Source of the DNA: Gekko japonicus
Taxonomy: Eukaryota
Assembly: GCF_001447785.1 (NCBI RefSeq)
Contig: NW_015167655.1
Coordinates: 13,602-77,601, forward strand
Direction of reading: 5' to 3'
DNA: 64,000 nucleotides
Shown here one piece after another: positions 1 to 64,000 of this stretch. Position numbers and translations under genes: made by a program. The number at the start of each line of letters is the position of its first letter. Positions within the stretch are counted from its first letter, which is position 1. The notes below the pieces were generated by a model. That model was given only the letters and a program-made list of their open reading frames with translations. It searched no databases and was not told the origin of the DNA.

Positions 1-36
1 AGAACACCTGCTTCGCATGCATAAGGTCCCCGGTCC

Positions 37-333
37 CAGGGGTCATTTCGTAAAAAAAGAGGCGCAGGAGCTCATTAGCATAACTTATTTGCATAATTTA
101 TTTGCATAGGCCACACCCCCTGACATCACCAGAAGTGTGTGAGAAGGCAACACCCACCGCTCAGGCTCCACTGGACTGTTTTGGATTGCTAGCTAACTGG
201 CTGCTTCTTGCTCCTCGTGGCTTGACTGAGGGCTGCTGGGAGCAGGGGGTGGGGCTTGCTGCATGTGCCCACCCCCCGGGTTCCTTACTGCCGGTGCTCC
301 GCTCCTGTGCACTCCCGCAGGAAATGACCCCTG
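37..333. mobile_element. hAT-type non-autonomous DNA transposon (MITE), nested in a tRNA-SINE head
   Basis: TIR CAGGGGTCATTT and 8-bp TSD cccggtcc (29-36 / 334-341). Confidence 0.85.
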
Positions 334-3300
334 CCCGGTCCAATCCCATGTGAGAGCCCAATGCAGGGAAAGACTCCTCTGTGCTTGAGAGCTGGCTGAT
401 GGTGTTATACCCCTTTGAAGCCCCTCCCCTTCCCAGCCCCAGGCTCCACCCCCCAAATCCCCAGGTATTTCCCAACCCAGAGCTGGCAACCGTAGGCTAG
501 ACGGACCAGTGGTCTGACTTGGTGTGAAGCACCTTCCTGGGTTCGTCTCAAAGACATATCCCAGAGCGAGTGCTCGCATTTCCCCTCATGAGCACCCTAG
601 AACCTGATTTTTGTACAAAATGTATACCATTCCCTCCCACACAACCAAAGTGGCTTACAACAACACCATTCTCCCCTCCTCCATATCACCCTCGCCACAA
701 CAACCCTGTGAGGTAGGTCCAGTTGAAAGAGTGAGTAGGGTTGCCAGGTCTGGGTTGGAAAATACCTGGAGACTTTGGGGGCGGATCCGGGAAAGGGCGG
801 GGTTTGGGGAGGGGTGGGGAGGGGCCTCAGCATGGTACCATGCCATAGAGTCTACCCTCCAAAGCAGCCATTTTCTCCAGGGGAGCTGGTCTCCAGGGGT
901 CGTTTCGTAGAAAAAGAGCTAGGGGAACTCATTAGCATAACTCATTAGCATATGCCACACCCCCTGATATCACCGGAAGTGTGTCATAAGGCAACACCCC
1001 CTGATATCACCGGAAGTGTGACATAAATACTTGCAGAGTCAACCCTGCTTAGCTTCCAAGATCTGCAGTTCTTGAGCTGATGGAGAATGAGGGCCGGAAG
1101 TGGGGCAGCCGGAAGCAGAGGGCGGGGCTTCGTCATGTGCCCCGCCCCCTGTACCTCACCCGGGGGAACTGCAATCCCCCGCGATCCCCCCCCAATCTAC
1201 CTCTGCTGGTCTCTGTCAGCTGGAGATCAGTCGTAAAAGCGGGAGATCCCCAGACCCCACCTGGAGGGTGGCAAGCCTGAGAGTGTGGCAGGACCAAGGT
1301 CTCCCCATGAGCTTCCATAGCCAAGTGGGGTTTTGAACTTGGGTCTCCCAAATCCTAGTCAAATCCCTGTAGCCCACCAGTTCTCTGATGGCACCTCACC
1401 GCCTCTGCACTCTAATGGGGGAAAGGGCTGCCATCAACAGGGGGAACCTCTGAGGAGTTGCTGACAACTCACTACTGAGGCCTAGCAAACCACCTCCGTT
1501 TATGCATAAATCACCACATACTTTCAAACGCTGTCAAAGAATGAACTCTCATAGGCAACAATGCGGAGCAATGCAGGCCACTCCAATTGAAATGTTCTGA
1601 ATGAAACGTCCAACTTATATCCAGAAAATAAAGGTGAATGGTAATAAGACGAGAGAGCGGGCTGGTGTTATGAGTAAGGGTGACTTGGCACACATTCCGG
1701 TAAACATTTTGTTTCCCAAGGGCCTCCTCAGAAGTCGAAGGCTGGGATCTTCAGTAGAGCGTCTGAGGAATGTTAGCGGTCTTGACCGTCTCCTCAGATC
1801 TTCCTGTAAAATTCCATAATTGTGAGACAGAGCATTTCCTCCAAAAAAATAAATAAATCCTTCTTCTATCTTATTTCCTTTAGAATATTTCCGTTGGAAT
1901 GGTCTGCATTGCATGTGAGTGTTTATCTGTTCATTCACTGAAAGTATTTGAAAGTTGTTGTTGTTAGGCATTCAGTCGTGTCCGACTCTTGGCGATTCTA
2001 TGGGCCAGCTCTCTCCACGTTCTCCAATCTTGTGCTGTTTCTTTGAGCTGTTCCATGCTCAGGCTGGTGTCGACTGTTATGGTGTCTAGCCACCGTGGCA
2101 CACAGGTGTACATGGCTGGGTTATCTGAAAGTATGTGCTGATTTATACATAAACGGACACACTGTGATTTTCAAAAGTATCTTTATATTTAATTTTTCTA
2201 ATGCAATCATTGCATTTGTATACACTTTTCACGGTCTTCTTGCCGACCGTGCTCCCGGATCATTTCACGTAACAAACCACCTCCAGCACCAGCTGCCTAA
2301 GGAGAGTGGCAGAATACAAGCCCGGGGCCTCCCACTTTGGGATGGGCTCTCCACAGCCCACCACCAATGGCTGCTCCCTGTTTTCTGAACAAGTGGGGTG
2401 GATCCTACCTGCCACTCAGGATCCACCGTCACGATTAAGGGAGGGGAAGAGCGTGGTCACTGCCAGCTAGCCCCTCAGGGCAGGTGGGAGGGGAGGGCAC
2501 CGAGGAGGGGCCGGACCCAGGAGAGTGGCAAGCCGCAGCAGAGGCTGCCCTGTAGGTGTGGGGAGCAGTAAATAGGGGGTGCACCAGAAGTCATTTTGCT
2601 AACACCCCCATAACGCTGGGAACCAGCCCTGTGGTGCTGCCGCTGTTCTACCTTACAGGGTTGTCGTGCAAATAACTGAATTGCTTTGAGCCTCTTGAAA
2701 CTTTGTGATGCTTGCCGTGGAGAAACAGGCTGCCCCCAAAAGCCCGTTGCACAGCGAAGCGATGGGCGGGGCTGCCAGACCCAGGCAGCAGTGTCGGTGG
2801 AGGGGGAGGGCTATATCCCAAGGGCTTGCAGGCTGCTCGGGAAAGTCCTGTGGGGGGAATGAGGTTCCTGCCCCCTTCAGGCCCACAGGACAACAGGGCC
2901 TGGGGGCAGCTGCCTTGAGGGCACCCTCTTCCCTTGCTTCATAGAAGCAAACAGTCCCTGGGCCCTTGAGAAGAAAAACCACGTGGGAGAAGGGTTGCCA
3001 TCCTCCAGGTGATGTCTGGAGATCTCCCGCTATGACAACTGATCTTCAGGCAACAAAGATTAGTTCACCCGGAGAAAATGGCCGCTCTGAAAGGTGGACT
3101 GTATGGCATTATACCTCACCAAAGTCCCTCCCCTGCCCTCCTCAGGCTCCACCCCCAAAACCTCCAGGTATTTCCCAACCCAGGCCTGTGTAGGACAGCC
3201 TCCTTGGCCCTGCATTCCAGGTGCTGGCTGGGTAACACCAGTGGCAGACGGGCCCTTTAAGTGACTGGAAAGTTCCTGGTGGCTCCAGGTTGGGAAATAC

Positions 3301-5075
3301 CTGGAGATTTGGGGGGGATGCTGAGAATTGTTGGGTTTGGGGAGCGGAGGGACTTTAATGGGGTATAATGCCATGCCTTGGTGCATTCCGTGCGCCTTGG
3401 TGTTTAGTCATGCCGGCCACATGACCACGGAAACGTCTTTGGACAGCGCCGGCTCTTCGGCTTTGAAACGGAGATGAGCACCGCAGCCCTAGAGTCGGAC
3501 TCGACTGGCTTTCGAGCAAGGGAACCTTTACCTTTAATGCCATGGAGTCCACCTTCCAAAGCAGCCGTTTTCTCCAGGTGAACTGATCTCCCGTCGTCTG
3601 GAGACCTGCTACTACCTGGGATTCACACCGAAGCCTGTCTTGTTTTTGATACTACCTGGAGGTTGGCAATCCTGGCTGCTGTCCTGGAGGGCCCCCTGGT
3701 GGCCAAGAGCAAGCACAGCATGACCATTGTCGCAGTCCAGGCCCGAGGCCAGCGGGCCCTGCTTTGTCGCCAACCCCTTGGCTCCGCTTGCTCCAGGGCA
3801 GCTTTAGCCTTTGGATTGGCCCCTGGGCCACCCACCGCATGACAGTTTCTCGAGGGCAGCAAATAGAGTTGCCAGCCTCCAGGAGGGGCCTGAAGTTCTC
3901 CTGGGTTCACAGCTGGTCTCCAGACTACAGAAATCAGTTCCTCGGGAGCAACGCTCCCTCTAAGCCCTGGAGTCTTGTGAGCAAACATTCTACTTTATGA
4001 GCCACTGGCGTGAAAGTTGTGAGCGAGCGATTTGGCTGCTGCATAAATGAGTTTGCTCTGGAGCCCTCCTTCCCGAGCTGAGACAAAAACGGGCAAGCCG
4101 GAGGCTAGAACACTGTGAGCTAGCTCACACTAACTCAGCTTAGAGGGAACACTGCTCGGGAGGAAGCGGCAGCTTCCGGAGGGGCACTCTGTGCCATCTA
4201 GGGCTGCCAGATACAGGTTGGGGAATACCTGGAGATTTTGGGGGTGGAGCCTGAGGAAAGCGGGGTTTGTGGAGGGATTTCAATGGGGTATAACGCCACA
4301 GAGTCCACCTTCTAAAGTGGCCATTTTCTCCAGGTGAACTGATCTCTCTTGCCTGGAGATCAGTTGTCATAGCAGGACATCTCCATCCACCCCCTGGAAG
4401 TTGACAACCCTAGTGCCATCACATCCGGGTAAATTTACATAAGAACATAAGAGACGCCAATGTTCGATCAGGCCAAAGGCCCATCTAGTCCAACACTCTG
4501 TCACACAGTGGCCAAAAATACCAGGTGCCACCAGGAGGTCCACCAGTGGGCCCAGGACATTAGAAGCCCTCCCACTGTTGACCCCCCCCCCAAGCACCCT
4601 TCCCAAACTCCACACACACCCTAGAGCCTGTCCGATGCCACAACAACAGAACATGAATATTCCTCCCTCCTGGCACCGACCCCGCAACTGAAGCTGTAGG
4701 CGGCAGCTGCTCCCCGTAAACACACACACTGATTGTGTCTGTCTTCTTGCAGGATGTGAATGCACCATGGGGGGGGGGGGCAGATTTATGACGGAATCGT
4801 CTGAAAGGGAGCAGCAGCCTTGGCCGATCCCTGATGTCCCCCTCTGCCCTTCGCAGCTCCAATCACACACACCTGCCTCTACTGTGGCCGGCAAACAATA
4901 AAAGACTTTAAACAAAATTTTATTTCCTAGGTTGTTTACTCTCAGGTTTTCTGGGGGGAGAGCAGTGGGGGCGGAGAGGAGAGTGAGAAGGAATATTTTC
5001 ATTTGGAATTCTGACCTTCAGGGCCAACTGTTATGTTTTTGCTTTCCCAGGCCACTTTCTGGCTGGGCTCTTTTT

Positions 5076-5232
5076 GTAGCAGGAACTCCTTTGCATATTA
5101 GGCCACACAGCCCTAATGTAGCCAATCCTCCAAGAGCTTACAGAGCTCTTCTTACAGGGGCTACTGTAAGCTCTTGCAGGATTGGCTACATTAGGAGTAT
5201 GTCACTTAATACGCAAATGAGTACCTGCTACA
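5076..5232. mobile_element. Fold-back (palindromic) MITE
   Basis: Inverted arms tgtagcagg...taatgtagccaatcct..caagagcttacag and ctgtaagctcttg..aggattggctacattag...cctgctaca. Confidence 0.6.
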
Positions 5233-5927
5233 TGGCTCAGTGGTAGAGCCTCTGCTCGGCATGCAGAAGGTCCCCAGTTCAGTCCCTGCCATCTCCAGTT
5301 AAAAGGACCAGGCAGTAGGTGAATGTGAGAGACCTCAGCCTGAAACCCTGGAGTCCCACTTGAAGATTGTCTGAGTAGACAATACTGATTTCGATGCACC
5401 GAGGGTCTGATTCAGTATAAGGCAGCTTCATGTGTTCCTCATGTGCAGCAAAGGTTTCAGGATTAGAACTCGGCTTATACACATCTGAGAACTAAATTTC
5501 TCCAATATCTCTGGGTTGAATCGTCTCCTGCATCATTGCCAACCTGGTATCTTGGACTATATGTGTATATATTACACTTTTATCTGTATATTTTAAAATG
5601 TATGGTGTGGAATAAGTGGATAAAGATCTCTCTGTGCTGTAATAGCAAGCCACCCAATGAAGCTGGTGAAGGAAAAAGGGGATACTTCTTCACATAACGC
5701 ACAATTAACTTATGGCACCATCATGGCTTTAAAAGCTAATTTGTGAAGGAGAGGATCAATCAGTAGCTAAACGTTCAGAGTCTGTGTACTTAGAATAATA
5801 GAATCAGAAGGGACTTCCAGGGTCATCTAGTCCAACCCCCTGCACAATGCAGGAAATTCACAACTACCTCCCCCCCACACCCCCAGTCACCCCTGCTCCA
5901 TGCCCAGAAGATGCCCCCCTAAAAAAA

Positions 5928-6885
5928 NNNNNNNNNNNNNNNNNNNNNNNNNNNNNNNNNNNNNNNNNNNNNNNNNNNNNNNNNNNNNNNNNNNNNNNNN
6001 NNNNNNNNNNNNNNNNNNNNNNNNNNNNNNNNNNNNNNNNNNNNNNNNNNNNNNNNNNNNNNNNNNNNNNNNNNNNNNNNNNNNNNNNNNNNNNNNNNNN
6101 NNNNNNNNNNNNNNNNNNNNNNNNNNNNNNNNNNNNNNNNNNNNNNNNNNNNNNNNNNNNNNNNNNNNNNNNNNNNNNNNNNNNNNNNNNNNNNNNNNNN
6201 NNNNNNNNNNNNNNNNNNNNNNNNNNNNNNNNNNNNNNNNNNNNNNNNNNNNNNNNNNNNNNNNNNNNNNNNNNNNNNNNNNNNNNNNNNNNNNNNNNNN
6301 NNNNNNNNNNNNNNNNNNNNNNNNNNNNNNNNNNNNNNNNNNNNNNNNNNNNNNNNNNNNNNNNNNNNNNNNNNNNNNNNNNNNNNNNNNNNNNNNNNNN
6401 NNNNNNNNNNNNNNNNNNNNNNNNNNNNNNNNNNNNNNNNNNNNNNNNNNNNNNNNNNNNNNNNNNNNNNNNNNNNNNNNNNNNNNNNNNNNNNNNNNNN
6501 NNNNNNNNNNNNNNNNNNNNNNNNNNNNNNNNNNNNNNNNNNNNNNNNNNNNNNNNNNNNNNNNNNNNNNNNNNNNNNNNNNNNNNNNNNNNNNNNNNNN
6601 NNNNNNNNNNNNNNNNNNNNNNNNNNNNNNNNNNNNNNNNNNNNNNNNNNNNNNNNNNNNNNNNNNNNNNNNNNNNNNNNNNNNNNNNNNNNNNNNNNNN
6701 NNNNNNNNNNNNNNNNNNNNNNNNNNNNNNNNNNNNNNNNNNNNNNNNNNNNNNNNNNNNNNNNNNNNNNNNNNNNNNNNNNNNNNNNNNNNNNNNNNNN
6801 NNNNNNNNNNNNNNNNNNNNNNNNNNNNNNNNNNNNNNNNNNNNNNNNNNNNNNNNNNNNNNNNNNNNNNNNNNNNNNNNNNNNN
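5928..6885. other. Assembly gap (N)
   Basis: N run. Confidence 1.
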
Positions 6886-7957
6886 AAAGGGTGCATCAAG
6901 GCCGGCCGTGGGATCGCCGGCGCGTCCTTCCGCCAGCGCATCCCCGGCTCCTGGCCGAACTGCGCATGCTCAGACATGCGCAGTTCGGCAGCCTCCCGCT
7001 CCCGACTGTCGCTTCCTCCCCGGCATCTGATCGTGCCGGGGAGCAACGGCGCCGCGGCTCAGGGGATCCGTGGGATACCGCCGCGGCGTCTCTATTTTGG
7101 TGCGGCTTTTAAAAGCCGCACTTTGCCCGGTTTTTTTCCTGCCGTGTGGCAGGGACCTCAGTCGTCTAAATACCAATACTTCTAAGTACTAATTACTGGA
7201 GGGTATGTGAAATAACAGTGGAAGACTAAAGCCTCTGTAGCATTTATTCTGCGCTTGGTAATCCTGAGGAAAGACAAGATGTCCTTCAGGCTCCTTCTTG
7301 CCAGGTTCTAAGATTTCCTGAGATTCCGAAGACTTCCTCAGGTATTGCTCACACACTTTGAAGTCCATTTTCAGTGAAGAAAAATCTCAGTTATGAACTG
7401 TGTGGCCAAGACTTGAATCTCTACTTTTTGTGCTCGCACAGAATTGTAGCGTCCACGCAAAATTAAGTACTATCGTGGGTGTAGACATCTTTCGCTGTAT
7501 ACCTGTGGGCCGTTCTTCCCGGCCTTAAAGGTCTCTCAGCTCACGGTGGTGTGGACAGGTCTCCTCTTCTGGCAATTCTCTTGTGGTCCAGGGCAGCATC
7601 CAGCTAGGACGTGGGGCCTCCGTAGCAGACCTTTGGAGGCAGGACACAAGACGTTGGGGTGACAACTCCACCTTGGGGAAATCCCAGGAGATCTGGGGGT
7701 AGCGCACTGCTGGGGTGGCTCAGCGGGGATGTGATCTCGCGACAGGACTTCTGTTCCTCCTAGACTCTATGGTATCTGAAGCTGCCATGCCCTCCAGGGG
7801 ATCTGATCACTGTAGTCCGGGGATCAGTTGTAATTCTAGAAGAACTCCAGGCTCCAGCTCAAAGTTGGTAACCCTATTTAAGAGGCAGGCAGCTGTGGCA
7901 CTGTAGAACTGTCTGCGTCACTTTCCTACCTGCCCTCCAAGGGTCCATCTATCCTAC

Positions 7958-8682
7958 TCAAACTGTGGTCTCATACTCCATCATGACCTTAGGGCTGGGG
8001 GCCAGGCACCGCTTGCGCGGGGGCTGGCCGCCCCCTCTGTGGCATTCCCCACCCTGGCAAGTGCTGAGCTCAGGTTGAACGGTGGCCATGTGGATGCCAT
8101 GCTCGCAGAAGACCCGCTGGACTCGCTCCACCACAGCCTCAAAGGTGGCATCGTCGAAGCAGTATACCTGCGCCGTGGCCACCAAACTGCCCGGGCCATC
8201 CAGCTGCCAAATGTGGAGCTCCCGCACAGCCGCCACGCCTTCCGTGGCGCGCAGCCGCAGCTCCAGCAGCTGCAAGTCCAGGTCCTCTGGAACGGCCTGC
8301 AGGAGCACCATGGCGGAGCCACGGAAGGCCGGCCACAGCCAGAGCGGCAGGGCCACAGACACAGCCACGGCCAGCCCAGGGTCCAGGTAGAGCAGCCAGC
8401 AAGGGACCCGCGTGTCTGGCAATGGCTCAGAGACGGGCCAGGCCCAACATGGGCGTCTGGTGCAGTGCCCGAAGCAGGACGCGTGACCCAGACACGGAGT
8501 CCACAGGACGTGAAGAGTGAGCGAAGACAAAAGGACAGCTGCAGGTCCCAAGCAGGGCACCATCCAGTCAAAACACAGGGCTCGCCACAGTCCAGAGTTG
8601 TCCACAGGTGACACGAGGCCGGAGTCTGAGGGTTCCTCTAGCCAGACCCAGCTCTTGGAGGAGGATTCATTTCCCAGAAGAT
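7958..8682 (-). CDS. SLC30A1/ZnT1-like cation diffusion facilitator, terminal coding exon (TM5, TM6, cytosolic C-terminal domain)
   Basis: Acceptor ...ctccctcctctacAG|AT at 8682, then an open frame to TGA at 7958. Motifs PCWLLYLDPGL, SAMVLLQAVPEDLD, LRATEGVAAVRELHIWQLDG and FCEHGIHMATVQPE match recalled ZnT1 PCWVLYLDPTL, SALILLQTVPKQID, LRNVEGVEEVHELHVWQLAG and FHNHGIHATTIQPE. Confidence 0.85.
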
Positions 8683-9277
8683 CTGTAGAGGAGGGAGAAC
8701 AAGAAAACTGAAATGGAGGAGGAGTTTATTTATTAAAAATATTTCTTAGCTGTCTTTCTTTCACATGGAGCTCGAGGCAGATCACAATATTAATAAAATA
8801 CACCAAATATTTTGCCAGGTGCCTTCCTCCTGCCTGCGGGGGGATTTGGGGGGTGTTCCAGGGGTGGGCGGAGACCTTGGTGATGCACTGACATAACTTC
8901 CGGAGGTCACATCATCGCATTGGTGTCGTTGGGGTGACACTCTACTTTTTGGGCAAAACTCTATGGTAAAAACGGCTACAAACCATAGAGTTTTGCCCCA
9001 AATGTAGAGCATTGCCCCTGACGTGATGACATCACTTCCTGAAGTGACGTCAGCATGTTACCAACATCGCTTTGGGGCAGGCTGGAGCCCGCAAAAACAG
9101 AGGATTACCCACCCTGACTGGGAACTTAGCAGGCTTAAAAATAGATTATGCAAAAAAAAACAACACATGAAAAACCTTTAAAATCACAACTTTGGACTGC
9201 TTTAATCAAATGCAGTTCTAAATAAAACTGTCTCCAGCTGCCTCCTAAAGATCGAAAGTGATGGGGGCAGGTGCGCC

Positions 9278-9555
9278 CAGGCTTACCAAGTACTTACCGT
9301 GATTCAGCGGGGGACACATACTTCTTCCCAGGACCAGTCCCGCGGGGAAAACAGACGCGCTGCACCATGCCGTCGCCAGGAAGTGACGCCGAGTGACGCT
9401 CTGGCAATGGGGCTGGAAACTCGATGGTACCATCGAGTTTCCAGCCCCATTGTCAGAGCATCGCCCAGCGTCACTTCCTGGCGATGGCATGGTGTGGCGT
9501 GGGTGTGTTACAGGGAGGAATGTTCCGGCCGGGGATCATGTACTTGGTAACCCTA
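9278..9555. mobile_element. Fold-back hAT-like MITE
   Basis: TIR cagg(c)ttaccaagtac / gtacttggtaacccta; 8-bp TSD ggtgc(g/a)cc; central 48-bp perfect palindrome. Confidence 0.8.
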
Positions 9556-11009
9556 GGTGCACCTCCCTGGGGAGGTTGTTCCATAATCGTAGGAGCTACC
9601 ACAATCAGTCTCAGAAATGAATACAGAAGAACAAGGCACATAAGAACAGCCTTGTAAGATCATATCTAAGGTCCATCCAGTCTAGCACTTTGCTGCCGAA
9701 AGTGGCTGCCTTTGGGAAGCTCATAAGCAAGGTGTGAATGTGATTTACCTCCCTTTATGCTTTGTTCCTGGGATCTTGTACTCAGAGGGATGCTGCCTCT
9801 GGACATGGAAGTTCCATTTAGCTGTCAGGGTCCTCCATAGACCTCTCCTCCAGCTAACTGGTTGCCATCAAAGCTTGTGGTGGTGAATTTTGTGAGTTAC
9901 TTAGTAGTAGCATTCATGGTATGCAGCCAAAGTCTGTTAACGATCAATTACACAGACATAGAGCATAAAACATGAATCAGAGATAACAATACATTATGTA
10001 TATGTAATAATTACGTATGGTGCGAAAAAGTGCCTTGCTCCTCCATTTTTTGGGGGTATGTGGGGAGGAAAGAAAGGTAAAGCATTTAAAATAGATAAAT
10101 GCAGATTCCCCAAATCAACTTCCATTGGGCAGTCCTGAGTTCTAATCATCCAAGCTGTGATGCTGAAGAAGCAGACCATTTTTCAGAAGGGGGAGGGGGG
10201 GAAAGCAGGCTTGCCTTTTTGGTGGGCATCTGAAGCAAATAATGGTTTTTGTGGCATTTCCTTCTATTTTTTTAAACAATTGTGTCTTCAAGGATTGCAG
10301 CTTCAGAATTACTGGATTGCAGGGTCCAATTGTCTCCTCCCTGCCTGCCCTAAGATTCCAGAAATTCAGTGGCACCATAAAGATCGACAATATAAGTGTT
10401 TGTGAATCAGGGCTCACTTCCTTGGGATCACATCCATAGCAGGTATATTCATGCATATGTGAATGAAGTACTGTCAAGTTGCTTCCAGCTTATGGCAACC
10501 CCGTGCCCAATGCAGGACCAGCCTAAAGCATCTCTGACAAATATTCATCCAGCCTCTTCTTAAAAGCTGTCAGTGAAGGGGAGCTCACCACCTCCCTAGG
10601 CAGCTGATTCCACCTTTGAACTACCCTGACGGTGAAAATGTTTTTCCTAATATCCAGCCGATACCTTTCTGCATGTAATTTAAATCTGTTGCTTCGGGTC
10701 CTATCCCCTGCTGCTGTTTGTAATTTGTAAATCATAATCATTTGTAATTCCAGAACTCCAGTCCCCACCCAGAGGTTGACAGCCCTAGGCGGTCTTTAAG
10801 GTGTGACTGAACTCTTTAATTTTGCTATAGCATACCAGGCCCATAGCCATGGGGGGCATTTGGGGCAATGCCCCCCCCACAGATAGGCACTGCCCCCTTG
10901 GACAAAAACTTAAAGAAAGTTCAGGGAAAATTCAAATGTAATACGTGTGTTGGTGTTCTAAAATGACCCCAGGAACAGTCAGGGAAGCTCCCCAGCATGA
11001 TTGTTTTCT

Positions 11010-11260
11010 CCAGTGATGCTTGTCTTCCCGTAATGTGACCAATGTATGAAAGAGTTTAGTCATTTTAGCTTCTAGGGAGAGTTCAGGCCTGATTTGATCT
11101 AGAATCCATTTATTTGTCCTTTTAGCGGGCCACGGTATGCCTAAAACTCTCCTTCAGCACCACGTTTCAAATGAATCCACTTTCTTCTTGTCAGCTTTCT
11201 TCATTGTCCAACTTTCACACCCATACTTTGAAATGGGGAATACAATGGCACGGATCATCT
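11010..11260 (-). mobile_element. RTE/Bov-B-like LINE fragment
   Basis: cagcaccacgtttcaaatg...cagctttcttcattgtccaactttcacacccatac resembles the antisense RTE/Bov-B 3' coding region. A related tail is at ~1955-2095. Confidence 0.55.
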
Positions 11261-11626
11261 GGATTGCTTCTCTTTGTAACACCTACTTTTTGTTGCTTGT
11301 AACTTCCAGAAGCAATATAACTGTGGTAGATGCTGTACTTCATACAGCCGATAAATTGGGTCAGTATAAATAAACTGCGTCAGAATCAATATAATGACCT
11401 CCAGAATAAATTGGCCAGTTTAAGGGTTGCCAATTCTGGGCTGGGAAATTCCTGGAGATTTGGAGGCGAATCTTGGGGAGGGGAGGGTTTGATGAAGGTA
11501 AGGACCTCAGTGGAGTAGGATGCCATAGAGAGCCCCCTCCAAAGCAGCCATTTTCTTCTGGGCAAATGATTTCTGTAATCTGGAGATCACAGAATCATAA
11601 GGGTTGGAAGGGGCCATAATGACCAT

Positions 11627-11738
11627 CAATGTTCCCTCTAAGCTGTGGAGTCTTGTGACCAAAAATTCTACTTTGTGAGCGACTGGCATGAAAGTTGTGA
11701 GCGAGTGATTTGGCTACTGCATAAGTTAGTTTGCTCTG
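11627..11738. mobile_element. Half copy of the ~205-bp 'CA(G/A)TGTTCCCTCTAAG' hAT MITE
   Basis: Left half matches the complete copies elsewhere in the window. Right half and second TSD are missing. Confidence 0.8.
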
Positions 11739-11864
11739 AGACCCGGTGGCCCGGCTGGCCACCACCTCCACCACAAAGAGGGAGACCGAAAGACAGAACT
11801 GGCCAGCTGTCCAACCTGTTGAGCCCCCAATCCACAGGGACCCCACACTGCTCCAGAACGCCAT
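11739..11864 (-). pseudogene. 5' fragment of exon 1 of the SLC30A1-like gene (N-terminus + TM1), truncated
   Basis: ATG at 11864. QFCLSVSLFVVEVVASRATGS resembles ZnT1 MLALTFMFMVLEVVVSRVTSS. Homology stops at 11739, where half of a MITE begins. TM2-TM4 coding sequence was not found between 8683 and 11738. Confidence 0.65.
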
Positions 11865-12766
11865 CTGCGCCTTCCTCTTCTGCCCAATTGGCTTCCTGTC
11901 CTGGCTGCCACTTCCCTTTCACTTCTCTGCTCTGACCCTCCTCTGTTTCCTTCACGCGCGGGGTGTAGCTTCGGGGTACCAGCTGGCAGCCCAGTCTCCC
12001 TCCTTGTACTCTTCCAGTTTCCACCTGCCTCTTTCCCGTGCCCACTTTCAGCCTGGACTCTGCCTGCTCCTGCCCTCGCAAGTTGCCAGCTTTCTTGCTC
12101 GCTAGCCTTCCTCGGGGGCCTCCGCCCTGCTGCCTCTTCCAAGTTTTTGCTCTGGGATGAAGTTTTGCACTCCAATGGCTGGTGCACACAGCCCCACAGA
12201 CTCCGGGGGTCCTTTAAAGAGGCCGTTCTCTCTCTCTCTCTCTCTCTCTGCCTGTCTCGGTCTCTCTTGCTGGCCCCATGCCAGGCTTCTACCAGCTGCA
12301 GAAGGGAATCATAACCATGCATGTGATTCTCTGTTACAAAATAGAAGTGTGTGGGGTGGGGTGGGGGGGAAAAATCCCTCCACTAGGGTACAATATTGTT
12401 CTTGTGGATCCAGGGGGGGAAGAGAGAAGAGCGTTTGCACATTTATGACTCACGCAGCTGCCCTCCCCTTCCTCCAAACTGTCCAGCAGCCAACAAGCTT
12501 AGTGAATGCCTGTACCAGCTTAATTGGGGGACATGAGTTTGGCATAGAAATGCCACAGACTGTAGCTGGTGTGTTTATTAGCCCAGCATAGCTAAGCAGG
12601 GTCAGCCATGGTCACTACTTGGATGGAAGACCCCCAAGGAAGATGAGGGTTGCTATGCCGACGAATGTGATGGCAACCCATCTCTGAACATCTCTTGCCT
12701 CGAAAACACATGGCCCTGGGTTGCCATGAGTCAGTTGTAACTCGACAGTACACCATTATTATTATT

Positions 12767-13713
12767 GTGAATTGGCACAGTCAGACATTTGACGGGTAGA
12801 TGCAATTCGAGATCTAGTCAAATGATTGGGAATTGCAGAGGTATCTTTGTAGGATTCATGCTGTTGCAAGCAACACTGTCTTCTGGAGCTGAGCTGGTGT
12901 TATTTGCTCAGTGCCCAGAGTGTCCAGGTGTTTCCTGAGACTTCTAGGCACTGCTCCAAGGGCTCCAACGGCAACTGACAAGATGATCACCTTTTTCTCC
13001 CAGAGGCGCTCTAACTGTATTCATAAGTCTTGGTATTTCGTAATCTTCTCCTGTTCTTTCTTTTCTACTCTGCTGCCCCCTGGGATTACACTGTCAATGA
13101 TCCAAACCCTATTTCTCATTTCCCCCCCTACAATTGTCATCTGAGGAGTGTTATGCTCTAGGTGTTTGTCTGTTTGTAATTGAAGTCCCAAAGAATCTTT
13201 GTTTCTTCATTCTCCAAGATCATGTCTGGTTTGTGTTCCCATGAATTTCTGACTGATGGTAAGCCATACTTCTTGCAAAGATTCCAGTGCAACATAGCTG
13301 CAACTCTATCATGGCCTACTTTACAGTCAGTTTTGAGTAATTTTACTTCAGGCACTGACCAGGCCAGTTGACTGTTTCATCCTTTGTCTTGCAAAGTCGA
13401 CATTTGCTGTTATCACTGGTCTTCTGAGTCTTGGCTTGCATATTATATGTTCCAAGTGCAGCTAGAATGAGTCCTTCCATTTCTTTCTTCAAGTGCCCAT
13501 TTTGGAGCCACTTCCAGGTGTGTTTGTTATTAACTTTATTCTCTGTCTTTCAACTATTGCCCATGCAAGGCTTTTTCTTCCAGTTGTCAAAGTGAGTTTT
13601 GACTGCAACCTTTGTTGTAATCTTCTTTGGTTTCTGTAACCTTAAATAACTCTGCCTTGTACACTTCAACTAGAAGCTTCTCTTTGCTTTTCTTGGTGTA
13701 GCCATTCAGTTGT
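12767..13713 (-). mobile_element. 5'-truncated R4/Dong-clade non-LTR retrotransposon (degenerate)
   Basis: Frameshifted translation gives KCRLCKTKDETV (CCHC knuckle), HDRVAAMLHWNLCKKY, WEHKP...KILWDF and VWIID..IP...KEQEKITKYQDL (REL endonuclease). Flanked by (TAA)n on both sides. Confidence 0.75.
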
Positions 13714-13766
13714 TTATTATTATTATTATTATTATTATTATTTATTATTATTATTATTATTATTAT
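13714..13766. repeat. (TTA)n microsatellite
   Basis: Directly visible. Confidence 0.95.
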
Positions 13767-14473
13767 CCCCATGATTCCCTATTATTAAGAATATTTATAT
13801 GATACTTTCTCTTGAAACTCAGGACTCAAGGCAGCTTACAAAATATATGGCCAATCTAAAATAAAAAGACATCCAGCACTACTATGTCTATTTACTGCAA
13901 ACCCGAAACAACCCCCCGGTCCTGTCTTGATATCACTCAGCACTTCAAAATCTTATTTCAGTAATTGCAAAAAAACGCTCTGCAGGGGCAGCTGGTCTGC
14001 TGCTAAAATACTGCACAGCAAACAAAGACCTGCTGAGACAAAAATGTGAATAGCTGGCAGTCTGTAGACCAAGGTGATGATTGCAAGCCTGGCCCTTCCC
14101 AAGACCAGCTAAGGGGTCTTGATACGATCGCTAGGCAGGGGCTGGAGCTTTTCAGGTATTTTGCCTTTTGTACATTGCCCAGAGCTCGGTGTAAGCCAGG
14201 ACAAGGCAATTAATAAATCAAGATGAGGAGGAGGAGCTGGCAATCTGCAGGCTAATGTGGTAGCCAATTTACTAAGGTGGAGTTCTCCCAGAATTACTAC
14301 TGATCTCAAGACTACAGAGACCATGTCCCCTGGTGCAAATGGCAGCTTCCGAGGGTGGACTCTATGCAATCACATCCCCATAAAGCTACCTCCCCTCCAT
14401 AAACTCCACCTTCCCCAGGCTCCACCCCAAAATCTCCAGGAATTTCCCAAGCTGGAGTTGGCATCTATGTTGC

Positions 14474-14475
<2 letters not shown>

Positions 14476-14536
<61 letters not shown>

Positions 14537-14540
14537 TGTG
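14476..14540. repeat. (CT)n(GT)n compound microsatellite
   Basis: Directly visible. Confidence 0.95.
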
Positions 14541-15843
14541 GGAACAGCGACTGCTGGCATTAGGAATGCCAGCCTCCAGGTTCCCCTGAAGAAAATAGAT
14601 GCTTTGGAGGGTGGACTCCATGGCTCTGTACCACACTGAGGTCCCTGTCCTTCCCAAGACCCATCCCCAAATTTCCAGGAGTTTCCCAACCTAGAACTGT
14701 CAACCCAACCCCTGCTGATGGTCAAGGGGAACCTGGCAACCATAGCTGGCGAGACTTCAAATGATGGAATATGAAAGGTCTATCGTGCATAGATAAAGAT
14801 GACAAGAACATCCTGCAGGGGGCAGCAGAGGGGACAACTATTTAGCATAGTGAGATTAGGGACTTCCTACTATTTTCAAATAGTCTCCCTCCAGTTTCCT
14901 GATTGGCTCAATGTACCTGCTGAGCTTCTGCTAGTTACTGTCTTTCTCCTAGCTAGTTAGGCAGTTAGACTTCTTTTTCTCTCTCCTAGTTCTTACAAAG
15001 TCTGTTCTCTTCTTAATAAACCAACTTAATTCTCTAAACAGCTTGTGCTCCACTTTAGCGAATATCCACACTCTGCCTACAACAAAAGCAGATGGAGACC
15101 CAGATATGGTGGCCCTTTGTATGAAAAAGTTCCTGTGATCCATCACTGCGATTCTATATAGTATAGGAAATAGAATTAAAATTGTCAGTTTCTGGGAAAG
15201 GGTTTTCTACGCCCATGGATGCAGGATGTATAAGGTTGCCAAGTCCTACCTTTGTAATAGCGGGGGGAGTCCTTGCTTGAAAGTCTTCTAAAGGGGGAAG
15301 TTTCCTTTTGTGGTTACATTGTTTGTTGCTGGTCCTACAAAGGCCCATTAAGCAGCTGACAATCATAGACGGAGCGCTCCTGTCTTTCCTGTCTTTCCCA
15401 AGACTTTCAAGCAAGGAGAAGCGGGTGTACGATTCTAGAAACTCCCATTGGGGTTGATTGTGTAAAAAGGATGTAAATTGACTGGTAGCTATTAGATTAT
15501 ACAAACTGATTATTATTGTTGATATTGCATGTATAATGAATATATACCTGTTTAAGAATATTATGAATATTCTAATGCACAATGCACTTTATAAGATGGA
15601 ACATATAGAACACTTTAACTTATAAATAAGGTTTTTGCAGTGTATATATTTGTTGTTTGACTCTTCTAACACTGCAGCTCAAGTTTCCACACCTGCAGGT
15701 TGGCAACCCTGTATTCCAGATGTGCAAGATCCAGCCATAGGCTGAAGAGTCATTCTGCACAAGTCCGTAACATTCTCTTTTGAGATGGGGGGGGGGGGGC
15801 GAAAACTAGTACATCGGTCTGTCAACTTTTGCTCAGTTTAAAC

Positions 15844-16242
15844 CAGGGGTGTCAAACACACGGCCCTTGGGCCGGAACCGGCCTGTCCAGGGCTCTGATC
15901 CGGCGCGTGAGCAACTGGTGCTGTTCTCAACCCATGAAAGAAAAGGGGTTGCAAGAGGAGAAAAAACAACCCCTGGAGGTTTTGGAAACAGGATATCAGG
16001 CCTTCCCCTGCACCCCTCTGCTTCTATGGGAAATGCAGGAGGAATGAGAACTGGGGGGGGGGAGAGATCTGGGAGAGCCAGGCTTTTAGAAATCAATTGC
16101 TTAATCAGGTTTCCCTGTGTCTTTTATAAAGTTTATATCTCCAGTACCTGGAATTATATTTTATGACACACATGGCCCAGCCTGATAAACTGAAATTTAT
16201 GTCAGGTCCGGCCCTCGAAACAAAATGAGTTTGACACCCCTG
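15844..16242. mobile_element. hAT-Charlie-like MITE
   Basis: TIR CAGGGGTGTCAAAC and perfect 8-bp TSD gtttaaac. Confidence 0.85.
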
Positions 16243-16649
16243 GTTTAAACCTTAATATTTCTTCCAATCACAGCCAGTAACAGGCATTGTGGGGCCCTGC
16301 TCCATGCAAAAAATTCAGCCAGCATGATGGTAGAGTGAGTGATATACAGGCCCTGTAACTGGGTATTTTTCCGGGGGGGGGAACTAAGTTAATTAACAGA
16401 ACTAATTAAATTATCTTCATTAATTAGATTAAGGCAGCTGTGGAGGAAGAGGGGAGGAAGGCTGGGATCATTCTATGCTGGGGTGCCACTGGGTTGCCAA
16501 CTCCCGGGAAATTGCTGTCTTCACTGTGGAAGATGAGAAGACTGCTTGCCCACTCTAGAACCACTTATTTCAGGAGGGGTGTTGAAAGACCTGAGTCAGA
16601 CTGAAGTGACGAGTGTCTTACAACTGATAGACAACTTAAATGATAGACA

Positions 16650-17970
16650 ACAGGAGGTGGTGGCGGCTACAAGCATGGACGGCTTCAAAAGGGAATTAGA
16701 TAGGCATATGGAGCAGAGGTCCATCAGTGGCTATTAGCCACAAGGTATAGATAGGGGCTCTGGGGCAAGTGATGCTCTGTCTTCTTGGTGCTTGGGGGGG
16801 GGCAACAGTGGGATGGCTTCTAATGTCCTGGGCCCACTGCTGGACCTCCTGATGGCACCTGCTATTTTTGGCCACTGTGTGACACAGAGTGTTGGACTGG
16901 ATGGGCCTTTGGCCTGATCCAACATTGGCATCTCTTATGTTCTTAAGTGGCTAAATTTGCGGATGACACTAAATTGTTCAGGGTGGTGAGAACCAGGGAG
17001 GATTGTGAGGCACTCCAAAGGGACCTGTTGAGGATGGGCGAGTGGGCGTCAACATGGCAAATGGGGTTCAACATAGCCAGGTGGAAAGTGATGCACATTG
17101 GAGCCAAAAATCCTAACTATAAATATATGTTGATGGGGTCCAAACTGGTGGAGACTGACCAAGAGAGATATCTTGGAGTCATAGTAGATAGCTCACTGAA
17201 AATGTCAAGACAGTGTGCGACTACAGTAAACAAGGCCAACGCTATCCTCGGGATTATTAGGAAAGGAATTAAGAACAAATCAGTTAGTATCATAATGTCC
17301 CTGACTAAATCGATGGTGCGACCACATTTGGAATACTGTGTGCAATTCTGGTCACCACACCTCAAAAAGGATATTATAGCACTGGAAAAAGTGCAGAAAA
17401 GGGCAACTAGAATGATAAAAAGGTTTGGAACACTTTTCCTATGAAGAAAGGTTAAGGCACTTGGGGGTCTTTAGCTTGGAGAAATGACGACTGAGGGGTC
17501 ACATGATAGAGGTTTACAAGATTATGCAAGGGATAGAGCAGATCGAGATAGAAGTACTTTTCTCCCTTTCTCACAATACAAGAATTCATGGGCACTCAAT
17601 GAAATTGCTGAGCAGTCGGGTTAGAAGGAATAAAAGGAAGTATTTCTTCTCCCAAAGAGTGATTAACACATAGAATTCACTGCCACAGGAGGCGGTGATG
17701 GACGGCTTCAAGAGGAAATTGGACAAAGGTATGGAGCAGGTCCAACAGTAGCTATTAGCCACAAGGTATAGATAGGAACTCTTGGTCTGGGGCAAGTGAT
17801 GCTCCGTATTCTTGGTGCTGGGAGGGGGGGCAACAGTGGGAGGGCTTCTAGTGTCCTGGCCCCACTGCTGGACCTCCTGATGGCACCTGGTATTTTTGGC
17901 CACTGTGTGACAGTGTTGGACTGTATGGGCCATTGGCCTGATCTAACATTGGCTTCTCTTAGGTCCTTAT
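16650..17970 (+). mobile_element. CR1 LINE 3' fragments in tandem (RT C-terminus + 3' UTR)
   Basis: ORF 16947-17444 KFADDTKL...[31 protein letters not shown] is CR1 ORF2. Other CR1 pieces lie at ~4440-4600, 10510-10720, 25520-25735, 27290-27620, 30183-30380, 31130-31555, 36060-36400, 45850-46180 and 56320-56910. Confidence 0.9.
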
Positions 17971-18239
17971 ATTTGGGTGTGTGTGTGTATGGATTCCGAT
18001 AACCCTTGTGTTCAGTTGAGGGGGGGGTACCAGAGAGGCACTGGTGGGACAATTACTATATTTAATAGCAATGGGACTGGCGTGGCGTGGGAAGCTATAG
18101 AGGTTCAAAAGAAAGAGCAGGAAAAAATTTTCTCCAAGCCTGTTGGCAAGTCCAGAACAAACAAATCAGGGGAGCAAAGACTGAAAGAACGAACGAACAG
18201 AAGACTGGGATCGAAGAGCAGGAAAGAGCAGGTTCGTTC

Positions 18240-18422
18240 CTGTGCCTTTAAGGCGAAGCTCCCGTCGCTCCGCTCACGCATCTTTCTGTCCCTCAACGGC
18301 CACCGTTGATCTTTCCGGCAACTTCCTCAGGTGACCCAAACAGCGGCCGCGCGACAGAACACTCGCTTCCGGTGCTGCCGCCGCCTGTGGGAGGGAGTCT
18401 CCGGAGCCGAGCCCAGCGGGGG
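18240..18422 (+). promoter_or_regulatory. UBXN1: UBXN1 CpG-rich promoter and non-coding exon 1
   Basis: Local CpG enrichment, ETS/GABP-type CTTCCGG motif (18366-18372) and a donor GG|GTGAGG after 18422. The next exon's acceptor is at 20407, upstream of the ATG. Confidence 0.65.
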
Positions 18423-19805
18423 GTGAGGGGCGCCCTTCTCCCCCCCCCTCAGTGGCCATAGGAAAGGCGGGAAGGAGGTCTTCCCCACGTGACCAAGCCT
18501 GTCCTTCCTTTAGTTCCCCTGGGGGCAGTGCCCTGTGGAAGGGGGAGGAGCCCCCAGGGACCCCCTTCAGCCCTCCTTTGCAGATCGCTTTAATGCAGGG
18601 GGTCCCCCCTCTATTTTTATTCTGTAAAGGCTGCGTGGGGAAGCTGTAGCGGGGCGTAATGTGGGGGGAATCGGGGGGTAGCTGAGGGGGTGGGAATTGG
18701 CCCCATACCTGACTGTGTCAATTGGACTTACTGTCGGGGGGGGTGGGGGAGGTTGTGTTTGGGTCGATCTCTTAGGGGGTGGAACTGGACGTGTTTGGCG
18801 GACTTTCCGGCAATGAGTTGGCACTTATCTAAGAATTAGGGCTGTCCATAGGGAGCGGCATAGGCTCAGTGGCAGAGCCTTTGCTTCTTACATAGAAAGT
18901 CCCAGGTTCAGGCCCGGTCAAAGGGGTTAGGTGGCAGGTGAGGCAAAAGAACTCTGCTGCCAGTTGGAGTAGGCAGGACTTACCTTGATAGACAAATTGC
19001 CATACTCTGCGTTATGCAACTTCATGTGGAGAGTTGGATTTGTTCCTTGTAAAAATTGGACCTGCCCACAAATGGGCAGGGTCTTTCTCCTTTTTATTTT
19101 ATTATCCTTGCTCCTGTAACAGTGTTCAGGCATACAGAAATGAGCAGGTGGGGGTTCTTTGCCTTCACAAACTCTGCTCCACTGGATCAGACCTATGGTC
19201 TATCTAGCCCAGCATCTAGTTTAACCTAGCAGCTTACCAGATGTGCCCAGAAGGACCACAACAGGGCATGGAAGTCAAAGCGCTCTCTGTTGTTGCCCCC
19301 CCCCCACGCATATTGGTATTCAGAGAGTTACTGCCTCTGAACATGAAAATTTTATTATGATTTGTTGACTTCATTGGTACCTCATGTTTCTCCCCAGTGG
19401 AGACCCAGAGTGACATATATTGTTCTCGTCTCCTCCATTTCATCCTCACAACAGCCCTATGAGGGGAGGTTAGGCTAAAAGTGTGTAATTGGCTCAAGGT
19501 CACCCAGCATGCTTCTGCAGCGGAGTGGGGATTCGAACCTGGGCCTCCCAGATCCTAGTCCAGCATTCTTACCACTTCACCATCCTGTTTCTCTATTTAG
19601 GTTTCATTTAGTCATAATGGCTAATGTCATTCATTCTATGGCAGCAACTTCCAGTTGCCAGTCATTTTTTTTCCTGAGTGGAGAAGCACTTCCTTTTTCT
19701 ATCTGTAATCTTCCTCTTATCAGCCTCAGTGAGTGTTCCTGAGTTCTAGTATTATAGGAAAGGGGGAGGGAAAGTTCTCTTTATCCGCCTTTTATACTTT
19801 ATATA

Positions 19806-20299
19806 TGTTATGGGAGAGCCTACAACAGGCAGCCCTCCCCCTTTCCAAAACCATGTCTAGGGGAGAAACAATCAAGGCTTTTGGCTAACGGAGCATACAG
19901 TCTTTATTAAGGAGGATTGTCCCGGTTGCCTGCAAGAGCAGATCATGCAAACCCAGTGAACAAGATACTGAATCCTTCCTTAATAGGACACAGTAGGTAA
20001 AAGGTCAGGGTGTAGGATTTCAAAGAGAGTTCATCAATTCTGTTCCCAATCATAATTTTCTCTCTAACCTCTGTTCAGAATACATGCTACATTCCAAAAA
20101 GAAAAACCACGAAACTCTTTTCTGAGAGATAACATGACACCAGCCCTTGACTGAGATAGTTGCTAAGGGAACAGAGGTCAAAAAGAAGCAGATCCACAGT
20201 GGGGGGGACTCAGGCAGGAACACAACGTTCTAAAATTTGGCAAACCAACATAGGCTCGTAACTTAAAGACTATTATAAGACGTGTAAAATTCCTTAACA
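19806..20299 (-). mobile_element. Possible solo LTR
   Basis: TG...CA ends (tgttatggg / ccttaaca), imperfect 5-bp flank atata/atgta, AATAAA on the minus strand. Not confirmed. Confidence 0.35.
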
Positions 20300-20427
20300 A
20301 TGTAAAACAGTCCTGAATTTGGAAGGGGCCCAAGGGACGGGTGGGCAACGCTCTGTGGCTGAGACCTGCAGTCAGCCCCGGGGTTTCTGCTGTTTTCTTT
20401 TGACAGAGCTTCCTGCAGCAGTTCGTG

Positions 20428-20483
20428 ATGGAGTGCACGGCCCTGGAGAGCCTCATCGAGATGGGCTTCCCCCATAACAGAGC
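20428..20483 (+). CDS. UBXN1: UBXN1 coding exon 1 (UBA start)
   Basis: [19 protein letters not shown]; acceptor ttttgacAG before 20407; donor GC|gtacgt. Confidence 0.93.
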
Positions 20484-23400
20484 GTACGTCTCTATCTCTG
20501 CGAAGGGTGGGATACAGATTTGATAGATTAAATATGAAGGGGGTGGGAATCAAGGCAGGGGAAAGGCAGCCCTTTTCAAAATGCTTCCATGATCCTGGGG
20601 GGCTGGAAGTGAAGCTCAGCATCCGAAGCTTAATTCAGGAAGGCACATGGGAGAGAGTTTGTGTGTCTGTGCAGGAAGGTTTCCCTGCTGTCTCTCTGTG
20701 CTTGAGCACACGACTGGGTCTGCAGAAAGCAGTGAGGGAAGCAGAGGGGGAGATTCTGCAGCTTTTTAATGGGTACGGAGTTCTCTGCATCCGTCACTGG
20801 GAAAGTGGAGAGGTGGAACGGGCTTGCACGTGTGCATTGCCAGCTTTTCTCAAGGGAGCCATGAACCCCAGTCCAAATGTGTTTTTGCTGTCCCTTTCAG
20901 AGAGAAGGCACTGGCCCTGACGGGGAACCAGGGCATTGAACCCGCGATGGATTGGTGAGTCATCTGGGCGTGGTTTTTCTGTCTTACATACTCCTCCTCC
21001 TTTTTCGTCCCCTGACCGGTGCGCCTCTGTTCCCTCCAGGCTGATGGAACATGAGAACGACCCTGACCTAGACGATCCATACGTACCACCCCAGGGCCAT
21101 GTGCTGAGCCCCGAGGAGCCTCCTGAGGGAAGGACGCCTGAGGTGGTAGAAGGTGGAACAGGTCAGAGCAAATTGGGATGTGCTGAGGTGGGAGGACTGG
21201 TCTGTGGTAACGTCAGCAGAGAGTCGCCATTACCGCAGCTTGGTTCTTGCCGGCATCTGCCGTGGGCGGAGGGTGTAGAGGTAAATTTGGTTACCATTCA
21301 TGGTTGGTCTTTCAAACTAGGCTACAGCAGTCATGGGCTCCTCTTCCAGTGACTTCAGAAATGTGCAAACAGAAAATGTTGCCTGTACAATTTGGACAGT
21401 CTCTTTTTTTAAAATACGCGTGTATAATTGTCAATTAATTTCCTCACATCTCTTTATATCTCAGTATTGCACATAAAGCACCTCTAGATTTAAACTGCCC
21501 CGACCTGGATAGCCCAGGCTGGTCAGATCTCAGACGCTAAGCAGGGTCAGCCCTGGCTACTATTTGGAGGGGAGACCTCCAAGGAATACCAGGATCATGA
21601 CATGGAGGCAGGCAGTGGCAAACCACCTCTGAACATCTCTTGCCTTGAAAACCCCAATGGGGCTGACATAAGTCAACTGTGACTTGATGGCAAAAAGAAA
21701 AAAAGGATTTAAAGCAAATTAAAACGGCTTTACGTCCGTATGCTGATATGGCAAAAATGAACTCCTGTTGGCATCAAAGAACAGATCTTCAAGCTGACTA
21801 AGGAAGATTTGGTGCCCAGTTGCGAGAAACTCTAGTGGCATTGCCTACAGTCAGGCAGCAAGATTCTGAGGATTCTTAAACTGAGACTTTCGCTACTACA
21901 GGTAGTTCTTGGAAACCTTCTGCCTGTTAAAACAAATGCAGAGGCTCACAGAATTTTGCAGGAGGAAGTCAGTACTAAGCCAGACCCCACAAATCTGTCA
22001 TGTTACTGCTTCTGTTTCTTTCTGAACCTTCTCCCTCACTATCTCAGGCCTGGTTCATCTTAAAGAAAAATCTCACTACCCTTAATATAGGTTACTTATC
22101 AAGTTAGCTAAACACCGTACAAAACATATATTAAAAAGAGATAAGCTCTGCTTAGGGGTCCCAAATCTTTTTGAGACTGTGGGCACCTTGGGAGTCCTGA
22201 CACAGGATGGTGGCCACTGTGGGAGGCGGAGCCAACCACAAAATGGCCACTGCAGGTGGCAGAGAAAGAGACACACACACAAAAGGAAAACCCAAATGCA
22301 TGCAACAGGAAGAGTAATTCTTAAAAATACACTGTAAAAGAGGAGAGAGAGAGAGAGAGAATAAGACAAAACACTATATGGTGGCAGCTTGTGCTGAAAC
22401 CATGTTATTTTAATCTGCTCAGCCAATCAGACCCCCAATACTAACTATAAGATCTGCTGGGCAGCAGCCCCACCTGGCCATACACACTTTCCAAAAACCT
22501 TTGACGGGCACCAGGAAAGGTGTCTGTGGGTGCCATGGTGCCCACAGGCACGATTTTGGGGACCCCTGGCTTTAGAGGCTTACAATCTAAAGAGGCAGCA
22601 GGAAAAGGAAAGAGGACACTAAAGGAAAGGGGGTCTAGTTACAGCATCTCCAGGAGCAGGTTTAGGGAATCCCTTTCTTTGTACGGGGCCCAGAGAAGAG
22701 TACCTTGAGCTAGATGTACCATTGACTGGTGACAGAGCAGGGTTGTGAACTGGGGTATTCTCTAGTTACTCTACGGAAGGGCCTGCAGCCAGTGATTACA
22801 GCCACTTGCTTTGCATGTCTGCAGGAGTCCCCAGATTTTGTTTCCTGGCATCTCATACATAGAAGGGTCTCAGGCAACAGGTAGCTGCAGGAGACTTTCC
22901 CCTGCCTGAGATCCTGGAGAGCTGCTGCCCAATGCTGAGCTGCATGGACCAGTGGACCGACTCTGTCTAAGGCAACTGTCTACATTCAGGGAAGGAGAGG
23001 CAGAGGTTAAAGGTCAGAATGAGGAGAGGAGAGGTACAGTTTTCAAGCACAGTTTCAAGCAACACCTTTGAGGTGTTTGGTGAGGTGTGGACCCAGTTAC
23101 AAGCAACAGAAGAGTTGGTGTTACAAAGAAAGGCATTCAAGACGATTCATGCTGTAGCATTCCCCATCTCAATGTATGGTGTGAAAGTTGGACAATGAAG
23201 AAAGCTGACAGGAATAATTCTTGTCAAATAATGAAGATTTTGTTCCCTGGTCTCTCTCCCCGAACACTCAGCTTTCCCCTTCCGTGGGTCAGAGGATAAT
23301 AAGAGACTTTTCTCTCCGTAGATCCAACGTTAGAGGAGTTAGCTGAGGAAGATAACCGGCGCCCTCTGAGTGAAGAAGAGAAACGGGAGCAGACAAAGAG

Positions 23401-26400
23401 GTAATCATCTGGGCGGGATGTGCGCGCGCGTCTGTTTGTGCATGCAGGTGTGTTTGTTACACTAAGATATATAGCTCTGTGCATGGTAATCTGAATGACC
23501 ACAACAAGGACTGTTGCATTCTGCAACCTTCTTATATTATAGTCTACTTAAGCGAATGTCCATGATTTTTTCATCTTTGGCATCATTCTGCAGTGTCCTG
23601 AGGAGAGCTGTTCAAAGTACCCGGATCTTCCCCCTCTGCAACAGATCTTATCCAGAAACCCCTGTGGCTTTAGAGATCTCAGCAGGAAAAAGCAGGAATT
23701 TGCTGCACTTTTACATACATCAGACAGTGTGGTGTAGTGGTTAGGATCTGGGGGGGGGACATCAGTGCAACTCCCCATCCTGACATGAGGCTTGCAGTAG
23801 AACTTTGGGCCGGTTGTTCTCCCTCAGCCTGACCCACATTGCAGGATTGGTGGGGAAGGGGGAACCGTGTACACCACACAGAGCTCCTTGAAGGGAGAGT
23901 AGGATTAAAAGCGCAGGTTTGGAGGCTCTGAAGGATTTCTGCTACTGGAAGAGATTTCCGTCCATGGCGTGGGATTTCATTCCCTCTTCAGCCCGAAATG
24001 CTGCTCCTGGTGGACAGGGGACCCCCAGGGACAGCTGCGGCGGGGTGGGGGGGGTGAGGTGGATGTCCACAGTCCGAGGTGGGAATCAGCAAAAATGCCC
24101 CCCCCCCCCGAAATCCTGTGTGGGATTCAACCTAATCAGTGTGAGAGCATCTGCTTCGCATGCTTAAGGTCCTGGGTTCAATTGTCAGCATCTCAAGGCT
24201 AGGGAAGACCTCTGCATAATATTTGGGAGAGCTGCTGTCAGGCAAAGCAGACACTACAAAGCTCAGTGTAGAAGTGGAGCTGACTTGGTAGAAGGCAATT
24301 TCACTTGCTCGGGAATTGTGTGTACGACATTGCCAGAGGGAACGATACTAAACTAGATGAACCAACGGCCTGGCTCTGTAGGCGGCTTCTGTCTGACTCT
24401 GAAATGGTTGCATCCCTGGAGGTTGCAGGGAGGGGTCGTGGCTCACTGGCAGAGCATCTGCTTTGCACGCAGAAGGCCTCAGGTTCAGTCCCTGGCGTCT
24501 CCAGTTAAAATAGACCCAGGCAGTAGGTGATGTGGACGACCTCTGCTTGAGACCTTGGAGAGCCACTGCCAGTCTGACTAGACAGTGCTGACTTTGATGG
24601 ACTGATGGTCTCATTCACCCAAAGAGTAATTAACATGTGAAACTCACTGCCGCAGGAGGTGGTGGTGTGGCTACAAGCATAGGGGATTGGATAAATGTAT
24701 GAAACAGGGGTGTAGTGGTTAAGTGTGCGGACTCTAATCTGGGAGAACTGGGTTTGATTCCCCCATTCCTCCACTTGCACCTGCTGNNNNNNNNNNNNNN
24801 NNNNNNNNNNNNNNNNNNNNNNNNNNNNNNNNNNNNNNNNNNNNNNNNNNNNNNNNNNNNNNNNNNNNNNNNNNNNNNNNNNNNNNNNNNNNNNNNNNNN
24901 NNNNNNNNNNNNNNNNNNNNNNNNNNNNNNNNNNNNNNNNNNNNNNNNNNNNNNNNNNNNNNNNNNNNNNNNNNNNNNNNNNNNNNNNNNNNNNNNNNNN
25001 NNNNNNNNNNNNNNNNNNNNNNNNNNNNNNNNNNNNNNNNNNNNNNNNNNNNNNNNNNNNNNNNNNNNNNNNNNNNNNNNNNNNNNNNNNNNNNNNNNNN
25101 NNNNNNNNNNNNNNNNNNNNNNNNNNNNNNNNNNNNNNNNNNNNNNNNNNNNNNNNNNNNNNNNNNNNNNNNNNNNNNNNNNNNNNNNNNNNNNNNNNNN
25201 NNNNNNNNNNNNNNNNNNNNNNNNNNNNNNNNNNNNNNNNNNNNNNNNNNNNNNNNNNNNNNNNNNNNNNNNNNNNNNNNNNNNNNNNNNNNNNNNNNNN
25301 NNNNNNNNNNNNNNNNNNNNNNNNNNNNNNNNNNNNNNNNNNNNNNNNNNNNNNNNNNNNNNNNNNNATTGTCTACTCAGACTGGCAGCAGCTCTCCAGG
25401 ACCTCAGGCAGAAGTTTTCCCCATCACCTACTGCCTGGTTCTTTTTAACTGGAGATGGCAGGGATTGAACCTGGGACTTTCTGCATGCAAAGCAGAGTCC
25501 CTTCCACTGAGCCACAGCCCCTCCATCAGTGGCTATTACCCACAACGTATAGACAGAACACTGTGTATGAGGCAATGATGCTCTGTATTCTTGGTGTTTG
25601 GGGGGCAACAGTGGGAGGGCTTCTGGAGTTCTGGCCCCACTGGTGGCCCCTGGATTTTGACAGCTGTGTGACACAGAGTGTTGGACTGGGGGGGCCACTG
25701 GCCTGATTCAGCACAGCTTCTCTGACACCCTTATGATTCAGTACACGGCAGCTTTGTGTGTGTTCACGTGAGGTTGTCCCATTGCCCCAAACACAGGATC
25801 CTGGAACTCTCTATTAAACGGCCCCGCAAAGGCACTAATGACTGCCCTTAGGGCCCATTTCAAATATCTTCCGTGCTTTCTGGACGTTATCTTGGAAAAG
25901 GGAGATTATTCTGTAAAAGGGCAGGCTTGGGGCAGGGGTTCTGGGAGAGCCCAGGGGGGTGCCAAGTGGCCCTGTGACCCACTCCTCCTCTGCCTGCCCA
26001 GGATGATGGAGCTGATCTCTCAGAAGCAGCGGGAGCGAGAGGAGCGGGAGAAACGGGAGAGCATCGAGCGGGAGAAGCAGCGCCGGAAGCAGGGCCAGGA
26101 GCTCTCCCTCATCCGCCAGAAGCTGCAGGAGGACGAGATGAAGAAGCTGGCGGAGGACAGGCGCAAGGAGAAGATGGAGGAGAAGCTGGCCAAGTGAGAG
26201 CCCTGCGGGGAGGGGGAGGGAACGGCTTAGCCCCCGAGGCGGGGAGGCCGCGTCTACGGGCTGGACGGCAGGAAGCCCAGCTGTGGGTTTAGGCAAAGGA
26301 ATGGGCCGCCGGGGCTCAGGGGAAGAGCAACTGCTTTGCATGCAGAAAGTCCCAGGTTCGGTCCCTGGCGTCTCCGGTGGAAAAGGATCAGGTCATGGGT

Positions 26401-29124
26401 GATGTGAAAGACCTGAGGCCTTGGAGGGCGACTGTTGGTCTGAGTAGGCAGACCTCCTGGCTGTGATGGACCACGTCTGATTCAGCACAAGGCAGCCTCG
26501 TGTCTGTTTCACGTGACGCATTTATGTGGCGAAGGTATTCCCCCCGTTCAGTCTCTGGTATCTCCTGAGAGAAAGATGTCACCACAAAGCAGGACTCACT
26601 GGACCTAACCAGGCTACATCGGCCAAGGGCATAAGGCACCTTCCTGTGTTGCTGCTGGGCAGGAGTTGTCACTTAGTGAAGAGGCACCTGCTTCGCATGC
26701 TGAAGTTAGAGAACAACTTGGACTAAAGCCCGGGAGGGGAAACTCTCCTCTTCCCCTCCTTCTTCCTCCAGAAAGCACCTGCTGGTCTGTGGCTTGCTAG
26801 ACAAAAGCTAGAGTTACGTTCCTAAGCGATCCAGGGCTTGGGGGAGCGAGGGGCTGTCTGGACCAAGGAAGAGAGTGAACGGATTTCTCGCTGTACGTAA
26901 CTCGTCTGCCGACTTAGACCATCCCGAGCCTGCATTTGGAAATGCTGGGTGACCCAACATAATTTCAGTTAATGAGACATTTCTAGTTAACTCTTAGGGG
27001 GTAGGCATGTGGGTGAGGGGAAGGGTAACGGGTGTACTGCGGAGGAAGAGAAGGGAATAGGGCTTTGGGGAGGGGTGTATTGAAGAAGGAGAGAATGTTG
27101 TGACTGGAGGAGCACGGGAGGAAAGACGGCCTGCCTCTCTCCAGGATACTGGACACCTTCCCTGGGCCTTCTGTGTTGGGCGCTGCCGTCTTGGAAGAGG
27201 TTTAGAAGCCACTGAAAAGGCTGATCTCAGTATATGGGAGACTTTGAAATCTAGAGAGACTTGCGTGTCTGGAGGAGGAGGACGGACGGAGAAAAGGAAA
27301 TGCTACTTTATACAGAGACTGATTAAATGTGGAATTGGCTGCCAGAGGATATAGTGATGGCCACAGGAATAAACAGCTTTAAAAGGGGATTAGATAGATC
27401 CACGGAGGATGAGTCTATTAGCGGCTACTAGCCATGCTGACTGTGAGGAACCTCCACTTTCAGAGGCACTAAGCCTCTGAATCCCAGAGCCAGGGGGCAA
27501 CAAAAGGGGCCTCTCTCTGCCCTGTTGTTGGCCCTCCAGAGGAGCTGGTTGAGGCCACTGTGGGAGACAGGATGCTGAGCTAGATGGACCACTGGTCTGA
27601 TCCAGCAGGGCTCTTCTTGTATTCCAGAGACTGAGCCTGACGGGGTAGCGTACTTGTTTTTACAACTGCCTCCATTAAATCTGCTCTTTTTGTCCCCAGG
27701 CAGCGTGTGCGAGAGAAGATTGAACGTGACAAGGCTGAGAGAGCCAAGAAGGTGGGTGTGCGTAGGAAGGGGGTGTTTCTGCTGTTGTTCCTCAGTGAGA
27801 GGGGGAGATCAGAGTCTCTGTGGCTGTGTGGGTCACGCAGTGTGAGACACAACAGGGTTGGATTCAAAGGTTGTTTCCCACTAGTGGGAGGAAGGGCAGG
27901 TGTCGCTGATTCCCCCCCCATGCTGTTCCTGAGCATCCCTTGTCCCCAAGGCACAGCATGCCAGGAACCAGCCAACCCTCCTGCCTTGCAGGTGTGAGTT
28001 ACACCAATGGAAGATAGTTTCAGGTTGAGTAGCCATGTCGGTCTGCAGCGGAAGAGCCAGATTCGAGTCCTGTCGCTCCTTAAGAGACCAACAAGATTTC
28101 CTGAGAGTATCTGATGAAGGGAGCTTAGATTCTCAAAAGCTTCTACCCTGGAAATCTTCTTGGTCTGTAAGGTGCTCGAGTCTCACTTTTCCACTGAAAA
28201 TGACATTTGGATTCAGCATCCAGCCTGCCATTCCCAAAGAGCAGCCAAGGCACTTGCCTGCAAGTAGACCTACTGCCGGAGAAGTGTACTGCAGCCTCCC
28301 ATGTCAAGTGTTGGGTGACAACTTTCCTTTATCTAGAAGATGGACCGATTTGTACGTTAATCCCCCCGCCCCCGAGAGTCTCTTCCACACCCTTCTGGTA
28401 ACTTGTCATCATGCAAAAACAGAACAACCCAAGAAGACACTTCTGCGGCCCAAAGCAGCCTTGCGCAGGGGTTGCCCCTCAGCAGCTCTTTCAGGTGCTC
28501 TGTGAGATCGTTTACTAATGCAGTGGAGACCTGAAATCCAGTGTCATGACAGAACTTGGCTTCAGTACCTTCGGTGGAACTGGGCAGTTCTCAACCAGCC
28601 GATCCATGCTGCTGAATTGTCCTCCTGAGGTCCACTGTGGTCTCTAGTGCCCGGCAGTGATGGCAGGGATCACAGGGATCTGTTCGAATCCTCAGAGGAG
28701 GAAGGATCCACAGAGCCCTGGTGTAGGGGTGGGGAAGAGAGGGGTAGGTGGAGTGGCACCTCCTAGCTGGTGGTGATGCAGAGGTAGGGAAGGCCTCTTC
28801 AGGAAGTTCGCAGTTGTCCCATCTATCACCGCCTTCATCACCTTTTTAGACGGGGCCAGGTTTCCCCTTCAGACAGAGAATGGTGAAGATAGCAGCCAGG
28901 AAGCCCTCGCTAATTGTGGGCAGCTAAAACTGTCCCCCTGCCCTGGGTGATCCAGGCTAGTCCGGTCTTGTCAGATCTCAGAAGCTAAGCAGGGTCGGCC
29001 CTGGTTAGTATTTGGATGGGAGACCAGCAAGGAAGTCCAGGGTCTCTATGCAGAGGCAGGCCATGGCAAACCACCTCTTGCCTTGAAAACCCTATGTCAG
29101 CAGCAACTTGACAACACTTCTCTC

Positions 29125-29164
<40 letters not shown>

Positions 29165-32100
29165 GAAATTGCAAGCGGGAACTCTTCTTTTAACTTTGGT
29201 TGTTTCCCTTAACTTCAAGGGAGGTGCCCCTGTCTGAGCTCAACGTGGTATCGTCTAAAAAAAAAAAGCTTTATAATCCCTTCTGAAAATCACAGCTGGA
29301 GGCCATGCTGTATCCTTGGGAAAGCGCTAGCCCTCCTAGTGGCAGATGCCCTTAGCTCAGGCACTCAACATGCTTGACTCTGGGCCCTAGATTTCACTGG
29401 AAAAAGGGGGCTCCTTCACGGAGTCCTAAATAGACTCATTGACGCTCTGGAAATAACATTGCAAGGAACAGCAGCTTGGGTTGCTTATGCTATCAAGCCC
29501 GGCCTAACAGAACGAATTCAGACCGTTGGTCGCTGATGGCTCCGTGGCTGGATCTGCTGTGCACAGAGCAATGAAAGGGAAACTCTCTGGTCAGGTGGGA
29601 TAGTGTACGGCAGCTTGAATCATTTCCTCTTTTCTCCTTTCTCCAGTTCGGTGGCTGCAGCAGCTCTTCCCAGGCATCCACCCCGCCCGAGCCAATCGCC
29701 CCCGCACCGGTTCCCTCCTCACCTAGCCAGGAGCCCCCTGTCAAGCGAGAGTACGACCAGTGCAGGATACAGGTAATGGGCCAGGGGTGGCCGGGCGGGC
29801 GGGAGGGGAAGGCCTGGAGACTGTGTGACACTCTGCGCGTGCTCTGCTTTTTGGCCAAGGTAGGCTCCCAGAGTCGCTTGCAACCAATGCTAGCCTCACA
29901 AAACAGCTGCGGTAACTGACTTGTACTGAGAGCAGTAAACCAAAGACGATCGTACAGACAGAAGAAGCGAGAGCAGCAAAAGAGGAACTTTGGAGATGGA
30001 ATTGGCTCCAGGCCACCTTGTGGTTAGCGGCATTGTAAGCTCTCACTTCGGTTCTCCTGGTATTTCAGTTGCTGCTGCTGCTGCTTCAGTTAATTTCTGA
30101 GGACCACAGAAGCCGCAAGGGGAAGCGAACACAGGTGCTCGGGCACTACACACAGACCTGATTATGCTGGCTGTCGGGTGGACAAGGGGGATCCAATAGA
30201 TATTGTTTACCTTGACTTCCAGAAAGCTTTTGATAAAGTTCCTCATCAAAGGCTCCTAAGTAAGCTCAAAAATCATGGATCAAAAACTGGCTAATTAATA
30301 GAAAATAGAGAGTGAGTATAAATGGGCAGTTCTCTCAGTGGAGGGGGGTAAGCAGTGGGGTACCGCAGGGATCAGTACTTAGTGTACGGCAGCTTGAATC
30401 ATTTCCTCTTTTCTCCTTTCTCCAGTTCGGTGGCTGCAGCAGCTCTTCCCAGGCATCCACCCCGCCCGAGCCAATCGCCCCCGCACCGGTTCCCTCCTCA
30501 CCTAGCCAGGAGCCCCCTGTCAAGCGAGAGTACGACCAGTGCAGGATACAGGTAATGGGCCAGGGGTGGCCGGGCGGGCGGGAGGGGAAGGCCTCGTGAC
30601 TTTTCTGGCGGAAGATGGGCTCTGCTCAAGACAAATGCTCTTGTCGAGGTGACTCTGGAGAGGCGAGGCTTTGCTGTTCGCCAGCCTCCCCCTGGTTGAA
30701 AATGTTTATTTTAGCTGTGTGTGACACTCTGCGCGTGCTCTGCTTTTTGGCCAAGGTAGGCTCCCAGAGTCGCTTGCAACCAATGCTAGCCTCACAAAAC
30801 AGCTGCGGTAACTGACTTGTACTGAGAGCAGTAAACCAAAGACGATCGTACAGACAGAAGAAGCGAGAGCAGCAAAAGAGGAACTTTGGAGATGGAATTG
30901 GCTCCAGGCCACCTTGTGGTTAGTGGCATTGTAAGCTCTCACTTCGGTTCTCCTGGTATTTCAGTTGCTGCTGCTTCTGCTGCAGTTAATTTCCGAGGAC
31001 CACAGCAGCCGCAAGGGGAAGCGCACACAGGTGCTCTGGCACCACACACAGACCTGATTATGCTGGCCGTCGGGTGGAGCTTCTCTTGCCTGGGCTGAGA
31101 CCAAACTGGAAGGGCCATGGCTCAGTAGAAGAATCACAGAGTTGGGAGGGGCCATATAGGCCATCTACATCAACCCCCTGTTCCCAAGTCCCTCAGCCTT
31201 TCATCGTAGGGCTGGGTCTCCAGACCCCTGATCATCCTCGTTGCTCTCTTCTGCACCCGCTTCATTCTATCCACATCCTTTTTTTGAAGTGAGGCCTCTG
31301 GAACTGCACACAGTACTCCAGGTGTGGCCTGACCAATGTGGTGTACAATGGAACTATGACATCTGGCGATTTAGACACTATGTCTTTGTTGATACAAGCC
31401 AAGATCACATTAGCCTTTTTTGCCGCTGCATCACACTGATTGCTCATATTTAGCTTACAGTCCACCCGTACCCCAAGATCTTGTTCACACACACTGGCAC
31501 TCAAATGTGTATCCCACACCCAGTATGCGTGCTTCTCATTTCTGTTACCCAAGAGCACCTGTTCTGCCTTCAGAAGGTCCTGGGCTCAGTCCCGAGCACT
31601 TCCAGTTCAAAGGGTCCCAGATGTCAAAGCCACTTGCTTGTCAAAGGAGACCATGCTGAGCTGAACGGACCGGCGGTCTGACTTGGTGCATGACTGCTTT
31701 GCCCCAGGCCTCTTGCTGTTCCAAGCAGCCCCCGGGAGCAATCCCAGTCATCAAGGGCCAGTGTAAGCCCTGGTGCCGACCTCTCCCGCGCCATGAGTGC
31801 TTTAGGTAGCCTTAAGGGCAGACCACTTCTGGCTTCAGACCTTCCGACTGCAGCCATGTGGAGAGGAGGATACGGATCCACCTGGCAGGATGTACCTTCG
31901 GGACTGTCTCCTACAATAAGTCCCCAGGAGAACCCTGAGATCAGCAGATAATAACCTGCTGGTGATCCCTGGCCCTAGAGGGCTTTCTTGGCTCTGGCCA
32001 TGACCTGGTGGGACTCTCTGCCAAATAAAATCAGGGCCCTGCGGGATCTGATGCAGTTCCACAGGGCCTGCAAGGCAGCGATGTTCCACCAGGCTTTCAG

Positions 32101-35100
32101 CTGAGGACAGCAATGGGAGGTTGAGACCGGCACCCTCTCTTTCTCTTCTGTGGCCCCCATGTACTCCCCCCTGCCCTGCCGTGCAGGACAGCGGTGTGGC
32201 CGACAGAAGAGAAACTGTAATTGCCATTTCGATGGGTTGCATTTTTTGTCTTATTGATGGTTTTCTGTGTCCACTTTTAACTATAAATTGTAATTTTTAA
32301 TGTTTTATCATGACTGAATCACCCAAAGACTTTCCTGCCTCCCCCCCTCCCACTTCTGCCCACTGATCTCCACACAGTGCTGCTCCTGGAGGACACGGGA
32401 TGCTGAGGAATGATACCCGAAAAAGGGGTGTCTGTGCAGGGAAGGGGGAATTGGCGGCAGTTGCCAGTTTAGTCTGGGTCCAGCCCAAGCTCTTCTGCAA
32501 AACCCCGGCTTGGTGTGTGCCCCCCCACCCCGGTGGATGTTTGCTGGCTTAAGACATGACCTCTTTTGCAGTGGCCCCTGCCTTTCCCTCTCCAAGGCTG
32601 GTTGCCGGACACACTTGGAGTTTACAGTTTGAGGTACCAGATCAAAGCTTCTTTGGTTACTTAGGCGTCAGGTGGATTGGAGGAACTGTTTCTCCCTTCC
32701 CTCCCTCCTGATTTATCCCTTTCAGTTCTGCACCAGTGACAGTATTGGTGCCCTGTTAGTTTGGCTGAACGTTCTATTGGTGTCATTAGCAGAGGCCTTT
32801 CTGCTGCTGTCGCATTGATTTATGTTTCCGCATCATTCTCGGAAGCAGCATTGAGAGCTGTCCGAGTATAAATTTTGAAGAGAAGATTACTCTTATTGCC
32901 CTAGCAAAATCTTTCAGGTGCCAAAGGGGAGCCTGGGCAAAATAAATGCCTGGACGCTTCTCCTCGAATCCCTTTTACCAGATATTTTGACCTCTCCACA
33001 CCTTTCATCTTGTTCTATTTTACATTCACTTCAGTTTTACCATAGAGTTTACCATAGAGTTTCTGGCACATGAAGCTGCCTTGTACCGAATCAGACCACC
33101 AGTCCATCAAAGTCAGTACTGTCTACTCAGACTGGCAGCAACTCTCCAGGGTCTCAGGCGGAGGACTTTCACACATTACCTGCTGCCAGATTTTTTTTCA
33201 CTGAAGATCCTGGGGATTGAACCTGGGACCTTCTGCATGCCAAGCAGATGCTCCCTGCTTTACTGCAGAGCTGGTGGCAGAAGCCTTGCGCTGATGACCT
33301 GTCCGCATATTGATTCAGTGCGCGAGGAGGGAGACCAAGCATGAGCCTCTCCCTCCACCTCCGTGCCGTTGCCTCATCTGCATGGCGCACATGTGCAGAG
33401 CAGATAGGCCTGCACACACTCCCCTCCCCATGATCGGCAACATTTGGAAAGCGGGCGTCACCGATCACAGGGAGGGACATACGCACAGGCACTCCTTCCG
33501 CACATTTGCACCATGCAGACAGTCGGCCAGTTGCATGGAGTTGGGGCCAGCATCTCTGTTAAGAGAGCTGCGGTGGTTTTTGTAGGTGCTGAAGGCCCTC
33601 CCCCCTTTCCCTCTGGCACACCAAGCCTCCTCAGTCGGCCCGGCCCCTCTTCTTTGACAGGTGAGGCTGCTGGACGGGACGTCGCTCACGCAGACCTTCA
33701 GAGCCAAAGAGCAGCTGGCGGCCGTCCGGCTCTACGTGGAGCTGAAAAAGGACGGTGGCGAGGAGCCCTTCATCCTCCTCACGAGCTTCCCTCGGCGCGT
33801 CTTCACCGAGGAAGACATGGAGAAGCCCTTGCAGGAGCTGGGTGAGTTGGGGACAGCTGGGGGGTGGCTTACAGGGGGGCGGAGGGGGCGGTTCCCCTCT
33901 CCCACTGCCCCAGGTGGGACTTGGGCCTCAGTAGGGCTTGACTAGAGCGAGAGGCTCAGCTTCTCCCTAGTGGCAGCCCTGCCTGCTGTAACTGCGCGTT
34001 AGAAGTCTGGCCCTCCCCCCTCGAGTTCTCCCTTTCGCGTATCCCGACTGTGGGATTCTTCCCTGCTCTAAACCACCCGGACTCATTTCCCCACGGCCTT
34101 TTCTCTGCATCCCAGCAGACTGCGGATCCCCTCCAGGAAAAGGGGGCTTGTTTCTCCCTGTTTTGTAGAGTAAATACGAGAGGTGGATGGACTACAGAAA
34201 TTCTTCAGTTTCCAGTGGCTCTGCCATGTTTGATACTTGCTATGAAAATTGGTGGGGTTGGGGATAGGGATGTGCATTCGGCTTTCCCAAACGAAAAAAA
34301 ATACCGAATAAATACCTGCTGTGGCCGGGGGGGGGGGGGGGGGGCGGGGAAGCAGGGCAGGCATGGAAGCATGCCTGGGCTCCCTGCTTTCCCTTCTCTA
34401 GCTACCCTGGGTCAGCTGACTGGCGGAGAGTGAAATTGACAAAGAAAGCCAAACCGGCTTCCAGAAGGAAAGAAGGCATTTTTAAATGCCTCCCTTCCCT
34501 CCTGTCCGGTATATCAGACCTGAATATATATTTGGGAATACCGAATATTTCCCCAGTCCTGATACTTTACCGGTATTGGACTGGGGATATTCGGCATTTA
34601 CCAATATTTTTTTGGGTCTGATATACCCGAAGCCGAAAAATACCGATTATTATTTTTTTTGCACACTCCTAGTTGGGGAGGTTGCTTGAAGGCTGACATC
34701 TTTGTTATGTCTGAGTAGTGAGGCACAGATGTACGACACTTGACTTAGCTCTGGCAACTCCAGAAGCTGGATATGAGTCTCTTATTGAATTGGTGGAGCC
34801 CACAACCATAAGAGTTGGAAGGGGGCATCTAGGCCATACAGGAAATCCAAAGCTATCGCTTCCCTGGCAGACTGGTTGGCCCAGACTTTGCTTGAAGATA
34901 TCCAGCCCTCCCCACAAATATAATGTAAGGAGTAGCATGGTGTAGCGGTTAAATTGTCGGACTAGGTTCTGGGATATCCAGGGTCAAATCCCCACTCTAC
35001 CGTGGAAGCTTCGCTGGGTGGTTTAAATACACTCTTGGGGGTTTTGCACACATAGGGAAGTTACCCACTGAGTCAAGTTATTGCTGTCTAACCCTGTGAG

Positions 35101-35484
35101 CTCTGCCCTTCTAGAAAGCGGGGTAGCCCAGTTTCCGGAGGCGAATCCTAATCTTTGTCGCCTCTGTTTCTGTGTTTAACATCAGACTCTGTCGTGTCAC
35201 GTAACACAAAGTTGAGCGAATACCGACATAACCTGATTTTTGACATAAACTGCAGCTCACTGTGCGTCAGTGAAAACCAGCTGTTTGGCTGGAATCTGGG
35301 AACCCTAAGCTGCTGGCGTGGGTTCTGGATTCCATGTTGGTGAATGAATGACTAGTCTTTGTCGTTGTCCTCACCCCACTCCCAAGGTGTTCTCGCTAAG
35401 CTCTCCCTTCAACTTCTTCCTTTCCTCGCCGCAGGTCTGGTGCCTTCAGCTGTGCTGATCGTTGCCAAGAAAGGGAACAGCTGA
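20428..35484 (+). CDS. UBXN1: UBX domain-containing protein 1 (UBA - coiled coil - UBX; p97/VCP adaptor), spliced CDS, 303 aa
   Basis: Join 20428-20483, 20901-20954, 21040-21161, 23322-23400, 26002-26193, 27700-27751, 30426-30551 (or the identical 29647-29772), 33661-33841, 35435-35484 = 912 nt. All introns are GT-AG with matching phases. The protein [14 protein letters not shown]...[16 protein letters not shown] is collinear with recalled human UBXN1. Confidence 0.96.
20901..20954 (+). CDS. UBXN1: UBXN1 coding exon 2
   Basis: [18 protein letters not shown]; ctttcAG| ... TG|gtgagt. Confidence 0.95.
21040..21161 (+). CDS. UBXN1: UBXN1 coding exon 3
   Basis: [22 protein letters not shown]...; best phase-1 donor is CAG|gtcaga at 21161, with an alternative AAG|gtggaa at 21152. 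Confidence 0.85.
23322..23400 (+). CDS. UBXN1: UBXN1 coding exon 4
   Basis: [26 protein letters not shown]; ctccgtAG| ... AG|gtaatc. Confidence 0.9.
24432..24617 (+). mobile_element. Second tRNA-derived SINE family (Squam2-like); copies at ~5232-5437, 18850-19030, 25368-25522, 26310-26510, 33068-33252, 36400-36595, 61490-61690
   Basis: Family pattern: head like gctcagtggcagagcatctgctttgcatgcagaaggtcccaggttca (tRNA-like) and body like ctggagagctgctgccagtctgagtagacaatactga; individual copies carry substitutions. Confidence 0.8.
24787..25367. other. Assembly gap (N)
   Basis: N run. Confidence 1.
26002..26193 (+). CDS. UBXN1: UBXN1 coding exon 5 (coiled coil)
   Basis: [64 protein letters not shown]. 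Confidence 0.95.
27700..27751 (+). CDS. UBXN1: UBXN1 coding exon 6
   Basis: [17 protein letters not shown]; ccccAG| ... AAG|gtgggt. Confidence 0.95.
29647..29772 (+). CDS. UBXN1: UBXN1 coding exon 7, copy A (duplicated)
   Basis: [42 protein letters not shown]; 126 nt, identical to 30426-30551, both splice sites intact. Confidence 0.6.
30426..30551 (+). CDS. UBXN1: UBXN1 coding exon 7, copy B
   Basis: Same 42-aa exon; ctccAG| ... CAG|gtaatg. Confidence 0.8.
33661..33841 (+). CDS. UBXN1: UBXN1 coding exon 8 (UBX domain)
   Basis: [28 protein letters not shown]...[23 protein letters not shown], including the R...FPR p97-binding signature. Confidence 0.96.
34265..34671. mobile_element. DNA transposon remnant with subterminal TACCGA repeats
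   Basis: TIR tagggatgtgca / tgcacactccta and repeated ataccga/tcggc motifs near both ends. Confidence 0.55.
35435..35484 (+). CDS. UBXN1: UBXN1 last coding exon
   Basis: [16 protein letters not shown]; acceptor cctcgccgcAG. Confidence 0.94.
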
Positions 35485-35806
35485 AAAGGGACCCCCCCCT
35501 TTGCACGTCTCAACCTCGGTCTCAGCCCTCCTTCCTTTGCCGCTGCCGGAGGTGAACCTCTCCTTCCCTCGTGCTCCACCTCTGGGGGGCTACCTCACAG
35601 CCCCCCACCACCACCACCTTGGTTTTCCAACCGGCTCTGCCCGCAAAGACTCCAAGAGCAGCGCTATCATTCGGGCTGGGATTCAGAATCGACGACGCTT
35701 GGAGGCGGGAGGGGTGGGAGGGGGGGTTGGGGCCCCTCCCGGCCTCTTGGTGCGGAGGGGCAGCGTTGCAACTTGGCTGCCCTGGCGGGGGGGAGGACCA
35801 ACTATG

Positions 35807-35812
35807 AATAAA
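35807..35812 (+). terminator. UBXN1 polyadenylation signal
   Basis: AATAAA ~320 nt after the stop, followed by T-rich sequence. Confidence 0.7.
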
Positions 35813-38800
35813 AAAACCTCTTTCTCTTCTGGTTCTCGTTCTGGCCGTTCTTTACCTGCAGAGAGGCAGAGCGAGAGTTGGGACTCGGCCAGGTCCTTTT
35901 GAGATAGTGGAATTTGTGCTCATGTGGGCTTGTCCAGGGTGTACGCATCTTTTTGCACCGCAAAAAAGAAAATCTTGGTTCTGCCTGTTGGGGCGGTGGT
36001 TCACGTACTGCTACGAAGATGTCAGCGTGGTCATGCTGCTGTGGTAACAAGTCCATACCTATGATTGCTCTCTTGAAGTATCTGAAGGGCTGTCCCTTTT
36101 AGAGGAGGGCAGGGAGCTGCTCCTGCTGGCAGCAGAGGACAGGACTCCCAATAATGGGTTTAAATTAAGAGCGGGAAGGTACCGGCTGGATATTAGGGAA
36201 AACTTTCTGACAGTAAGACTTGTGCAGCAGTGGAATGGGCTGCCTAGGGGAGGTGGTGAGCTCCCCCTCTCTGGCAGTCTTGAAGCAGCGGCTGGACAAG
36301 CACTTGAAGCAGCGGCTGGGATGCTCTAGGGCTGATCCTGCATTGAGCAGGGGGATGGACTAGATGGCCTCTGTGTGGCCCCTTCCAGCTCTGGGATCCT
36401 ATGAAGCTGCCTTATCTTGAACCAGACAGTTTGTCCATGAAGGGCAGTCCTGTCTACTCCCGACTGGCCGCCGCTCTCCAGGGTCTCAGGCAGAGGTCTT
36501 TCACATCACCTCCTACCTGCTCCTTGAACTGGAGATGTCGGGGATTGAACCCGAGACCTTCATGCCAAGCAGATGTTCTACCACTGAGCCATGCCCCCCC
36601 CCCCCCAGCACCCTGGCTCTCATGGTAAGGGAGGGTGTGTGTGAGTCATCTGGTCTGCTCAGAGTCTTGTGTACGGCTTCCTGCCAAGTGATGAGGGGTG
36701 AAATATTTGGCAGAAGCTTGTACAGAGCCAGTTTGGTGTAGTGGTTAAGAGCGGCGGACTGTAATCTGGAGAACTGGGTTTGATTCCCCACGCCTCCTCC
36801 ACATGCAGCCAGCTGGGTGACCTTGGGCCAGTCACAAGTTCTCTCAGAGCTCTCTCGGCCCCACCTACCTCACAGGGCGTCTCTTGTGGGGAGGGGAAGG
36901 GAAGGAGGCTCTGAGTGAAGGGCAGGATATAAATCCAACCCTTCTTCCGACATGCCCTCAGGGGGGGATCCTGCTGCAGTCCCTCCCACACATGGGCGAC
37001 ATACAGAGGGGGGAGAGCACTTCCATCCCCACCAGAGGGACCGATGACTGGATTGCTGTACTGTGGCTCAGCCCTGGCCCTGGGTGGCTCAGGCTAGCCC
37101 AGTCTCAGTTAGTACTTGGGCGGGGAGGCCACCCAGGAAGTCCGGGATTGCTACGCCTTGGCAAACCACCTCTGAACGTCTCTCGCCTTGAGAACATCAT
37201 GCGGCCGCTGCGACGACTTGACAGCGTTGTCCTCCGCCACCCACCAATTCAGTGTGACTGACGTCGAACCCTGGGGACAGCGGATTAAAACAGCTGCGAC
37301 TACTTGACAGCGTTGTCCTCCGCCACCAACCGATTCAGTGTGACCAGTGTTCCCTCTAAGCTGAGTTAGCGTGAGCTAGCTCAGTTTTTTAGCCTCTGGC
37401 TCACACATTTTTGTCTTCGCTCAGGAAGGATGACTCCAGAGCAACCTAATTTATGCAGCTGCCAAACTGCTCGCTTTGATGCCAGTTGCTCACAAAGTAG
37501 AATTTTTGCTCACAAGACTCCACAGCTTAGAGGGAGCATTGAGTGTGACTGGCGTCGAACCCTGGGGACAGCGGATTAAAACAGGAGGGCACCTCACCTG
37601 CCTTTTCATGACACACTGCTGCTTTTCTGGGTAGGAGGGAAGGGCGAGGCTGTCTCCCCCCCCCTTTTGTGTGGCTGAAGAAATTGGAACTGGTTTCCTA
37701 AACGTCTCTAAAACACGAGACTTTAGCTTTGAGAGGGAGTTGCCGTGTTTCTGCTCCTGCTCAGGGTCATCCCACAGAACCGCAGCGGTGGCTGATTCAA
37801 GGGCAGGCAATGTTACTTCGCCACACGCTGCCTAATCTATGGAATTCACTGCTCAGGATGGACTCCAACTTACATTGCTCTAAAACTGGGGTAGTTTCAT
37901 TTAGGATCGGGCTATCACTTACTGGGCCTGAGCACGCAAAAGCGACCAGGGCTCTGCACATTTTTCACAATCAGAGGGCCAAACTATTAGAATTCAGAGC
38001 AAGAGGTCAGCAGAGAGCTAGTATAATATGACCCGTTTGCACAAATGATATATATATTACTAGTCAACACTGGTTGTTGTGAGTCCTATATTAGGCAATG
38101 GCATACATGATAACACACAGATAATGAATACACACAGGAGCACCCTAGTTGGTCATTTCCCTACCTGTAAAGTACTTTCAAGAAGCATTTCAGGCCCATA
38201 AAAAGTCTTTGCCTGCCCTTCCCCCTCCACAGCTGGTTATTTTAACACTGCAGACCCCTAAAATAGACCATCCACCTTCAGAGGCAATCTACCACTAAAT
38301 ATTATTGGGGGTGGGGGGAGAAGAGGGCTATTGCTTTTCTGCCCTACAGCATCATGGGAAAACTTCATGCTGGAAGACATGGGCCTGATCCACAGGGCTG
38401 CTCCTATTAAGCCACATAGTTCCAGAATATTTTAAGAGGAGGAAACAAAACAGAACTTGTTACAGGCACAGAGTCAATGGGGTGTGGGAAAAGACATCAT
38501 CCAAAAATAAGAGCTCCCCCTTGTCTCAGTTTGTAGCCTCTGATATCACATGCTGTTTATGCCTCCTAACTTAAGTCTGGTTTATTTTGAACGAAGTTGG
38601 GTTTTTTTGGTACAAGATAGTTTTTTATTATTCAGAAGAACACAGACTCTGTACTCTTCAGGTGGGACAAAGCAGCCTAACATTGGCTGTATGAAAACAG
38701 AAAAGAAAAACAGTCAATTGAAAGTGAGAGGAAGATGCCAGTCGCGCTCCTTCTGTTCAGGTACGCTGCCACCATCAGCACCGACCTCCGGAGTTTCTTC

Positions 38801-38892
38801 TTCCTAACTTCTTACTGTTCTCCTGTAGGTGGCATAAAGCAGTGCTGAACAGAGAGACGGGTGGGTGACTCCTGCCAGCAGGGTGATGCCGC

Positions 38893-38960
38893 TCATTCCC
38901 CTTTCCGCTTCTGTTTCCCAACTGGGTCAGCAATCACTACAGCACCCCAGGCGACAAGAC
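38893..38960 (-). CDS. DMAC1: Distal membrane-arm assembly component 1 (TMEM261), coding exon 2
   Basis: (S)LVAWGAVVIADPVGKQKRKGE* matches recalled human IATWGIVVMADPKGKAYRVV. Phase 1 fits exon 1. Acceptor gttgttCTAG. AATAAA on - strand at 38624-38629 and 38581-38586. Confidence 0.88.
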
Positions 38961-38964
38961 CTAG

Positions 38965-39234
38965 AACAACAACAACAGGAGATTGGATTTATACCCCCAC
39001 CCTTCACTACCCAAAGGAGTCTCAAGAGTGACTTACAATCTCCTTCCCCTTCCCCTCCCCACAACAGGCACCCTGTGAGGTAGGTGAGGCTGAGAGAGCT
39101 CTCTCGAGAACAGCTCTGAGAAAACCTGTGACTGACCCAAGGTCACACCAGCAGCTGCGTGTGGAGGAGTGCGGAATCAAACCCAGTTTTCCCAGATTAG
39201 AGTCCGTGCACTCCTAACCGCTGCACCAAACTGG
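38965..39234 (-). mobile_element. tRNA-derived squamate SINE (Squam3-like); other copies at ~36725-36945, 47728-48002, 53405-53764, 54420-54713, 60335-60624, 62402-62638
   Basis: Head ccagtttggtgcagcggttaggag...gggtttgattcc (A/B boxes), body ...cctacctcacagggtg..., tail tataaatccaatctc(ctt/gtt)n. Confidence 0.85.
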
Positions 39235-39589
39235 CTAGGAGAACAGAGGGAGGATGTCAGCAGCGGAGAAGTACATTTGTTTAATGGCCTTCACCCCACC
39301 TCTCCATCCAAAGACCACTAAGGTAGCATAATTTTTAAAATGAACGTTACATAGTAAAACAAGGCACCCTGACCCTGCTGGCCCCATCTCAGAAGTTAAA
39401 CAGAGTTGGCCCTGGTCAGTATTTGGACGGGAGACCACCAAGGAATACCAGGGTTGTTACGCGGAGGCAGGCAATGGCAGACCACTGCGCAATGTCTCCT
39501 GCCTTGAAAACCCCATGGGGTCGCCCTAAATCAGCTGTCATTTGACGGCACACACACAAAAAAGTAAAACAAGGTGCCTCTCTCATAAG

Positions 39590-39986
39590 CAGGGGTCATT
39601 TCCTGCAGGAGCACACAGGAGCGGAGCTCCGGCAGTAAAGAGCCCAGGGGGTGGGCACATGCAACAAGCCCCACCCCCTGCTCCCAGCAGCCCTCCGTCA
39701 GGGCCAGAAGCAGCCAGGTAAGTTGCAGAGGCCCTCCCCCCGGCCCAAAACAGTCCAGTGGCACCTTTAAGACCAAGTTTTATTCAGGTACAAGCTCTCC
39801 CTCCTCTCTCTGAGGACAGATCTGCACGTCCCCCCCCCAGCTAGCAATCCAGTGGAGCCTGAGTGGCGGGTGTTGCCTTCTGATACACTTCCGGTGATGT
39901 CAGGGGGTGTGGCATATGCAAATAAGTCATGCTAATGAGTTATGCTAATGAGCTCCTGCACCTCTTTTTCTACAAAATGACCCCTG
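39590..39986. mobile_element. Same hAT MITE family as 37-333, opposite orientation
   Basis: TIR CAGGGGTCATTT and 8-bp TSD ctcataag. Confidence 0.85.
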
Positions 39987-40438
39987 CTCATAAGCAACAA
40001 ACCCCCCCCCCCCAGAAGTGGAGGGAGGACTTGACTATTCTCATCCAACTGAATGCCAGCTGAAAAGCGGCTTTTGCAGGGTGTTCCAAAGGTTTGGGGC
40101 GATGTGGAGAGATATGTGGAAGCTTCCTGTGACACCTAGAACACAAGCCAAACTCCCTCGAGATTCACAGGCCCGGATTATGGTCGGAGGGAACGTAATC
40201 CAGCCATTCCATTAAAGCACAGAAGGGCTGAGCCTGGCCAGTGTGTGGCTAAGAGACCTCCGAAAATCAGCCTTAAATTCCACAGAAGAAAGGCAGGATG
40301 TGAATCTCCCACCCCAAGGTAAGCCTGCTTTTCAGGGCACATAACCAGCAGAACAGACTTACAAGGGAAGAGACAGATATAAATCCTATGAAGAAAGGTT
40401 GAAGGAGCTGGGTATGTTTAGCCAGGAGAGGAGATGAC

Positions 40439-41330
40439 TGCTGGTGACCTTCCAACAGATGGGGCCACTGTTGCTGCTCAGAATTGTGGCCACGCTTGCT
40501 ATTTCCCTGAAGGGGCTCACTGGCAAAGCACCAGCTCTGCAAGCAGGGGGCCCTAGGTGTAACCCCACATCAAGGATCTCAAGCAGCAGATGCTGGCGAA
40601 GACGCTGGAGAGCTGCTGCCATCATTCAGAGGAAAGAATATGGAGTTTGAGGGATGAATGGACTCACTCATTAGAAGACAGCCTTATATTGAAGCAGTGG
40701 GAAAAATAAAATAAGCTCACCAAAGAAAACAGTTCTATTTAACACACTTGGTTGTACTTTTTATAATATTTACAATGCAAATTTCTTATGTCACACAAAA
40801 ATCATCCTTATGCAAAGTAATGTCTTTGGGAAGACATTAGAGAGATCATCAGCAAATTCCATTATTTAACAACAGATACTGACCGGGGGGGGGAGAGAAT
40901 TAGTATTTTGCTAGGGTAATCTGCCACTTCAACAGAGCTCTTAATGATCATGCTGGTGACCTTCCAACAGATGGGGCCACTGTTGCAATTGTGGCCACGC
41001 TCTCTATTTCCCTGAAGGGGCTCACTGGAGGAGGCCCTAGGTGTAACCCCACATCAAGGATCTCCAGCAGCAGATGCTGGGGAAGACGCTGGAGAGCTGC
41101 TGCCGTCATTCAGAGGAAAGAATACTGAGTTTGCGGGACGAATGGACTCACTCATTAGAAGACAGCCTTATATTGAAGCAGTGGGAAAAATAAAATAATC
41201 TCACCAAAGAAAATAGTTCTATTTAACACACTTGGTTGTACTTTTTATAATATTTATAATGCAAATTTCTTATGTCACACAAAAATCATCCTTATGCAAA
41301 GTAATGTCTTTGGGAAGACATTAGAGAGAT
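40439..41330. repeat. Direct duplication of ~400 bp (40439-40846 / 40951-41330) in the DMAC1 intron
   Basis: Both units begin tgctggtgaccttccaacagatggggcc and end gaagacattagagagat; several substitutions and small indels. Confidence 0.9.
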
Positions 41331-41929
41331 GTTGCGTTGATCCACATTATTGTCATTCCTGCAGTGCTCCGTCAAGAGATTGGTGATGAGCACCCAACAG
41401 AGAGATAGAGTTGATAAAGATATCCAAAACTGCTTGTTAATCCTAGGAAAGTGTCTTCTCTTTATCTCTTGTATTCCTTGGATTCACATTTTTAAACGAA
41501 GGAGTGATAAATGCTATTTAGGAGCTTGAAAAACGAAGACTTTTTAGTCTGCTTTTCCACTTCATAGCTCTATCAAGACGACTTGAAGAGAAAACATTCC
41601 AAAACAGTGTCAAGAATATTTGCATCAAGATTTTGTATTGTACTCACATCATTATCTACTGGCTTTGCCTATGTTTATGGCATGTACTTTACATAAGGAT
41701 GATTGTTGTGTAACATAAGAAATTTGCATTATAAAAAGTACAACCAAGGGTGTTAAAGTCATAGAACAGTGGTTTTCTTCGGTGAGCTTATTTTATTTTT
41801 CCCCATTGTATTCACACCAAAGCCTGTCTTGTTTTTGTTATATTAGAAGCAGGGCAGTCCAGTTCTGAGCTGAGTCCTTTAATTAGGATCACACAGGAAG
41901 GAAGGAAGCCCCTCACCTTGATACAGCTG

Positions 41930-42245
41930 ATCTGGCCACCTGGATCCATGCCATGGTGACACTGAGACTAGACTACTGGAATACACTGTACATTGGTCTG
42001 CCCTCAAAATCAATTTGGCAATGCCAGTTGGTGCAGACTAGCACAACTTGGCTACTAGCGGGAGCTAGATGGAGCACGCACATTATTCCCATTCCACAGT
42101 CACTCCCCTGCCTGCCATCAGTTACCAGGCTCAATTTAAAGTATTCGCTATCACATATAAAGCCCTTCATGGCCTTGGGCCCTCCTATCTGCAAGACTGT
42201 CTCTCCCTGTATGCCCCATCACAACAGATTCACTCATCTGAGTGC
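41930..42245 (+). mobile_element. L2-like LINE 3' fragment
   Basis: RLDYWNTLYIGLP...QLVQ...HIIPI, then frameshifted QAQFKVF..TYKALHGLGPSYLQD, typical of the L2 RT tail. A related piece is at ~31820-32110. Confidence 0.75.
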
Positions 42246-43582
42246 CTTCTGCAAACAATTTGGATGTTGGGGGGGGGGGTATTTGTGAATTTCCTGCACC
42301 GTGCAGGCGGCTGGACTAGAGGACCCCTGGAGGTCCCTTCCAACTCAATGATTCCGCCAACCTGTAAATGGACGAAATCAACAACTGCCCTTTACCTGTG
42401 CCTTCTCTGTTGGCCCCCCCCCCACCTTGGGGAATGGCCTGCCTGCGGAGTTCAGGAAGGCTCACCACTCTCCTGGCTTTCTGCAAACGATGCAAAACTG
42501 AATTATTCCAGAGGGCTTTTCTATGCAGACAATACGGTGGCACTAGAAAAGAGCAAGAGTTCAGTAGCAGCCTCAAGACTAATTAAATTTGTGGCAGGGT
42601 AGCACTGTGACTGTCACAAAGTTGCTTGGATGAATTATTGGGGACTCTGGTCTGTACCACTGTGTATAGTTTGCCGTGGGTTGGATCCTGTTGTGCAATT
42701 TTGCATCATTTAATGTGTCGTGCTAACACCTCCGCTTTGCTTCAGGTCTGGTTTTTAGACTTCTGGCTCATTCTACAACCCTAATCCCATTTCATTATTT
42801 ACTGAACATCTCATCCTACTGATGGTATTGATTCACCCCAAGTAATCCACCTTGAGTCCCGGTGAGAAAGGCAGGCTATAAAGAACTTAAATAAAACAAC
42901 CCCCTTGACCTCACACACTTACTGATGAATACTTTGGGAGGAATATCTGACCCCCAACCAACACTAACCTCAAAGGACTGGCACTTCTAGGCAATCAAGC
43001 TAACGGTTCATGTTTATTATTCAGAGGCTGGATATAAAATAGATTCTTGAATACACCCGTCATGTTAAATCTATGTTACAGTACAATACATCAAAAGCAG
43101 CAAGAAAAGAAAAAAAGTACCAGTAGCAGAACTGACTGGAGAAGAGATGCCATTAAGTGACTCAAGAAAAGGAGCCCAGCCACATGATACCCTTGACACA
43201 AATGCTGATTTACTAGATTCTGTTTATGGTTTGGAAATGGGAATTACGACGCAATAAAGCAAACCGATCCAGTAAATCAACATTTGGAGCAGCTCAACCC
43301 ACAGTTGTTTATTATAGCAAACCAGGTTACAGCTTTACCTCTCAGTACTAAAGACTGGGAACAAATGATAACGGAAAACTTTGCGTTCTGCTTGCGGGCT
43401 TCCCCGAATCATCTGGCTGAAGTGGAAATAAGACGCTAGGACGACCCTGGACCTGACCCAGCAGGGCTCTTCTCCTGTCCCCCTCCCCCCCCCCGCCCCT
43501 AAAAACCTTATTTAACTTGGAGTTCCAAATGTGGCCTAAGTCGTACGACGAGAAGAAAAATGCAGATTCGCACATGCTTAGA

Positions 43583-43789
43583 GCAGTGTTCCCTCTAAGA
43601 TGAGTTGGTGTGAGCTAGCTCTCAGTTTTTTAGCCTCTGGCTCACACTGTTTTGTCTCAGCTCAGGAAGGAGGGCTCCAGAGCAAACTGATTTATGCAGT
43701 AGGCAAATCGCTTGCTCACAACTTTAATGCCGGGAGCTTACAAGGTAGAATTTTTCCTCACAAGACTCCACATCTTAGAGGGAACATTG
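43583..43789. mobile_element. ~205-bp hAT MITE, complete copy (others at ~3950-4154, 37345-37541, 48536-48741, 55568-55773, 58276-58481)
   Basis: TIR CAGTGTTCCCTCTAAG; 8-bp TSDs gcttagag (here), gttaccat, gttgtgac and agtgtgac at other copies. Confidence 0.85.
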
Positions 43790-43886
43790 GCTTAGAGGCA
43801 CTATTTGCCATCTTGTCTCAATGCCACGCCCAGACGGTGAGGCCAGTGGAGTAGAGGCTCTTGACCCACCGCCCTCCCGCACTTAC

Positions 43887-44082
43887 TGATGGCGAAAGTC
43901 ATCTGGGTGATGTGCCACATATTGGGGGGGATCCCCTGCTGCATGACCCTGCGAGGGCCCAAGTACACCCAGATGCCGGAGCCGATCAGCGCCAGCCCGC
44001 TCAGAAGGCGGCAGCCCCAGCAGGACCCGAAAAGGGGCTTGTGGGGGGCTGGAGGAGCAACCTCTGTGGAGTTGGACGACAT
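43887..44082 (-). CDS. DMAC1: Distal membrane-arm assembly component 1 (TMEM261), coding exon 1
   Basis: MSSNSTEVAPPAPHKPLFGSCWGCRLLSGLALIGSGIWVYLGPRRVMQQGIPPNMWHITQMTFAI versus recalled human ...CWSCRVLSGLGLMGAGGYVY...PPSPWTITQM. Donor CA|GTAAGT. Total 264 nt = 87 aa. Confidence 0.9.
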
Positions 44083-44094
44083 CGTTCCCCCCCT

Positions 44095-44140
44095 TGGAAG
44101 AAAAATGGCGGCTCCCAGAAACACAGGAAGCGGCTCGTGT
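44095..44140 (-). promoter_or_regulatory. DMAC1 proximal promoter / 5' UTR motifs
   Basis: YY1 consensus (AAAATGGCGGC, 44102-44112) and an ETS-like CAGGAAG (44124-44130) just upstream of the ATG, as is typical of housekeeping mitochondrial genes. Confidence 0.5.
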
Positions 44141-46494
44141 AGAACAACGGAAACACGTTTATTTAGGACCGTCTATTACTGTTATTCCCTCTCTATGGAA
44201 GGACGTACTGTGTGCCATCATAATTAACGTCCGGGCAGCCGATTGCCTCCGCAGTCATCAGTTCTGCTTTATTAAATTGCTCTGTGCCGTAGCCAAAGTT
44301 GGCAGACTAAAGGAAATTTCAAACGGCGGGGTGGCGAGGCCAGGAGAGAAGAGACGACTCAGTGCCAAATTTGGGTTTGCTTCTCTGCACAGTCTACAAA
44401 ACATCCACGTGAAACAGCCTGTTGGATGTATATGTATAAATGCTTTTATAAAAAGTTGTAAACTTGTTCACAAAAGCAAGGGAAAACGTCTGTGATCTTA
44501 AGAGACTGAGCACAACACCTAAATAGGATCAAGAATGATTGGTGGGCAGACCAAAGTTGGCATAGAGAGAGGGCACTTAAAGCATGTGGAATGGTAAGAA
44601 CCGGTACCTTGAACTGAACTGAGAAGCCATGCAGCTGTTTCAGCAACAGCATACATTTGTAAGGACTTGAACACGTAAGGCAGCCAGTGGTTGTACTTTG
44701 CCCTATTTGAAATATCCAAATATTTACAAGGACAGCCCATCCTGGAGCTGAATATTCTACATGGGTATTTCTGTGATTTTAATCTCCCCAAAATGATCTA
44801 ACTTTGCAGAAATTCAAAGGGGGTACTACTGTCATTATTACTATCAGAAGATATTTCCAGCTATTTCTTCTTCCTCGTGTTCTTAATATATTGGGCCCCA
44901 TTGCTGAGTGAATGCTCAAGTTCCTTCCTCCCCAAGTCGTCTTTAGGAGCCAGACCACAATTAGAGCACACACATATCGAGCACCCTCACCCCTATATAC
45001 AATAGCTGTTCCACCTATCTGTTCCCCAGGGGTAGCCCACTTTCTGCCATCTGTTCCTAAGAAATGGGAGTCCCACTTTTGGCAAAATCCTCCTTTTAAA
45101 ACAGTTCCTTCTCTGCCGACAGATGCTGTTCTTCGTGCTCCCTCCCCCTCCCCTTCCAAGTGGGAGGCTGATGCATCTTCAGTGCAGATGAGCTGTCTGA
45201 ACAACAACTGGCCAAATAATCCATGTTATCGTTTTACCGTTGCTAACGGTTTACGTACCTTTGCTTTATTGTATCCCTGTCATTTTTGTCATAAACCACA
45301 CCGGGCATATTTTATGGGGAAAACATTTTTATAAACTGTAAGAACAGCAGAAGAGCCCTGCTGCAGGGTTGCCAGCCTCCAGGTGGGACCTGGAGACCTC
45401 CCACTATTACAGTGGATCTCCAGACAACCAAGATCAGTTCCCCTGGAGAAAATGGCTGCTTTGGAAGGTGGGCTCTGTGGCACTGGACCCTGCTGAGGTG
45501 CTTCCCCTCCTCAACCCGGTCCTCTTCTGGCTCCACCCCCCGTTTCCCAGGAATTTCCATACCCAGAGTTGGCAACCGTCAAGGATCCATCTCCTCCCGT
45601 ATCCAACACTGACCAGCCAGATGCTGCAGGGAAGCCTGCAATGGGGATCTGCTGGCTGCTCTGAATCCGGTAATTGCATTGTTGTCGTGAGTGTGACGAA
45701 GAGCCAGTGATAGACCTACCCTCCACCCTCCATTAACCTCCTGGCACAGTTTCTTCTCCCCGCTTTCCTTACAGCACTGTGGTGTATTTGTGCACTTTGC
45801 AGCTTGTCTTCAGCTCTTCTGCCGTCTTTCCTAGAGCTGCTTCACTGTGATTCACACATGGAATTCACTGCCACAGGAGGTGGCGGCGGCTACAAGCATG
45901 GACAGCTTCAAGAGGGAACTGGATAAACATATGGAGCAGAGGTCCATCAGTGGCTATTAGCCACAAGGTATAGATAGGAACTCACAGGCTGGGGCAGGTG
46001 ATGCACTGTATTCTTGGTGCTTGGGGGGGGGGCAACAGTGGGAGGGCTTCTAATGTCCTGGCCCCACTGCTGGACCTCCTAATGGCACCTGGTATTTTTG
46101 GCCATTGTGTGACAGAGTGTTGGACTAGATGGGCCATTGGCCAGATCTAACACTGGCTTCTCTTATGTTCTTATGATCTTATTTGGAAAGCTGGGGTCAC
46201 AGCCCATCTGAGGAGGTCAGGATTCAAGCCAGCTCTCCTGGCTTTCTGCAAACTATGCAAAACTGAATGATTCAAGACAGCTTTTCTATACTGGCGACAA
46301 GTGATTCACAGTTACTAAATGACTCACAGTCACTTAGGTAAGTTATTAGGGACTGTGGTCCATACTACTGTGTTTAGCTGACTGAAGCTGGGACCCTACT
46401 ATGTGATTTTTGTATCCAGGCCTGTAGCCAGAATTTCTTTGGCCGAGGGGGGCCATTTAAATTCCTCAGGGGGCAGCTAACTTAAAGTCCATCA

Positions 46495-47285
46495 AATTAA
46501 CAGAACAAATTTAGAGTCCGGTGGCACCTTTAAGACCAACAAAGGTTTATTCAAGGTATGAGTTTTCGTATCACACTTTTTCAAATACATTGGAATGGAA
46601 GGTAAGGTTCTAAACTTATAGACAGGGACTTAACAGCAAATTAACATGCAACATGATGATGTTTAAGTTATGCAAAGTGAAAAACTAATTTAGCTATCGT
46701 TATTTAGTTTTTCACTTTGCATAACTTAAACATCATCATGCTATATACTAATTTGCTGTTCATTCTCTGGCTATAAGTTTGAACCTCATCTGCCATTCCA
46801 ATGTATTTGAAAAAGGGTGCCTTGTGCACGAAAGCTCATACCTTGAATAAACCTTTGTTGGTCTTAAAGGTGCCACTAGACCAGTGGTGGCAAACCTATG
46901 ACACGGGTGCCAGAGGTGGCACTCAGAGCCCTCTCTATGGGCACCCGTGCCATCGCCCCAGCCAGGCCCAGACCATCATTAAAGTGTCGAATTCTCTGCC
47001 AAATAATTTTAAGTAAATGAAAGCATTTGGGATTGCTTTCCTTACTTTGTTTGGATCATCTTAAGTTAATGTATGAGTTGTTTTTTCTAAAGTAAAACCT
47101 CAGTATTCAGGACCTCAGCATTCAGGTTAAATTGCCGTGTTGGCACTTTGCAATAAATAAGTGGGTTTTGGGTTGCAGTTTGGGCACTCGGTCTCTAAAA
47201 GGTTCGCCATCACTGCACTAGACTCTAAATTTGTTCTGCTTCAGACCAGCACAGCTAACTACCTAGATCTATCTTCATCAAATTA
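46495..47285. mobile_element. Inverted pair of Penelope-like pseudo-LTR ends, interrupted by the hAT1-like MITE
   Basis: Arm gagtccggtggcacctttaagaccaacaaaggtttattcaaggtatgag... and its reverse complement. Shorter pairs of the same kind lie at ~47545-47715 and 52335-52515. Confidence 0.65.
46882..47215. mobile_element. hAT1-like MITE
   Basis: TIR CAGTG(G/A)TGGC(A/G)AACCT and perfect 8-bp TSD cactagac. Confidence 0.85.
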
Positions 47286-48383
47286 AGGTTAATTAATCGT
47301 GGAAAACAGGCGTGTGCATAGTTTCAGGTGGATCACCGGATTGGTCTGCATTAGAAGAGCAAGATTCGAGTCTAACAACACCGTAAAGACCCACAAGATT
47401 CCCAGGGTATCTGCTTTTAAGAGTCAAAGCTCCCTTCCATCAGACACGAGTAGGAATTGAGACCCCTGAGCCCTTCCATCTCAGTCAGAAGGCGGGAGAG
47501 GTGCTGCCAAGAAGGGAGTCCAGATGCAAAAGTGCAATGCAAAATATAGATCCAGGTGGGCACCTTTAAGACCAACCAAGCTGTATTCAAGGTATGAGCT
47601 CTTGTGTGCATGCACACTGTTTGTACCTGAAGTGTGTGTGAACACGGAAGCTCATACCTTGAATAAAACTTTGTTGGTCTTAAAGGAGCCATGGGACTCA
47701 AACTTTGTTCTAATGCAAAATATAATCAGAAGAAGAGATTGGATTTATACCCCGCCCTTCACTACCCGAAGGAGTCTCAGAGCGGCTTACAATCTCCTTT
47801 CCCTTCCCCTCTCCACAACAGACACCCTGTGAGGTAGGTGGGGCTGAGAGAGCTCTTTGAGAACTGCCCTTGAGAGAACAGCTCTGAGAGAACTTGTGAG
47901 TGACCCAAGGTCACACCAGCAGCTGCGAGCGGAGGAATGGGAAATCAAACCCAGTTCTCCCAGATTAAGAGTCTGGGCTCCTAACCACTACACCAAACTG
48001 GCTTAATTAGAGTACGGGAGAAACGCTTACGGGTAGGAAGTGCTTAAGAATAGGAAATGCTGTTCTTGTATGCCCTCACATGACCAAGAAACAGAACCAG
48101 GGCTTGGCTGGAAAGCACCCAGTGCAGCAGCTTTGCCAGAATGTTGCCAGTCTGAGTCTCTCCGGTGTCTGCCCAGGAGACCTCCTGCGAACACCGCATA
48201 AGCTGCCTTGAAGCAGAAATGCAAACACGACAAAACAGAGAACCCCAGAAGGCGGCTTTGCAGGTGGAGGGGGACCGGCCTGCAAGGCAAAAACAGTACT
48301 GATTTGGGGCAGCAGACTGGTGCCGCTTCTACTCTGCCAGCATCCCTGAACATCCTCCTTCATGCCCTGACCTGGAAGACCAA

Positions 48384-48770
48384 GGCTAGCCTGATCTCGG
48401 AAGCTAAGCAGGGTCTGTCTTTGTTAATACTTGGATGGGAGGCCACCAAGGAAGTCCGGGGTCCCTACGCAGAGGCAGGCCATGGCAAACCACCTCTGTT
48501 CACCTCTTGCCTTGAAAATCCGACAGGGTTACCATCAATGTTCCCTCTAAGCTGTGGAGTCTTGTGAGCAAAAATTCTACTTTGTGAGCTACTGGCATTA
48601 AAGTTGTGAGCGAGCGATTCGGCTGCTGCATAAATTCGCTGGCTCTGGAGCCATCCTGCCTGAGCCAAGACAAAAATGTGTGAGCTGGAGGCTAAAAAAC
48701 TGTGAGCTAGCTCACACTAACTCAGCTTAGAGGGAACACTGGTTACCATGAGTCAGCTGCAACTTGACAA
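48384..48770 (+). mobile_element. 5S rRNA-derived SINE with a nested MITE; copies at ~12590-12750, 21505-21695, 28950-29115, 37085-37225, 39375-39550, 59890-60095
   Basis: gatctcggaagctaagcagggtc...tacttggatgggag (5S internal promoter region), followed by a non-5S body ggcaaaccacctctg...ttgccttgaaaa. Confidence 0.8.
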
Positions 48771-49282
48771 CAAAAAGAATAAAAATGGCCGCTAACTCCT
48801 GTTGCAGAAGCTGGTCCCCACGCTGTGCACCAGGTGGCCTGATCCACAGCAATGGGGATCCTGCGCAGTGTGTGCAATGCACAGAGACCCATCTCCCGCC
48901 CTCATGGGTCCTCGCAACGTATAAGCTCTCCCTCCCCATTCGTCATCACGACTGCTCAAGAAACTGGACAGCCCACCGACAAATAAGCCCAGAATGCCGT
49001 TCCAAGGTGCTGTTGCCGTTTTCGAAGGCCCTTTTATCTCTCGCTTCTTCCACAGCAGCAAAGCCGTACCCCACAGCAGAGAAGGTGGGCGGCTGCAGTT
49101 GGAAACCAGAGGATATCCTCGGTAGGCAGACCGCAAAACCCCTCCAAGCTCCATCATGCAACTACTGGCCAGTCCCAGAGCATCAGCAGCAAAGAACCGT
49201 CTTTCTCGTTTTGGACCCTGGAGCGCGGGCAAGCTGATCAGACTGTCCAAGTGGGGCGGGCCGTTTCCACCACTGGCCACTG

Positions 49283-49414
49283 CTACTTCTTCCAGGGCCA
49301 TGGTCTCCGTGCCACGTTCTCATTGGTTTCAGCTGCCTCTTTGAGCACTGCCATCACTGCAGCATTCAGCTGTCGCTGCTCGGCCTGCTGCTGAGGGCTG
49401 GAACGAGGAAGTTC
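49283..49414 (-). CDS. UQCC3: Ubiquinol-cytochrome c reductase complex assembly factor 3, coding exon 2
   Basis: ELPRSSPQQQAEQRQLNAAVMAVLKEAAETNENVARRPWPWKK* versus recalled human EMPLQDP...LATLQEAATTQENVAWRKNW. Acceptor ctttctccttccAG. Confidence 0.9.
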   Translation of the reverse strand, partial: ELPRSSPQQQAEQRQLNAAVMAVLKEAAETNENVARRPWPWKK

Positions 49415-50057
49415 CTGGAAGGAGAAAGAGCATGTAAGAAGAGCTCTGCTGGATCAGACTGTCTAGTCCAGAAGCCAACCAGTTGCCCTGGAGAACCAGA
49501 CAGACAGGGCATGAAGGCCAAGGCCTTCCCCTGATGTTGCCTCCTAGGACTGGTATTCAGAGGTTGGCTGCCTGTGTATACGAAGATAAATCAAGATGTT
49601 ATTCTATCTGGGAGCCATGTTATTCTATCTGTAGCAGTAGAAAAGAGCAAGAGTCCGGTAGCACCTTAAAGGCTAACAAAACTTGTGGCCGGGTACAAGC
49701 TTTTCTGGGTCACTGCTCACTTCTTCAGAAAGTTCTTCAGAAAGTTCTTCAGAAAGAAAGAAACTTCTTCAGAAAGTTCCCTTTAGTCACCATGGCTAGT
49801 AGCCACGAATAGACCTCTCCTCCACGAATCTGTCTAACTGGCTTTCAAAACTGTCTGTGCTCACAGCTGTTACTATGTCCTCCAACAAGAAATTCCACAA
49901 AGTATTTACTTGTTGCGTAAAGAAAGAAAAGGGATCCAGAGGAAGGGGGGGGGGTAGGAGCTGTATGATGGGACCAATAAAAACATAAGAACATAAGAGA
50001 AGCCAGTGTTGGGCCAAAAATACCAGGTTCCCTCGGGAGGTCCACCAGTGAGGCCAA

Positions 50058-50216
50058 GATTTGTTGCGAACTTGCAATAAAAACAACATGAGATGCACAT
50101 TTCATTCTCCTTTAATTCTTGTTCCACCACAATCCTGTTTGTTGCGAACTTGCAATAAAAACAATATGAGCTGCACATTTCATCCTCCTTTAATTCTTGT
50201 TCCACCACAATCCTGC
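50058..50216. repeat. Tandem duplication, 2 x ~79 bp
   Basis: tttgttgcgaacttgcaataaaaacaa...ttgttccaccacaatcctg occurs twice. Confidence 0.9.
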
Positions 50217-52061
50217 ATTGCCCCCCATCCTCTTTCAGAGGATCCAACTAGCCACTGGACTGGCAGTATTGCCAGGAAACCAGTGCCAGTCGTGCAGGAC
50301 CACACAGCTCAAGTATTCATGGAGCAGAACCAAACCTTGTGTGCCAAGTTCCTCTCATTCTCTATGGTTGCAGCACCTGACTGAATTCAGCCAGGCCTTC
50401 TGATTGGCTGAGCATTCTGCCGATCATCTTCCTGGGCCAGGTCAACTCTAAATCCTGCTGTTTTGCTGTCACTTCATCGTTGAACAGCTCAACTTTTCAG
50501 GCCTCATGAAGATCAGCTGAAGCAGCTCATATGGGAGAATGTTAAACCCAAAATCTAGGATCTAACCAGATCCTACTGATCATCTCCTAGCCTTACAAGA
50601 GAATGGATCCTAAGCCAGTAACCTCTGCTGACTACAGAAAGGCCTGTTATTCAACAGTAGGACATGAACTCTACATACTAAAAGGTCCCAGGTTCAATAT
50701 CGAACTTCTGTAGATATGCCAAAAACTAAACAACTTTCAGTCAAGGTAGACAGCATCCAGCGCCTTGACATTTACATACATTTATATATACAAAATTGCC
50801 TCCCCTCTAAATGAGCTGGTTTTCTGACACATGAAGTCTCTGCAGTACGCCTTCAAGACAATTGTAAGCCCCAAATGGTCAAACTGAATACATCAGTAGT
50901 TTCCATAAAAGCCTTCATAGTATTCAGGCATGCCAATTTGGAAAGCAAAATTAACTACACCCAGTTAGTAAAACGAGCGTATTTAAATAAATATAGATAT
51001 TGCCAGAACGTCAATACTTTTAGAGAGAAAGACTTGGTTTAAGAAACAAAGCTTTCTACTTTCTGTTCATCCTTATCTCTTACAGAAATGATGTTTAAGG
51101 CTAGTCATAAGAATCCCTTTCTAGGAGGAAGTCCCTTTTAATAAAACTGGATTTCTAATTAAACAGATACTCCACATCCATCACTCCATCCATGCATGCT
51201 CACTGTCTGCTAATTTCACCTATCTCTTCATCTTTGCGCATTACCTCTCACACTGTCAGAGTTTAGGTAGCATGCTCCTTCTTGAGCATGGAGATAGTGA
51301 TGAAGACTGTCAGACTGAGGTATGGGAGACCCAGGGTTCAAATCCTCTCTGCCATGAAGCAGAAAAGTGTGAGAGTCCAGTCATACCTTGAAGACTAGGA
51401 ATATTTGTGGCAGGGGATGAGCTTTCATGTATAACCATGAAACTAGTCACTCTCAGCCTAATCTGCCTCACAGGGTTGTTGTAAGAATAAAACAATGTAC
51501 ACCGCCCTGAGCTTTTCAAAGGATGGTGAAATCAAAAATGTAAGAAACAAAAACCAACATAAAATACAGCTTTAGCAGAATTTTAGAGAACACACACCTC
51601 CCTTGTCACCACTTTAATTTTACACATCACATTGTATTATTGGTCTGTTCTGCTTGATGTGCTGTACTCCAATTTGCAACGACTTTCTAAAGGATGTCTC
51701 TCAGCCCTGAGTTGCCACAAACTGAACTCGGGATCTTCAGTCTGCAAAGCAAGTGGTCCACCACTCCCTCACATAAGGCTGTCTCCCCGGCATAAGCAGG
51801 GTTGCCAACCTCCACGTGGAGCCAGGAGATATCCTAGAATAACAGCTGCTTCCCAGACTACTGCGATCTGTTCCCCTGGGGAAAACGGCCGCTTTGGCGG
51901 GTGCACTCCACTATACCCTGCTGAGCTCCCTGCCCAAACCCAATCCCCAAGGATTTTCGGACCCAGAATCGGCAACCCTAAGTCAATTCTAGCCCTTGGC
52001 GCTCTGCAGCTCCGCCTTTGCTGGCTCCGACCTCTGCGGCCGCTCCGCAGGACCTGCCCAC

Positions 52062-52181
52062 CTTTGCTCTCAACTTCATCTGCTCCTCGTTGGGCGTCAT
52101 CCCCACCCAGAGCGCAATCCCGAGTCCCATGGTCCCCACCATGCCCAGAATCGTCTTCACCACTTGCTGTGTGGACCCCAT
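52062..52181 (-). CDS. UQCC3: Ubiquinol-cytochrome c reductase complex assembly factor 3, coding exon 1
   Basis: Kozak GCCATGG. MGSTQQVVKTILGMVGTMGLGIALWVGMTPNEEQMKLRAK (40 aa; single TM followed by TP). Donor AAG|gtgggc. UQCC3 neighbours UBXN1 tail-to-tail in human. Confidence 0.88.
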
Positions 52182-52334
52182 GGCAGCAGGGCCTGCCAAG
52201 TGGGCAGCAGAGAGAATGCCCGACCTCGACCTCCTGGAGAGGAGCGCGGTGGGGAAGAGAAGAAGCGGAGCACAACCATAGAGAACAGGAAGTCTGTCCC
52301 GACCAGAGGGTCCTGATCGAAGAAATGCAACAAA

Positions 52335-52515
52335 AGTGTGAGTCCAGTGGCGCCTTTAAGACCAACGAAGTTTAATGCAAGGTATGAGCTTTCGTGTGCA
52401 GGCACACTTCTTCAGATATCTGCAGAAGAAGTGTGCTTGCACACGAAAGTTTATACTTTGAATTAAACTCTGTTGGTCTTAAAGGTGCCACTGGACTAAA
52501 AATTTATTCCACTGC
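52335..52515. mobile_element. Penelope-like inverted pLTR pair carrying hammerhead-ribozyme-like motifs
   Basis: Fold-back centred at ~52418; the minus strand reads CTGAAGAAGTGTGCCTGCACACGAAAGCTCATACC. Confidence 0.65.
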
Positions 52516-52580
52516 TTCAGACCGTCACGGCTACCTACCTGATCGAAGAAAGAAACTCCTTGGTCTGCGTTCCTGAACTC

Positions 52581-52968
52581 TATGGATTACGATTCAGTCA
52601 TTGACTTTGCTATGATATCTGGGCTAGAGTCTCCCCCAGACTTGGCTGTAGACCAGAGAGTCTCTATAAGACAGGAAACAAGGCGTGGGAAGGTTACCAT
52701 CGCAACGAGAACTCCCTTTCCACGACGCTTCCAAATGCGTCTAAATCCAGAGTGTACATTTTATCGCAAGTTACTGTGGATTACGATTCTGTCATTGACT
52801 TTCCTATGATATCTGGGCTACAGTCTCCCCCAGACTTGGCTGTAGACCACAGAGTCTCTATAAAACAGGAAACAAGGCGTGGGAAGGTTACCATAGCAAC
52901 CAGAACTCCCTTTCCACGACGCTTCCAAATGCGTCTAAAACCAGAGTGTACATTTTATCGCAAGTTAC
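52581..52968. repeat. Direct tandem duplication, 2 x 194 bp
   Basis: Units 52581-52774 and 52775-52968, about 9 substitutions. Confidence 0.92.
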
Positions 52969-53542
52969 TAATCCATGCAATCTTCTTGATAAAGTGCAGC
53001 CTGTGCAGCTTCAAAGCTTGCATACGCTGCCTTAACACCAAAATAACATGGAGCTAAGAAAAGATTTCCGCCACCACCACCACTTTACTTCATTTGTACC
53101 CTGCCTTTCTCCCCCAACGGGGGCCCAAAGAGGATTACATAATTATTCTTTCCTCCATTTTTATCTGTGAGGTGAGTTAAAGTGAGACTGACCGACCCGG
53201 GATTGTCCAGTGAGCTTCCATGGCACAGGTGAGGATTCGAAGCTGTGTCTCCCAGATCCTAATCTGACTCTCTAACCACTGTACTACACTGGCTGTCCTT
53301 TTTAAAAGTATAGATTTTCGTATTATGCATAGAGTCTCCAGTGCACAGGGCAATGAACACAAGAGCAATGAACACAAAAGGAGGTCCCTGCCTTGCAGAG
53401 ATTAGAGAAGAGAGAAGAGATTGGATTTATACCCCGTCCTTCACTTCCATGAAGGAGTCTCAGAACGGTTTACAATCTCCTTTCCTTTCCCCTCCCCACA
53501 ACAGACACCCCATGAGGTAGGTGGGGCTGAGAGAGCTCTTTC

Positions 53543-53688
53543 NNNNNNNNNNNNNNNNNNNNNNNNNNNNNNNNNNNNNNNNNNNNNNNNNNNNNNNNNN
53601 NNNNNNNNNNNNNNNNNNNNNNNNNNNNNNNNNNNNNNNNNNNNNNNNNNNNNNNNNNNNNNNNNNNNNNNNNNNNNNNNNNNNNNNN
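53543..53688. other. Assembly gap (N) inside a SINE
   Basis: N run. Confidence 1.
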
Positions 53689-55015
53689 TATGGAGGAGTG
53701 GGGACTCAAACCTGGTTCTCCCAGATTAGAGTCCACGCTCCTGACCACTACACCAAACTGGCTCTCAATCTAGAATGTGAGCCAGCAAAGCCACAGAAAG
53801 AGTAATTTTGGATGTGGAGCCATGATAGTCTGTGTTCCCAACTCTGGGCTGGGAAATTCCTGGAGATTTAAGGTTAAAGCCTGGGGAGGGACCTCAGCTG
53901 GGTATAATTATTTATTTATTTATTTTATTCGATTTATATACCGCCCTCCCCAATGGGCTCAGGGCAGTGTACAACAGTTAAACATACAATTAAAACTGTT
54001 AAAATAACAATTTACAGATAAAATAATAAAATACTGTGTAACTATAAAATTGTCAGATGACTAATCTAAAGCAGGATGGACAATTGGCTGTAGAGTCCAC
54101 TCTCCAAAGCAGTCATTTTCTCCAGGAGAACTGATCTCTGTCATCTGGAGAGCTGCTGCCAGTCAGAGTTGACAATACTGACTTTGATAAACTAAGGGTC
54201 AAACTCGGCCTAAGGCAGTTTTGTGTGAAGGGAGGAGACAGTGGCAGCTTTGACCTACGATAGGCCACTGGCCAAATCAGGCAAGTGGCTATTGTGTGGC
54301 TGCAAGTCTCCAGGTGGTGGCTGGATATCTCCCGGAATTACGACTGGTCTCCAGGTTACAGAGATCAGTTTCCTCTGGCAAAAATGGCTGCTTTGGAGGT
54401 TGGATTATGTGGAAGAAGAAGAGGAGGAAGAGGAGGAGGAGGAGGAGGAGGAGATTGGATTTATACCCTGCCCTTCACTACCCAAAGGAGTCTCAGAGCG
54501 GCTTACAAACTCCTTTCCTTTCCCCTCCCCACAACAGACACCCTGTGAGGTAGGTGGGGCTAAGACAGTTTTCTCGAGAACTGCCCTTGAGAGAACAACT
54601 CTGAGAGAACTTTGACCCGAGGTCACACCAGCAGCTGCATGTGGAGGAGTGGGGAATCAAACCCGGTTCTCCCAGATTAGAGTCTGCGCTGCTAACCACT
54701 ACACCAAACTGGCTGAGGTCTGTCCCCTCCCCAAATCCCACCCTCCTCAGGCTCCACACCCCAAATATCTAGATATTTTCCAGCCCAGAGCTGGCAACTT
54801 CTCCAGCTTCCACTCTCTGAGCAGGAGAAGGAAGAAGATCCACATTGTGCTACTACCTTCCTTTTGCAGCATGTATGTGTGTGTGACTGTGCCCATCAGT
54901 GGCAGCAGAGGAGGAGGAACATGACTTCTCTTCCTCCCTTGGCTCCTCTGACAGAGAGCTGAGGGAGGGCATGTTGGTTGCCGTGTGGCTGCCACAGCTG
55001 TCATGTTGGTGGGTG

Positions 55016-55234
55016 TAGGGTTGCCAACCCCCAGGTGGTGGCTGGAGATCTCCTGGGATTACAACTGATCTCCAAGCGACAAAGATCAGTTCCCCTGGAG
55101 AAAATGGCTGCTCTGGAAGGTGGACTCTATGGCAGTATACCACATTGAAGACCCTCCCCTTCCCAAACCCTGCCCTCTTCAGGCTCCACCTCCCAAATCT
55201 CCAGGTATGTCTCAACTCAGAGCTGGTAACCCTA
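55016..55234. mobile_element. 'TAGGGTTGCCA' TIR MITE family, representative of many copies in the window
   Basis: TIR tagggttgcca / tggtaacccta. The internal motif ttccaaagcagccattttctccagg...ctggagatcagttgtaat recurs at ~0.7, 3.0, 3.3, 4.2, 11.4, 14.3, 14.6, 45.4, 51.8, 53.8, 58.0, 60.3-60.8 and 62.0 kb. Confidence 0.8.
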
Positions 55235-57000
55235 GGTGGGTGAGTGGTGGGCCATTTTGGCAACCCTGACATCTGCCCAGTAACCATTCTGATCCTTTTC
55301 TGCCAGCCTTATGTCCTGGAAAGGAATTTCATATAGTGCTTCAAGAGAGTAAGGCAGTGTCAGTTAAGGGGATTGAGCCGAGCCTGTCTTGGGCTGTGAT
55401 CATACGCACAATTAGACCCGACTAGGTGCAAATGCCGGGCGGATTTAAAGGGCGCGAGCAGACAACATCTTGGAAGCACCCCGCAGCTGTCGGCGACCCA
55501 TTCTGCTCCGCCGCAGAAGCGGAGTTAAAAGACACCGAGGAAAATCTGGTAGTAAACGGGTTGTGACCAATGTTCCCTCTAAGCTGTGGAGTCTTGTGAG
55601 CAAAAATTCTACTTTGTGAGCTAGTGGGATTAAAGGTGAGAGCGAGAAATTTGGCTACTGCATAAACTAGTTTGCTCTGGAGCCCTCCTTCCTGAGCTAA
55701 GACAAAAATGTGTAAGCTGGAGGCTAAAGAACTGTGAGCTAGCTCACACTAACTTAGTTTAGAGGGAACACTGGTTGTGACAGGCCATGGACGGACTTTC
55801 CCATGTCTCGATCGCTCCAGCACGCTCTCATAGCATCGGGATGGTCTGATCAGGCCATCCAGACTTCGTGCTGTTGCCCCCCCCCCTTGCAGTATGTGCA
55901 TCATTGCAAACTCCATAGGGAGCCCTCAGTGCAGAGGTGCAATTCATTGATCCCTCGTTTAAGCGCATGGGACAAAAATGGCAAAAAAGAAACCCCGACT
56001 CACCTGCAGTCGCTTTTGATCACACACTGACAGACTGTGCCCGCAGCTCCAAAGAGAGGTGTGAACGTGCAACTGCGGGTCAAATTCCTACGGAGGAGAT
56101 AGCCCCCCCCCCCCCGTTTTTTCTGGCACGTGTGACCGCAACCTTGGGTCTCTTTCCTTTATTTACTTACTTGAGTTATCCCCTATGGAGACCCAAAGCA
56201 GCTTACATTGTTCTCCTCGCCTCCATTTTATCCTCACAACAACCCCCCTGCGAGGTAGGTTAGGTGGAGAGAGACCGACTGGCCCATGGTCACCCAGCAA
56301 GCATATTAAATCACTGGTGTTCTGTGTGATGCAGCGGCAAAAAAGGCTAATGTGGTCTTGGGGTATATCCACAGGCATAACATACAGATCACAAGATGTC
56401 ATAGTCTTGCTGTACACTGCATTGGTCAGGTCATACCTGGAGTATTATGTGTCGCTCTAGAGGCCTCACTTCAAAAAACGATGAATACAGAATGGAGCTG
56501 GTACAGAAGACAGCATTCATGAAGGTGATCGGAGGGCTGAAAACCAAGCATTACGAGGAGAGGCTTGAAGGACTGGAATGTTCAGTCTGGAGAAAAAGGG
56601 GGGCATGATTGTTCTCTTTGAAGTTTTTGAAAGGCTGTCAGAGGATGGCAAGATTCTGTTTCTGTTGGCTGCATTGGATGGGACTTGCAATAATGGGTTT
56701 AATGGACAGAAAGGTACTGGCTGGCTATAGGAATATATTTTTTTTTACAGTAAGTAGTCCAGCGGCGGAATCCACTACCTAGGGAGCCAGTGAGCTCCCC
56801 CTCCCTGGCAGTCTTTAAACCACAGCTGGACAAACACTTGCCAGGGATGCTCTAGGCTAATCCTGGATTGAGAAGGGGGTTGGATTAGATGGCCTCTATG
56901 GCCCCTTCCTTCTTGGTTTACCCAAGCCAGCAAGCTGTAACAACACTGATCATCCTTAATTCAAAGTAGAAGATTCATTATTAACTCTTTTATATATAAT

Positions 57001-57210
57001 AAAGGTAAAGGTTCCCTTGCTCGAAAGCCAGTCGAATTTGACTCTAGGGTTGTGGTGCTCATCTCCGTTTCCAAGCCGAAGACGTTTCCGTGGTCATGTG
57101 GCCGGCATGACTTAAACGCCAAGGCTCATGGAACGCTGTTCCCTTCCCACCGAAGCGGTACCTATTTATCTACTTGCAATTTCTTGCTTTCAAACTGCTA
57201 GGTTGGCAGG
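57001..57210 (+). mobile_element. Sauria SINE fragment (another at ~3380-3533 on the opposite strand)
   Basis: aaaggtaaaggttccc...gctcatctccgtttccaagccga...gtggtcatgtggccggcatgact...gcggtacctatttatctact...aactgctaggttggcagg. Confidence 0.8.
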
Positions 57211-57842
57211 ATTTATATATAATACTAAATATTAAACTAGGGTGACTAGATGTCCTCTTTTTAGAGGACCTGTCCTCTTTTGTTGGTGTTTGTCCTCTTT
57301 TGGGCTCTTTTTTAAAAAACTGAGGAAAATGTCCTCTTTTGGGGTTGGCAGGTTAGGAATGTTCATGGTTACTAGCAAGAATCACAGCCTTCACTTGCTT
57401 GAACTAGTCAGTCGGGAAATATGTCCTCTTTTTTGCTTTTCAAAATAGAGTCACCCTAATTAAACTTGTATTGTGGTACTGGCAACCTGCCAGACAGTCA
57501 GGATGGACAGAAGACTCTTGGAATAGCCACAGTGCAAAAATAGCTAGCTTCCCCCCCCCCGCCGTGCCTTTAAACAGCAGCCTGGTGTGCAGGAATTCAA
57601 CAGGTGACGCTTTGCAGGAATTCAACAGGTGACGCTTTTCCAGCATGGCGAAAAAGCGGAGAAGAAGCTCTGGCCCTGCTAAAGTTTCCGTTAGAGGCCC
57701 CAGAGCATGCCAGGAAAAACCAGAAAGGTGGCAACTGGAGATCTCATTAAGGAGAGCCTTGTCACGTAATCCCAAGGGATTATCCGCAGGGTGTGGCAGA
57801 GGAACGGTCTGCAGGCTGGGAGAGGCCAGGCCGCTTCATGGG

Positions 57843-57873
<31 letters not shown>

Positions 57874-60800
57874 TGAGGACTTGGCACTGGATAAGCAATT
57901 AATATTCAAAGGTTTTCCTTGTGGGTTGCCCACTCGTTTAATTTGCAGGGTTGCCAGCTCCGTATTGGGAAATTCCTGGAGGTTTGGGGGTGGAGCCTGG
58001 GGCAGGCAGGATTTAGGGAAGGGAGTGACCTCCGCAGGGTATCATTCCGTTGAGTTAGGGATGCCAGCCTCCGGGTGGGACCTGGGGATCCCGCAGAATT
58101 ACAGCTCACCTCCAGACTACAGAGATCCATTTCCCTGGATAAAATAGATACTTTGGAGGGTGGACTTTGTGGTATTGTACCCCAGGCTCCATCCCCAAAC
58201 CTTCAGGAGTTTCCCAACCTGGATCTGGCACACACAAAAACCCCATCCCTCACCAGTAGCCAGGGGGGACCTGGCCAGTGTTCCCTCTAAGCTGAGCTAG
58301 TGTGAGGTAGCTCACAGTTTTTTAGCCTCCGGCTCACACATCTTTGTCTTAGCTCAAGAAGGATGGCTCCAGGGCAAACTAATTTGTGCAGCAGCCAAAT
58401 CGCTCGCTCACAACTTTAATGCCAGTAAGTCACAAAGTAGAATTTTTGCTCACAAGTCTCCATGGCTTAGAGGGAGCGTTGGGCCTGACAACCCTACATA
58501 GAGTATGCAATCCAAATCAACCACACACACCCCGAGAATGGATCTAGGACATCTGGAGAGCAGTTGTAATCCCAGGAGATCTCCAGGCCCCACCTGGAGG
58601 TTGGCAGCCCTGTTAATTGGGCCCCGCTCTTGTGTCCTTAACACTGACTGGCTGTGCGAGCGTAAGTGACATTGTTTCTTCCCATGCCATGAAAAGCTTC
58701 CCCTCCTGGTAGCTGCACATCCAGATGCAGCTAAAGACACAGGAGCAGGCAGGGGCGTCGGGCTAACCTACCCCCCCCCAGACCCTGCAACTGTCCGCTG
58801 TCAGTGGTTCCCCTTCCCACCGTGGCAGAGACGCCACCCTTGTCTCCTTCACCAAGGCACCTCCCGCTGTTCCCCGCCCTTCGTGCCAGTTCCTGTGACA
58901 ATCTCCTTCTTTCCCCCTGAGCTCATTAGCTGTGCTCTGAGTTTCCATGAGCTCAGAGGGTGATTAATACCCAGGGAGTAGATGGCTGATCACTCTGCCC
59001 CATGTCCCGGGCTAACCTCTTCTCTCCCCCCCCCCCCCCACCGCGAGGGCGCTCTCTCTCCCGTCCTCAGACTTCCTTCTCTCGTCCAGCCTAGAGCAAC
59101 TAGACCCGTCTTCCAAGTGGCACAGAGAGAGGGGGTCCTTCTTTCCCGTTGGAAGAGAGCGGGGGCTGGGAAGCAGAAGAGGATCCACCCGGAAAACCTG
59201 GGAGGAGGACGAGATTGGGGGGGAAAAGGTGAGGAACGGCGAGGGGGGCGGAGAGTCTTGCTGGTGAACTTCCAAGTGCGCCCATTTGCGCCTGTGCCCT
59301 TGGGCCTGTTTCATCTTGACAGCTGCACCCTCGTGTGCTCTGTGTGAAGGAATCCAGGGTGTGCCCCCCCCCCCAAAGCCGGATGCAGATGTTGGCAAAG
59401 TTGGGCATTTCCTGGAGCCCCCAAATTGGCAGAGGGACCCCCTGATGCCGGCTTGGCAATCGGCACCCCAAAATGGGCCTGAAGTGGCTTCAGAGAGCCT
59501 TCTCGGTGTCCCACCGCATCTCTCCCAGCTGACAGGAGTCCCCCCAGGGTGGTTTCCTTGAGCCTCCCCAATCCCGGAGCTGGCGCTGGGGGGTGCTCCT
59601 TGTGTTGTGTGTGGTAGAGGCATTTGGGGGGCTGGCGTGACATTCTCAGCCAGCCTGGCAAGGAGGGCAATACTTTGCTTGTTGCTAACTGTTGTGTTCC
59701 GGGCACCACTAGAGAAGGGGGTGACTCAAGACTTCAAAAGACAAAAACACAATTGCGAAGGCCATGGCTCCTTTTGGTCCTACGGTTGCCAGTTTCTAAA
59801 CTTGTTCCTCTAGTCGTCCCTTTAATAGCAGTTTGGTCTGCACCAGTTAACTGCTGATATTTATTTAAATCCTGCCTGTTCCTGAAGACTGGTGGTGGAC
59901 AGTGTCATCACCTCACAGCTGATTGAGGGCGACCCCCATCGGGTTTTCGAGGCAAGAGACATTCAGAGGTGGTTGGCCATTGCCTGCCTCTGGCCGGTGA
60001 CCCTGGACTTCCTTGGTGGTCTCCCATCCAAGTAATAACCCAGAACCCACCCTGCTGAGCTTCCGAGATCTGGCAAAATCGGGCTAGCCTGATTAAACCT
60101 AAACTTTAAAGGAAAAGGACTCTCTTTTTTTTTCTTGACCAGTTGGTAACAGCTCTGACATCTAGAATATTTGGAGATGAAGCTTTTCCTTGGCATTAAG
60201 AAAGTTTCAGTGGCATAATTTCCGGGCACCGTTAGAATCTCTAAATCTGGAGCAATCTAAAATCTAGGTAGGGTGCCTTAGATTCTTAGTAGGCTTCCCA
60301 ACCTCCAGGTAAGGATCGGAGATCTCCCAAAATTAGAAGAAGAAGAAGAGAAGAGATTGGATTTATACCCCGCCCTTCACTACCCAAAGGAGTCTCAGAG
60401 CGGCTTACAAACTCCTTTCCCTTCCCCTCCCCACAACAGGCACCCTGTGAGGTAGGTGGGGCTGAGAGAGCTCTGACAGAAACTGCTCTTTTTCAAGAAC
60501 AGCTCTTATCAGAACTATGGCTTGCCCAAGGTCATCCAGCCAGGTGCAAGTGGAGGAGTGGGGAATCAAACCCGGTTCTCCCAGATTAGAGTCCGCACAC
60601 TTAACCACTACACCAAACTGGCTCTCTTTTACAATTACAACTGAATTCCAGACTACAGAGATCAGTTCCCCTGGAGGAGATGGCTGCTTTGGAGGGTGGA
60701 CTCTGTATGGCATTATAGCCTACTGAGGTCCTTCCCCTCCCCAAACTCCCCAGCATCCACCCATAAATCTCCAGGAATTTCCCCTCCTGGAGTTGGCAAA

Positions 60801-63800
60801 TGAGTCCCTTTGCTTTTTTCAACCAGTGTGTGTAGTGGTTAGGGTGATGGGCTAGGCCCTGGGAGACCCCACTGTGCTATGGAAGCTTGCTGGGTGACCC
60901 TGGGCCAGTCACAAATTCTCAGCCTAACCTACCTCACAGGGTTGTTGTGAGGATAAACTGAAGGAGAGAAGAACAATGTAAACCACTTTCGGTCCCCACT
61001 GGGTAGAAAGGCAGGACCAATAAATAAGACCAAATAATAAACAGGTCTACTACCAAGATGATCGCAGGGGCAAAACCTTCTCTGTTTAGCAGACCAATTA
61101 CAGAACTACCCCCAGAGGGGCCCTGTGCCCCCCCAATTTAGCTTCAAGCAAAAAAGTGAGTCTTAGTTCTTCTGTTTTAACAGGCCCTGCTTAGGGGTAT
61201 GACTAGCAATGCTGGGGGGGGGGGTCACCCCAGGCCTTTGCCCCTAGGATGTGCATGTGGGGAAATATCTTGTGGTCACTGGTGTTTCCCCCACCCCGGC
61301 AGTGAGGGATTATCCGGTGCAAGGCAAAGCTCTTTAGAACACCTCAGGCATCTGTGAGCTCCCAGGCTGGGGTGGGGGCACTCTCAGGCCCTAATCCGCC
61401 TTGAGCTCCCCCACCCTCGGCTCTCTGCGGCTGGTGAAGAACTGGGGCAGTGATTCTGAATCCACCCTCCCAAGGCGGAGGGGACACACGTGAACACATG
61501 GAAACAGACCATCGGGCCATCAAGGTCAGTCTTGTCTTGTCTACTCAGACAGGCATCAGCTCTCCAGGGTCTCGGGCTGAGGTCTTTCCCATTTCCTACT
61601 GCCTGTTCCTTTTAACTGGAGTTGCTGGGGCTTGAACTGGGGACCTTCTGGGTGCGGAGCAGATGATCTGTCACTGAGCCACGGCCCTCCCCAGGAGCGA
61701 AGCAAGGCCCAATTCCGCTTGGCTCCAGACCTGAGCTGTATATAGCTAAGAAGCAGGTCAAGGGAGCCCAGCTTAGAAGGGCCTCCCAGGCAGGACCCTC
61801 CATGGTCCAACTTTTGGGGCAGGTGTTTGAACCAGACCTTGGAAGAGCTGAAACAAGCCTCCAAAAGCATAATCGGTACTTCAGCAACAGACCATGTGCA
61901 CAGCTGGGTGTGAGGGGGCCCACTGGACAGTGCCAGTGACAATATGCCTTCTCTAGGGTTGCCATGCCAACCTCCAGGTGGCTTCTGGAGATCTCCAGAT
62001 GACCAAGATCAGTTTCTCTAACGAAAATGGTGGCTTTGGAGAGTGGACTCTATGCTAATAATGCGGAGTAATGCGGAGCACAAGCTGCTTAAAGAATAAA
62101 GTTGGTTTATTAAGAAGACAACACACTTTGTAAGAAAGATGAGAAAGAGAAGTCTAACTATCTAACAAGGTAGGAAAGAGTCAGTAAAGTAACTGTTCTC
62201 AGCAGAAGCAGGAAAGACCCTAACAGAGTCACTCAGGAGACAGGAAGCAAGACTATTTGAAATTAGTAGGAAGTCCCTAATCTCATTATGCTAAATAGTT
62301 GTCCCCTCTGCTGACACCTGTAGAATGTTCTTATCATTTATGGATGCACAATAGACCTTGCATATTCCAACATTATACCCCGCAGAGGTCCCTCCTCTCT
62401 GAGAGCCAGTTTGGTGTAGTGGTTAAGAGTAGCAGATTCTAATCTGGAGAACTGGGTTTGATTCCCTACTCCTCCACATGCAGCTGCTGGGTGACCTTGG
62501 GTCAGTCACAGTTCTCTCAGAGCTCACAGCCACGCCTACCTCACAGGGTGTCTGTTGTGGGGAGAGGAAGGGAAGGAGAGTGTAAGGCACTCTGAGACTC
62601 CGAGTGAAGGGCGGTGTAGAAATCCAATCTCTTCTTTTTCTCAGAAACCCTGCCCTCCCCAGGCTCCACCCCCCCAAATATCCAGGTATTTCCCAAACCA
62701 GAGCTGGCAACTCTAGACCTTCCCCTGCTTCCTACACCCAAAGCAGTTTTAGAACAATTTCTAATTTTTAAATTCTTTTTTTCCTGTAGTTGCATACCTA
62801 CATAGACATTCATTATTTATTTTATTCATTTATACCCAGCCTTTCCCCCCAATGGGGGACCCAAAGTGTTCTCTTCTCTTCCCAACAACAACCCTGTTAG
62901 GTAGGGTAGCAAGCTTCCGTGGCAAAGAGAGGATTTGAACCTGGGTCTTCCCAGGTCTGACTGGCTTTCACGATAGCTCCTTAAACACAGGTAGGTGGCC
63001 TGATTAGGTTCTAAAGCTCTAAGTCAGGGGTCCCAAACTCTTCTGAACCTGTGGGCACCTCTGAAATTCTGACACAGCATGGTGGGTGGAGTCACAAAAT
63101 GGCTGCCATTGAGGAGGAGCCAGCCACAAAATGTCCGCCACAGCTTACCTTCAGTCACATAGTGAAGATCCTTGTGCTGTGGTGGCAGTTGCTGCCAAAG
63201 CAACGGTTTTTAAAAACCTGCACAGCCAATCAAATCTCTAGCGGCCAATCAAAAGTCTCGCTGGTCAAAAGCCTCACCTGGCCCTGCCCACTTTCTAAAA
63301 AGGCTTGGCAGGCACCTGGAAAGGTGTTGGTGGGCACCACATTGGGGTCCCATGCTCCAGGGCATCCCAGAAAAAGAGTAGCCTTCAATTACCCAGATTT
63401 ATCCTTATACCCTGGAGCACCGCAATTAAGTATGATCCTTCAGTAAGTAGAAAACGCAGAAGAGTACAAACTCAACAAACTTACGTTGACCAAATGACTT
63501 TGGAAGAGATTGTCTGGGTCAGCCCAAGACAATATTGTAGAGCCCATTTCTCCCACCAGTTCTTAGAATGTTGGTTCTGCAACACTGTGGGGCTAATGAA
63601 GAAAAATACCAGGCATGTCAGCTGCCTTTCCTTGGACAATCATGAAGCCCCCGCCCCCCCGCCCCAGCAAGAAATCAGAACTCTTTCAGCAACCAGAGGG
63701 GGAAGAAAAGATAAAAAAAGATTAAAGGGCTGGAAAAGATAAAAAAAAGATTAAAGGGCTTATCTGAACAGGGAACATCGCAAACAAAAACCCGACTGCA

Positions 63801-64000
63801 AGCCGCTTCACAAACCTAAAAATACATTGGTTCTAATACTGACAAGTTCATCATTTATTGCAAAGTCCAGATGTAAAGACAGCGTATTCAAAGGCCCCAA
63901 CTAGGAAAAAAAAAGAATTGGATTCTAGCCAAGATGACATATTGTAGAGGTTGTTATTTCAACTGTCTGTAAATGGTTAGGAAGAAACGCTGTACAAAAA

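Follow-up and report, generated by a model that had tools for sequence, protein, structure and literature searches.

The window, by which we mean the whole 64,000-nucleotide stretch of Gekko japonicus DNA analysed here, contains on its minus strand a two-exon paralogue of the zinc transporter gene ZnT1 (SLC30A1), with an open second exon and a truncated first exon, together with neighbouring genes and transposable elements. The features, with the evidence for each, are as follows.

7243..7248, minus strand: AATAAA, the sole canonical poly(A) hexamer from the stop codon to the N-gap, about 710 bp past the stop
7958..8682, minus strand: exon 2 of the ZnT1 paralogue (tblastn, phmmer, identity to RefSeq model P0057)
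8683..8712, minus strand: splice acceptor, a polypyrimidine tract plus AG (8684-8683), phase 1
11627..11738, no strand: half of a ~206-bp miniature inverted-repeat element (MITE) joined directly to the exon 1 remnant, with one terminal repeat left; the deletion junction (comparison with six full copies)
11739..11864, minus strand: exon 1 remnant, ATG at 11864, 42 codons (N-terminus and TM1), cut where TM2 begins (tblastn)
11810..11818, minus strand: phase-1 GT serving as the cryptic donor of the 257-aa RefSeq model, whose intron begins with base 11815 (model compared with window)
20770..33942, plus strand: UBXN1-type gene, head-to-head with the paralogue, its exons encoding UBA, a coiled coil and UBX (Pfam UBA_7 E 5e-4, UBX E 5e-18; coiled-coil ORF 25772-26197)
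43886..44082, minus strand: DMAC1-like first coding exon (Pfam DMAC1_Dmo2 E 2e-21)
49286..52355, minus strand: UQCC3 (second exon Pfam UQCC3 E 1.4e-9; first exon from an ORF by eye)

The Pfam scan covered 140 plus-strand and 59 chosen minus-strand frames, from 298 unmasked frames of at least 50 codons. The gene at 20770..33942 is probably UBXN1, a name taken from the order of its domains. Human UBXN1 and UQCC3 lie at 11q12.3, and human DMAC1 on 9p24. The DMAC1-like gene of the window is situated between UBXN1 and UQCC3, beside another mitochondrial assembly factor, and this position may be the ancestral DMAC1 site. Two CpG-rich stretches were also recognized: that at 6886-7100, right after an N-gap of 958 bases and downstream of the paralogue, may represent a repeat or else the promoter of the adjacent gene, and that at 18000-18500, about 6.5 kb from the paralogue ATG, likely comprises the UBXN1 promoter and first exon. 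Decayed open-frame fragments of retroelement type (12850-13700 and 16950-17450), resembling LINE reverse transcriptase by eye, lie between the paralogue and UBXN1. The paralogue intron harbors two palindromic elements, at 8931-9018 (arms of 37 nt) and 9266-9567 (arms of 98 and 28 nt), both likely other non-autonomous DNA transposons.

Exon 2 starts at 8682 in phase 1 and runs through 241 open codons to a TGA at 7960-7958. It encodes, in order, the end of the TM4-TM5 loop, a TM5 without HxxxD, an extracellular loop with five cysteines, TM6, the C-terminal domain (CTD) and the terminal residues E-T-T-V. The initial annotation had described this exon as ZnT1-like, with coordinates that proved exact at the acceptor, the phase and the stop codon. 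In phmmer comparison with human ZnT1 chains, its translation matched residues 253-423 of ZnT1 (E 1.2e-30); the match to SLC30A10 had an E-value of 1.4e-14. Pfam gave zero matches to exon 2 alone at E 0.01. The RefSeq 'zinc transporter 1-like' protein of G. japonicus (P0057, 257 aa) agrees with the window sequence with no differences. Because the G+C content is 68% and two overlapping frames at this locus are also open, for 234 and 218 codons, an open frame is by itself weak evidence. The 240 open codons pointed out in the initial annotation form a real frame, with homology far above chance, but they do not support a working gene here, as exon 1 has lost 128 codons and its donor site. The motif changes that it had claimed in TM5 HxxxD, HELHVW and ATAHI were borne out by alignment with ZnT1 as H251->D, D255->P, H370->R and H387->Q. 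The Asp at 251 is variable (Gly in four of five other geckos), and H387->Q is nearly gecko-specific, His being present in 30 of 36 orthologues.

The initial annotation had missed the truncation of the upstream exon in this genome. Using the 434-aa Heteronotia orthologue (P0002) as the tblastn query, residues 1-65 aligned to 11936-11739 (76%, E 4e-24) and residues 187-434 to exon 2, with no match between them; the ATG at 11864 corresponds to the start Met of four of the five other geckos. The half MITE at the junction is 112 bp long and ends exactly where the exon 1 remnant begins. Six full copies of this ~206-bp element, presumably of hAT type, are present in the window (3949-4154, 37345-37541, 43584-43789, 48536-48741, 55568-55773 and 58276-58481), a density of about one per 10 kb; all six retain both terminal inverted repeats, and five of them have perfect 8-bp target-site duplications. 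The loss comes to at least about 480 bp, made up of the 128 codons for TM2-TM4, the donor site and the other half of the MITE. As a consequence of lacking TM2-TM4, the window copy does not encode a six-helix domain. When the missing 128 residues of five geckos were searched by tblastn, no match was found in 8683-11738, and the best elsewhere in the window had an E-value of 0.064.

The 257-aa RefSeq model splices at the weak internal GT and lacks TM1-TM4; in the intact geckos the coding sequence continues across this point with the same residues. Rescue by cryptic splicing was rejected: seven phase-1 GTs exist in the first 275 nt, the best of them fits 6 of 9 consensus positions, and none restores TM2-TM4. 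Unspliced read-through of the remnant meets a stop after 89 codons. Compared with intact orthologues, the window copy thus bears a disabling lesion, and in this G. japonicus genome it is likely to be non-functional, probably a recent pseudogene.

The loss of exon 1 sequence might instead reflect misassembly, or a deletion that is polymorphic in a species whose gene still works. The assembly is a draft with three N-gaps in the window, the five other geckos have an intact gene, and here exon 2, the acceptor, the ATG and the poly(A) signal are all intact. However, no N occurs between 8683 and 11936, the lone second half of the junction MITE was not seen in the 64-kb window, and at the junction unique exon sequence passes into the middle of the MITE with about one shared base. 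Since a collapse would join two repeat copies, such a junction argues for a true deletion, and we consider error or polymorphism unlikely. Private substitutions in exon 2 number six in the window copy and 9, 7, 22, 8 and 8 in the five intact geckos, so that the remaining sequence has no excess (6 versus 7-22) of the kind expected from relaxed selection. The loss is therefore recent or polymorphic, and decay of exon 2 lends no added support to pseudogene status; the open exon 2 reflects past selection.

Intact orthologues exist in many other species. A profile search in which 8000 candidates were scored yielded 53 matches. Names are available for 51 of them, one from a shark (Heptranchias) and the other 50 from squamates or turtles. 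The five other geckos have full-length proteins of 411-434 aa. No crocodilian, bird, amphibian or mammal occurs among the 51 named matches, an absence that is provisional because 8000 candidates were scored; the loss in mammals proposed in the initial annotation is consistent with it but is unproven. Among the best 150 listed in a representative search, the relatives P0062, P0065, P0072 and P0100 have degenerate sites and an E-T-x-V/I/L end. The ESM Atlas returned cation-efflux clusters only, and gave no range.

Site residues were counted in one full-length model per species (36 species: 25 squamates and 11 turtles), with duplicates, partial models and the window's own model excluded. In ZnT1 the transport site, site A, is formed by HD pairs in TM2 and TM5. 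D47, H251 and D255 are each found in 0 of the 36 reptile orthologues, and H43 persists in 23, being replaced by Gln in all 11 turtles. None of the orthologues therefore has an HD/HD, DD/HD or ND/HD arrangement; both site motifs are kept in 115 of 118 fish ZnT1-type matches. The TM5 HxxxD and the TM2 Asp are thus missing from all 36 orthologues, and the motif loss is therefore not pseudogene decay of the window copy. The inner gate residues E78 and N244 are likewise present in 0/36. Position 40, which is Asp in ZnT1 and SLC30A10, is Cys in 30/36 and Ser in 6/36; N127 is His and S259 is Pro in every orthologue. Conserved positions within the membrane include E25 and D317 (36/36 each) and E99 (26/36). 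In the shark protein, positions 40 and 127 are His and Asn rather than Cys and His. The TM4-TM5 loop contains one to five His in the paralogue against 7-12 in ZnT1, and is not His-rich. H370 of the CTD zinc site is kept in 7/36, and geckos lack both H370 and H387 of this site. The cysteine cluster after the CTD comprises zero to four Cys in reptile orthologues versus five to seven in ZnT1 and shark-side rows.

Other parts of the protein are much better conserved. Identity between squamates and turtles is 59% in TM3, 65% in TM6, 63% in the CTD core and 70% in the last seven residues; inner TM5 shows 28% identity between these two groups and 10% to ZnT1, versus 100% among ZnT1s. The CTD is about 46% identical to that of ZnT1. 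Its contact residues, as given for ZnT1 in excerpts of PMC12290082 (L377, T385, T416 and P419), are retained in 36, 32, 36 and 36 of the 36 orthologues, respectively. Five cysteines are found in the TM5-TM6 extracellular loop of 31/36 and of the window sequence, as in 7/7 ZnT1 rows; across all 36 the number ranges from four to six. The protein ends in [ST]-x-[VIL] in 32/36, and a similar motif terminates fish ZnT1s; a T-x-V end may be read as a class I PDZ ligand. AlphaFold2 predicted six helices and a CTD for the Eublepharis orthologue (pLDDT 78.6, pTM 0.76), and Foldseek with this model ranked human ZnT1 first (E 3e-18); the predicted fold is partly borrowed, because the 144-row alignment held many canonical relatives. 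PF01545 is precomputed on intact orthologues. As modelled, these proteins have the six-helix membrane domain and alpha/beta CTD of the CDF/SLC30 family, and in sequence they combine an incomplete site A with preserved dimer surfaces, as in a ZnT6-type protomer.

The long branches of the clade, the loss of site A and of the His-rich loop, the partial loss of the CTD zinc site (H370 in 7/36) and the apparent disappearance from several lineages might together suggest that the whole clade is a functionless ZnT1 duplicate in slow decay. We find this barely credible, as against it stand open models of 390-440 codons in more than 30 squamate and turtle species, 106 of 412 columns with at least 90% conservation among 32 orthologues, and a conservation that tracks structure.

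Trees were computed from 56 rows (LG+G4) and from 33 rows (LG+C20+F+G4 PMSF), by one search each, with long branches and composition warnings. In the two trees, respectively, the reptile and shark proteins group together with support of 98/83 and 95/82, their clade falls outside ZnT1 proper (91/84 and 96/86), and a vertebrate ZnT1-like clade comprising both excludes the ZnT10-type and invertebrate-type rows (100/100 and 100/99). AU tests, in which ZnT10 and tetrapod ZnT1 rows were assigned by motif, rejected a grouping of the reptile clade with tetrapod ZnT1 (p 0.0008) and with ZnT10 (p 0.006). These results uphold the proposal of a third ZnT1-subfamily member that is neither SLC30A1 nor SLC30A10. 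They do not uphold SLC30A10 as a sister from the same duplication, since the trees place it as an older branch. ZnT10-type rows lie among invertebrate-type rows in both trees, which suggests that the ZnT1/ZnT10 split is older than vertebrates.

As the clade stands beside ZnT1, and nesting with tetrapod ZnT1 or ZnT10 is rejected, it is older than the shark/bony-fish split; the duplication falls after the divergence of invertebrates and before that of sharks and bony vertebrates, with moderate support and long branches. The stem of the reptile clade is about 1.0, indicating evolution far faster than that of ZnT1. A duplicate of SLC30A1 confined to reptiles or tetrapods, drawn to the shark protein by long-branch attraction, would fit the long branches and the moderate reptile-shark support. 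It is nevertheless very unlikely in view of the AU rejection of tetrapod ZnT1 as partner and of the features that the reptile and shark proteins have in common, namely M44->T, D47->G (shared with the squamates) and identical residues at the final six positions. We therefore hold with high confidence that 7958-8682 is the last exon of a separate two-exon sister gene of ZnT1, older than the shark/bony-vertebrate split. The presence of an intron excludes a retrocopy. The initial annotation suggested an origin by whole-genome duplication; the timing fits the early vertebrate genome duplication and the shark member fits the age, so that such an origin is consistent but unproven. Human 1q32-41 and 11q12-13 are paralogous.

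A group of ray-finned-fish ZnT1-like proteins (P0028, P0029, P0152, P0180 and P0190), two of them named 'zinc transporter 1', lacks D47, H251, D255 and most loop cysteines. It is sister to the paralogue clade with modest support and has M44->T in common with it; the AU test of this group as the bony-fish orthologue gave no rejection (p 0.14), and the group is either the orthologue or another duplicate. P0064 and P0069, which have intact HD/HD, fall on the paralogue side of the tree, which suggests that site A was lost after the duplication.

The role of the intact protein can be considered in the light of experiments on human ZnT1. In excerpts of PMC11051671, efflux was abolished by H43A/H251A, D47A/D255A and D47N/D255N and cut by over half by E78A or N244A, E25 and D317 were required, and TM3 and TM6 were static helices; the dimer forms through TM2/TM3, the CTD and a ZnT1-specific cysteine loop (the same source and PMC11549101, in part). 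[quoted passage not shown] We suppose that an intact paralogue would fold and reach the membrane as ZnT1 does. Zn2+ transport through an HD/HD site would be beyond it, given that the corresponding double mutants of the human protein have no activity and that the inner gate (E78, N244 and inner TM5) has diverged. Through the CTD sheet and the TM2/TM3 face it could form homodimers, or heterodimers with ZnT1, and tune the activity or location of ZnT1 as ZnT6 does for ZnT5; it might also, or instead, retain protein-binding roles of ZnT1 through the CTD and the T-x-V tail. With transport residues lost and dimer residues kept, canonical zinc export appears very unlikely and a dimer-based role likely, and by analogy with ZnT6 we lean slightly towards a non-transporting dimer partner or scaffold as the function of the reptile protein. 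Its fast evolution, together with the lack of crocodilian, bird, amphibian and mammal entries among the named matches, makes this function seem dispensable.

Some conserved membrane residues have no obvious place in a pure scaffold, namely E25 and D317, E99, and Cys40/His127. They could belong to a transporter or metal sensor whose outer cavity holds a soft metal (Zn, Cu or Cd), coordinated by Cys40 and His127 together with H43, E25 and D317. Of the four Mn ligands in SLC30A10, two lie at positions 40 and 127 (D40 and N127; PMC12480533, in part), E25 and D317 are those needed for ZnT1 efflux, and the uniform S259->P change may be read in the same sense. On the other hand, the TM5 partners are gone (D255 in none, Pro at 259), H43 is Gln in all turtles, the shark has His40/Asn127 and the inner gate has diverged, which leaves a rebuilt metal site doubtful. 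In its broader form, the same idea holds that this ZnT goes back to early jawed vertebrates and disappeared from mammals and birds, that Cys40/His127 replaces HD/HD in reptiles, and that the protein serves as a metal-sensing subunit of ZnT1 or a carrier of another metal, tethered by its PDZ-type tail; from the sequences we regard this as a tentative possibility. A dimer partner or scaffold remains our preferred reading, and if true it would mean that a ZnT6-like auxiliary protomer arose a second time, independently.

This gene is already known in many reptiles as an automatically annotated 'SLC30A1-like' entry; what is new is that it is an ancient ZnT1 paralogue without the transport site. It adds a ZnT lineage missed by human-centred counts of ten SLC30 genes, and amounts to a natural separation-of-function ZnT1, in which the transport site is gone and the dimer surfaces, cysteine loop, CTD and tail are kept. 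These features have been retained over hundreds of millions of years. The transport-independent roles of ZnT1 (L-type channel, Raf-1) thereby become directly testable. As the 257-aa gecko model is the rescue of a broken locus, such experiments need an intact orthologue. No description of a distinct clade without site A was found in the openly accessible literature covered, which includes portions of PMC4281218, PMC8706747 and PMC6585022.

Among known systems, the squamate, turtle and Heptranchias models that RefSeq/UniRef call 'SLC30A1-like' or 'zinc transporter 1-like', including the 257-aa model of G. japonicus, are the orthologues themselves; their automatic names imply an antiporter, unlike the site-A-less paralogue, and are unsupported for these proteins. 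The teleost gene slc30a1b is also a second ZnT1-type gene, studied in zebrafish (excerpts of PMC8706747), but identity with it was rejected, as two rows so named fall inside ZnT1 proper and that of Astyanax keeps HD/HD. The Arapaima 'zinc transporter 1-like' protein P0025 was likewise rejected as an orthologue, since it nests in ZnT1 proper. The changes H43->Q and D255->A in P0025 and P0059 show that site A was also lost, separately, in a duplicate of ZnT1 in fish.

ZnT10 (SLC30A10) resembles the paralogue in being a ZnT1-related CDF protein with an altered TM2 ligand, and its Mn-site positions 40 and 127 are newly conserved in the paralogue. However, the paralogue lacks N43, the equivalents of D40, N127, D248 and S252 are all changed, and ZnT10-type rows have only two loop cysteines. 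An SLC30A10 orthologue was therefore rejected on these residues and on the AU test.

ZnT6 (SLC30A6), the auxiliary subunit of ZnT5, is similarly a CDF protomer with an incomplete site A. It belongs to a different subfamily, the best matches of the paralogue being ZnT1, and has lost two ligands where the paralogue has lost three; the partner of the paralogue is putative.

ZnT1 itself is closest in sequence and fold. In common are the cysteine-rich TM5-TM6 loop, called unique to ZnT1 in excerpts of PMC11051671 and PMC11549101, the CTD interface, the C-terminal S/T-x-hydrophobic motif and the two-exon structure, as in carp slc30a1a (PMC4281218, in part). An SLC30A1 orthologue was rejected on the position outside the ZnT1 clade and on the neighbours, which are UBXN1-type, DMAC1-like and UQCC3 here, whereas SLC30A1 lies near LPGAT1, NEK2 and RD3 according to the same carp paper. 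The paralogue differs from ZnT1 in its genomic setting and in having lost D47, H251, D255, D40, E78, N244 and the His-rich loop.

What the first reader, a model, noticed from the sequence alone, without database searches (positions are those of the whole stretch)
38893..39270. A SINE inserted exactly at the DMAC1 3' splice site, creating two competing acceptors
Seen: on the coding (-) strand a textbook acceptor, GCTGAC (branch point) ATCCTCCCTCTGTTCTCCTAG| at 39235, is followed by the head of a ~270-bp tRNA-SINE rather than by exon 2. The SINE tail (AATCTCCTGTTGTTGTTGTT) ends in a second CTAG (38961-38964) directly abutting the real exon 2. CTAG is duplicated like a target-site duplication. 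Inference: the SINE landed on the acceptor and its simple-repeat tail became the new polypyrimidine tract; other copies here have mainly purine-rich (+ strand GAA/GAG-type) tails, while this one has (GTT)n on its own strand. Using the old, stronger-looking acceptor would exonise the SINE and give ...MTFAI-TSLVQRLGVHGL*, losing the conserved WGxVVxADP segment of a complex I assembly factor. As the last exon, that isoform would likely escape NMD. This could be a natural splice-rescue event or a dosage switch.
Basis: partly seen in the sequence, partly recalled or inferred. Interest (0 to 1): 0.75.

Follow-up and report, generated by a model that had tools for sequence, protein, structure and literature searches.

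The report
Gecko SINE beside DMAC1 splice site
A common gecko jumping-gene copy sits 18 bases in front of the last exon of a mitochondrial assembly gene and probably now supplies part of that exon's splicing signal, but the RNA examined shows the normal message, so it looks like a tolerated insertion rather than a switch.

Summary
The anatomy is real. A sense-oriented Squam3B3-type SINE (39236-38979) separates a strong branch point and pyrimidine tract from DMAC1 exon 2 in a gecko, and runs X1 and X2 support both junctions. RNA argues against a major switch. The main X1 contig splices 43887 to 38960, and splicing there gives the annotated 87-aa protein. A SINE-allele count caps SINE-containing transcripts at about 7% (X24) and 29% (X21) of exon-2 depth. 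Junction reads could not be counted, so a minor isoform is not excluded. Other copies' tails are pyrimidine-rich on their own strand (a strand mix-up). The upstream AG is also the SINE's own head (consensus GAGAGCCAG), so CTAG need not be a target duplication. A 6-bp TCTCCT repeat fits too, and then the (GTT)4CTAG acceptor would be the original one. Under either history the old branch point is stranded 297 nt upstream, so the SINE's 3' end probably supplies the working one. No SINE-free orthologue could be obtained. The closest known case is canine merle. Verdict: a tolerated insertion and a tidy curiosity.

The parts
43887..44082 (-). DMAC1/TMEM261 exon 1 coding part (65 codons + 1 nt, phase 1)
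   Evidence: Pfam DMAC1_Dmo2 E 6.9e-22; 100% to P0001
43881..43886 (-). GTAAGT donor of the single coding intron
   Evidence: the X1 loose end behind 38960 equals window 43887-43916
39256..39260 (-). CTGAC branch-point motif (A at 39257), now stranded 297 nt from the used AG with 23 AGs in between
   Evidence: A at -23 from 39235; 23 AGs; that script placed the A one base off, corrected here
39237..39255 (-). Stranded pyrimidine tract (17 of 18 Y in -20..-3); ends in TCTCCT (39242-39237), repeated at 38982-38977
39235..39236 (-). Upstream AG: host acceptor copy and/or the SINE's own first two bases; use not seen in RNA
   Evidence: invariant in 6 of 6 copies; consensus head GAGAGCCAG
38979..39236 (-). 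Squam3B3-type tRNA-derived SINE, sense to the gene, 258 nt, lacking the first 3 nt and about 17 nt of the B3 segment; 8 letters not found in 5 other window copies
39211..39241 (-). Possible hairpin pairing the upstream acceptor (39241-39233) with the SINE head (39219-39211); weak support
   Evidence: MFE in short windows only, z -0.63; the used AG is also predicted paired
38983..38992 (-). Candidate working branch point inside the SINE 3' end (six A's at -23 to -32; a TnA at -29; no yTnAy)
   Evidence: 90% of human branch points lie 19-37 nt upstream (PMC4315302); inference, not mapped
38965..38978 (-). CT(GTT)4 tract: working pyrimidine tract (14 of 18 Y, 11 T in -20..-3); origin unresolved (tail, duplicated target or original intron)
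38961..38964 (-). CTAG, the acceptor used (AG|GT)
   Evidence: X1 contig of 901 nt, depth 250.9, spliced here; no indel at this junction in 8 of 9 aligned homologues, the ninth (P0004) apparently an intron read-through
38893..38960 (-). Exon 2 coding part: second half of the second hydrophobic helix and the C-terminus
38250..38892 (-). 3' UTR; AATAAA at 38629 and 38586; the X1 contig runs about 230 nt past 38481 (end near 38250 estimated from contig length)

Best explanation
An L2-mobilised Squam3B3 SINE inserted in sense orientation within the 3' splice signal of the last DMAC1 intron and split it. The strong branch point and tract stayed upstream, capped by an AG that coincides with the SINE head; a (GTT)4CTAG|GT acceptor sits at exon 2. 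SHOWN: both junctions exist in independent runs; the assembled transcript splices to 38960 and encodes the conserved 87-aa protein; SINE-containing and intron-retaining transcripts are at most a minority. INFERRED: the working branch point now lies in the SINE's last 15-25 nt, because only 18 nt separate SINE body and exon and the old motif is 297 nt and 23 AGs away. The exon-adjacent site probably wins through terminal-exon definition and AG|G context (recalled splicing rules), and the allele persisted because the gene kept working. On the insertion history I put about 60% on duplication of the host acceptor (CTAG or a longer target, AG microhomology at the head, GTT tract seeded from the target's TGTT) and about 40% on insertion inside the tract (first rival).
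For: Spliced contig 43887->38960 at depth 250.9; every bin 38481-38960 is exactly 250.9, so no other laid contig enters exon 2 from the SINE (X1). Unspliced contig at depth 2 = 0.8% of it. Zero depth at 39241-39360 in both raw RNA runs against exon-2 depth 21 and 28.6. Window allele at 39031 in at most 6 of 25 (X21) and 2 of 9 (X24) reads, i.e. at most 0.29 and 0.07 of exon-2 depth; other copies also carry that allele, so these are ceilings. The annotated 87-aa protein equals the 38960 product. The second helix scores KD 1.83 (orthologues 1.76-2.3) against 0.69 for the SINE form. L2-clade TSDs peak at 3-5 bp and 5' ends join by microhomology or extra bases (PMC4245944 passages).
Against: Raw-read junction counts were not obtained: only 24 of 452 loose-end rows were shown and none for X21/X24 at 38960 or 39234. 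The five other sites tested give looser ceilings, up to above 1. Contigs drop rare forms. Only 3 RNA runs of unknown tissue from 2 studies were laid, and about 3% and 12% of the raw runs were read. The new site has no yTnAy motif and a weaker tract than the old one, so why it wins is not shown. No branch point was mapped and no orthologous intron was seen.
Confidence: 0.72

Rival explanations
1. History reversed: the (GTT)4CTAG acceptor is the original. The SINE landed 16-18 nt upstream inside the pyrimidine tract (TSD TCTCCT or CTGTT), and the upstream 'old' AG is new, made by the SINE's own head. The functional outcome is the same as in the best explanation, and the SINE then supplies only the branch point.
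For: The 6-bp TCTCCT abuts the head AG and overlaps the SINE 3' end exactly, with no extra bases. The AG is part of the consensus head, and 2 other copies also begin at AG. GTT is absent from 6 of 6 other tails. The implied original branch distances, -37 or -29, lie within the 19-37 range. The X2 DNA contig ends at 38978, the first base outside the SINE body, where a SINE-free CTGTT-type allele would branch.
Against: It needs a nearly tail-less copy, whereas the others have pyrimidine tails. -37 is at the edge of the range and -23 is near the median of 25. All pieces of the downstream tract (TCTCCT, TGTT, TGTTCT, CTAG) occur within the 15 nt upstream, as expected if it was copied from the target. 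The X2 contig end may be a heterozygous base or assembler pruning.
Confidence: 0.4
2. Regulated or leaky two-acceptor switch: a meaningful share of transcripts uses 39235, exonises the SINE, escapes NMD (last exon; stop at 39197) and makes a 77-aa protein lacking the second membrane helix, tuning complex I assembly, perhaps through (GTT)n length as in merle.
For: The upstream site has the better motif. The X21 ceiling of 0.29 leaves room. The SINE form loses the helix. Merle shows this logic (PMC6091007, PMC7349775 passages). In human, 11.7% of SINEs within 100 bp of exons have chimeric ESTs (PMC3088655 passage).
Against: No contig or protein with this form among those shown. X24 ceiling 0.07. 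No GTT length change is listed among the 9 indel rows (table 4). A four-unit repeat is short for frequent slippage (inference).
Confidence: 0.08
3. The upstream acceptor is silenced mainly by RNA structure: the SINE head pairs with it (9-bp stem over the AG) or with the branch-point region.
For: MFE hairpin over the AG in 70-120-nt windows; an alternative stem covers the CTGAC region in the 141-nt fold, z -3.11.
Against: z -0.63 for the 71-nt window. The used AG and the modelled SINE-free AG are predicted at least as paired in the 70- and 120-nt windows. Results change with window size, and the copy's two private C's give no gain over copy c48003's head (-21.0 vs -21.1).
Confidence: 0.15
4. 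The old branch point at 39257 is still used, with the spliceosome passing 23 AGs to reach 38961.
For: It is the only yTnAy motif near either acceptor; distal branch points exist.
Against: Distal branch points normally have no intervening AG (recalled); here a well-placed CTAG follows at 23 nt.
Confidence: 0.03
5. Assembly artefact: the SINE is not really at this place.
For: X2 shows no depth at 39241-39360 and no piece crossing from 38978 into the SINE body.
Against: X2 carries the exon/(GTT)4 junction, and X1 carries flank plus 31 nt of SINE head with 1 difference in 150. The tool warns that holes prove nothing.
Confidence: 0.03

Closest known systems
Canine merle: SINEC_Cf at the intron 10/exon 11 boundary of PMEL (PMC6091007, PMC7349775; passages read)
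   Same: [quoted passage not shown]
   Different: Merle is antisense with a long oligo(dT), a 15-bp TSD and an in-frame 52-aa insert, and it segregates with a phenotype. Here the SINE is sense, the repeat is 12 nt and next to the exon, the duplication is 4-6 bp, exonisation would truncate the protein, and no use of the second site was seen.
Squam3B3 SINE of Gekkonidae (PMC7983390; parts 1-2 of 4, passages, supplements 1 and 3 read)
   Same: Head, B3-specific segment and 3' end match the G. japonicus B3 consensus by eye; about 180,000 copies reported in that genome.
   Different: About 17-nt deletion; GTT instead of CTT after the body; the paper's main text has no hit for 'exon' or 'splic'.
Alu-supplied branch points and tracts in exonised antisense Alus (PMC4315302 passage) and SINEs in the 100-bp depleted zone near exons (PMC3088655 passages)
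   Same: A SINE supplies intronic splice signals; SINEs near acceptors are selected against, so survivors are those tolerated.
   Different: Those signals serve new Alu exons from antisense copies; here they would serve the old host exon from a sense copy.
Earlier scan note e1-9872132 (SINE 12 nt before the last CYP27B1 exon in a camelid; unchecked AI note)
   Same: SINE at the last acceptor, probably supplying the branch point, gene normally spliced.
   Different: Different gene, lineage and SINE; not checked here.

Membership tests
Squam3 SINE, subfamily B3 | tRNA-derived head starting GAGAGCCAG | tested here: met
   Matches from AGCCAG onward, first 3 nt missing (compared by eye, consensus rows assigned by their order in the PDF)
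Squam3 SINE, subfamily B3 | B3-specific extra segment and length about 271 nt | tested here: met
   Segment present with about 17 nt deleted; 258 nt here, 264-271 nt in three window copies (Table 1)
Squam3 SINE, subfamily B3 | L2-derived 3' end | tested here: inconclusive
   The 3' part matches the consensus rows and window copies; not compared with an L2 sequence
Squam3 SINE, subfamily B3 | (CTT)n tail in G. japonicus | tested here: not met
   CT(GTT)4 follows the body. The paper lists (GTT)n for another gecko, and the tract may be host sequence, so I file the body, not the tail, as B3
DMAC1/TMEM261 | DMAC1_Dmo2 domain with CxxC and two hydrophobic helices | tested here: met
   two helices and CX2C per bioRxiv 10.1101/2023.06.12.544600 passages
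Merle-type SINE splice switch | [quoted passage not shown] | tested here: met
Merle-type SINE splice switch | Target-site duplication that contains the original acceptor | tested here: inconclusive
   CTAG, TCTCCT and CTGTT all fit; no orthologous intron obtained
Merle-type SINE splice switch | Substantial use of the SINE-including acceptor | tested here: inconclusive
   Not seen; ceilings 0.07 and 0.29 of exon-2 depth; junction reads not counted
Merle-type SINE splice switch | Repeat-length or presence/absence polymorphism controlling the ratio | tested here: inconclusive
   No GTT length change listed in 4 runs; the X2 contig break at 38978 is unexplained
TE-supplied branch point of a host exon | Lariat branch mapped inside the element | not testable with these tools
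   Inferred from distance only

The most novel reading that the evidence does not exclude
The insertion or its GTT tract still varies among geckos (the X2 contig breaks exactly at the SINE boundary), and in some tissue a sizeable share of DMAC1 transcripts uses the upstream AG to make an NMD-escaping, one-helix DMAC1: a natural merle-like dial on a complex I assembly factor. More broadly, sense copies of a 180,000-copy SINE with pyrimidine tails could land in, and re-supply, acceptors as a recurrent route.
Probability: 0.07. Interest if true: 0.65.

Novelty: new member of a known kind. Interest (0 to 1): 0.28.

Why it matters
As it stands it is a clear example of a SINE surviving in the zone where insertions are most strongly purged, with a textbook-looking acceptor apparently passed over for a weaker-looking one. 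That makes it a handy minigene substrate for 3' splice-site choice at a terminal exon, and a caution that motif strength does not predict use. It would matter more if the upstream site were used in some tissue, or if many Squam3B copies proved to supply branch points to host exons. I found no report of this locus or of Squam3 affecting splicing in searches (open-access library only; listings seen, not all hits read).

Tried and rejected
Orthologous intron: no genome is held for the window. A metagenome scan gave 2 loci from 192 candidate stretches; both were 13-14-residue matches without the rest of the gene, which I judged chance. A search for called ORFs reading across the acceptor on the opposite strand found 0 of 1 candidates. 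Cluster look-ups gave accessions but no DNA. The laid stretch (38481-39680) did not include exon 1, so splices appear only as loose ends, most of them hidden. Hairpin masking was tested and is inconclusive. Selection on the copy's two private C's to strengthen the hairpin: no energy gain. MaxEntScan could not be run, and the window has too few recognisable exons for a local matrix (Pfam hits in 2 of 278 open frames of 75 codons or more). One search used a wrong start for exon 1 (fixed); one search placed the branch A one base off (one search is right). The X2 hole at 39241-39360 was not used as evidence. Earlier-finding look-ups by place, sequence and the first word set returned nothing. Supplements 2, 4 and 5 of PMC7983390 were not read and may bear on tail and TSD frequencies.

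Full report
Gene and species. The minus-strand frame 44082-43887 is exon 1 of DMAC1/TMEM261 (Pfam DMAC1_Dmo2, E 6.9e-22). Its 65 residues match P0001, labelled Gekko japonicus TMEM261, at 100%. Joined in phase 1 to 38960 it gives 87 aa identical to P0001. Eight of 9 homologues align across this junction without an indel. The ninth, P0004, diverges there and looks like an intron read-through. So 38960 is the ancestral start of exon 2. DMAC1 is described as needed for the distal membrane arm of complex I, and its yeast homologue has two predicted membrane helices (bioRxiv 10.1101/2023.06.12.544600, passages; the original 2016 study was not read).

The element. Bases 39236-38979 hit 12 other places in the window, 5 of them over 200 nt or more, with 81.5-89.6% identity to the five aligned. 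Head, B3 segment and 3' part match by eye the G. japonicus Squam3B3 consensus in supplement 1 of PMC7983390. [quoted passage not shown] This copy lacks the first 3 nt and about 17 internal nt, and has 8 letters not found in the 5 other copies. It is therefore not among the newest insertions (inference).

Observation check. The upstream site is textbook: yTnAy with its A at -23, 17 of 18 pyrimidines, then CTAG. Such sites are 13 of 9,558 AGs, or 0.14% of positions, with filters chosen after the fact. It is therefore very likely the ancestral branch point and tract. The downstream site has 14 of 18 pyrimidines, no yTnAy within 80 nt, and AG|GT. Both junctions are supported outside the assembly: DNA contig X2 covers 38481-38978, and an X1 contig covers 39204-39353 with 1 difference. 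Two points fail. First, the other copies' tails are CTT/CCT on their own strand in 6 of 6 cases, and in the 5 counted they are more pyrimidine-rich than this one; the purine-rich impression came from reading the opposite strand. Second, the upstream AG is the SINE's own head, invariant in 6 of 6 aligned copies and present in every consensus row (51 labels).

Insertion history. Four repeats span the insertion: CTAG (4 bp), TCTCCT (6), TGTTCT (6) and CTGTT (5). L2-clade duplications peak at 3-5 bp, and 5' ends join through microhomology or extra bases (PMC4245944, passages), so several readings are legitimate. In the reverse reading the SINE landed 16-18 nt before the exon, (GTT)4CTAG is original, and the upstream AG is SINE-made; the distances would be -37 or -29. 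In human, 90% of branch points lie at 19-37 nt with a median of 25 (PMC4315302, passage). I favour the first at about 60:40, because every piece of the downstream tract occurs in the 15 nt upstream and the other copies have real tails. These odds are judgement, not computation. No orthologous intron could be fetched. One loose thread: the X2 contig ends at 38978, the first base outside the SINE body, and no continuation was laid. A heterozygous base, a SINE-free allele or assembler pruning could each cause this.

Which acceptor is used. Four of 24 listed runs were laid on 38481-39680. In X1 one 901-nt contig at depth 250.9 covers 38481-38960 and continues with 184 letters whose first 30 equal window 43887-43916: the splice is 43887->38960. 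All twelve bins up to 38960 read exactly 250.9, so no other laid contig joins exon 2 from the SINE side. The only X1 piece shown across the upstream site is unspliced, at depth 2 (0.8%). In raw RNA runs X21 and X24 (one study; about 3% and 12% of each run read), depth next to the junction is 21 and 28.6, and zero over 39241-39360. The SINE body is swamped by reads from other copies. At 39031, however, only 6 of 25 and 2 of 9 reads carry the window's letter, giving ceilings of 0.29 and 0.07 (pooled 0.16) for SINE-containing transcripts, provided these animals share that letter. This was the tightest of 6 sites; the others range from 0.10 to above 1 and say less. Junction reads could not be counted, because 428 of 452 loose-end rows were hidden, including any at 38960 or 39234 for the raw runs. 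None of the 10 protein hits to exon 1 has the SINE C-terminus, which is a weak negative.

What the alternative would make. Use of 39235 gives 77 aa with a stop at 39197. The best C-terminal hydropathy window falls from 1.83 (orthologues 1.76-2.3) to 0.69, so the second helix is lost. With no later junction, NMD escape is plausible (established knowledge, not tested). Strong use would be a loss of function, which fits survival of an allele that avoids it (inference).

Mechanism. Shown: the split signal, and use of the exon-adjacent AG. Inferred: the branch point now lies in the SINE's last bases (six A's at -23 to -32, a TnA at -29), since the old one is 297 nt away behind 23 AGs. This holds under either history and is a firmer claim than 'the tail became the tract'. 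Why the weaker-looking site wins is not shown. AG|G context and definition of the terminal exon are my lead explanation (recalled rules). A stem pairing the upstream acceptor with the SINE head appears in short-window folds. It is no better than shuffles for the 71-nt window (z -0.63), changes with window size, and in the 70- and 120-nt windows the used AG is predicted at least as paired, so it stays a side hypothesis.

Comparison. It works like 'cryptic' merle, where a SINE at the last intron-exon boundary of PMEL leaves two acceptors and the original one is used (PMC6091007, PMC7349775, passages). It differs in orientation, repeat length, duplication length and frame, and the defining switch behaviour was not seen, so I do not file it as a merle-type switch. 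SINEs are depleted within 100 bp of exons, more so at acceptors (PMC3088655, passages; PMC6326789, passages), and Alu-borne branch points are known for exonised antisense copies. Searches (listings) showed no paper on this locus; subscription literature is not covered.

Verdict. A real but apparently tolerated SINE insertion at a splice acceptor; a new member of a known kind; interest 0.28. The switch reading keeps about 7-8% and would deserve about 0.65 if true.

Noticed in passing
window 33658-33942 and about 35437-35486 (+): Last exons of a UBX-domain gene (Pfam UBX E 5.4e-18; UBXN1-like by recall), convergent with DMAC1 and ending about 3 kb from its 3' UTR.
   Followed up: partly
window about 39590-39985: MITE-like element in the DMAC1 intron with inverted ends CAGGGGTCATTT and an 8-bp CTTATGAG duplication, hAT-like by recall; very high copy in runs.
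   Followed up: partly
window 40439-40846 and 40951-41330: About 400-bp direct duplication at 90% identity inside the intron, with a third partial inverted copy at 41685-41803.
   Followed up: no
window 24432-24503 (+) and 25450-25521 (-): Two tRNA-Ala(TGC) genes in opposite orientation on either side of an assembly gap at 24787-25367.
   Followed up: no
window 38978 in run X2: The DNA contig ends at the first base outside the SINE body and no continuation or upstream-flank contig was laid; heterozygosity, a SINE-free allele or assembler pruning.
   Followed up: partly
other Squam3 copies at 48003, 60623, 62404, 54714: Short flanking duplications or tail-like flank ends (about 8 bp with one mismatch; TAATT with extra bases; TCT; CCTC), suggesting a liking for pyrimidine-rich targets; four cases only, judged by eye.
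   Followed up: partly
proteins P0005 and P0008: Two DMAC1-like paralogues labelled Heteronotia binoei, with the same longest-contig size, suggesting a local duplication in that gecko.
   Followed up: no
window 38498-38810: 3' UTR differences from the window in the laid runs (38498, 38528, 38658, 38660, 38694 in all four; a 6-nt insertion after 38544 in X1).
   Followed up: no
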